This document shows, one piece after another, positions 1 through 64,000 of a stretch of 64,000 nt of DNA. The notes beneath the pieces are model-generated. The model saw nothing but the letters and a program-made list of their open reading frames with translations. It made no database searches and was not told where the DNA came from. Position 1 is the first letter of the stretch. Every line of letters starts with the position of its first letter. Made by a program: the position numbers and the translations under genes. Source of the DNA: Prorocentrum cordatum (lineage: Eukaryota); contig CAUYUJ010000004.1 of assembly GCA_963575745.1 (NCBI GenBank), positions 248,001 to 312,000 on the forward strand. The letters are read 5' to 3'.

Positions 1-9
1 TCCTTCTGG

Positions 10-172
10 CTCGCACGAACCGTTCCCAGCACTGTGTCTACCACTGCCGATCTTGGCTCGTCCCTGCTCGCCGCACGAGCCGTTCCCAGCAATGTAGTTG
101 ATGACGTTGCCGATCTTGGCTGGCCCATGCTCGCCTGGTCTCTCGCACGGACCGCTCCCAGCGATCTGGCTG
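10..172. repeat. Degenerate ~60-70 bp tandem repeat (cgcacgaaccgttcccagc...gatcttggct), about 3 copies
   Basis: Motif recurs near 10, 72 and 143. Confidence 0.6.
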
Positions 173-379
173 AGGAGTCCTTGCTGCTCCTGCCTCTTGT
201 CAGTGATCAACGCCATGGGTGACTGCCACTGCTCGGCCTTTCCACACGCGCGAGCTGGTCCCAGCTCCGTCGCTGATGACGTCGCCACGCGCGGGCTCTC
301 GGGCGGTGTGTCGGTGGCCTGTGGGTGTTGCCCGCCAGCCGCAACCGCCTGGGAGCTTCCTGCGGGCCTTTTGGATGCC

Positions 380-680
380 TTTCGGATGCGTTTTGGAAGC
401 CTCCTTGGGCTGCTTGGGGGCGATTGAGGGCTTCCTGGGGGCCTCTTGGGCCATCTTAGGGCGTTCCTGGCCCGTCTGGCGCTGTCGGAAGCCGGTTTGT
501 ATGCCTCTCCGAACCGATTTGGGGCCCTTTTGGGGCGTTGAGGCCATATTGGGCGTCTTGGAGGCGTCTGGGGCCGTTTTGAGGACAGTTTTGGAGGCTT
601 CTTGGGGCGTCAAGGGGTCATCTTGGAGGCTTTTCTGGCAATTTGGTGGTCTCTTGGGCCGTCTTGGGCCGTCGGAAGGC
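380..680 (-). repeat. CCAAGA/TCTTGG-rich dispersed repeat
   Basis: Many tcttgggg/tcttggagg units; the same family occurs in the opposite orientation at 2650-3130. Confidence 0.6.
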
Positions 681-1575
681 CGAGACGCAGCGAATGCCAA
701 ATTCTAGACGCTCCGCGTAACCCAACCAGCTGGCAGGCCCAGGCTTGGCTACACCCCTACGCCTTTAAGCTGGTTGCGGCTGCAGCGTACCTCCGCAGCC
801 CTCGCCTGTTACCCGATGGCAGCAGTACTGACGCTTGGGCAGGCGTGTCCTATCATTGTGGTTCAGACTCGTGAGTGGTTTCGGATTCGCTGGCTGGCCG
901 GCCCCACCATGGGCAACGGTGTGGATCGTGGAGTGAGCATTCTGTAGGTTCCTGCCTCTTCTGCCCCTGTCTTAGCCGACATCGGTACGGCTGTGGTACC
1001 CGGTACTACCTGCCCGGGATAGGTCGGCCGCGCGGACTGGCGCCGACAGGGCGACTCTCCGCTGCCGAATGAGGGGCATTTTGCTTTTTGCACGTGCACT
1101 TGCATTCATTGCATGTTTTTACTGCAGGTGTGTTGCCTGTTGTAGTAATTAGCCTCGCCTGCCGGCCCAGCCAGTCGACGCCTTCCGCTCCGTGTCCGCC
1201 GCCACGGAGCCGCTAACCAAAAAAAGTAACCCAACCAGCAGAGAGTTTTCTGCTGCCGCTTCTGAGTGCTGGCCCGGCTGGCTCGCGTGGCGCTTAGTAG
1301 CTAATTAGGCTGGCCCGTGCCCCGGACCCCCTTTCGCCGCCTGCCCTCTGCTGCGCGGCCGCGACCAAAAAAGTAACCCAACCAGCCCATCCAGAGACGA
1401 TGCCCAGATGATTTGCCTCGATCAGGGAAGTGGGCAGCGCGCAGATGAAGGGTCCCTTTTGGAGCGCTCTTCGGACACTCTTAGGCGCTCTTGGGGTCGT
1501 TTTGGGGCTCTCTTGGGCCTCCTCCTCCTCCTCCTCCTCCTCCTCCTCCTCCTCCTCCCGCCCTCCATCCCCCAG

Positions 1576-1685
1576 GACCTGGTCAAGTACCAGGCCGCCG
1601 CGCCCGAGGACACCAAGGCTGGCCAGGCGAGCGCGGCGCCTGCGGCACCCGCGCCCGTCGCCAGCAGCAGCAAACGGGAGAACAG
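1576..1685 (+). CDS. Host gene exon A (DLVKYQAAAPEDTKAGQASAAPAAPAPVASSSKRENR), tandem Tudor / SPF30-like protein
   Basis: Preceded by a pyrimidine tract and ccccAG. Ends aacAG|GC in phase 2, which joins in frame to the exon at 16933. Upstream exons lie outside the window. Confidence 0.7.
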
Positions 1686-1762
1686 GCCGCCCCGCGACCC
1701 CGGCCGCGCGCGCCGTTCCACTCCGTGCGACTCGTGTACCTCCGCTCTTCTCCGCACCAGCC

Positions 1763-1767
1763 CGACG

Positions 1768-1847
<80 letters not shown>

Positions 1848-1848
1848 C

Positions 1849-1895
<47 letters not shown>

Positions 1896-2078
1896 CACGA
1901 CGACCACGACGACCAAGACCACGACGGCCACGACCACCACCACCACCACCGCCACCGCCACCACCACCGCCACCACCACCACCACCACCACCACCACCAC
2001 CACCACCACCACCACCACCACCACCACCACCACCACCACCACCACCACCACCACCACCACCACCACCACCACCACCAC
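1763..2078. repeat. (ACG/ACC)n compound microsatellite
   Basis: Directly visible. Confidence 0.95.
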
Positions 2079-2451
2079 CCCGCCCCACCCTGGCCCCACC
2101 CTGCTCCTCGGAGGAAAAAGCTGCACCGATGCCACCTTCCCCGGAAGCCCCCGTACCGCCACGTCTGGATTTCCCCCCGAGATCTCCTGCTCAGGGCAGC
2201 GGCCTCGGTGTTTTTGTTGCTCCCCGCCCCGTCCCGCCCACTCCGCGCCCCCTTGGCGGGACGCACGAAGACATACAGTGGAGGCCCATGCCAAGAAACA
2301 ACCTGCTTGCCTCCAGGGTTCCCTGCGTTTCTTGGGTTTCGATGGTTTTGCGATGGAGAGCGTGACGTTCCCACACCAAAAATCACTGGACGTCCTGGGG
2401 TCTCAGGGTTGGGTTTCTTGTGGAAGGTTTCTTGTGGACTGACCTCCACTG

Positions 2452-2600
2452 TACTAGTATGTTTTCCTTGGAGGCGCGCGTCCGACCCGAACATATAGTA
2501 TACCCATCTTGTAGCATATCATTTCCCGAGCGGTGTGGCCAGAAAACGCCGGCCACGACGCAAATGCTATAAGATTTCTCGGTGCGCCCGTCGCCCCTGG
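2452..2600 (+). repeat. Dispersed repeat, copy 1 (copy 2 at ~16405-16550)
   Basis: Both copies share ggcgcg.gtccgac.cgaa.atat...catcttgtag...tcatttcccgagcggtgtggccag...gatttctcggtgcgc. Confidence 0.85.
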
Positions 2601-2649
2601 GGGGGGGGGGCGACTTCTTCCGCTTCCCTGAGGCGTCCACCTAGGTTTT

Positions 2650-3130
2650 TGGGGACGGCAAGAAGCCGCCAAGACGGCTCAAGAGCGCTCCAAGCCGCCC
2701 AAGATGGCCCATGATCGGCCCAAGAGGCCCCCAAGAGGCCCCAAGGTCGCTCCGCAAGGACCTCCAAACGAGCCCCACGACGCCAAATTCATTGATTTTA
2801 ATTGTGTTTTCCCAAATGGTTTGCTTTCTGACGTTTTCGAGCGGCCGACACTCCAAGACTGCCCAAGAAGCCTCCAACGTCGCCCCAAGAGGCCCCCTAA
2901 GAGTCCCCCAAGACGGCCCAAGAGGGCCGCATGATCGGCCCAAGAGGCCTCCAAGACGGCCCAAGAGGGCCTGAAGAGGGCCTGAAGACGGCTCCAAGAT
3001 GGGCCCAAGAGAGGGAACGCGAACCGACTTTTCGAGCTTCCCGCCCCCACAGGCCCCCAGGAGGCCCCAAGAGGCCCCCAAGTGGCTGTAAGAGGCTCCA
3101 AAGAGGCCCCAACGATGCCTAAGAGAGGTC
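2650..3130 (+). repeat. GGCCCAAGA-rich dispersed repeat
   Basis: Numerous ccaagacggc/ccaagaggcc units. Confidence 0.7.
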
Positions 3131-5509
3131 CGACAAGCTCCACAACGCCCCCGTGGAGGCTTCAAACCTGCTTCCAACAGGCCCCCCGAGAGGCATCCCA
3201 CGATATCATCCCAGCGAACATCCGAGAAGCTTCTAACCCACAACCCAGACACGGTGGCGGGATGGGCCGAAGGCACCACGTGGCGCTGTCTGGCTTCCGC
3301 CGCCTGCCCCTTCTTCGAGGCGGAGGAGACGGAGGGTGAGGAGGAGGAGAAGAGGAGAAGGAGGAGGGAGAGGATTTGCATTAGGAAGGGGAGGAGGAAT
3401 CTGTGCGGGGACGGGGATGCCGAGCATCACCCGTCAGACGCGAGGGGCAGGACGGCGGATGGATGAGGGCGATTTGAATGAAGACAAGTGGAGGAGGGAG
3501 GCAGTGGCCGCGGGCGGTCGGAAGGGGAAAGAGGGGGGAGGCCCAGGATCATGTCACTGTCGACGAGGAGAAGGAGGAGAGAGGAGGGAGGAGGAAGAGG
3601 AGGAGGAGAAGGAGGAGGAGGAGGAGGAGGAGGAGGAGGAGGAGGGAGGAGGACAATGCGGAGTCAGAGAGGGAGGCGGATCAGACTCAGGACACTTGAA
3701 CGGTGATCACGAGGATTATCCGTAGAAGAAAGCATGCCAGAAACGAGGAGGAGGGGGAAGGAAGCCCTCACACCAGGAAGGGCACCGCGAATTAGCAACA
3801 GGCTGGGGGTGCCGAGGATCATCCGTAGGAGGGGCACCGAGAATCCACATTGACGTTGCTTCCGTCAAGCAACTTGCTTGGTGATGTGCCTGGTGCCGTG
3901 CCGTGGGCTGTGCAGCGTGCCGTGCCGAGTACCGTGCTGGTTGCCGCGCTGCCCGTCGGACGAGGAGAGTGGGAAGACCGAGTCAAAAAGGCAAGGAGGG
4001 AGGAGGACAAAGGAGGATAGAAGGCCCAGGACAACTTCACCGTCGAGCATGGCATCATGATGATAATGCAATGCGAGCGTACATTCAGTCCCCTCATGTT
4101 GGGGTTGCGCCGGGTGCCCCGTCTTCTTTTTTCTTCAATGGGCTTAGGGCACCAGGAACCCACAGGGAGCGTTGCCTGGTGACCCCGGGGGGTCGTGCTT
4201 TCCCCTTGGGCAGCCCCTCCGAGCCTGGGAACCGACGCCAGGTGAGGCGGGGGTGCTGAGTGGGGCACGGTCGCAGAGCGTTTAGAGGCTCCTGTTCGTC
4301 TTCCCCACCCCCAGCAGCAGGTTCGACGAACGCTGCGAAACGGCAAGCATCGATTGGACGGGTTGTGGGGGGACGCACGGGGCGGGCGCATTGCCGGTGG
4401 GAGACGGCCGCATCGGGCGCTCTGCGTTCGTGGGGGGGGGAGCTGCGTTTCGGTTTTGGCCCCCCTTGTTCATTCCTCCTCGATTGCTCGATGCGGGTCC
4501 CAACAGGGCCCCACGACAGCCCAGGTTGGACCCAATCCAGTCCCAATCTGATTTCAAAAAGGCGCACTCAGCCAGCCTAGAAGCGCCCAAGATGCCCTAT
4601 AACGGCCCCAAGCGTTCCATCAACCATGCGCTTCAAGGGCGCAAAAGAGCCCAATGACAGTTTAAACCTCTTTCTTGGGGGGCTCTCTAAGACTCGAGAG
4701 GCTTTCCCGACAGCCGCAGAGACGGGATGTTCCTGGAGGCTTATCCGGGAACAGCTGGCCGACGACGACGACGATGTTGATGCTCACTATTGTGATGACG
4801 GGGAGGATGACGGGGAGACCGATGACGGTGACGACGTGCACGATTAGCGTAGTGGCTTTAATGATGACGACGGGGGTGGGTAACTGTGATGTTGATGATG
4901 ATTGCGGGGACGACGAGGACACGCCATTGTGACGCGACAACATGGCTAGCAGCACTTACCCAAGGATGCCCCCCATGACGACGATGATGTTGATGATGGT
5001 GATGACTGTGATTGAGGTTATTGTATATCTGATTGACGTGATAAATATCATAAAGGGGAGAGGATGAGGATGGCGAAGACAAGAATGATGATGAGGACGA
5101 TGAAAATGGATGCGACCATGGCGCGCGCTTGTGCATGATAGCGCTGTCCAAATATACTTCCAGCAACTCCTGCCCCGCGCTCGACTGTGAGCGAGCGCGA
5201 AGCGCACGATCTCTCACCCTCTCTTTCTGTATGTATAGTTACATGTGTATGTGCACGCGTATGTGTATACTTATATGTGTGTCGTGTAAACGTATGCACA
5301 TATACACATAAGCACATGCATGCATGCACGCATGCATGCGTACATATATATATATACACACATATATAGATACTGATAGTTCGGAGGTGAGGGGGTGAGA
5401 TCGAAGTGGAACGGAGAGCCCCCCTACCGGGAAATCGATTTCGGTTTCGTGTTCGTGCGTGCCGTGCGTGCGGGCGAGGCGAAGCTGCGTGGGCGGGCGA
5501 GAAGAAAGT

Positions 5510-5747
5510 CTCCTGTGGCTGAGGCGCGGCCGGACCAAATGTCTCCCTTCGGGCGGCCAGTGGCCCGCGGTGTCCCGCCGGTGTCCCGCTGGTGTCCCGT
5601 GTGGCTGAGGCGCGGCCGGACCAAGTGTCTCCCTTCCGGGCGGCCGGTGGCCCGCGGTGTCCCGCCGGTGTCCCGCGGTGTCCCGCGCTGTCCCGCGGTG
5701 CCCCGCGGTGTCCCGCCGGTGTCCCGCGGTGTCCCGCGGTGTCCCGC

Positions 5748-5814
<67 letters not shown>

Positions 5815-6120
5815 GGATGATGACGATGATGATGATGATGATGATGATGATGGTGATGCTGATGATGATGCTGCTGATGATGATGATGCACATGTTGATG
5901 CTGATGATGATGATGGTGATGTTGATGATGATGATGCTGATGATGATGAGGACGATGATGATGATGGTGGTGATGATGATGATCGAGTGAGATCGAGTGT
6001 GCGATAGATCGAGTGAGATCGACTAGGATCGAGTGTGAGATCGATCGAGGGAGATCGATCGAGCGAGACCGACACTGAGATCGATAGTGAGATCGATAGT
6101 GAGACCGATCGAGTGAGACG
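5510..6120. repeat. Compound tandem repeats: ~10-11 bp GGTGTCCCGC units, (GAT)n, then GATCGAGTGA units
   Basis: Directly visible. Confidence 0.9.
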
Positions 6121-8035
6121 TTGGTTCCTCCCCCCCGAACCTCCTTATCACCCGAAGGGTGGTCGTATAGGTATATATGTAGGTTTGTTGTTCGGATATC
6201 TAGGGCCAGCGCCCTGTTTCGGAGGTTGCCTGGAACTTAAGTGAGTTTCGGATATGATCTAGAGGGTGAGTTTAAGAATAGAGAAAGACCAGAGGTGATT
6301 CAGAGCTCTGTCTGTAGTCCATCGTGGTTCAAAAGATAGAAAGATGGTGGGGGAGCTGGACTAGTTCCAGCTCCCAGTCCCGCCACTCCCACACCCGCGC
6401 GCCAGCGCGCGCGAGATCCGCCGTTGGCGGCACGACAGATCGAGCCGACGGAGTTCGAGACCACGAGCTCCGCGACGGACACCCACGAACGCTGGACTCA
6501 AGTGGGCGTTGAGGACGAATGGCAACGGACAGTGCTGAAGTTGATTCGGTTCAGCCGACTGAAGGGATACTGGCACGAGTTCGGGCAGTATTTGAACTAC
6601 GTGAAGAACCACAGGGGAGCCGAGCGGTTCGGTCTCCGAGATGGCGCTCGACCAAGAGACATTCAACGAGATGCGCGACGCAGTGCAAAAGGCTCGACAG
6701 GACATACACGATCTACGGCAACAGAACGCCGCGCTCCAGCGACAAGCAGACCAGGCTGGAAAGCCTCAGATCATCAGGCGGCTCGGCGAGGTGCTCGAGA
6801 GAGTCGCAGAACGGCCGCCGCCGGCGGCGGCCCAGCTGATTCAAGCGAAGGATATCGGGAAGCCACAGGCCTTCAAGAATGAAGAGTCGAAGTTCAGTGA
6901 GTGGCTCCAGAAGCTCAATAGCTACGTGCTCAGCGTCTTCGGCGTGAACTTCCGGCCGGTGATCGAGTGGGCAGTCGACCATGCGAACGACACGGTCACG
7001 CTCATCACGGCCGCTGCGATGGAGCAGTTCGTGAATGAGGCCGAGGACGGCGAGGCAGTCGACAACGTGGACGAGAAGCTGTCGCAGCTCTACGCGGTGT
7101 TCGTCTCGCCCACGGAGGGCGAGTCCTTCGACCTGGTGGTCAGCGCAGGCCAAGGCAATGGAGCTGAGGCCCTACGATTGCTGGTACGACGCTGGGATCC
7201 TACCAGCGGCGGTCGCCGCCGCGTGCTACTCAAGAAAATCATGGCGCCGACCAGGGCCGCAAAGCTCGAGAACTTGGCCGCAGAGGTTGTGAAGTGGGAA
7301 GAGCTGGTCAGGCGCTGCGAGAGGCGCAGAGCCGATGGTCGAGACGCACACCTAGACGACGAAATCAAGATGAGTGCGCTCGAGAGCCTTGTGCCGCAGG
7401 ACGTCGAGATGCACCTTGCCCTCGACCGCACCAGACGGACGCGAGAGGAGGTCAGGAGCTTCCTGGAGACGACAAGCTCAAGGAGCCCTTGGTCGGTCGA
7501 GAGGCGACCCGATGGAGGTCGACGCGTTCGTCAGGAGAGGCGACGGCAAGGGCAAGCACGGCAAGGGCAAGGGCAAATATGGCAAGGGCGAGAACGGCAG
7601 CGGAAAAGGGGAGACGGACAACTCGAACGTGATCTGCTGGAACTGCCGAAAGAAGGGCCATCGGGCACAAGATTGCCGGAAGCCCACCGAGAGAGGAAGT
7701 AAAGATGACAAAGGCAAGGGCAAAGGATACGGCAAGGATCCGAAGGGTCAGCGTTTCCAACAGCAAGGCGTTCGCCGAGGCTACCTCAACAACTTCGAGG
7801 GCGACGCGCAGAGCACGATCAGCGCGCAGCTGCCGACAGGGGCCTCGCAGGCCGGCGTATGCAACCAGTCGCCCGCCGCGCTCAGCTTCGACGCCTTCGG
7901 GCGCGTGCTGGAGCTGAACAGCGTGGGGGCAAAGGGTGAGAAGCAGTGCGCGAAGTGCATTGCGATGACGTTCGACACCGGCGCCGCTGCCACGGCCTTC
8001 CCGCTCGAGCAGGAGGGCGAGTGCACCGAGGCCGA
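6120..8035 (+). mobile_element. 3'-truncated LTR retrotransposon (probable LTR/leader, gag, CCHC knuckle, aspartic protease)
   Basis: Gag-like ORF 6641-~7490, frameshifted into GDPMEVD, KG-rich tract, CWNCRKKGHRAQDC and TFDTGAAATAFP. 5' boundary approximate. Confidence 0.8.
6641..8035 (+). pseudogene. gag-protease fragment with frameshift near 7490
   Basis: ORFs 6641..7702 and 7374..8360 overlap; CCHC at ~7635-7676; DTG at ~7974. Confidence 0.8.
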
Positions 8036-8934
8036 CCGAAGACGGTCTTGCCTTGGCTGCTGGCCGCCACCAAGCTTGGTGCGCTCGAACAAGTCGTGCT
8101 CGAAGGTCCTCTTCCGCTTGGTCTTGATCAGCTGGTACTGTCTCGTACTCGTCGTCCAGCCTCTGACGCATTGGCATCGCGTCGTTATCGTGTACCACTT
8201 CCGATCGTCGCTTCCTGCTGTCCGCTGGCTTCGTCAGCTCCACGTTGCCCTGAGCAGGTGCTGCTGGTGCCGTCGTCGGTGCGCTCGAGGGTGCATCGCC
8301 TTGTCCTCCTGCTGGCTGTGGTGGAACATCGCCCTGTCCAGGGTGCTGCTGATGTCCTAGATCTCGGTGATCTTGATGTTGATCTGGCTGCTGATCTGGC
8401 TGTTGATCGGGCTGCTGGTCTGGCTGTTGATCATCTCGTGCTGGGTTATACTACTGACCTCGAAGATCCAGAAAACCACGCTGACCAGCTCTTCCACGTG
8501 CAGGTCCGTCATCTGAAAACAGGTCGGTAAACTGCATGGTGTTCACCTCGTGCTCAGTCGCCCTTCGAAGGAGACTGGGTGATCTCAGGATCGGGATTCT
8601 GTTATGGATCAGCCAGTGACCGTGCTCATCCTTGCCCAGGCACCGGGCAGGTCCATGCCATCGTGCATGAAGGTTGCGCTTTAGGTCATCAGACCGCCAA
8701 AGCATCAATAAATCACCTTGCTGAAATGGCCCTGGCTGGGGCCTCGTCCTCGCCAGAACTGTCCGTCTCAATGCTGATGAGTTTGCTGCCTTGAAAAAAG
8801 GATTGCGAACAGATTTGTTGAAGGTGTAGTCGGTTCCAGAATGAAGTGTTCTCGGCCACTCGTGAAACCGCTGCTGGGTCGTTGTCGGGATTCGCCAAAC
8901 TTGCAGGCAGTCGGTGTCCAGCTCCAAGTGCCCA

Positions 8935-11900
8935 TTACTGTGGTGAAAAGCCTGCCGCGCTGACAAGTTGATTGCACGCGTTGGCCATGCCGCGTACTGC
9001 TGCTGCAACCGAATCTTGACCACGAACGTCCCCAGCGTTGAAGACACTCGTCGCCATCTCCTTCAGGTGTCGTATATTCCTTTCGACTTTGCCCATTTGC
9101 CAGTGGGCCTCTGGAGCCGCGCTGTTGATCACAATGCCCAGGTCGTTGCGCAGTGTCTCGAACTCGCCCATAAAGGTAGAGCCCTGGTCCTGCTCCACGA
9201 TGCGTGGTGGCCTGGCCCAGGAAAGCCGTCCGAGTTCGAAAGCCTTATTTGCTAACTCTGCCGCAGGTCTCGATCCGGGACACGTGTAGATCGCCACGGC
9301 GAAGTCCGAGGCCACGTCCACGATCACAAGCACCACGTGCATGTTCTTGTCCAGGTCGGGTATGATCATGAAGTCCATGCTGAGGGCTTCGTTAAAGTCC
9401 TTAACCTTAGGCTGAGCTGCCGCAGGTCTCGCTGCCGTCCGAGCTTGCTCTTCACATGTCGTGCATCTGAAGAGACGTGCTGCTTGTGCCGCTCGTCGGC
9501 TAGCTCCACCATGCTGTAGATACCGTACCAGTGACTCCTTGTAGGGTCCATGTGAATGGCTCTCGTGCATCTTCTTGATAGCTGCTCGCATGAGCGGTGG
9601 CACCGCCGTCCATTCCGACATCCCGATGTCCTCGCCATGCTTGCTGAAGATCGCCGCCGCGCTAGCGTGCATTGGCGCCTCCGTCTCCGCAGGGTTTGCC
9701 CCGAACTCGTCACAGTTGATGTCGTCGAAGTTGTTGGCGTACCGGGCGTAGCCACCATGCTGCTTCTCGAGGTCCCGCTGATCCTCGATGCCGTCCAAGA
9801 TCGTCTTGGCCAGCCCCTTGGTCCAGTTCCCAAGGCTCGATGCTGTTCCCTTCGGCCTGTTGATCACGCTCGTGTGCACGTGCTGCTCGTCACACCTAAT
9901 GTTGTTGAGCTTCTTGCCGAGCATGATGGCCGTCGTCAGGAACCTCGTCGGCTTCTTGACCGGATCGCCCACGAAGTCCACCAGTTTGCTGCCCTCGGCG
10001 CGCTGGTGCATCATCGCGCTTACGAACTCTGAGCTCAGCCATGGCATAAGCTGCCAGGCTCTTGACGTCAATGGGTTCTCCAGTAGCCTATGAGCTCCTC
10101 GGCGCTTGCAGTTGAACCAGATCTTCTTGACAAGCTGCAAGCGCTTCATGCCGATCGCCAACTTGCGCATCTTCGTGTCCCTCGGGAACATGTGGGATAT
10201 GTTCGTGAACGGGTCGCAGGGGAAACCCACAATGGTCATGTAGGGGTCATCCTCGTCCAGCTGCTTCAGGACGGTCTTCTGCGACTTCGCGTCCAGCAGG
10301 TCGTCCCCAATCAGGATGTCCCTCGGCCTCGTCACTGGATGCCGCCGCTGCTGAGCTTCTGATGTGGCTGCCATGCCACCTGCGTAGAGCTCGCAGATGA
10401 TGGGCCGCTTCTCCTCCGGGTCCGCCTTCAGCGTGTCCACGATCTGCTGGCACTGGTCCAGCTTGTCCTGAATCTCCTTCTCCCACGTCTCGATCTGCTT
10501 CCTCTGCTTCCGCCGTAGGATGCCCTTATCGATCTCCTGGACCTCCGCATTCCAGATGTCGATCTCGTCGGACGTGACTGATGGCTCGATCTTTGTCGTC
10601 TCCTTCTTCGGCCACTCCTTGAGCGAGATCGTCAGGTGTCCCTTCTCCGTCTTGTTGAGAGGCACTCCGTACTTGTTGATCGCCTTGAAGTCCGCCTTCT
10701 GATCCTTGATGTATATCACTGTGTCGAGCTCCTCCAGCTGGTGGATGCTCAGCAGTATTGGCGTCTTTGACTTCGGCAACCTCTGGAAGCGTAGGTTCAC
10801 GTCAGCTCCAGCAAGTCCAGCCGTCACCTCTTGTTCTCCTTCTGCCATGACCGGGGCGCTATCATTCACGCCTCGGAAGCGCATGGATGATCCTCTCATC
10901 CGCGTGGTGACTCTGCCGTCCTCTGTGTAGCCGTCCAGTGATATTGAACCTCCACATCCACGTCGGCACGCAGTGTCCAGTACAGCATGTCCATCTGGAA
11001 TAGGTCCTTTTCGTACTGCGTAGGCTTCAATTTCCTCCAGCTCCTCGCAAGGCTGCTGCCGCCCAATTCCCTCTGGAGCGTAGTTGGTTCCAGCTCGGCG
11101 TTGCGCCCGCAACCATGTCGGTCGTACTCCAACCGGTAGGCGCTCGCAAGTGCTCCTTACGATGTCACGAAGCTCCGAGGTCCTGTCCCAGGTTGCTTGG
11201 CATAGATCGTAGGCCATATTCCTGAGACCGTTCGGTGCCATCTCCATGGTGATGTGCATGAGCTGCTGGAAGCGATGTAGGGCCCAATCCAAACAGAAAT
11301 CCATATAGTCTCTGTAGGCCGCTTCCATGTTCTCGCAGCTTACCCATAGTGCTGCGATCTGCTCTGCACGCTCTCGTATCTTCTGTAGGTCGGTCTCCGT
11401 GTTGTCATCTTCCAGATAGTCTGTACTTGGTCTGCTGGGATCCGTCCTCGACCACGTCCCTGGTGTCGGTCTACTCGTTGAGCTCACTGGAGTGCTCAGG
11501 GGTTCGTCAGATTCTTGTGTTTGATGCTCTCCAGGTACTGGGTATGGTTCGTGTGCCTGGTCGATCCTCTCTTGGAAGTTCGGCTGGCCTCCTGCTGCTG
11601 ATACCGCGTAGGTGTTCACGATCTGCTCTTCGGTGTTGATTCTCACCTTCGTCAGACTCGTGATCTCCTCCATCGCCACGTCTATGCTTGCCAGCTGGTC
11701 GCTGACAATATGTATGGCGGTCATGTCCATCGAGCTGTCCGCCATCAGCAGCTTGACTGCGGTCGCCATTGCGAATCCAGCTCGTCGTAGAAAACCTCCA
11801 GGTCGTCCGTGAAAGCCTCGTCCTCCACGTCCGCCTCCTCGTCCTCCACGTTGTAGCGTACTGGATCCACTCGCTGGTGACCTCGTCTTTTCGCACTCGG

Positions 11901-24599: not shown

Positions 24600-27500
24600 G
24601 ACTGACATCGTGTCCAACAGCTCGAGAAGTGCCGATAAGCGCGTTGTACAACATGACGGACATGACACAAACAAGGACGGTCCAATTCAGGACCGAGTCC
24701 TTCCTTCATACATCGCCACTCGGGTAGTAAGGGGCAGAGGTACCGAAGGAGTAACAGAGATGTCGGTAGACGTCTCTCCCGCGGGAACTCGAATCGGTGA
24801 TCGCGAGCAAACCCCAGGCCCGTACGGGCGAGATGGCGTAACATCAAGACCTAGACGAAATGCGTTTTCGTCATGGAGTGCCAAATCGACGGAGTCAATC
24901 AGCTCAATTCCGAACACTCCACATGCTATTGCTACTGCCGCTGGTAAAGCCGGCCGGCCAGGGGAAGCCCAAGGGAACATGCATACGTACCCTAGTATCC
25001 CGACCGAGTGGGTGGGTACGAGTGCCAACGCCCCAATCCCAATAGCACTTAACGGACAATGCTGTCAGGACAGTGATGGCCCAATTGAAACAGATCATGA
25101 CATATATTATATGGAAGAAGATTTTGATAACATCAATAATGATATTTCCCTTAGCCGAGCATTGTCCGTGATGATGGACAAAAAGACATCCCTGCTCAAG
25201 ACGAAAGATGGTCTCCAGATGGATCCGATGAAGACACTAGTATCCTGACGCCTCAGGCGGACAGGGCGGAGGCCCAGACGAAGCATGAGAGGGGGTCCAC
25301 AGGGCGAACCCCTGCGCCTCACTTCAATAAACAACGGAATGAGGACTACGAGCTAAACGTCTCGCCACTGAAAGAAGGTTTCTCCCGTAATGCCGCCGCC
25401 TCAGGTGACTGGCAACCCTCGATTCCAGCTGTTGTTGAGGATGAAGAAATCGTCGGACAACCAGCTACGTATGCCCAGCTAATAACACAAGACGAGAAGG
25501 ATGAGGAGTTTTTAAATGCGCCTAAACCGCCAGGAAATACCTTCGTTTGCCCCAGATCAAATGCTTCAAGCAGGGGAAGACCCAAGATATCTAGATCAGG
25601 GGCGAGATCCACTTCAAAGAGCAACAGTGCCGTCTCCATGATGGAGGTTTGGTGGAACCCCAACCCTAACTGCGCGCCTCAGGCGCAGAGCAGATGCCCA
25701 GGAAAATGCAACAGGCCAGAAGGCGCATGTAGGAATCCAGTGTGCAAGAGTTGCTCGGACGTTTGCCATAAGTATAACATGCAGTGGCTGTGCGCAGAGC
25801 GTTACCCAATGGGCGAGCATAACTGCGCGTATCTCCCCATGCAATCTATTCAGGGCCAGGCCAGGCTGGCGGGGACTAACACTCAGAGAGAGTTGCTGAC
25901 CAATGAAGCGCAGCTGGCCGAAAGGGCCCGATTGGACAGAGAAGAATTAACTTAAACTGTGGTCGAAGCGAGAAAAACGTTCGAGGCTGAACGGATCGCC
26001 CTAGCCATGGCTGCTAGAGAGCGGGAACAGGCGCCGATAGAACATCTGCGTAATCAGACCGAGGCCGTTAAACGGCAAGTGGAGCTGGAAACCGAAAAGA
26101 AATACAAAGAATTATTGACTTCGGAGAGACAGGCCGTCGCGATAGCAAACAAGGAATCTGTCGACGCCAACGCGGTTGCCGCTGCTGTTGCGGCGGCCAG
26201 GATAGAAGGAGAACCAATCGCTACAGTCATGGCGGAACGAGAAAAACAGAGCTTACAAGAAGAGCTCAAAAACGCCAGGCTGGAAGCAGCTAACACCCAA
26301 GCCGTAGCTGCGAAGATAACCGACCAGAGCAATCTTTATCTGGAAGGACTCAAATCGCATGAAGAAGCTAGATCTTCCCTCCAGCGCATAAAAACGAGCA
26401 ATGCTAAGTGCCCGCCGGCTAAGCCGACTGGAACAAATGTACGCCAATCGTCGACGGCTCAGTCGTCCGGCATAGTGCCCGTTCCAACGCAATTTGATCA
26501 GACGACTCTGACAAATGCGGGGGCGTCGACCCTGCTGATGGGAGGTGTAAGACATCCTCCTCCCGAGGAGAGAGGACATGCACTTTCCGTGGGCCAATTC
26601 TGCGCAGTCGGCTTTCGTCTAAAGATGGACAAGTGCGTCGGATGTGGTAGGTCGGCACGTGAAGAACATATCGATGCAAGCACAAGAAGATGCTCCAGAT
26701 GCGACTTGTGGAAGAGTGAAAGATCAGCTGCCGACATGCAAGAAGAAGAGGCCATCTCGAACGCAGCTAATGCAGAGAAAGGAAAGATGAGGCTTAAGGC
26801 TATCATCGCCGACCCGACTCCATATACCGAGAATAAACGAGAAACCGGATTCACATCAAATTCATTTGGTTTTGCGTTGCTTTCGCAAGAAACTCCCGTG
26901 AGGCCGTTGTTGCGTCGGCACTTTACTGTTCCAGACCCTGCCCTAGGAGGTCCGGCGAAGCCGAGCACCGCCGAGAGTGGACTTCCTGTTGGGATCCAGC
27001 TAACTGGACCTAACGAAGGTAATACTCTCGCCAGTTGCCGCCCATCCTGTGGAGATGGTCATACGGGAATGACGGCGACTAAGTCGTCGGGCGAAGCAGG
27101 ACAGGGCGGAGAAGGAGACGACATGAGCGACGCTCCTAGCACTGAGATCGCATCTTCACATGAAGATGATCGTGGTAAATGACCACGTGGGTCGCCTCCG
27201 GGGGGGGTTCAGATCCCTCTGATGGTGGGTGGGCGCAGGGGGCCTCGGGGCCCCGGCGGACCGCGCGACTCGGTAGTAATTGACGAAAGCACGCCGTTGG
27301 ATCAATGGAGACAGGTTGGTAACAACCAGAAAATTGATTTGTTTGACATCCCTGATGTTACGAACATTCGCGAGTGGCAAATGCACGCAGCACGCGCAAT
27401 CGCTGGATCATCGCCCGAGAGCCAGGCTGCACAGCACTGGATTGCTGAGGCTATGGATCCAGCTGTGGAGGATGAGCAACTCAAAGATGCAGGGCGATTC

Positions 27501-29841
27501 CAGCGTCTCGACCTCATGATCGCAACGAATCTCATCGAGAAATTCAACAAGATGCGAAAGAATCGATATCAGCCTGGTCATCATACTCATTTCCTCCAAC
27601 AGATTACTCGTATGGAATCCAGCGCCCAGAACGAGGGAAGACGCATGACTGGACGCGAGATGGTGCGAGCAATTTGCCACTGGTGTTCGGTAAGATCGGA
27701 GTTGGGACAACGTCGCATGTCGCGTGACCTCTTCAAGGTAATCATTGACCCACACAAGCCTGATGCTGACCTGTATCATTTCTACAATGAATGGACAGAT
27801 GTGTATCGACAGCTTTATGGCGCTAAGCCTCCGTCCGATGGAATGAGGGCCTCGATTCATGCACACTTTCTTGAACAATGCAGAAAGCCGAGCAAACTGA
27901 ACTTTGCATGCCAGTTATACGACTTGCCAACAAATAAACATGATGGACCCACGAACCCGGAAAGGGATATAGACATGTGGAGCACGGACACGTTTTCATG
28001 ATACCCAACTGGGCAACACCTCGCGAAACATCCCACGAGACACCTCACGAAACAGCCCACGAGACACCTCACGAAACATTCCACGAGACACCTCGCGAAA
28101 CATTTCACGAGACACCCCGCGAAACATTCCACGAGACACCCCACGAAACATTCCACGACGACAGGCAACCACTCAACCAAGGCGGTGTGGTCGTGCTGGG
28201 GAGTGGTCGTGCTGGGGTGTGGTCGTGCTGGGGGGTGGTCGTGCTGGGGGGTGTGGTCGTGCTGGGGGGGTGTCGTGCTGTGCTGGGGGCGTGGTCGTGC
28301 TGGGGCGTGGTCGTGCTGGGGCGTGGTCGTGCTGGGGCGTGCTGTCGTGCTGGGGCGTGGTCGTGCTGGGGCGTGGTCGTGCTGGTGTGGTCGTGCTGGG
28401 GTGTGGTCGTGCTGGGGTGTGGTCGTGCTGGGGTGTGGTCGTGCTGGGGCGTGGTCGTGCTGGGGCGTGGTCGTGCTGGGGTGTGGTCGTGCTGGGGCGT
28501 GGTCGTGCTGGGGTGGGGTCGTGCTGGGGTGGGGTCGTGCTGGGGTGGGTTCACCCTGTGATTTATCGATCGGGTCGTGCTGGGGTGTGGTCGTGCTGGG
28601 GTGTGGTCGTGCTGGGGTGTGGTCGTGCTGGGGTGTGGTCGTGCTGGGGTGTGGTCGTGCTGGGGCGTGGTCGCGCTGGGGCGTGGTCGTGCTGGGGCGT
28701 GGTCGTGCTGGGGCGTGGTCGTGCTGAAAAGCCCCGCGCTGTGTGATTTATCGATCGGGATTTCAAAAACAAGCGTTTCGCCTGAGACATCCTCAAATTT
28801 TAATCCGCCGGCCTCCTTCGACTTCGATATTTATCAGGGAAAGAATCCGCCGGCCTCCTTCAAGTTGGGCACGTGGGGATATGTTTACATAGGAAAAGAG
28901 AGCCCTGGGCCTATGCCCTTTCCGGGAAAATGGGACATGGCGCGAAGAGTTATGAATGGCTGATGGAGCAGATTGAAGAAAAGATGTTGCGAGAAAAAGA
29001 AGAGTGGAACATCGGCATGCATGAGGGCACCTTGAATCAGCGTGCTGGGCAAGCGCGATTCGGCGGGGGCGGAGGCAATGACAACCGGGAGAATGCCGGC
29101 TGCAAAGCCGCCCCGGCGGAGATTGCTGCTAAATTGGGGAAGCCCTCAGATGTCATGAAAAGCGGAAAGACTAAGGGCGAGACCACGTGCAGATGCGTGC
29201 ACAAGGGCGAAATTTGCCCGCATGAAGGAAAAGGCTGCCCCTTCAATCATAAGAAGCCCAAGAATGCCGCGCCGGCTCAGTCGAGTGCGGGGAGAAAATC
29301 CAGTGCCGCTCCTGCCCAGGATAAGAACCCTAGAGGGAGATCGAAGGGCGGGGGCCGAAAGGGGCAGGGTCGATCCCAGACCCCGACTGGCGAACGTGGG
29401 AAAGGAGGGCAGCAGAAGAATAGAAGCCAATCACGCGGGAAAGACAGTGCCATACCGTGCTACGCATTCTCCCGAGATCCGAAGAATTGTCGAGGACCAG
29501 AAGACGGATGTAACAAAGCCCATAGAGGGCTATCCGATGCTGAGAAGCTGAAGCGTGACAAACGGGAACAAGCGAAACTTGACGCGGGACAATCTTTGGG
29601 ATATGAGCGTACAGCCAAACAAGCCAATGCCGCCGCTGCCAATATCTCTTCGACGGGAAGCAATAGTGGCTCCAGAGCCTCTAGTGCTAACTCCGACAAA
29701 CGTTAAAAGGATGGAGAGAAAAACAAAGGCGGTGGCACAGGCAAAGACATGGTCTGCCGCTCCTACAAGGAAACGGGAAAATGCTCACGCGGAAAGGAAT
29801 GCTGGTTTGCCAAGACCACCCCAGGTCATCCAGTCACGTGA
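24600..29841 (+). pseudogene. Long gag-like region of copy A (Cys-rich N-terminal motifs, coiled coil, helical core, three CCCH-like fingers), interrupted by an insertion
   Basis: ORF fragments 24448, 25638, 25959, 27222, 28873. Fingers CRCVHKGEICPHEGKGCPFNH, CYAFSRDPKNCRGPEDGCNKAH, CRSYKETGKCSRGKECWF. Start codon uncertain. Confidence 0.7.
27965..28944. repeat. ~1 kb insertion in gag, made of 12/24-bp (CACGAAACATTC/CACGAGACACCT) and 15-bp (GGGTGTGGTCGTGCT) tandem arrays
   Basis: Splits a plausible continuous peptide ...DGPTNPE|SYEWLMEQIEEK...; arrays directly visible. Confidence 0.8.
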
Positions 29842-32800
29842 CGATGGCTCGACACTGGCGGCTCAGCCGTCAGTGCTGGAGGAATGAAAAACATAATCTT
29901 ATTAATGGTATTCTTTCTTGCCGTCCTTGTTCGGCAGGCGTGGCGAAGCCTGCGTCAGTTGAACAGAAAGCGGGGGGGTTGGAAGAGACCCGCTGATTCA
30001 ATCAGCTTGGGTGCCGTCGTGTGCCCCGGCCCATTATTTCGGGGCCTCCCAGGGCAGAATCAAAATAGCCCTACATTTTTGACTATTGCATCAAATACCG
30101 AGGGCGGAGATTATGGGGATACCTCCACAGGTGAGTTTCACCAGGACAGCAGGAAACAGGTCGAGAGTCTCGTCAATGTTCTTGCGAATTTCCTGTGCCC
30201 TCTTTCTCGGGGCGCGATCGAGAAGTACTGGTGCGCCCCCCCTAGTACGAGTTGCATCCGACATCGGAACAGTAACCGACGCAATCTCCGCGTCCGTTTT
30301 CACCCCTCTACTGATGAGCCGACTATCACTTGGAGGAAGGCGCGTCGCCACCACTTGAAAGAGTTGCCTTCGAGTAGCAAAGATAGATGGAAGTTCCCAG
30401 GAGAAATACGCAGACAGATGTCGACACAGTCGAGGGCATCCGTCGCTGAAGCTCTGGTCAGAGCATCAGACCTGCAAGATCATGTCTGGCATCTCTGGTT
30501 GAAGGGCGAAGGGGGGAAAGAAGGCCCGCACGGCGCAGCCGCTACTGGATGCGCAGACAAAGACGCTGCGTATCTGGGGGCGCTGAGCTTCATTATAGAT
30601 ACTGGGTGCGGGTATAACCTAATAGCGGAGAAATCTCTTAGGAGCGCAGGTGCAATGAGGTTGATTCGAAAGCTTCCGCAATCGATCACACTGAACACTT
30701 CGGGGGGGGGGGGTCTAAGGCCCTCGGTTCAGTTCGCATCGCGTGTCCCAAGTTTAAGGGTGGTAGTTTTAACGCTTTAGTCATGCCAGAGACCCCGTGC
30801 GTGAGTTCGGTAGGAGAGCGGTGCATGGATCACGGCTTTAGGTTCTTTTGGCCAGCAGGTCAAAGGCCCTACCTATTGTTGCCCAATGGCCAAAGAGTGG
30901 ACCTGGCCGTTGAGGGCAAGATACCATGCTTGACCCTATCAGGCAAGGAGGCGCTGGGTCAGTGGATGTGCGCAGCTGCCGCCGGAAGGAGCGAGCCCCC
31001 CGAGCGGTGGTGTTGCGTGACGCCGGGCGCCAAGGCATTCTTGGACAACGTGGAATCGGCGGGAGGCCCTCCGCCCCATGCTGTCCAGACTCGCGTAACC
31101 ATAGACCTGCATGCACATGAGCTGATTGGTTCCCGCAGCTACGCTGATGGGCGGCCGACTGAGATCGCGCCCGCTTTCCCGTCTTCGATAGACTCTGCGG
31201 ATGCCATCACCTACTTCTACTATTCGCTTCAAAAGGCCAGCGAATGCGGTTGGAATCGGACGCCGACCGGTATCGCTGCCTCTAAAAGTCTCTCAGCTTT
31301 GCCCGACCACGGTCAAGCCGTCGGTCCATTCGACGATCAGCCCGGCGAAGCCGAGGCCTGCGCTGCCGCATATAGATGCCATTACGGATACGGAGTTTCA
31401 GGATACCTCCCGTACGAAGTAAGCCGAGGACTGGACTCCAGTGCGTGCAACGCGGCCCCAGGACCCGAGGAGGGCGAGGTTGGAGACGCTGACGGTGTCG
31501 ACTTAGTCGACGTCGACGCACCGCCAGATTTAGACCCAGATGTTGCGGAGGTTGAGGTGTCGGAGACCCTTGCCGAGCGGCTCAAAAAGGCCGCAGCCTC
31601 CCTACCGCACCTACTAACTCATACTCCCAAGAACCCATCTTGTCCAGTGTGCAATTGGGCCAAAGCTATCAGAAAGCAACAGCGCAAAGCGCAGAACAAA
31701 GGGCTAAAGGTTCCCCGCCCATACGCTAACCCCACCTCGTTCGGACAACTGAGGACGATGGATCATTGTTTTGCGATGGATGAACTCTCGCGGGGACTCC
31801 ACGATGAGACCGCGTGTGTGACTTTTCGCGACCGAGCTACGAGTTTTCTCGCCGCTCAGGGTGTACACGACAAGTCTGCGGCTCACGTTTGCAACTTTTT
31901 GGTAAACCTGAGAGCCCCGGAGGGGAACTTAGAATACTGTCATGCAGATGGTGCAAGGGAGCTTGCCAGGGCATGTTACGAGCTCAATATTGCCCATGAT
32001 CCTACCATCCCAGGAAATAAGAAGCAAAATGCCGTTGCTGAGCGTGCGAGCGGCGTTGTGCAGATGGGAGCCAGAGCCTTACTCATGCAGGCTGGTCTTC
32101 CACCACCATATTGGACCTACGCGGTCCGGTATTTCTGTCTACGCTACAATGCTAGGACCCCCGCTGGAGGGCAGTCCAGTTGGGAAAGACGCGTCGGATG
32201 CCAGTTTAATGCTCCGCTTCTTCCCTTCGGATCACTTGTCCGTTATGTGCCCCCGCCTGAATCCCGGTTTCGCACCGCCAAGACTGGCGCGACGATGATG
32301 CCAGGGATATACTTGGGGTACGTGCACAAAGCGGGGGGATTGGTTGGACCAGATAGTTACGTTATACCTCTGAGACAATTGGACGGTCTGAATATGTAAT
32401 CAGGGCGTACCCCAGAGGGAAAACGACCTACGATCGAGAAGTCTGATCAAGTGTACAGCAACATCTTAGATGGTACTGCTGATGACCAATCGCCTCAGTT
32501 CCCCTTAAGAAAAGCATACGAGAAAGCGGCGACAGAGGTACGTTCCGTCACAATCCCTACAGAGACAGGAGAAACTGCGGCCGTCCCAGACGGACCACAG
32601 CCAGCCACAGGGATAATACCGGACAACACGTTTAATGCTGATGATCCTGCCATTACACTACCACCGCCTCCTCAAGAAGGCGGGGACGCCCCGCGTCTTG
32701 ACTCTGATGCCGATTTGGAAGAAGACGGCCCTGGGGGTCTGTATGTGGGTGATGTGCCTTTGGTAGTTGACGGCAGGGACCCCCGGCGCGATTCCCATCC

Positions 32801-35800
32801 TCCAGACAGGAACCAAAAACTGGGACTCGCACAACTCGAGTATCGTTTGGACAGACAGTCCAGCTTCTCAGCGGCTAAGCCACGTGAGAAGGTTCCAGGG
32901 AAAGGGCAACTTCTTGCCCGAACATCTCAAAATTTGGATACGATGGAATATTTTGAAGACAGACGGATTGTTGCTGGACTTACAAAAGAAGAGCTAACTC
33001 AAAAGCTTCCGTTGACAGGCCGTCGAAGACATGTAGTATACGAGTTGTTCTTTATTATGACCCTGATTATGTGCCTATAACCCGAGTGTGGGTCACAGAC
33101 CCAGACCCAAAATACAGTGCCCAATGGCTGAAGAAGTTGCCTGAATCTACCAATCCCGGAATACACCCTGGACGATGGTTCAACATGAATCAAGCACAGC
33201 GCCGGCAGGCCGTGGAACAATACAAGGCAGAAAAGATAGGATTCTTCGGTATAGAGGATCCCGGCCCTTGTCTCGGCCTCCTGCGCGACATCGGCCTAGA
33301 TGTGGATGACCCACCGACTCCGCCTGATCCCGCAGTGGCTCAGCCACTTGCGGCTCTCCCCGAAGCTAGGCTAACTGCACCTAAGGTGGCTGAGCAGCTA
33401 CGTCGCATACAGAATGGCAGCCTGTGCTGCACCCCTGGCAGGGGGCGAGGGGCGGCGTCGCGAAACACCCAGGGCTGCCGAGCCTCATCTGAGGCCGACG
33501 ATTCTTCAGAAGAAGTTCCCAAAGAACATCTGTCGGATGACGAGGACATTTGGTGGACACAGACATGGTATGGAGGCGCTATCGCAAGAGACGGGCTTCC
33601 CTCCGGCTCAGCCGGTAGGGATCCCTTGTCCGATGATGATAACGAAAAATGTGAGGACATGTGTGGGGCAAGCCAGACCTCGAGTCCGGCGGCCGCCGCG
33701 TCGCGGCGAAGCGTGCCTCGCATGCCGTTGCAAGATAACTCAGCTGTAGACATCAGTCATCGTGACAAAGAGATTTGATTTGCAATATTTCTATAATCTT
33801 TTTACTGATATAGTGTCTGTCATCGATGAACCCTTCCAGCTTCCCAGTGACTGGCATTGCGCCCGCGTAGATGCCGCTGTTGCCAGATCTGTCTCGAAAG
33901 ACGAGGCCAAGGCAAACAAAGACGCTCGAGCTACCTGGAGGAAAGAGTGGGGCAGATTGCGCGACATTGGCACGTGGATAGAGGATGGCGTTAGAGAATA
34001 TTCCGATGTAGTTGCCGAACTCAAAGGGAAAACAGCCCACTTTGGCCGATTATTTGCGATCCTCGTTGAAAAGAATTCGGAATTGCCGTTAGGACACAAA
34101 TGCCGTAAGTACAGAGATCGGGTAGTCTTTGACGGTTCAAGTGTCAGAGATCAAAACAAGGACGTGGCATTGTTTCAGGAGCTTCCCAGCAGTCCCGCGA
34201 CCATGCAGGCCAGCAGAGCAGCTGATACCTACGGGCTGTTCGAAGGCCATAGTATCGAACAAGCTGATGCTCGACAAGCTTACACGCAATCGAAATTGGG
34301 AGGCACTCCTACATGGTTTTCTTGCCTCGTGGCGAATGGCCCAAAGCATGGTCCAACATGCGGAACCCCGTATGTCCCTTGTACTTGTCACTGTACGGGC
34401 ACCCTGATTCGGGCGGATATTGAGAACAGCATTGCGAGGGACATGTCCTTGCTAAAGGCTTTGTGAAATGTAGTCCGTGGCGTAGCTGTTATTTCCACAA
34501 AGAACTGCAAATCTTCCTGATCATCTATGTTGATGATTTCAAACTGTCGGGACCTGCCGACAAGCTAGCCCAGGGGTGGAAGTTACTTCAAGAACCTTCG
34601 GAACATTGCCCTAAGGGCACAGAAATAGATCCTCCAACGGCTGTTGGACGATATTTAGGATGCGAGCATAGATTATCAACTCAGACAATTGAGTGGCACG
34701 GAGAATTGCCTACGATACTTGACCCACCTCCTCCCGAAGTTAAGAAAAACGCCTCCGTCGCAGACGAGAGTAGCGAGGAGGAAACGGGGGGTGACTCGGC
34801 GTCCCAGACGACCGAGCCATACCAGCCGAATGAACCAAAACTAGTTAAGGCCATAGAATACGATATGACAGAATTATTGGATTCCTGTGTTACGTTACAC
34901 GCTCAATTGACGGACACCGACCCGGCTGCACATCCGGCCGCGGGTACGTCGTTTGGCCCTGAACTTACCGACTTAGAGCGGCCCCAGAGGAGAAATTTAC
35001 TCCCCAGCTGAGGAGGCTATAGCGTCAGCGTTACAAATTAATGTTGATACCGGCCCCCCTGACCAGGAGATAGAAGTGCTTGGCCTTGATGCCGCAGCAG
35101 CTAGCCCTGATGACCCTGAGCCACCGACTCAGTCGGGCGTGCTTCAACACATTGCAGCACAAGTGTTGATGCAGATACTTTACGGGGCGAGAGTGGCCAG
35201 ATGCGACTTACTCCGTGCTGTGTGTCAAACTGCCAGTTGTATTACGAAGTGGACAGAAGAGCAAGACATGGACCTCTTCCGCTTCATATGTTACATCAAA
35301 TGTACGTCCCATTATCGTATGACCTCGTGGGTGGGTGGCAAAAAGGAGGACGTTCTGTTAAAGCAATACTCTGCAGATCTGGCGAGCGACATTCGCACAC
35401 ACAGGAGCACGAGCGCCAGTTATCAAGCCATTTGGGGCCCGTATACACGGGCAGGCCAATCGATGGGATCGCAAAGACAAGCATGCGCATCTCACAGTAC
35501 GCTTGAGGCTGAGATCGTCGCAGCCGACCTTGCGTTGCGCAAGGAGCTGCTTGCGGCATTACCGCTGTGGGAAATCCTGCTTGCTAGACCGGTGCGATGT
35601 TTATTCTTGGAAGATATCCAAGCAGTTTGTAAGGTCATTAAGGCAGGCGGGTCGATGAAATTGATGCATCTACCGAGAACGCACAGAATTGATGCAGCAG
35701 CTGTGTCCGAACAATTTTCTCGTGGCCTCGTTCAACTACAATATGAAAGAACGCAAAATGAGGCTGCTGATATTGGAACACAACGATATGTTGACCCTAT

Positions 35801-36200
35801 GGCATGGGTCAAAGTCTTGTATATTGTCAACATTGTGACGCCTAAGTTCTGGGCCGCTAAGCGGTGCCAAGATTATCTTGACTCAATGTTTTCTGACGGA
35901 CTTCCCCTGGAACCCGGGGGGATTCCCAGGCCCCGCCTGGGCCCTAGTTCGGCCTTGCGGAGAGGGGCTGCTCTGCCCAGTAAAAAGTCAAACAACAAGA
36001 AAAAGCGCCCCAACAAAGGTAAACCCGTTGTGGCTGCCCCCGGCCAAGCCGAGGAGGCATTAGCGATAACGAATGCAATCAGCTCAGCTGATGATGCAGG
36101 TAATATCACTCCTCTAAAGGTCAAAGAAGGTTACAGCAGAAGCTCCGAGCAACGAGAGCGATCGAGAACACAACCAAAAGAAGCTCTGATCGTGAAATGA
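29842..36200 (+). pseudogene. pol of copy A: protease, integrase, reverse transcriptase, RNase H
   Basis: FIIDTGCG (~30590); HLLTH...CPVC, TMDH, HADG, QNAVAER (31600-32050); IYVDDF (~34525); HSTLEAE, LED, AADIGT (35360-35780). Confidence 0.92.
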
Positions 36201-36669
36201 AAACCATGTTTGGAATAACGGGTAGCGAAAGCGAACCAGAGCCTTCCATGAGGCCTGAAGATATGGAGGATGTTCTGAACAAAAACCGCCCGCGTCCTAA
36301 TCCGCACTCTGCGGTGGCTGCCAACTTCTCTGACAAAAGGGATGAATGGGTGAGACAAGGACAGAGTTTGAAACGATGGCGCTATGTCCCGAGACTCGTT
36401 ACATTCATGCCGGCAATCGGTGATTGTCCCGTCGAACTCGATAGATTGGATGACAAACGTCGCACCTGCGCCGTCAATGCCCAACAAGGTTGGACGATAG
36501 ACCGCATTGGTAACTGGCGCGACGAGGACAGCAGGTATCATCACCAATTTGAATACGACTCAGATGGCGATTCTAGCGACGGTGACTATTGCCTAAGCAG
36601 ATGGACGGGACACACAGAGTTTAGGATTCGAGATGATTGCGCCCCAGCCACTCAGTGGACCGGGGAAAG

Positions 36670-37330
36670 ACTTTGTTAGAATACTGTTGCGGCCCCCAAA
36701 GTAGAATAGGATACCCGAAGAATTTCGTTGACAAATCATGTAAAGTGATTCGATACACCGAGAAGGAAGACATGAGGACGGATGAGGGACTAAAAATAGC
36801 GTTGAACGATATAGCTACGTTCAAGGGAAAACATAACACATTATGGGGCTCCATGCCGTGCACAGGTGGCTCTCCCTGGCAATATGTGAACGAGGCGCAT
36901 TATCTCCGTATTGGAAATCATAGAGCTACGCGTAGGCTTCGGGGTATTAGAACCGATTTCCGATACTTGTTTTGGAATTTCCGTGAGGTTGCCCGCGCTG
37001 TGCACAAAGCGGGGGGCGTTGTATGTATTGAATGGCCTACCCAATGTAATTATTGGAGAGATCCTCGGGTAAAGAGTTGTCTTCGAGAGTTAGACTTTGT
37101 CAAGACGGCGTTACACGGGTGCGCATGCGGATTGAAAGATAGCAAGGGTAATTTCATGAAAAAGCCTTGGACGATAGCCACCACCTCCCCCATTGTTGCG
37201 GAGGGGTTAGAGCGCAGATGTGATGGCACACATGAACATGTTGAGGCTAGAGGACGAGAGTGTAAAAGCGCTGAAGATTACACTGATGATTTTGCCAAGC
37301 AGGTTCATTTCGCCGTTGCCAATGCCGCAG
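36670..37330 (+). pseudogene. C5 DNA-methyltransferase-like domain, copy A
   Basis: EYCCG (motif I-like), WGSMPCTGGS (catalytic PC), CIEWP (motif VI-like), GC-x-x-GL...KKPW, RCDGTHEH, Y-T-x-x-FA. Same motif series as the DNMT at 9790-10410. Confidence 0.8.
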
Positions 37331-37959
37331 AGAGAGTTGTGCCGTCTCGTCGTCGTCCTACTTCCTCTCCCAATCCTATTTGTGCCGCTGCCGTTTCGGC
37401 TCGACAGCCTGCGCGGGCTGCCCCGCGACCGGCCCCCTGTAGAGGCGAGCGGTTGCCTTGCGGCGACAGCTCGAATCTTGCTTGCCGCGGCTTCCGCGTG
37501 CCGGAGAGATCAACGACTGAACCCATGTGCCGACCGCTGAAAAAGAAAGCGGTCGTGCCACTGGGCGAGGACGTGATCTCGATCCATTCTGATGACATCG
37601 TGGATGAGTTTGATTCCGACGTTGCTGGAGACAAAAGCAAAGAGGAAGAGAAATATAACAATGTTCTTCCCACCACAATTCGAAAAGCCTCGCCGCCGGC
37701 TCAGCCGAGCGGGAAGGCCTGCCCACCGGCTCAGCCGGATGGGGCAAGAAACAATCATTTTAGCCCAAATGACGTTGTGCCCGAGATTGATACTAAAATG
37801 GGAACTGATGTCGAGACTATCAATCAGGGAACAACTGCTCAGAAAAGGGCAGCCGAGACTGCCCCCCAGGACAACCCTCGCTCAGAGAAAGCGACTGCCC
37901 CAAGGCTGAAGACGTCGATTCATGGAAAGACAAAGCGATCTTCACGTGCCTACCTGACA

Positions 37960-39966
37960 AACTAAGGGAGTGGTCCCGACCGGGACCCAAAGACGGGACT
38001 ATTACGTTTGTGCAGTCAAAAGGCTGGGGTTGGCGCTACACGATGTGGAAGAACGACATACTCTATGCGAGGAGTGACGCGGTCGTGACCGCATTGAAGG
38101 CGGACTTGGAATCAACGTCTCAGACGATATTCCAGCGTTTATACTCCCAGGTCTCGCAAGATCCATGGACTGTACATTGGACTACGTTTGAGCGGAAGGC
38201 CACCTGCCGTTTCGATTGCGCCCCTCCTGACATTGACAAAATCCCCGTGGGTGCGTTCCTTCAGACACATCCTGATGAGAAGACGAAGTTGATCAGTAGG
38301 ATATACGCGAACCCCCCGGGAGGATATCGTGGCATAGTACGACCGCTCGAGCTGGGAGAAGTATTTGGTCCTACCGTCGGCCCAGCCGTTCGGTGCGAGA
38401 CCCCCCGGGGAAACTGCGCGAGCGTACTGGTGGGGGATCACTGGAGAGAAGGCCCCCCGCAAGCCTGGGTTGACGTTTGGGCGCCTCCCCCCCGAAAGCC
38501 TCCCCAGGGCTCAGCCGCTGGGGAAGAATGGGGAACGATGTTCGCTGTTCCAGCGGTCAAAGGAAAATACAGCGCACCGGTGCACGTGGTCGAGGAAGCC
38601 CTTACCGCCGCCGCAAAGGCGGCATACTTCGAGGATGCACCCAATCAGGCCGTGCACTGGGGGAAAAGACAACGTCCTTGGAAAAGGCCACAGAATTTCG
38701 AATAATGGCTTGCTGGGGACGGACTCGACCCAGGTGCTGATGAGGACTCGCCGCAAAAGAAGCCGAGGACTGCAACGGAGGCGCCTGACGACCCGATCGC
38801 CGTGGGTAGCCAACCAGCAGTCGTGGGCAGTAATCAGCCATCATTGGATAATCCTGGGACCAGGAAACAGGCGGCCGGCGAACCACCTGCCGGCCAGCCT
38901 CCCTACATCGAAAACCCTCCTGGCTTAGCCAGTGGGGGTAGCGGTGGTGCACCGCCCCACGGCTCAGCCGGCGGGGATGGGGAGCAACCACCAGCTGGCG
39001 GGTTTCCCTCAGGAAACAACCCGCCCTCAGGGGGAGGTGGGGGAGGAGGACTGCCGGATTCGGGACTTACAGCGACAGAGCCTGAGCCGGAAGACCGACC
39101 TTACCTCGGTCGCGGCCCTTGGAACGTTCTCGAGTATCTTCGGATGCAAGGGAGGTTCGGGCGCGATCCGACCCCCCCCAAAATGGGTGGCAAGAAAAGG
39201 TGGAAGAAATCCCGGAACTCTATATGGGGGTCACGGATCCAAAGATGAAATTTTGGTCGAATAGCTTGATTTTTGTCCAGAAATGTCAGGCGATCACAAA
39301 GGTCGCCGAAGTCAATGGACATTCGTGGATTCCGTTCACGGGAGAAGACCTTGCCGCTATGTCGTCCACGGGGAAACCCGTGACGGATTTCTTCGCCCGC
39401 TTAGTCAAATGCGGAATGGGTCACATCATAGTTGAACATGTTCTGTTCATATTGTTTCTGATTCTACAATTGTGATCAAAGACACATCAGGGGCGGCTAA
39501 GCCGAGCCTTCTGCCTGAATACAGCCTGCGACAATCAGTGTTCGGAAGCGTACAGGCAGCTATGAATGGAGCACAAATTAAAGGTATTACCGGCACCTCC
39601 GCAAGCTTTCGGTGGGGGGATCAATGGGCTTATGAAAAGGGGACACACATTCCAATTCGCTTCGCTTTCTGGAATTTCAACGACATAGTCGACAATTCAT
39701 CCAAATTAAATGGAGTCGGAAGCGGACCCAAAAGATATCAGAACCCGTTCGCATTTGCAGGGGGCCTCAGACAGATGGTAAAGGACGCCGTGGAATTGCT
39801 CGATGATATAATGCAGCGGTCCCATGAGGGGACTATAGATATAATGTACATCGGCGGGGACTCGAATTGCTGGCAGGAAGGCGAAAACGGCGTCGGTCCG
39901 ATGTGGGACGATGTTGCCACCATGGTCCGAGCCAGAATGAATCGTCGGATTGAACACTACAAGACA
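37960..39966 (+). pseudogene. Copy A cargo: unknown domain, G/P-rich linker and truncated SGNH-like domain
   Basis: ORFs 38010, 38802, 39119 and 39472 are homologous to 51270-53280 of copy B. Confidence 0.75.
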
Positions 39967-42900
39967 ATGCCGCCGCCGCCAATGTCTCATCGACGGGAGG
40001 TAACAGTGGCTCGAGAGCCTCCAGCAGTAACTCCGACAAACGTAAAAAGGATGGGGACAATAATAAAGGCAAAGGCAAAGGCAAAGACATGATCTGTCGC
40101 TCCTTCAAGGAGACGGGCAAGTGCTCGCGTGGCAAAGAGTGCTGGTTTGCCCAGACCACGGACTGTCATCCGTGACAATGGCTCCGCACTGGCGGCTCAG
40201 CCGCCAGTGCCGGAGGAATGGTGCATATAATTTTGTTAAGGGTATTATTTCTTATCTTCCTTGCTCGACGGATGCGGCGAAGCCCGCGTCGGTCAAACGG
40301 AAAGCGGGGGGGTCAGAAGAGACCCGCTGACCAAGTCAGCTTGGGTGCCAATGCGTGCCCTACTCCGTTGTTTCGGGGCCTCCTGGGGCAGAAACAGACC
40401 AGCCCTAAGTTTTTGAAAGCTGTTGCTGATGCCGGCGGAGGAGACTACTGGAATCCCTCCGGCGGTGAGTTTCACCAGGAAAGCAGGAAGCAGGTCGAGA
40501 GTATCGTCAATGTCCTTGCGAATTTCCTGTATCCTCTTTCTCGGGGCGCCATCAAGAAGTACTGGTGCGTCCCCCCTAGTAAGAGTTGCATCCCACATCG
40601 GAACAACGATAGGCGCAATCTCCGTGTCCGTTTTCACCCCTCTGCTGAGGGACCCACTATCACTTGGAGAAAGGCGCGTCGCCACGACTTGAAAGAGTTG
40701 CCTTCGAGTAGCAAAGATAGATGGACATTCCCAGCATAAGTGCGCAGACAGATACCTACTCAGTCGAGGGCATCTACTGCGGAAGCTCTGATCAGAGCGT
40801 CGGACCTGCAAGATGATGTCTGGCATCTCTGGTTGAGAACTGAGGAGGGGGGAGAGTGCCCGCGCGGCGCAGCCGCTGCTGGATGCACAGACAAAGACGC
40901 TGCGTATCTTGGCGCGCTGAGCTTCATCATCGACACTGGGTGTGGGTAAAACATCATAGCGGAGAAATGCATTAGAAGTGCAGGTGCAATGAGATTGATT
41001 CGAAAGCTTCCGCAATCGATCACTCTGAACACTGCTGGGGGAGAATCAAAGGCCCTCGGTTCAGTTCGCATCGCATGTCCCAAATTTAAGGGTGGCAGTT
41101 TTAACGCTTTAGTCATGCCGGAGACTCCGTGCGTGATTTCGGTAGGAGAGCGGTGCATGGATCACGGCTTTGGCTTCTTTTGGCAAGCAGGCCAAAGGCC
41201 CTACCTTTTATTGCCCAATGGCCAAAGAGCGGACCTGGCTGTTGAGGGCAAGATACCATACTTGACCCTATCAGGCAAAGAGGCGCTGGGTCAGTGGATG
41301 TGCGCGGTTGCCGCCGGGGGGGGTGAACCCCCCGAGCGGCGGTGTTGCGTGACGCCAGGCGCCAAGGCATTCCTGGGCAATGTGGAGTCGGCGGGAGGCC
41401 CTCCGCCCCATGCTGTCCAGACTCGCGTAACCATAGACCTGCATACACATGAGTTGATTGGTACCCACAGCTACGCTGATGGACGGCCGACTGAGATCGC
41501 GCCCGCTTTTCCATCTTCAATAGACTCTGCGGATACCATCACCTACTTCTATTATTCGCCTCGAAAGGCTAGCGAAAGCGGTTGGAATCGGACGCCGACC
41601 AGTATCGTTGCCTCCAAAAGTCTTTCAACTTTGCCCGACCACGGTCAAGCCGTCGGTCAGTGCGACGAGCAGCCCGGCAAAGCCGAGGCCTGCGCTGCCA
41701 CATACAGGTGTTCTTATGGGTACGGAGTTTCGGGATACCTTCCTTACGACATAAACCGAGGACTGGACTCCAATGCGTGCAACGCGGCCCCAGGACCCGA
41801 GAAGGGTGCAGTTGGAGACGCTGACGGTGTCGACTTAGTCGACGTCGACGCACCGCCAGATGTAGACCCAGACGATGCGGAGGTTGAGGTGTCGGATACC
41901 CTTGCCGAGCGGCTCAAAAAGGCCGCAGCCTCCCTGCCGCACCTTCTAACTCATACTCCCAAGAACCCATATTGTTCAGTATGCAATTGGGCCAAAGCTA
42001 TCAGAAAGCAACAGCGCAAGGCGCAAAACAAAGGGCTGAAGGTCCCCCGCCCATGCGCTAACCCCACTTCGTTCGGACACCTGACGACGATGGATCATTG
42101 GTTTGCGATGGATGAACTCTCTTGGGGACTCCACGATGAGACCGCGTGTGTGACTTTCCCGACCGAGCTACGGATTTTCTTGCCGCTCAGGGTGTACACG
42201 ACAAGTCTGCGGTTCACGTTTGTAACTTTTTAGTAAACCTGAAAGCCCCGGATGAGAAATTATAGTATTGTTATACAGATGGCGCAAGAGAGCTTGCGAG
42301 GCCATGTTGCGAGCTCAATATTGCCCATGATCCTACCATCCCAGGAAATAAGAAACATAACGCTGTTGTTGAGCGTGCAAATGGCGTGGTGCAGATGGGG
42401 GCCAGAGCCTTACTCAGGCAGGCTGGTCTTCCACCACCATATTGGACCTACGCGGTCCGATATTTCTGTTTACGCTACAATACTAGGACCCCAGCGGAGG
42501 GACAGTCAAGTTGGGAGCGACGCTTTGGATGTAGGTTTGATGCCCCGCTCCTTCCCTTTGGGCCCTCGCACGTTATGTGCCTCCACCTGAGCCCAGATTT
42601 CGGACCGCCAAGACTGGCGCAACGATGATTCCAGGGATACATTTGGGGTACGCGCGCAAAGCGGGGGGATTGGTTGGACCAGACAGTTATGTTGTCCCTC
42701 TGAGACAATTGGACGGTCTGAACATGGAATCAGGGCGTACCCCAGATGGAAAACGACCCGCCATTGAGAAGTCTGACCAGGTGTACAGCAACACATTAGA
42801 TGGTACTGCTGATGACCAGTCGCCTCAATTCCCTTTGCGAAAAGCGTACGAGAAAGCGGCGACAGAAGTACGTTCCGTCACAATCCCTACAGAAACAGGA

Positions 42901-45215
42901 GAAGCTGCGGCCGTCCCAGACGGGCCACAACCAGACGCAGGGATACGACCGGACAACATTTTTAATGCTGATGACCCTGCTATTGTTATGCCACCGCCTT
43001 CCCAAGAAGGCGAGGACGCTCCACACTTCGACTCAGAGGCCGATTTAGAAGATGACGGCCCAGGAGGTTTGTGTGTGGGTGACGAGCCTATGGTAGTTGA
43101 CCGCAGGGATCCTCAGCGCGATTCCCATCCAGCAGATAAGAACCAAAAACTGGGACTCGCACAACTCGAGTATCGTTTGGACAGACAGTCCAACTTCTCA
43201 GCGGCCAAGCCGCGTGAGAAGGTTCCCGGGAAAGGACAACTTCATGCTCGAACAACTCAAACCTGAGCACGATGGAATACTTCGAGGACAGACGAATCGT
43301 TGTTGGACTTTCACAAGAAGAGCTAACGCAGAAGCTTCCATTGACAGGTCGTCGAAAGACGTGCAGCGCTCGAGTTGTTCTTTATTACGACCCCGAATAC
43401 GTGCCTATAACTCGCGTGTGGGTAACAGACCCAGACCTGAAGCACAGTGCCCAATGGCTGAAAAAGCTACCTGAGTCCACCAATCCTGGGATGCATCCTG
43501 GAAGATGGTTCAATATGAATCACTCACAACGACGACAGGCCGTGGAACAATACAAGGCAGAAAAGAGATGGTTTTTCGGCATAGAAGATCCTGGCCCTTG
43601 CCTAGGCCTTCTGCGTGACATTGGCTTGGATGTGGATGATCCACCGACTCCGCCCGAACCCGCAGTGGCGCAGCCACTTGCGGCCCTTCCTGAGGCCAGG
43701 CTAACAGCGCCGAAGGTGGCTGAGCGGCTGCGTCATTTGAAGAAAAACAGCCTGTGCTACACCCCTGGCAGCGGACGTGGGGCGGCGTCGCGACCTACCC
43801 AGGGCGGCCAAGCCGCATCTGTGGCAGATGAATCCTCAGAGGGAGATGATTATGTAGGACATCTTTCGGATGATGAGGATATTTGGTGGAAACAGACATG
43901 GTACGGAGGTGCAATTGCGCGAGATGGAATTCCCTCCGGCTCAGCCGGTAGGGGCCCTTTGTCCGAAGATGATGATGACAAGCCTGAGAACAATAGCGAG
44001 GCAGGCCAGACCCCGAGTCCGGCGGCCGCCGCATCGCGGCGAAGCGTGCTTCGAATGCTATTACAGCATAGCTCGTCTACAGATCTCAGTCATCGTGAAA
44101 AAGAGAGGTTTGATTTGCAATACTTTTACAACCCGTTTACTGACCTTATCTCAATCGTCGATGAATCCTTCCAACTTCCCGACGACTGGCAACACGCCCA
44201 CATTGATGCCGTTGTCGCCAGATCTGTATCAAAAGACGAGGCCAAGGCGAATAAAGATGCCCAGGCTGCCTTGAGAAAAGAATGGGATAGGTTGCGCGAT
44301 ATAGGCACATGGATAGAGAATGGTGTCAGATAGTACTCCGATATGGTTGCCGAACTCAAGGGAAAGACGGCTCACTTTGGTCGGCTATTTGCGATCCTTG
44401 TTGAAAAGAACTCGGAGTTACCGTTAGGACACAAAGGTCGCAAGTATAAGGGACGGGTAGTTTTTGATGGTTCGAGTTTCAGAGATCAGAATAAGATGTG
44501 GCATTATTTCAGGAACTTTCCAGCAGCCCTGCTACAATGCAGGCTAGCAAAGCAGCTGACACCTACGGGCTATTCGACGGCCATAGCATCGAGCAAGCGA
44601 AGCTAGGAGGCACCCCCACTTGGGTTTTTTCCTCGAGACGAATGGCCTAAATAATGGTCTCACATGCGTAATCCTGTATGCCCACTGTATCTATCATAGC
44701 ACGGGCACCCTGATTCAGGTGGATATTGGGAGCAGCATTGTGAGGGACATGTCACGGCAAAAGGTTTTGTGAAGTGCAGTCCGTGGCGCAGCTGTTATTT
44801 CCACAAAGAAATGCAAATCTTTCTGATCATCTATGCTGACGATTTCAAGCTGTCGGGACCTGCCGACAAGCTTGCGGAGGGCTGGAAATTACTGCAAGAA
44901 CCTTCTGATAACTGTCCCAAGGGAATTGAAATAGACCCTCCAACAGCTGTTGGAAGATATTTGGGATGTGAACATAGAATGTCAACGCGAACGGTTGCAT
45001 GGCAGGGAGAGTTACCTACAATCTTAGACCCGCCTCCTCCCAAGGTTAAGAAAAACGCTTCCGTCGCAGACGAGAGTAGCGAGGAGGAATCGGGGGGTGA
45101 CTCGGCGGCTCAGCCGCCCGAGCCATATCAGCCGAGAGAACCGAAACAAGTCAAAGTCATAGAATATGACATGACAGAGTTCTTTGAGTCCTGTGTAACA
45201 TCATATGCTCAATTA

Positions 45216-46430
<1,215 letters not shown>

Positions 46431-46544
46431 ACTGACATGGGTGAGGAGGAGGGGAGAACATTATCTATCCATCTCACGTCCTAGTCCTCCCACTGAGGAG
46501 GGTGAGGAGGAGGGGGGGTTCTGCGATGAGGAAGGCTTCATCAT

Positions 46545-47160
46545 CGTGATGGTGATGACGATGGTTTTATCGCTGTTCACGATGACGATGACAATGGCGA
46601 TAATGGTGATGGACGATGACGATGGCGATAACGGTGATTATGATGATGCGGATGATGATGACGATGATGGTGATGACGATGACGATGATGACAACGATGG
46701 CGACGACGACGAGGATGATGATGCAGATGCTGGTGATGATGACGATGCTGCTGCTGATGCTGACGTTGCTGGTGCTGTTGATGATGATGACGACGATGAT
46801 ACTGATGATCATGACGTCCACGATGATGCGGACGATGGCGATGCCAAGGACGGTGATGGTGATGATGATGACGATGCTGATGATGATGATGACGATGATG
46901 GCGACGACGATGATGATGATGACGATGACGCTGGCGATGATGATGATGATGATAATGATGATGATGATGATGATGATGATGGTTATGATGATGCCGATGA
47001 TGATGACGATTATGATGATGATGATGTTGATGATGTTGATACTGATGATGGTGACGATGATGCTGATGATGACGACGACGACGGGGTGACGACGATGCTG
47101 CTGATGATGCTGATGATGACGACGATGATGCTGGTGATGATGATGATGATGCCGAGGATG
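46545..47160. repeat. Degenerate (GAT)n microsatellite
   Basis: Directly visible. Confidence 0.95.
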
Positions 47161-47785
47161 AGGACGAGGGGGAGCAGGACGACGAGAAGGAGGAGGAGGA
47201 GGAGGACTCGCTTGAACGAGGAGGGTCGCGGACAGCATTACTCTTTACCAGGCTTCGTAGGCCTCCCCCCTTCCAGCGGGGCCCCGCCAGAGCGAAGAGG
47301 GCATCAAGAACCCGTACTATTTACAAGGCTTCGTTTCCTGAGCACCTGTCCTCCCGCCTCCTTTCTTTCGTCTGCCCTTTCGTGCGTACTTACTCGTTCG
47401 ATGAGCTTCTCCTTCGTGTTGATGTTGTCGTACCCCATGGGTCCCACGAAACTGTTAATATCTTTATGTGGGGAACTCCGTTAGCATAATTTTACCATTG
47501 ATTGGACTGCAATCGATTCCACTGGGTTTGCACTTGATTGGCTTGCAACCGATTGGATTGCAACCGCTGGGGGGGCCCACAGGGCAGCGACGAGGGGGCG
47601 GCGACGGCATGGTGACGGCGAGCAAGGAACCGCCAGACCGACCCTCAGGCCAAGACGACGGGCGGCGACGACGCAGCAAGGGGGGGCGACGGCAAGGACG
47701 GAAAAACCAGACCGCCCCTCAAGCCCAGACGACGGGCGGCGACAGGGCGGCAACGGCGAGGAGAGAGCCGCCAGACCGCCCCTCA

Positions 47786-48352
<567 letters not shown>

Positions 48353-50004
48353 TCAACGTTGGTTCAGGCCCTCCTGATCAGAAGATAGAAGTTCTTGGCC
48401 TTGACGCCGCAGTAGCAAGCCCTGATGACCCCGAGCCACCGACTCAGTCGGGTGTGCTTCAACCTATTGCAGCAAAAATATTGATGAAGATACTTGATGG
48501 CGCCAGAATGGCCAGATACGACCTGCTCCGTGCTGTATGTCAAACTGCCAGTTGTATTACAAAATTGACAGAACAACGAGACAGGGATCTCTTCCGCCTC
48601 ATATGTTATATCAAATGTACCTCTCATTGCCGTTTGACTTCGTGGGTAGGTGACAAAAAGGAAGGGGTTCTGTTAAAGCAATATTCGGATGCAGACCTGG
48701 CAAGTGATATTCGCACGCATCGGAGCACGAGTGCCAGTGATCAAGCCATTTGGGGCCCATACACTAGAGCTGGACAGTCTATGGGATCGCAGCGACAAGC
48801 GTGTGTTTCCCACAGTACACTCGAGGCAAATATTGTCGCTGCTGACCTTGCGTTGCGCAAAGAGCTGCTTGCGGCGCTACCGCTTTGGGAAATACTGCTT
48901 GACAGACCAGTACGATGTCTATTTTTGGAAGATAATCAAGCGGTTTGTAAAGCCATCAAGGCAGGTGGGTCAATGCAATTAATACACCTACCGAGAACAC
49001 ATAGAATTGATGCTGCAGCTGTGTCCGAACAGTTTTGTCGCGGCCTTATTGAGCTCCAGTATGAAAGAAGTCAAATCGAGGCTGCCGATATAGGAACCAG
49101 AAGATTCATTGACCCTTTGGCTTGGGTTTAAGTTTTGTATCTTGTCAACATTGTTACACCCAAATTCTGGGCCGCTAAGCGGTACCAAGACTATCTCGAC
49201 TCGATGTTTTCCGACGGACTTACCTTGAAATCGGGGGGGATTCTAAAGCCCCGCTTGGGCCCCAGTTCGGCCTTGCGGAGAGGAGCTGTCATACCTAGCA
49301 AAAAGATGATCAAACAGAAAAAGCGCCCCAACAAGGGTAAACCCGTTGAGGCCGCCCCCGGCAAAGCCGTGGAGGCATGCGCTCCCAGCGCAGCTGCGAT
49401 TGCGGATGCATCTGGCTTAGCCGAAGATGCACGCAATATTACTCCTTTAATGACCGAAGAAGGTTACAGCAGAAGCTCCGAGAAAACGAGAGCGATGGAT
49501 AATATAACAAAGAAAAGTTCTGATCGCGAAATGAGAACAATGTTCGACATGGCGGATCGTGAAAATGAGTCAGATACTTCGACGCTACCGAAAATTATGG
49601 GAAATATTCTCAATAACAACCGTTTTCTCCCTCATCCTCCACCTGCTGCGGCTGCCAGTTATCTAAACAAAAAGGACACATGTATACAACAAGGACAGAG
49701 TTTGAAACGATGGCATTCTGTTCCGAGACTTGTTACGTTCATGCCTGCAATCGATGATTGTCCCGTCGACCTGGAAAAGTGAGATGATAGGCGCCACACC
49801 TATGCCGTTAATACCCAACAAGGTTTGACGATTGACCGCATTGACAATTGGCGTGACAAAGGGAGTAAATATCATCACCCACTTGAATAGAATTCGAATG
49901 GCGATTCCAGCGATGGTGACTATTGCCCGAGTAGATGGACTGGATACACAGAGTTCTGGATCCGAGAAGATTGCGCCCCGGCCACTCAGTGGACCGGGGA
50001 AAGG

Positions 50005-50635
50005 CTTTTGTTAGAATGCTGTTGTGGCCCTCAGAGCAGGATAGGAGACCCAAAGAATTTTGTCGATAACTCATGCAAGGTGATTCGATACACTGAGAAG
50101 GAAGATATGAGGACGAATGAGGGACTTAGAATAGCATTGAACGACATTAATACGTTCAAGGGAAAACATATTACGTTGTGGGGTTCTATGCCTTGCACGG
50201 GGGGCTCTCCCTGGCAATATGTGAACGAAGCGCATTATTTTCGTGCTGGAAAGCATAGAGCGATGCGTAGGCTTCGTGGTATTAGGGCTGATTTCAGATA
50301 CCTGTTTTGGAACTTCCGGGAGATTGCCCGCGCTGTGCACAAAGCGGGGGGCGTTGTTTGTATTGAATGGCCTACCCAGTGGTTTCACGAGAGAACTAGA
50401 GTTTGTTAAGACGGCGTTGCATGGATGTGCGTACGGATTAAATGATAGCAAGGGTAATTACATGACAAAGCCCTGGACGATAGCTACTACCTCCTCTGTT
50501 GTTGCGCAGGGACTTGAGCGCAGATGTGATGGCGCACACGAGCGCGTTGAGGCTAGAGGACGAGAATACAAGAGCGCAGAAGATTACACGGATGCTTTTG
50601 CTGAGCAGGTCCATTTCGTCATTGCCTGTGCCGCT
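50005..50635 (+). pseudogene. C5 DNA-methyltransferase-like domain, copy B (frameshifting deletion near 50380)
   Basis: ECCCG, WGSMPCTGGS, CIEWP, GCAYGL...KPW, RCDG. Confidence 0.8.
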
Positions 50636-52759
50636 GAGAGATCTTTGTCGTCTCGTCGTCGCCCTATCCCCTCCTCTGATCATGTTTGTGCCGCTGCCGT
50701 TTCGTCTCTAGAGCTTGCGCGGGCTGCCCCGCGGCCGCCCCCCCCTGGGATCGAGCGGTTGCCTTGCGGCGACTACTCGAGCCTTGCCTGCTGCGGCCCC
50801 CGCGCGTCTGAGAGAGCATCGACCGAGCCCATGTGTCGACCGTTGAGTGACTCAGCGGTTAAGCCGCCGGGGGAGGACGTTGTTTCGGTCCGCTCAGACG
50901 ACGTCGTAGATGATTTCGTCTCCGACTCAGTCGGAGAGGAAAACCAAGGGAGAGAGATCAACGATGATGCCCCTCCCAACACAATTCGAAAGGCCACCCC
51001 ACCGGCTCAGCCGAGAGGGGAGGCTCGCCCACCGGCTCAGCCGGGCGGGGCAAGGGATAACGACTTCAGCCCGAATGATGTCGTATCCGAGGCGGATATC
51101 GAGATGGAAGCTGGTGTTGAGATTCGTGGCGAAGAGATAACTGTTCGCAAAGGGGCAGCAGAGGCAGCCTTCCGGGATGGTCAGCCCGCAAAGAAAGCAG
51201 CCAATTCCAATACAGGGGAAATCGACTCCTGGAAGGATGAACCGATTTTTCGATGCTACCCTGACAAATTGAGAGAGTGGTCCCGACCGGTGCCTACCGG
51301 GGAGACCAAATTTGCACCCACGAAAGGATGGGGTTGGCGCTGCACGATGTGGAGGCATGACATACTTCACGTGCGGAGCGACGAAGTCGTGACCGCGTTG
51401 AAGGCAGACCTGGACGCGACGTCACATACGATATTCAACGTTTGTACTCCCAGTTTTCGCAAGACCCGTGGACAGTACACTCGGCGATGTTCGAGCGAAA
51501 GGCAACTTGCCGTTTTGATTGCGCCCCCCCTGACCTGGACAAGATTCCAGTTGGTACGTTCTTTCAGACGTATCCTGACGAAAAGACGAAGTTGGTCAGT
51601 AAGGCGTACGTGAACCCGCCAGGTGGATACCGTTGCACAGTTCGAACGCTCAAGATAGGAGAAGTCTTCGGTCCCACTGTCGGCCCAGCTGTTCGATGTG
51701 AGACTATCTTTGGAGACTATGTGAGCGTGCCAGTGGTAGATCGCTTGCCTGAGGGCCCCCCTCAAGTCTGGGTGGACATTTGGGCCCCTTCTCCCCGAAA
51801 GCCTCCCCGTGGCTCTGCCACCGGGGATGGCTGGGGGGCGATGTTCGCTCTCCCAGTGGTCAAAGGCTTATACCACGCGCCAGTGCATGTTGTCGAGGAG
51901 GCCCTTACCGCCACTGCAAGAGCGACATATTTCGAGACTTCTCCTCAGCAGGCGGTCCACTGGCGGAAAAGGCAGCGCCCGTGGAAAAGACCGCAGAACC
52001 TCGATGAATGGTTTGCCAAAGATGGCCTCGATCCAGGGGCCGATGAGTACTCGGCGCAGAAGAAGCCGCGGACGGCAGCAGAAGCACCGAACGACACAGT
52101 CGTCTCGGCCAGCCAACAAGCAGCCTCGTACGTCAATCAGCCCTCATTGGGCAGCCCTGGAGCCGGACGACAGGCGGCCGGCGAATCATCCGCCGGTCAA
52201 ACATCTGGCAACAATAACCCTCCCGGCGCAGCCGGCGGGGGAACTGGTGGCGGCCCACCCCGCGGCTCAGCCGGTGGAGGTGGAGTTCCACCAAAATCAG
52301 GCGGGTCCTCTTCGGGAAACAATCCACCCGCCCACCCCTCCTCAGGAGGTGGTGGAGGGGGAGGACCGCCCGACTCAGGACCAGCCGCAGCTGAAGCTGA
52401 GTCTGACGATCAGCCGTGCATCGGGCGAGGCCCCTGCAACGTCCCAGAGTATCTACGGACGTAGGGGGCTTTCGCGGAAGATCCCAGGCACCCCATGAAC
52501 GACTGGCAGGAGAAGGTGGACGAAATTCTAGTTTCTATATTGAGGTCACGGATCCGAAAATGAAGTACTGGGCGACCAAACTGACCTTCATTAAACAGTG
52601 ACAGGCCATTTCTCAGATCGCCAAAGTTAGCGGACATTCATGGATCCCGTTTATAGGAGAGGACCGCGCGGCCATGTCGGACACGGGGAAACCCGTGACA
52701 GATTTCTTTCGCCCACTGAGCCTAATGAGAAACGGGTCGAAGACTTCTTGGTCTTGTTC

Positions 52760-53400
52760 TGTCCACATCGTTTCAGATTCTACAAGTGCATTCAAGGATG
52801 GACCCGGGAAAATGAAGAACAGCCTGCTCCCTGAATATAACCTGCGAGAATCGGTGTTTGGAAGTGCGCAGGGCGCCATGAGTGGAGCGCAGATTTCGAA
52901 CATTCGTGATGCCTCTTCAAAGTTTCGGTGGGATCAGGGCGGGTACTACATAAAAGGGGCCCACGCTCCGATCCGTTCTACCTTCTGGAACTTCAATGAC
53001 ATTGTTGATAACTCATCTCAGCTAAACGGAATTGGGAGTGGGCCAAGAAGACAGGATAACCCGCTCGCATTCGCAGGAAGCCTTAGGTTCATGATAAACG
53101 ACGCCTTTGCGCTGGTTGACGAAGCGCTTTGTCGTTCATCCGAGGGGGCGATTGATATAATGTTTGTTAGTGGGGACCACAAGTGCTGGCAGAACGATGA
53201 CGGTGGCGTTGACCCGATGCGGGGCGATGTTGCCACCTTGGTCCGAGCCAGAATGAACCGTCGGATCGAACACTACAAAGCAACAGGAATGTTTCCTAGG
53301 ATAATGATTCTTGACGGAGTGGGCCTCTACTGGCAGCTGAGACACCGCCCAGGAGACATTTTTCATTGCGGTGCCAGCCACCCGGACTACAAACTGAACA
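52760..53400 (+). pseudogene. SGNH/GDSL hydrolase-like domain within the retrotransposon cargo
   Basis: HIVSDST (block I Ser), MSGA (block II), FWNFNDI (block III), GDIFH (block V DxxH), in the correct order within ORF 52674..53597. Confidence 0.65.
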
Positions 53401-54759
53401 ATGGAGGGCGTATTGAAAGCGTGAGTGCTGGTCAGTTGCGTGCAGACTGCATGATCAAAACGGCCAAGCTAGCCGTATTATGTTTCTGCCAACCTTCTGG
53501 CGGCTCAGCCGTCCGGGATGGTCATATTACGTGCGCGACGAGAGAAGACGGGCATGCCAAGCAGGAGGCGGACATTAAAGACCGAGTCATGCACTAGCAG
53601 GGCTGGGCTCCTGCTGTGGGCAATATACCCACGTCGATAGTTAATGCCCGCCCGTTTAAGGCGCCATTGATTGACAACGATTTTCCAGCCGTCTCAGACG
53701 GATCTGGAGGTGGTGCAGTACACTCATTTTGCTCAGAGGCTTTTGTGAACTTTCTTAAGAAGGGAGCCGCGTATAACGACTTTTTCCCATGGAAGGATGA
53801 TGTCTACTTCTTGCCGCGCGGAGAAACTTTCTGTCCTGGAATGCCACCAAAGGGGAAGAGCCAAATATCGGAGGACGAAGGCGTGCACAATGATGAGCCT
53901 ATGCGTACTGCACTCAACGAACTGAACAAGGCAGCGCCAGCGGCTGCACCGAGCGGCTTAGCCGTCTCGGTGAGTGGCGCGACGTCGGGCGACATAGCTG
54001 TCCCTGTCCACGTCGCACCATCAGCTGGTGCTGCTGCTTCGGCCGGAGATGCCAGGCCCGGCGGCTCAGCCGCCACGGGCTCTGGTTCCAGAGCGCGAAC
54101 GGCTCAGTCGCCTCGCGCTCCCCTTTTGGCGCCACCATCTGGTATCAAAGAGATAGAGACACCCGGTGAAGCGGCAAAAAGATTCATCCGTAATAAGTGC
54201 CCGGAGGGAGGCGAAACTAAGCTCAGCAGCAGATGCAAATCCCCGAAGCGGCCAAAAGAAGGTAGCCCTGGAGAAGAAGAGCCCTTCTGGCCGCATTGTC
54301 TTCCATACCAGCAGACAAAGAGGTTGCCTTTTCAAAGCTCATCAGGAACATAAATCACATATCATGATTTTCTTTGTCCATTCACGGTTGCTAGCAAAAA
54401 CTTCCATCGTGGCATGATGCCAGGGAACGCCTACCCGGGCGAGGAAGGCCGCGTTGCAGAGGTCGCGCAAGGGAAGAATCCTGCTAGAAGCAAGCAACAG
54501 AAAATGGTTCAGAAAGCAGCTAACAGCGAAGCGTGGCTGGCTTTCCAGTTGCTGCATAAGTCAACAAAAGTCCCGCCTGCGACACCGAGTTACATAGTTC
54601 CCAATTGGGCACGTTTCTTTAGGATCACAGCCGACAGATCGATAGCAAGCTCGAAAGCCACTGTGGCTGATCGCTTGAACTGGGCTAAGCTAGCGGTGAA
54701 GACCCATGAGGTGGGCAGGGCCCACTGCGTCGAACTTTCATTGCCTTTCTTCGTGACAG

Positions 54760-55110
54760 ATGAAAAGACTGCGGAAGTCTCAGACTCATCCGCAGGTTGG
54801 ACAAAGCAGTCACACGGTACGTCTGTGACTGCACTTCATGCAATACTGGAGGGTCATCAATTGCTCCCTTCGGATTCCAGATACGGAGGGAATGTTAAGA
54901 CGCATGCGGTTGGGGTATATTTTCCCCATGTGCTGATAACCCCAGTACTCACACCGCGTATTCTGTTGCTGAGGAGACCTTTGGAGATGGTATTTGGGTA
55001 ACTGCTGAGATTGTTTTCTATGCCAAAAGGCCAAAGGCCATAAGAGGATCGCCGACGCAGTATGTGAGCGACTCAACGGGCGATGCGTTGCATGAGCTTC
55101 GACTATACCA
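54760..55110 (+). pseudogene. PARP-type ADP-ribosyltransferase-like domain (one frameshift at ~54921-54927)
   Basis: SHGTS...ILEGHQLLPS...GVYF; after a 1-nt correction SP...AYS...FGDGIW...QYV. Confidence 0.65.
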
Positions 55111-57808
55111 TTGGGCCCCGGCAGCGCTGCGCGTTGCAGATGCGCGGGCGCACTTGCTGCATGTTGCCAAACAGAATGGTTGGAATCTGGAGCAGGACTT
55201 TGAGGTCGAGAGATGCCGAGGTGAAAATCGGACGGCGGCCACGGACAAAGTCCGGGAGGCACAGATGGCCATTTGCCTGGCAAAGGGGACAGAGCCCTTA
55301 CTTTGATAACGAAACTTTTGGCAACATTTGGCCCTGGCTCCAAGAGAAGGGAGTCAGGTTGACCAAGATTCATGCAATACACAGGAGTGAGGTCTCAGAG
55401 GAGTCCGCGAAGCTGGTCGAACAAAATCGACAGGAAAAAGAGAAGGCGACAAAGGCGGCGGAAGCAAAACAGGTGGACCGGCGGCTAAGCCGTCCAGCGC
55501 CCAATTTTCGATTGAGACCGGGGATTCCCCGATCCTGGGACAGACTCCTGCGACCCAAGAGAGGGCGTGCAAGGCGCCGCCCCCGGGGCCGTGACTTGGC
55601 CCTCTACTCTTAAGGCCCCTCCTCATCCTAAGGAGGGATCACCTTATGGAGGACCGGGAGAGATCGCCACCCCCAAAGGGGCTCCACCGGCGATTCAAGC
55701 ACCGACGCCGCCGCCGGCCAAGAAGCCGAGCGTTGCAACGCAGGGGAGTGTACCGCAGGCAAAGGAGATTATGCCCAAGAAAGCTCCGCCTCCGCCGCAA
55801 TTTAGACCAGAATCACAGATGGTGGGTCCTCCGCCAGCGAAGATGCCCCGAGTTGAAGGAAACCTTGCGGCATCCCCGCCGACGCAGCCAGAGGCAAAGC
55901 CGGGAGGCAAGGACGCGGCTGGCAGCCCGCCTTGGAAACCAAGTATTCTTGATCCTCCGCCCAGTTTGACCGAATTCATTGGAATCAATGTTTCCGACCC
56001 TCCGCCTATCGATCAGAGCCATCAGAATGCTGAGCCTCAGTATAAATCTGCACCTAGAGGGGCCAGGCGCTGGGGAGACTCACAGCATGCCGATGGCAAT
56101 GCTGCGCGATATCAACCCGCAGAAGAGCAGAACTCCGTTGAAAGCGCATTGATGGCCGAGGCGAAAGCTACCCCCGCTGAGGAGGCGGCTCCTGCCCGAG
56201 ACGGAGATGAAGACACATTGGACATCCCAGGAGCACCCCCCCCCGACTCAGTCGGATGGGGATCATTCATCTGAGGACTCGCCAGTGTTAGTCGGAAGCG
56301 ATGATATAATTATTATCTTCCAAGTCATAAAACACGTCTCGAGTATACACTTCTCGCGCCCCGGGGCATACAGTGCATTGAAAAATGAAAACAGTTATTT
56401 TACCATTGGCGCGGCCGCAGATCGAGAGCGCAAGAAACTTGACAGCCCGAGACTGCCGAATCCACAAGGTGCAGAATAGAAGAACATTGACCAAATATCT
56501 ATTCCACTGTATGGAACAGATTTGCAGATGCTGTTGTCGAGCAGATCCATAAACCGGAACCAAATTTTATCCGCGCTCCTATAGTGCGTGAGAGACCCAG
56601 GAGGTCTAGACGTGAAGAGGCAGGTGGTTCGGGAGCGAGCGTGACAAGAGTACCTACTCCTCCTGCCCCTCCGTCCGGCTCAGCCGCGACGGCTAATCTT
56701 CCGACCCCTCCGCCTGGTCCAACCAGAGCGGAGCATGATGATCAGCTGGACACGCATCAAGAACAGTCGTCTCCCACGGTGGTTCCGTCTCCTACGGTGG
56801 AACCACCGGACGAGGGGGCAACATATGTTCCCAAGGCATCAGCAATGCACCCGGATGTCTCAGGCAATCCGGGGATCTCGGGGGCAGACGCTGAACCTGA
56901 GGATATTACAACCTTTCCATGCGACAAGGACCCCGCGCTCATTGCTTCTATGGAAGACGAGACTTACCCTTTTGGTCCAGCATCTGGAAATATGTTATGC
57001 AGAATGAGTCTGCCGCCTGCTCCTGATAAGAGACAGAGCGAGCCCCCGTCCGTAGATCCTAGTGATGGGGGTCAAGACGTCGTCGCGGGGCATGCTGTCT
57101 CATTCAAGGGCAGACAGCTGTATCTTACGACAGAAGAACGCGGACGAGTCAGTCGAATAACACTTGGACCGATGAAACAGAAGGTCCGCGACGCACATAT
57201 GACTGGCCCCGTTCCGCCGCATATCGAAGCCATCCGCAACCAGACGGGGAACGCGCTTCGCTGCATTGAATTTGCGGAAGACCAGATTTTCGCATTGTTG
57301 AGCAGCCTCAGCCAAGCTGACAGCACGTTTGAACAGGCAACAGATTTCCTCAGAGCTGAATTTCATTTCGATGATGTCCCAGAAGGATTTACTCCAGAGA
57401 CCTTTGCGTGCCTGGAGCCGCTGGTAGTTGGGATCGACGACAGCGTTAATCCGGCTGCATTGGGCAGTGCGGACACGTGTTGTACCCAGAGCTGTCGAAC
57501 GGATATATTTGCTGGGAAAAATATGCAAATGTGCTGTGTATCTCGCGAGGCATTGCTCTGACTATGCGAGATCGTCGGGTGGCTGGGTCTAAGACCTGGC
57601 GCAGGAAATCGAAGAGGACGGTTTTACTTTTCAATCGTATGCTCTTGCTGCACGCGGCTTAGCCGCGTTGCCGCCAGAGACAGTGGAAGTTTTGGGAATA
57701 CTTCCTAAGGATAGTGACAAGATTGTTGGAACCAGTGTTCGCAAAATGTGGACACGATATAAGGCATGCCCATCGCACGATATCGTGTTCATGGAATGCG
57801 GACACGAT

Positions 57809-57846
<38 letters not shown>

Positions 57847-60800
57847 CGATACCGCCATACCTATTTTCCATCGAGCATGCCAGGGACATTCAACATTCGT
57901 TGCTTCTATTGAAAGGATGTGTGTCCCATATGACCCTGGCCAAGTCAGGAGTCATGGATCTCTTTTTTCATATCACGGACTTGCAGACATTTTTGGAACC
58001 TACGGATGGAAGAGTCCGCTTTCCGAAGAGAGACTCAGGGCTCTGTCGGGAAGCAGATTATGATTTGCTGAGGCTGCTTCCGACGAAATGGAGCCCAACA
58101 GTGCCTGACCCCACAAGTATTCCCTCGTGGCTCAGCCAGCGGAGGTGCGGAGAACCTCCCCCCCCAAGGAGTTTTGTGCCCATGGGGCGTGAGGCACAGA
58201 GAGGAGAAACGCCATCGGTGGGGACTTGGCCCGCAGACGACACCATCCACCTATGAGAACAACTTCCCAGCCATCGCGAGTCCTGGGAGCTTGCTCTTGT
58301 TGTCACCGGCCGAGTGCTCACTCGCTTCTCACGCAGGATTTGCCCAGACGGGACCCTGGTGTCCCGAGAGGTGCCGAGATTCACCGACATTGACAGAGCC
58401 GTCTCCCTCGTTAGACAAACGAACCAGATGCGTTGGTCGGTACTTTTCGATCGCGAGTGGGCCTCGTACGAAGTGACTTTCGACAACGAGTGGATTATTG
58501 CTTGGATTCACGCAGACGAGATTCTGTTGTTGGCTTGGAATCGTCGGCCAGAGCTGTCGCCCGAAATACAGGAACGGGTTCTATTCGTCCCTTGGGAAGA
58601 TGATGGAAGGTTCCTATGCTTCCGTTATCACTGGGTGAGAACGGGCTTTGAACATTGTCCGGTCTGCAGCTGTCGAATCAAATGCAAGCACAGAGTCACT
58701 CACGATTACATGTCTCAGACGTGGAATCTTGAGATAATCCCGCGGTCCCTTGAGGCGAATGGACTTGTACTACGGGTGAGAGATCACGCCAATCTTCCCT
58801 GGAACCGTGCCCAATGGATCGAAGTGCGTGGGGATGGACAACAGAGGGCTTCTGCGCTCGTAATGAAGAACATCAGCAGTAATCATCAGCAGGAGCGAAA
58901 ATGGGCGAGTGGGGAATATGTTAAGATGGCTGCATCAGGCCAGATATTCGGCAACAGCCTGCCAGGCAATTTCCCTGCTTGGGTACCAACGGACGCCGTG
59001 GCTCAGCCGCCGGCGCGCCATGGCCCTTTCTTCCAGTATTTGAGGCCCTTGGTCAGAAGGTTCATAGGATGGCTTGAATACTCAGCCAGAAGGATGAGAA
59101 GGCGCACCCCAGCGATCAATACCTGGTGGCCGCTGCTATGGAAGACGAATATTGGCCAGTATGCTCGCCCAATATCTTGCCCAGCTTTGGCAGCCTTCGA
59201 CTGGCCAAGTGTACGGGGCGACATAGTCGAACCAGTGATAGGCTGGGAGAGATGGTATAGCGACATGACTAGAACAAATGTCTTCGCCCCGACGCTTCAA
59301 ACAATTTATGGCGCGGCGGCCTTGGGGACACCATGGTTGCCTGTGCAGAATGAAGACGTTGCGGAAGACGTAGGAGAAAATCCTAGAGGGCAAAACCCTC
59401 GCGGACGATTGCCGGTCGTCTGGGAGAACAATTTCAGGGCGAGGCCGACTCGCAGTTCTCAGTCCGTTGCAAGACGGATCAACGAATGTGAGGACCATCG
59501 CCTCATAGTGCCAGCGTTGCTACCTGCCACCGGCGCAGCCGCGAGGGCAGGCGAACAATCACAGATGGGACTGGACTTCTCAGCGATCAGCGGGCCTAAG
59601 GCTGCGCTGATAACCGAAGGAGCGATCAACCTCCATCAGCCCAACGGATATGCATACAACCACTGCGAAGACCCTTCAGTTGAAATAGTTTTGTTTGGGA
59701 TAGAGGCAAGGGCGATTGCAGCTCAATGTGTTATCGAATACACAGGCATACGCCCAAGTGATCCCCATAGGATACAACTGATCGGGGAAGTGGAACATGA
59801 GGTCCCACCCATTGTCAAGGACATAGTTGATGGAAGCTGGTTGGCCTCCGTACAGCAGATGCAACTGGGTCTTCGTCCCATAAGAATTGTTGCGATCGTT
59901 CGCGAGACTATGAGCTCCTTCATTTCGGAGGGACATTTTATCGGTTACCCGGGGCGAGTAATTCGCCCCGACGGAGCGAGCACGGACCTCATTGCTAAGA
60001 TGCGACGGAAAGATGAATATGCTCTTGACTGCCGCATTCGCGCCGCCGTTCAGACGGACGACATACTAGAGGAATGGGCCCGTAATCTGGGCAGGAAGGT
60101 GCAGACTGACGTCCGTTGCAAGGGTGCTCTGTTGCAAGAGGCCATTTCTTGGCTTCAGGACAAATATACCGATCCTGGGACAGAGCTCCAGGATTTTGTC
60201 GCAGGACCGTTCCGCACTGCATGCGGAATATATGGTATCCCAGTAGCTACCGCTGCTAGGAGTTTGTTAAAATTTATGCGAGATCGTGAGAATAGACACG
60301 ACAATCCACACCACGGCGGCGAAGCCGCTCCCGTGGGACCAATAAGGGCACAGGACGAGGTGAAAGCCAGACCACCAGCAGCACCTCGACCGCTCAGACC
60401 CGACGTCTCAGACGTTCGGGCTGCCGATGACGCTACCGAATCCCCGCGTTTGTCGCCGGCTCAGCCGTGGCGACGAGAGAGGAATACTCAATGCATTCCA
60501 ACGCTTGGGATCGGTCGGTGCCCCGGCGCGCGCGCGATGGGGCCATGGGCGCGGGCCGCGGCGCTGCTGGCTACGACCCGCGCGTGTCCTACCCGCGCTA
60601 CGTGAACGATGTTCATGTCGGGCACTACGTCCACCGGGACCGGATCACGTGGTTGTCCGACGAGGTCTGGTGGACGCTGGATCTGTGGCATACGCTGTCT
60701 ACGTTTGAGCATGACGCTCACTTCCCGCTGAATAAGGGGAAGGCGTCCAAGAACCAGGAGAAGAGCTACAGTGCTGCAGATCATACTAGCAAAGGAAAGC

Positions 60801-60916
60801 GACGGTCCCGCTCGCCTCGCGGCGGAGACGGACAGACTGGAGGTTCGGCGCCGTCGAACCCGCCGCTTCCGGCGCCGCCCACGGAAGAGGAGAACCCGTG
60901 GGATGAGCTGGGCTGA
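55110..60916 (+). pseudogene. Remaining cargo reading frames of unknown function (Pro-rich linkers; globular-looking regions 57100-58060 and 58314-60300)
   Basis: Abutting + strand ORF fragments, including a 763-aa ORF of complex composition with a CPVC motif, running to near the PPT. Confidence 0.6.
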
Positions 60917-61190
60917 GATCCGCCCGCGTGACTTAGTCGCGGCAGGCGCATGCATGGAAGTTCCCGTCCACGCGCGGCGCGCGTGTTGGACGGGCTAACA
61001 ACTCTACTGGTCGGCTAAGCTGGTCCAGCGGAGAGAACTTATTTTAACGATGTGGGAGTCGTCGGGCCTCTTCGGCCCTTAGCCCTCTGGCGGCCACCGT
61101 TGAGCGGTATTTTTTTTGTGCGGTTCGCTCCGGTGGTTGTAAATAATTAGGCCGGGGGTGCTGTGGCCGGATGGGCTCTACGAGGCCCGC

Positions 61191-61200
61191 CGCGGGGGGG
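61191..61200 (+). promoter_or_regulatory. Polypurine tract (GCGGGGGGG) before the 3' LTR
   Basis: G-run immediately 5' of the LTR start. Confidence 0.75.
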
Positions 61201-61544
61201 AGTAAATATGCTCCTCTCCGCTTCATAATAATGTATACATTATGACCCATCTTGCATGCTGCGCACTGTCTGACTCGAACTAATGCTGCATACTGCAGCT
61301 GTTTGTTTACTCAACAAGCTTTTGTTTGCTTGCAGGAAAGAAAAGGAGCGCGCCTGCCCTCGGCCGTCGCGTGTCGTTGGTCGTCGGCGGGCCGGCCTCC
61401 TCCCTTCACATTCCTGATGCAGTAAACTTGCTTACCGGATACTTGTCTTATCGATGTATCATCCCGCCCCGTCTCTCCCTGAGCAGAGTGGACATGAGAT
61501 CTTAATTCCTTTGGCATCTTACCCCGATTCTCAGAGGAAAGACT
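61201..61544 (+). repeat. 3' LTR (344 bp), AGT...ACT
   Basis: Homologous to 24146-24490; roughly 80% identical by eye. Confidence 0.9.
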
Positions 61545-62854
61545 GTAGGGTTCGCATGTGGCCCCCCATGAGGAAGTTTTTGTTCAAGGGCGAACGGCGG
61601 CATGCATCTATGTCGGAGCTCCGCGCGGATTTCTTGTGGGCGCCGGGCCCTCCTGGCGGCGCCTCCTGCGCCACCCCTGGCGCGCTTCGCGCGCAAGTCG
61701 GGGAGGTCCAACGCCGATCCCGCAAATCTGTGCGGGACTTAGAGAAATCTGGTCTGTGCAGTTTTTGTTCCTCTTGGAACGTGTCTGGGTAACCACCTGA
61801 GGTTTTTGGGCGTTTCTGGAAATCATCGCGGCTGGACGCAGCTCGAAAAGCTGGCCACGACAGTTCCCAGGGGGGGGCTGGTAACCGGTTCGGAGCGGAT
61901 TTGCGTCGGAGGTAAGGCGAGGGTGGTGGCTTTCTAAGACGTTTTTTTCAGCAGCGTCCGATCTTTTTATGGAGCCCACTTGTTTCTGAAAAGGCACTCC
62001 GGCCGCCTGAGGTCCCGCCCTCTTCTGCCCTGTCTCCCTAATTCAAGCTGTGCGTCGCCCGCCTAGCTTTTAGCGGAAGAGGTTCGCTCTCGCCCCGCCG
62101 ACCAAAAAAACATGTTTCTTAGAAGGCCACCCCACCTCGACCCACCCCCTTGTGCGCGCCGCGAATCTCAGGGTACCTTGCCAGGCTGCCCTGACATCCA
62201 GGCGTTGTGAAACACATGCGACGAGCGTTCTGGCTATGTACGTTCTGGGCCCGGGGACCCCAGCGGCCCGGGACTCCAGCATATCGATCCCCTGCGAGCA
62301 AGTAGGCCGATCATTAGATCTAGAGGTCCCGTCACGTTTTTCGACAGATCAATTCTGTGCACGGCTTGTAACTCTCACGCGGCACAAATCCACAACTATG
62401 CGTTGGTTGGCGCTGGAAGTTTTAATCGTTTTATGTGTCAGTTGACCAAGGCGATTTGTTGATGCTGCTGCCCCGTCGCGGGGCAGCTCCAAAGAAGTTC
62501 CTCTCTAGAGGGGCTATTGTTCAGCGTTCCTTCGTTGCGGATGCTTATTTCCTGGTCTTCCTCTTTTATTTATGCTGCGAGGAAATAGTGAAGAATTTGC
62601 ACACACACACACACACACACACGCCCCTCGGCAGGGCGGGTGGGCCGTCTCGGGAGGAGGAGGGAGAGGAGGAGGAGGAGGAGGAGGAGGAGGAGGAGGA
62701 GGAGGAGGAGGACCAGTGTACACCCAAGACGCATCAACGATGTGGCAATACACCCTGCCTCCAAATTCCCTCTGCATTGGCTTCTACAAGAAATTATTGA
62801 ACATAAAATAGCACCCCATAAAAAGACAACCGTCTGAAAACAATTTTACCAAGG

Positions 62855-63380
62855 CAGAACTCCTGGGACTTCAACGCCGCGAATCAATGGAATTGTTGTG
62901 TTCTGACAGTCATAACTCGTACCAGAACACCGTTCCTGAGATTTCAGCACCGCGAATCAGCATGATTGCTGCGTCCTGACAGTCTCAACTCGTGCCAGAA
63001 CACCTTTCCTGGGACTTCAAGCCTACGGATCTTTGAGCTTGCTGTGCACGTGTAAGACAACTGCGTGCAGCGCTGAGGCGAAAACTACATGCTGAAAACA
63101 CTACACACTCCGTGCATGAAGCTGTTGCAAATGTTAAGGCGAACATGCGCGGCGCTAAGGCGAGAGCCACTGATAACTACCCGCCCTCCATCTCTGAAAC
63201 TATTGCAAGCTTGTAAGACGACCGTGCGCGGCGCTAAGGCGGGAGCCACATTTTGAAAACCGCCCGCCTTCCATATTTGAAGCTGTTGCCATGTTTGAAG
63301 ACAATTGTGCGCGGCGCTAAGGCGAGTACCACATTTGAACATCCACCCGCTCTCCATCCTAGACTTTGCTGCAAATTTCA
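62855..63380. repeat. Two degenerate minisatellites (~70-bp ccagaacac...cctgggacttcaa units; ~80-bp gcgcggcgctaaggcg units)
   Basis: Motifs recur 3-4 times each. Confidence 0.7.
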
Positions 63381-63699
63381 AACGTCATACCTCACGTTGT
63401 GAGGAAGTATCTGGCGAAAAGCCCAGCCCGCCCTGCCGACTCGTCTGGAGGTGCGACAGGGATGAGCTCTGTATGAGGAAACGGAAACGGGATGGAGGAG
63501 GAGGAAGAGGAGGAAGAGGCGGAGGAGGAGGGCGAGAAGACGAATGAGCAGGATGTGTTTGTTTGTGGGACGACTGCACGATCACAAAGCAATCGGGGAG
63601 GGGCCGGTGACCTTCCAGATTTGTTCGCACATGCCATTTGATCGATCCGCGACCAAGGGAAGCAGGCTTGGAACCCTGATGGCACGGCCGCCCCCGCAG

Positions 63700-63821
63700 G
63701 CGGTTTTTCCAGAAGATGGCCTGTGGTACGACTGCATGATTACAGAGCAGACGGAGAAGGGCTACAAGGTCAGCTTCACCGAGTATAGCGGCAAGGCGGA
63801 GGTGAAGTTCGACCAGATCAG
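63700..63821 (+). CDS. Host gene exon E, second Tudor domain (AVFPEDGLWYDCMITEQTEKGYKVSFTEYSGKAEVKFDQIR)
   Basis: cgcAG acceptor. Joined to exon D it reads GTRCQAVFPEDGLWY...V-x-FTEY, an SMN/SPF30-type Tudor aromatic-cage pattern. Probable AG|GCAAG donor; exact 3' end uncertain. Confidence 0.85.
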
Positions 63822-64000
63822 GCAAGGGCCAGACTGAAGAGAAGCCGCAGGGTCTTGGTGAGGGAGGGCGTGGTTGGAAGTGTGCAGGGTCTGGCGGGGT
63901 GCCAATGGCGCTGGTGGTGGAGTACGTGGTCGTGTGTGGAAGTAGCAGGGTGACTGTGACGACAAAGTCGGCCTGTTGATGGCAGCAATGGTGACGAATA

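What the first reader, a model, noticed from the sequence alone, without database searches (positions are those of the whole stretch)
54760..55110. PARP-like ADP-ribosyltransferase domain inside an LTR retrotransposon
Seen: HGT at 54813-54821, then ...ILEGHQLLPSDSRYGGNVKTHAVGVYF; restoring one base at ~54924 continues SPCADNPSTHTAYSVAEETFGDGIWVTAEIVFYAKRPKAIRGSPTQYV. Established: diphtheria-toxin-like ARTs (PARPs) have HG[ST]...GxYF[AS]...Y...EYV with an H-Y-E triad. Here it would be H-Y-Q, suggesting a mono-ART or altered activity (inference). The six-frame ORF track hides it because of the frameshift.
Basis: partly seen in the sequence, partly recalled or inferred. Interest (0 to 1): 0.85.

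Follow-up and report, generated by a model that had tools for sequence, protein, structure and literature searches.

The report
PARP-like domain in giant algal retrotransposon
A broken copy of a very large copia-type retrotransposon, probably from a marine green alga, carries a conserved extra protein domain that looks like a PARP-type NAD-using enzyme, though no confident structure could be obtained.

Summary
After a one-base frame change at 54921-54926 comes ...THTAYS...AEIVF...TQYV...ELRLYHW.

It is a real, conserved domain. Eighteen true relatives were found (best E 3e-29). Three longer unbroken ones read straight through the break. Four are labelled Pyramimonas, a green alga.

In one DNA run, 841 contig pieces lie on the region at 80% identity or more, so the family is multicopy. 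Four of those pieces are in frame at the break.

The domain lies between 345-bp LTRs (24146 and 61201, 82% alike). Upstream on the same strand are integrase, RT (YVDD) and RNase H motifs in copia order. The element spans 37 kb and has an internal 10-kb duplication. This copy is dead.

Evidence for a PARP fold:
- The motifs and their spacing are conserved: H 9/13, Y 6/8, second Y 6/6, Q 4/4.
- Protein-language-model look-alikes: 25 of 30 named clusters are PARP (best score 0.95).

Evidence missing: Pfam, PDB, PADLOC and PHROGs gave nothing. Both AlphaFold models were unusable (pLDDT 47 and 42). hhalign had no power.

A PARP-like fold is probable (about 0.6) but unproven.

The parts
24146..24491 (+). 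5' LTR candidate (about 345 bp)
   Evidence: 82% identical (287/350) to 61201-61545. It is followed at once by a string that resembles the tRNA-iMet-type primer-binding site of copia elements; that resemblance is recalled, not tested.
29619..39962 (+). Internal unit, copy A: integrase motifs (HHCC, D-62-D-31-E at 31608-32040), RT motif IIYVDDFKLSG at 34526, copia-type RNase H-like stretch about 35.3-35.9 kb, then unknown coding sequence
   Evidence: Self-BLAST shows 29619-34968 ~ 39959-45274 (84.5%), 34987-37043 ~ 48302-50378 (81%) and 37085-39962 ~ 50391-53278 (73%). Pfam finds no rve, RVT_2 or RNase H.
39959..53278 (+). Internal unit, copy B (tandem to A), with about 3 kb of short-period repeats at 45.3-48.3 kb; RT motif IIYADDF at 44832; RNase H-like stretch 48301-49131
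52602..55303 (+). Accessory reading frame that bears the domain. It is broken by two in-frame stops (TAG at 53595, TAA at 54351) and one frame change. It spans the end of the duplicated unit (53278), so it is contiguous with the pol-side sequence.
   Evidence: P0009 aligns collinearly with 53703-55018 (tblastn E 2.6e-41). Both stop codons read as sense codons in every X1 contig covering them: 15 contigs at 53596 and 7 at 54351.
54534..54923 (+). PARP-like domain, N-terminal part (frame 0): WLAFQLL...NWARFF..ADR..ATVADRLNWAK..beta-hairpin..W..QSHGT..LHAILEGHQLLPSD..YGG.VK..GVY. His codon at 54813-54815; first Tyr at 54918-54920.
54921..54926 (+). One-base frame change (frame 0 to frame 2), private to some copies
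   Evidence: Four X1 contigs carry a one-letter indel here relative to the window.
54926..55129 (+). PARP-like domain, C-terminal part (frame 2): DNPSTHTAY (second Tyr 54959-54961), EETF, AEIVF (Glu 55007-55009), TQYV (Gln 55058-55060), ELRLYHWAPAAL
55130..60605 (+). Further accessory coding sequence of unknown function in several broken frames, including a 782-aa open frame at 58257-60605
   Evidence: No Pfam hit and no PDB hit. P0016 and P0027 remain alignable up to about 55303.
61184..61200 (+). G-rich purine tract directly before the 3' LTR (polypurine-tract-like)
61201..61545 (+). 3' LTR candidate

Best explanation
The finding is a decayed copy of a conserved accessory protein domain. The domain belongs to a multicopy, very large Ty1/copia-like LTR retrotransposon family of a GC-rich eukaryote, probably a pyramimonad-type green alga.

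The domain is about 195 residues (54534-55129). It lies downstream of RNase H, in the long 3' coding extension of the element. It is most likely a highly divergent member of the diphtheria-toxin/PARP-like (H-Y-E clade) ADP-ribosyltransferase fold. By inference, the NAD+ pocket would be formed by His of SHGT, Tyr of GVYS and Tyr of HT.Y, with a conserved Gln (DQW/TQY) where PARP1 has the catalytic Glu.

By analogy with H-Y-(non-Glu) PARPs, intact copies would at most transfer single ADP-ribose units, to protein or nucleic acid, or would only bind NAD+/ADP-ribose. They would act for the element, for example on host silencing or repair factors or on its own replication intermediates.

Shown: the domain is real, conserved, multicopy and inside the element, and this copy is dead. 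Inferred: the fold, NAD+ use and the role.
For: Real and conserved:
- 18 true relatives among 23 hits in 1.84 billion representatives, best E 3.1e-29.
- P0027, found with the family profile, is a 626-aa unbroken frame.
- P0009 is collinear with 53703-55018.

Multicopy:
- 841 contig pieces of run X1 lie on 53500-55700 at 80% or more (58 at >=99%, 155 at 95-99%, 272 at 90-95%, 356 below 90%). Differences are mostly transitions.
- Both stops and the frame change are not shared by other copies.

Inside the element:
- LTR pair at 82% identity, PBS-like and purine tracts.
- Integrase HHCC plus D-62-D-31-E at 31.6-32.0 kb lies before the RT motif YVDD at 34.5 kb, with an RNase H-like stretch after it. 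This is copia order.
- The open frame 52602-53597 bridges the end of the duplicated pol-side unit into the domain-bearing part.

PARP-like:
- Conservation: H 9/13, G 10/12, T/S 12/12, first Y 6/8, second Y 6/6, Q 4/4, followed by an aromatic residue 4/4.
- Spacing H-(35)-Y-(14)-Y-(33)-Q within a domain of about 195 aa, read. This is the order of PARP motifs HG[ST]...G.G[IV]YF[AS]...S..Y...E[YF] (recalled knowledge).
- ESM Atlas: for P0009 residues 283-475, 25 of 30 named-cluster hits fall in the PF00644 PARP set. The best scores 0.95 with 159 shared features, a eukaryotic cluster in which 89% of members carry PARP.
- ESM Atlas: for P0016 residues 1-205, unfiltered, one 'DarT/PARP 38%' cluster appears at 0.92 among otherwise unnamed clusters.
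- hhalign places the family's SHGT..L..iLE.g.L.P on the LYHGT..l..I..eG-L.p motif of Tpt1, another ART-fold family (E 0.099; reversed control 0.42).
Against: No profile or sequence method sees an ART:
- Pfam at E up to 10 for both window halves and for P0016, P0009 and P0027.
- PDB phmmer and family-profile hmmsearch.
- PADLOC and PHROGs.

Structure:
- Both AlphaFold2 runs failed (mean pLDDT 46.9 and 42.4; the motif region is below 50). The fold is therefore untested.
That is uninformative for a model this poor.

Atlas caveats:
- The scores lie in a range that shuffled proteins reach in about 1 in 100 cases (0.95) to 4-10 in 100 cases (0.9).
- 159 shared features is under the 170 typical of same-family hits.
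- 'All ten best share a family' also happens for a third of shuffled proteins.

Other points:
- hhalign scores are not significant. The positive control (Tpt1 vs DarT) scored no better (E 0.067), so the test has no power.
- His is replaced in 4 of 13 sequences (Q, N, L, R) and Gly in 2 of 12.
- The catalytic Glu is absent in 4 of 4. An equally conserved Glu (AE[IV][IV]F, 5/5) and EETF (6/8) have no assigned role.
- No target-site duplication flanks the LTRs.
- Pfam recognises no pol domain.
Confidence: 0.6

Rival explanations
1. This is a conserved accessory domain of the retrotransposon with a different, so far unrecognised fold. On this reading the HGT / G.Y / Y / Q[YW] strings resemble PARP motifs by chance, and the language-model hits follow those same strings.
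For: No HMM, PDB-sequence or structure evidence exists for an ART. The simple motif is expected 0.11 times per window by chance, so it would turn up often in a scan of many windows. The Atlas scores are within reach of chance or distant hits, with 159 shared features (<170). Unfiltered, the nearest clusters to P0016 are unnamed. His is not invariant (9/13).
Against: Four separate motif positions are kept, in the right order and spacing, across subfamilies only about 35% identical. 25 of 30 named Atlas hits are PARP for one relative, and a PARP/DarT cluster appears for another. The only ordered alignment hhalign finds to an ART family puts HGT on HGT.
Confidence: 0.28
2. The domain has the ART fold but is a pseudo-enzyme. 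It would bind NAD+, ADP-ribose, nucleic acid or a host protein without transferring ADP-ribose. It could, for example, mimic or block a host PARP-like factor that restrains transposons.
For: Gln replaces the catalytic Glu in 4 of 4 sequences that cover the site. Host PARP-fold proteins without activity act in transposon control: the TASOR DUF3715 pseudo-PARP domain (PMC10578480) and ZAP/PARP13 restricting retrotransposition (PMC4441479). For both papers only the title and abstract start in the listing were seen.
Against: His, Gly, both Tyr and the aromatic residue after Gln are kept. Pseudo-PARPs often lose these (recalled knowledge). H-Y-(non-Glu) PARPs are active mono-transferases (recalled). 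Nothing here tests activity either way.
Confidence: 0.22
3. The domain-bearing stretch (about 53.3-61.2 kb) is not part of the retrotransposon's own gene set. It would be a captured host gene fragment, or a different repeat nested in or recombined with the element.
For: This stretch is single-copy in the window, while the pol-side unit is duplicated. No relative found links the domain to RT, IN or RH on one protein, because all come from contigs of at most 2.9 kb or short fragments. No target-site duplication was seen. The literature holds one gene-model fusion of PARP with integrase and RT domains in a Fusarium species, which is most simply an annotation join (passage read).
Against: The stretch is on the same strand as pol. 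An open frame (52602-53597) crosses the boundary at 53278 without a break. The purine tract and 3' LTR follow the stretch. The stretch is itself highly repeated and diversified, like a transposon part (841 contig pieces). No internal repeat pair flanking it appeared in the self-BLAST.
Confidence: 0.1

Closest known systems
PARP/ARTD catalytic domain (Pfam PF00644), H-Y-E clade of ADP-ribosyltransferases, especially the mono-ART members with a non-Glu third position
   Same: The motifs come in the same order and similar spacing: HG[ST], a hydrophobic helix ..IL..G.., G.Y[FS], a second Tyr about 14 residues on, then a polar residue followed by an aromatic, and a final hydrophobic strand. Domain size is about 195 aa. 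ESM Atlas look-alikes are mostly PF00644 clusters.
   Different: There is no Pfam or PDB sequence match at any threshold tried. Gln stands at the catalytic position; an H-Y-Q triad is not among the human PARP triads I recall. The stretch between the second Tyr and that position is short (33 residues). The family has its own invariant motifs (EETF, AE[IV][IV]F, NWARFF..ADR..VADR). It is encoded by a retrotransposon rather than a cellular gene.
Tpt1/KptA RNA 2'-phosphotransferase (PF01885) and DarT (PF14487), other ART-fold families
   Same: It shares the HGT...L..I...G.L.P signature with Tpt1. The hhalign local alignment is in register (E 0.099).
   Different: The match is not significant. The family has no Tpt1 Arg-His-Arg-Arg tetrad context that I could recognise. 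DarT scores no better than the reversed control (0.26 vs 0.33).
LTR retrotransposons with acquired accessory domains: chromoviruses (chromodomain), DnaQ-like exonuclease, and the 25-kb orchid Ty3/Gypsy elements with an AlkB-type m6A demethylase ORF
   Same: An extra conserved domain sits downstream of pol in an unusually large LTR element. Acquisition of such domains is described as rare (PMC9289625 abstract and passages; PMC6338049 passages).
   Different: The domain type (PARP-like) was not found in that literature. The superfamily here is copia-like, not Gypsy. The accessory coding region is far larger (more than 10 kb, otherwise unidentifiable).
Ty1/copia (Pseudoviridae) LTR retrotransposons
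   Same: It has LTRs, IN before RT before RH, the YVDD motif, and an RNase H-region pattern YSDAD.A.D...RST...EA...A...DNQ...AD..T (pattern recalled; sequence).
   Different: Pfam RVT_2, rve and RNase H models do not score it. The unit length is about 24 kb (37 kb with the internal duplication), against 5-9 kb for typical copia elements (recalled).

Membership tests
PARP/ARTD catalytic domain (PF00644) | Match to the Pfam model at or above its gathering score | tested here: not met
   No PF00644 row even at E<=10 for the two window halves, P0016, P0009 or P0027. Divergent ART families commonly escape sequence-to-profile searches (recalled).
PARP/ARTD catalytic domain (PF00644) | His of the H-G-[ST] motif (binds NAD+) | tested here: met
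   SHGT is in the window at 54810-54821. H 9/13, G 10/12, T/S 12/12 across the family.
PARP/ARTD catalytic domain (PF00644) | Tyr of G-x-Y-[FS] and a second Tyr 10-15 residues later (stack on nicotinamide) | tested here: met
   First Y 6/8 (otherwise H, F); second Y 6/6. The second Y lies 14 residues after the first in the window.
PARP/ARTD catalytic domain (PF00644) | Catalytic Glu (E-[YF]-x-[VI]) of the H-Y-E triad | tested here: not met
   Gln in 4 of 4 sequences covering the site (TQYV / DQWC). This is compatible with the H-Y-X mono-ART or pseudo-PARP subgroups, not with poly-ADP-ribose polymerases.
PARP/ARTD catalytic domain (PF00644) | ART split beta-sandwich fold | tested here: inconclusive
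AlphaFold2 mean pLDDT was 46.9 and 42.4, with the motif region below 50. ESM Atlas features point to PARP clusters.
PARP/ARTD catalytic domain (PF00644) | NAD+ binding and ADP-ribose transfer | not testable with these tools
   This needs biochemistry.
Ty1/copia LTR retrotransposon | Direct long terminal repeats flanking the coding region | tested here: met
   24146-24491 vs 61201-61545, 287/350 identical.
Ty1/copia LTR retrotransposon | Domain order IN before RT before RNase H on one strand | tested here: met
   By motifs only: HHCC and D-62-D-31-E at 31608-32040; YVDD at 34526; RNase H-like stretch at about 35.3 kb; the same order in copy B.
Ty1/copia LTR retrotransposon | Pfam RVT_2 / rve / RNase H model matches | tested here: not met
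   0 relevant families at E<=0.01 or E<=5. PDB phmmer also found nothing for the IN and RH stretches.
Ty1/copia LTR retrotransposon | Primer-binding site after the 5' LTR and polypurine tract before the 3' LTR | tested here: inconclusive
   A string resembling the tRNA-iMet-type PBS (recalled consensus, imperfect match) follows 24491. A G-rich tract precedes 61201.
Ty1/copia LTR retrotransposon | Target-site duplication | tested here: not met
   The five bases outside the two LTRs differ. At 18% LTR divergence a duplication could have decayed.

The most novel reading that the evidence does not exclude
A family of giant copia-like retrotransposons in prasinophyte-type green algae encodes its own active PARP-fold mono-ADP-ribosyltransferase with an H-Y-Q triad. 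The element would use it to ADP-ribosylate host silencing or repair proteins, or nucleic-acid ends of its replication intermediates. This would be the first ADP-ribosyltransferase known as a standing component of a eukaryotic retrotransposon, embedded in more than 10 kb of otherwise unknown accessory coding sequence.
Probability: 0.3. Interest if true: 0.8.

Novelty: new variant of a known kind. Interest (0 to 1): 0.6.

Why it matters
LTR retrotransposons rarely fix extra enzymatic domains. Each known case (chromodomain, exonuclease, AlkB demethylase) has revealed how elements handle their hosts.

ADP-ribosylation is a main currency of host-parasite conflict: bacterial toxins, DarT, phage Alt/Mod, and antiviral PARPs against viral macrodomains. 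Host PARP-fold proteins (ZAP, TASOR) restrain retroelements.

A retrotransposon that carries its own PARP-like domain would put that chemistry on the transposon's side of the conflict in a eukaryote. It would also add a very divergent branch, with a Gln-bearing triad, to the ART fold.

The element itself has a unit of about 24 kb, pol domains invisible to Pfam, and more than 10 kb of unidentifiable coding sequence. That shows how much algal mobile-element biology is uncharted.

Tried and rejected
Searches with no result:
- No whole genome is held for the window.
- Sequence searches for a known family were all empty or noise: Pfam, PDB, PADLOC and PHROGs.
- No relatives in JGI metagenome contigs. 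With profile A5, none of 144 pattern matches was confirmed. With the window's N-half, one locus (L001) came back and proved a chance pattern match on inspection.
- No relatives in IMG/VR viral contigs.
- tblastn of P0016 and of the bacterial PARP-like ORF against phages found no match.
- No second copy of the domain in the window.
- Earlier scan notes held nothing on this genome, sequence or topic.

Structure:
- Two AlphaFold2 jobs both gave unusable models.
- Foldseek on the first gave only weak, unrelated rows such as adenovirus fibre knobs.

Protein searches that went wrong or were limited:
- One homologous-protein search was wasted: 'shorter' with an alignment searched only 30-33-residue proteins.
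- Alignments A4 and A6 were too variable for the search for related loci.

Profile-profile test against ART families:
- I fetched Tpt1 (14 sequences) and DarT (15 sequences) from bacterial genomes.
- A PARP profile could not be built. PF00644 matched 1 of 401 Actinomycetota genomes (marginally) and 0 of 401 Pseudomonadota genomes.
- hhalign E-values: family vs Tpt1 0.099, vs DarT 0.26, vs the single PARP-like ORF 0.053.
- Reversed controls gave 0.42, 0.33 and 0.15. The known pair Tpt1-DarT gave 0.067. I conclude the test has no power at this alignment depth.

Other:
- A 'QGHS...YHG' string at 57.8-58.06 kb looked Tpt1-like by eye, but scores E=1 with the Tpt1 HMM. I reject it as chance.
- Expression: no RNA holder was listed among the sequencing runs.
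- Alternative genetic code as the cause of the in-frame stops: rejected, because other copies carry sense codons there.

Full report
**1. Observation**

Frame 0 of the + strand (54354-54998) ends ...GWTKQSHGTSVTALHAILEGHQLLPSDSRYGGNVKTHAVGVYF and then runs into unrelated residues. HGT is at 54813-54821. Frame 2 (54899-55303) reads ...SPCADNPSTHTAYSVAEETFGDGIWVTAEIVFYAKRPKAIRGSPTQYVSDSTGDALHELRLYHWAPAAL....

A simple motif, HG[ST].{25,45}G.Y[FSA], occurs once in the six-frame translation of the window. Residue shuffles give 0.11 expected. The strings alone would not be convincing in a scan of many windows.

**2. A real, conserved domain**

The N-terminal half (107 aa) was scored against 1.84 billion cluster representatives and gave 23 proteins at E<=1e-3. 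On reading them:
- 18 are true relatives, with E from 3.1e-29 to 5.5e-5.
- 5 (P0007, P0018, P0023, P0024, P0026) are long repeat proteins matched by composition. I dropped these.

Most relatives are short fragments. P0009 (499 aa) and P0016 (313 aa) run unbroken through the window's break. A profile search of the 5.8-billion-protein collection found 7 proteins among the 8000 candidates scored. Two were new, P0027 and P0028; P0027 is a 626-aa open frame that starts at SHGT. Four fragments carry the source name 'eukprot ... Pyramimonas_sp.'.

All align collinearly with the two window pieces. P0009 matches 53703-55018 by tblastn (E 2.6e-41). No other copy of the domain lies in the window.

**3. 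Multicopy, and this copy is dead**

- One DNA run (X1, coded organism A) holds 841 contig pieces that lie on 53500-55700 at 80% identity or more: 58 at >=99%, 155 at 95-99%, 272 at 90-95% and 356 below 90%. Differences are mostly transitions. X1 may be the sample the window was assembled from.
- At 54921, 4 contigs (depth 17 of 93) differ from the window by a one-letter indel, so they are in frame.
- The two in-frame stops upstream in the same frame (TAG at 53595, TAA at 54351) are sense codons in all 15 and all 7 contigs that cover them.
- The breaks are therefore private decay and not an unusual genetic code.
- A marine-metagenome run (X2) holds a few related pieces. Two other runs of X1's study hold none. 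No RNA run was listed.

**4. Setting**

Self-comparison of the window shows:
- a direct repeat, 24146-24491 vs 61201-61545, refined to 287/350 identical;
- between those repeats, a tandem duplication of an internal unit of about 10.3 kb (29619-39962 vs 39959-53278, at 84.5%, 81% and 73% identity in three blocks);
- about 3 kb of short-period repeats inside copy B.

All long open frames from 24.4 to 60.6 kb are on the + strand.

Motifs read from the translations:
- an integrase-like HHCC, then D-62-D-31-E at 31608-32040;
- the RT motif IIYVDDFKLSG at 34526, and IIYADDF at 44832;
- a stretch at about 35.3 kb and 48.7 kb that follows the pattern I recall for the copia RNase H region.

Integrase before RT is the copia order. 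A string resembling the tRNA-iMet-type primer-binding site follows the left repeat. A G-rich tract precedes the right repeat. No target-site duplication is visible.

Against this reading, Pfam recognises no RT, integrase or RNase H in any of these frames, and PDB sequences give nothing. I read this as a very divergent copia-like element with a unit length of about 24 kb.

The domain lies about 5.5 kb downstream of the RNase H stretch, in a 3' coding extension of more than 10 kb. No library recognises any of that extension. The open frame 52602-53597 crosses the end of the duplicated unit (53278) without interruption. This ties the domain-bearing part to the pol-side part.

**5. Is it a PARP-like ART?**

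Evidence for:
- These hold across two subfamilies only about 35% identical (window-type and P0009-type).
- The spacing in the window is H-35-Y-14-Y-33-Q. His lies about 90 residues into a domain of about 195. This fits what I recall of small PARP catalytic domains.
- The ESM Atlas feature search on P0016 residues 1-205, unfiltered, returned unnamed clusters plus one 'DarT/PARP 38%' cluster at 0.92.
- The same search on P0009 residues 283-475, named clusters only, put 25 of 30 hits in the PF00644 PARP set. The best scored 0.95 with 159 shared features; others scored 0.91 in clusters with PARP on 98-99% of members.
- The tool's own calibration says such scores are reached by shuffled proteins in roughly 1-10 cases per 100, and that 159 features is below the usual same-family count. 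Each hit alone is therefore only a lead. Still, the family named in advance from the motifs is the one returned, and I give that real weight.

Evidence missing:
- Pfam, PDB, PADLOC and PHROGs show no ART match at permissive thresholds.
- AlphaFold2 on the family alignment gave mean pLDDT 46.9 with P0016 as first row and 42.4 with P0009 as first row. Only the N-terminal NWARFF...beta-hairpin part scored above 70.
For such a model this says nothing.

Profile-profile test (hhalign):

| Comparison | E-value | Reversed control |
|---|---|---|
| Family vs Tpt1 (14 sequences) | 0.099, HGT motifs in register | 0.42 |
| Family vs DarT (15 sequences) | 0.26 | 0.33 |
| Family vs the single PARP-like ORF (L011) | 0.053, out of register | 0.15 |
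| Tpt1 vs DarT (known related pair) | 0.067 | not run |

The Tpt1 and DarT profiles were built from bacterial genomes. The known related pair scores no better than the family does, so the test is uninformative at this depth. A PARP profile could not be built. PF00644 matched 1 of 401 Actinomycetota genomes (marginally) and 0 of 401 Pseudomonadota genomes. More relatives could not be found in JGI metagenomes or IMG/VR.

**6. Mechanism (inferred)**

If the fold is right, the following would hold:
- His and Gly of SHGT, plus the two Tyr, would form the nicotinamide/adenosine-ribose pocket.
- The conserved Gln, followed by an aromatic residue, would take the place of the catalytic Glu.
- In PARPs without that Glu, only single ADP-ribose units are transferred, or none (recalled knowledge). 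Poly-ADP-ribosylation is therefore unlikely.
- The family-specific invariant acidic motifs (EETF 6/8; AE[IV][IV]F 5/5) have no assigned role. One of them could supply a catalytic carboxylate instead.

What the element gains is speculation. Possibilities are modifying host factors that silence or repair it, or marking nucleic-acid ends. A non-catalytic role as a decoy for host PARP-fold restriction factors is a serious alternative.

**7. Comparison and novelty**

Three literature searches for PARP or ADP-ribosyltransferase domains in LTR retrotransposons found no described case.
- The nearest is one Fusarium gene model that joins a PARP protein with integrase and RT domains (passage read).
- Known accessory domains of LTR elements are the chromodomain, a DnaQ-like exonuclease and an AlkB-type demethylase in 25-kb orchid Gypsy elements (passages and abstract read).
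- Pyramimonad genomes are known to be large and rich in LTR elements and viral insertions (Cymbomonas; passages read).
- Supplements were not consulted, and subscription literature is not covered.

I class the finding as a new variant of known kinds: an LTR element with an accessory domain, and a very divergent ART-like family.

**8. Verdict**

| Claim | Assessment |
|---|---|
| Observation | Confirmed |
| Real, conserved, multicopy domain inside a copia-like LTR element | About 0.9 |
| PARP-like ART fold | About 0.6-0.65 |
| Active transferase | About 0.3-0.4 |

This copy is a pseudogene. Interest is 0.6: if the fold and activity hold it would be a notable first, but the decisive structural evidence is still missing.

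Noticed in passing
window 29619-53278: The retrotransposon's internal unit of about 10.3 kb (integrase to part of the accessory region) is present twice in tandem: 29619-39962 and 39959-53278. Identity is 84.5%, 81% and 73% in three blocks, similar to the LTR-LTR identity of 82%. The unequal block identities suggest the two halves come from different family members that recombined, rather than from a recent duplication.
   Followed up: partly
window 45230-48200 (also 46588-47118, 5694-6044, 17033-19000, 1705-2136, 28173-28742): Long arrays of short-period (9, 12 and 16 nt) imperfect repeats, many GAG/GAT-rich. Some lie inside open frames. One block of about 3 kb interrupts copy B of the element between the RT and RNase H regions.
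   Followed up: no
window 8935-13221 (-): A 1428-aa open frame on the opposite strand whose only Pfam signal is a sub-threshold thymidylate synthase match (residues 852-943, E 1.6e-4, 21.4 bits against a cut-off of 24.3). Its nature is unknown; it may be another mobile or viral element.
   Followed up: no
window 7374-8357 (+): An open frame with a CCHC zinc knuckle (PF00098, 21.0 bits against a cut-off of 20.8). This suggests the gag of a second retroelement upstream of the one studied.
   Followed up: no
window 20001-22000: A compositional outlier: GC 0.39 against 0.50-0.64 elsewhere, with a very strong G-over-C skew (0.65).
   Followed up: no
window 57840-58060 (+, frame 2): A string ...FHRACQGHS...(about 30 aa)...FSYHGLADIFGTYGW recalls the IRA.QGHS...YHGT signature of Tpt1/KptA. 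A Tpt1 HMM built here scores it only E=1, tied with unrelated frames. It is probably chance.
   Followed up: yes
window 24400-60600 (+): None of the element's pol domains (RT, integrase, RNase H) and none of its accessory coding sequence of more than 10 kb is recognised by Pfam-A. This includes the 782-aa open frame at 58257-60605. The lineage appears to be very far from curated retroelement models.
   Followed up: partly
L011 (G023:C29) 1258-1722: An unnamed actinobacterial genome encodes a 155-aa open frame with a minimal PARP-like signature (..AFHGTS..GTGVYFA..S..SY..). It scores just under the PF00644 cut-off (26 bits against 26.7). It was the only match in 401 genomes searched.
   Followed up: no
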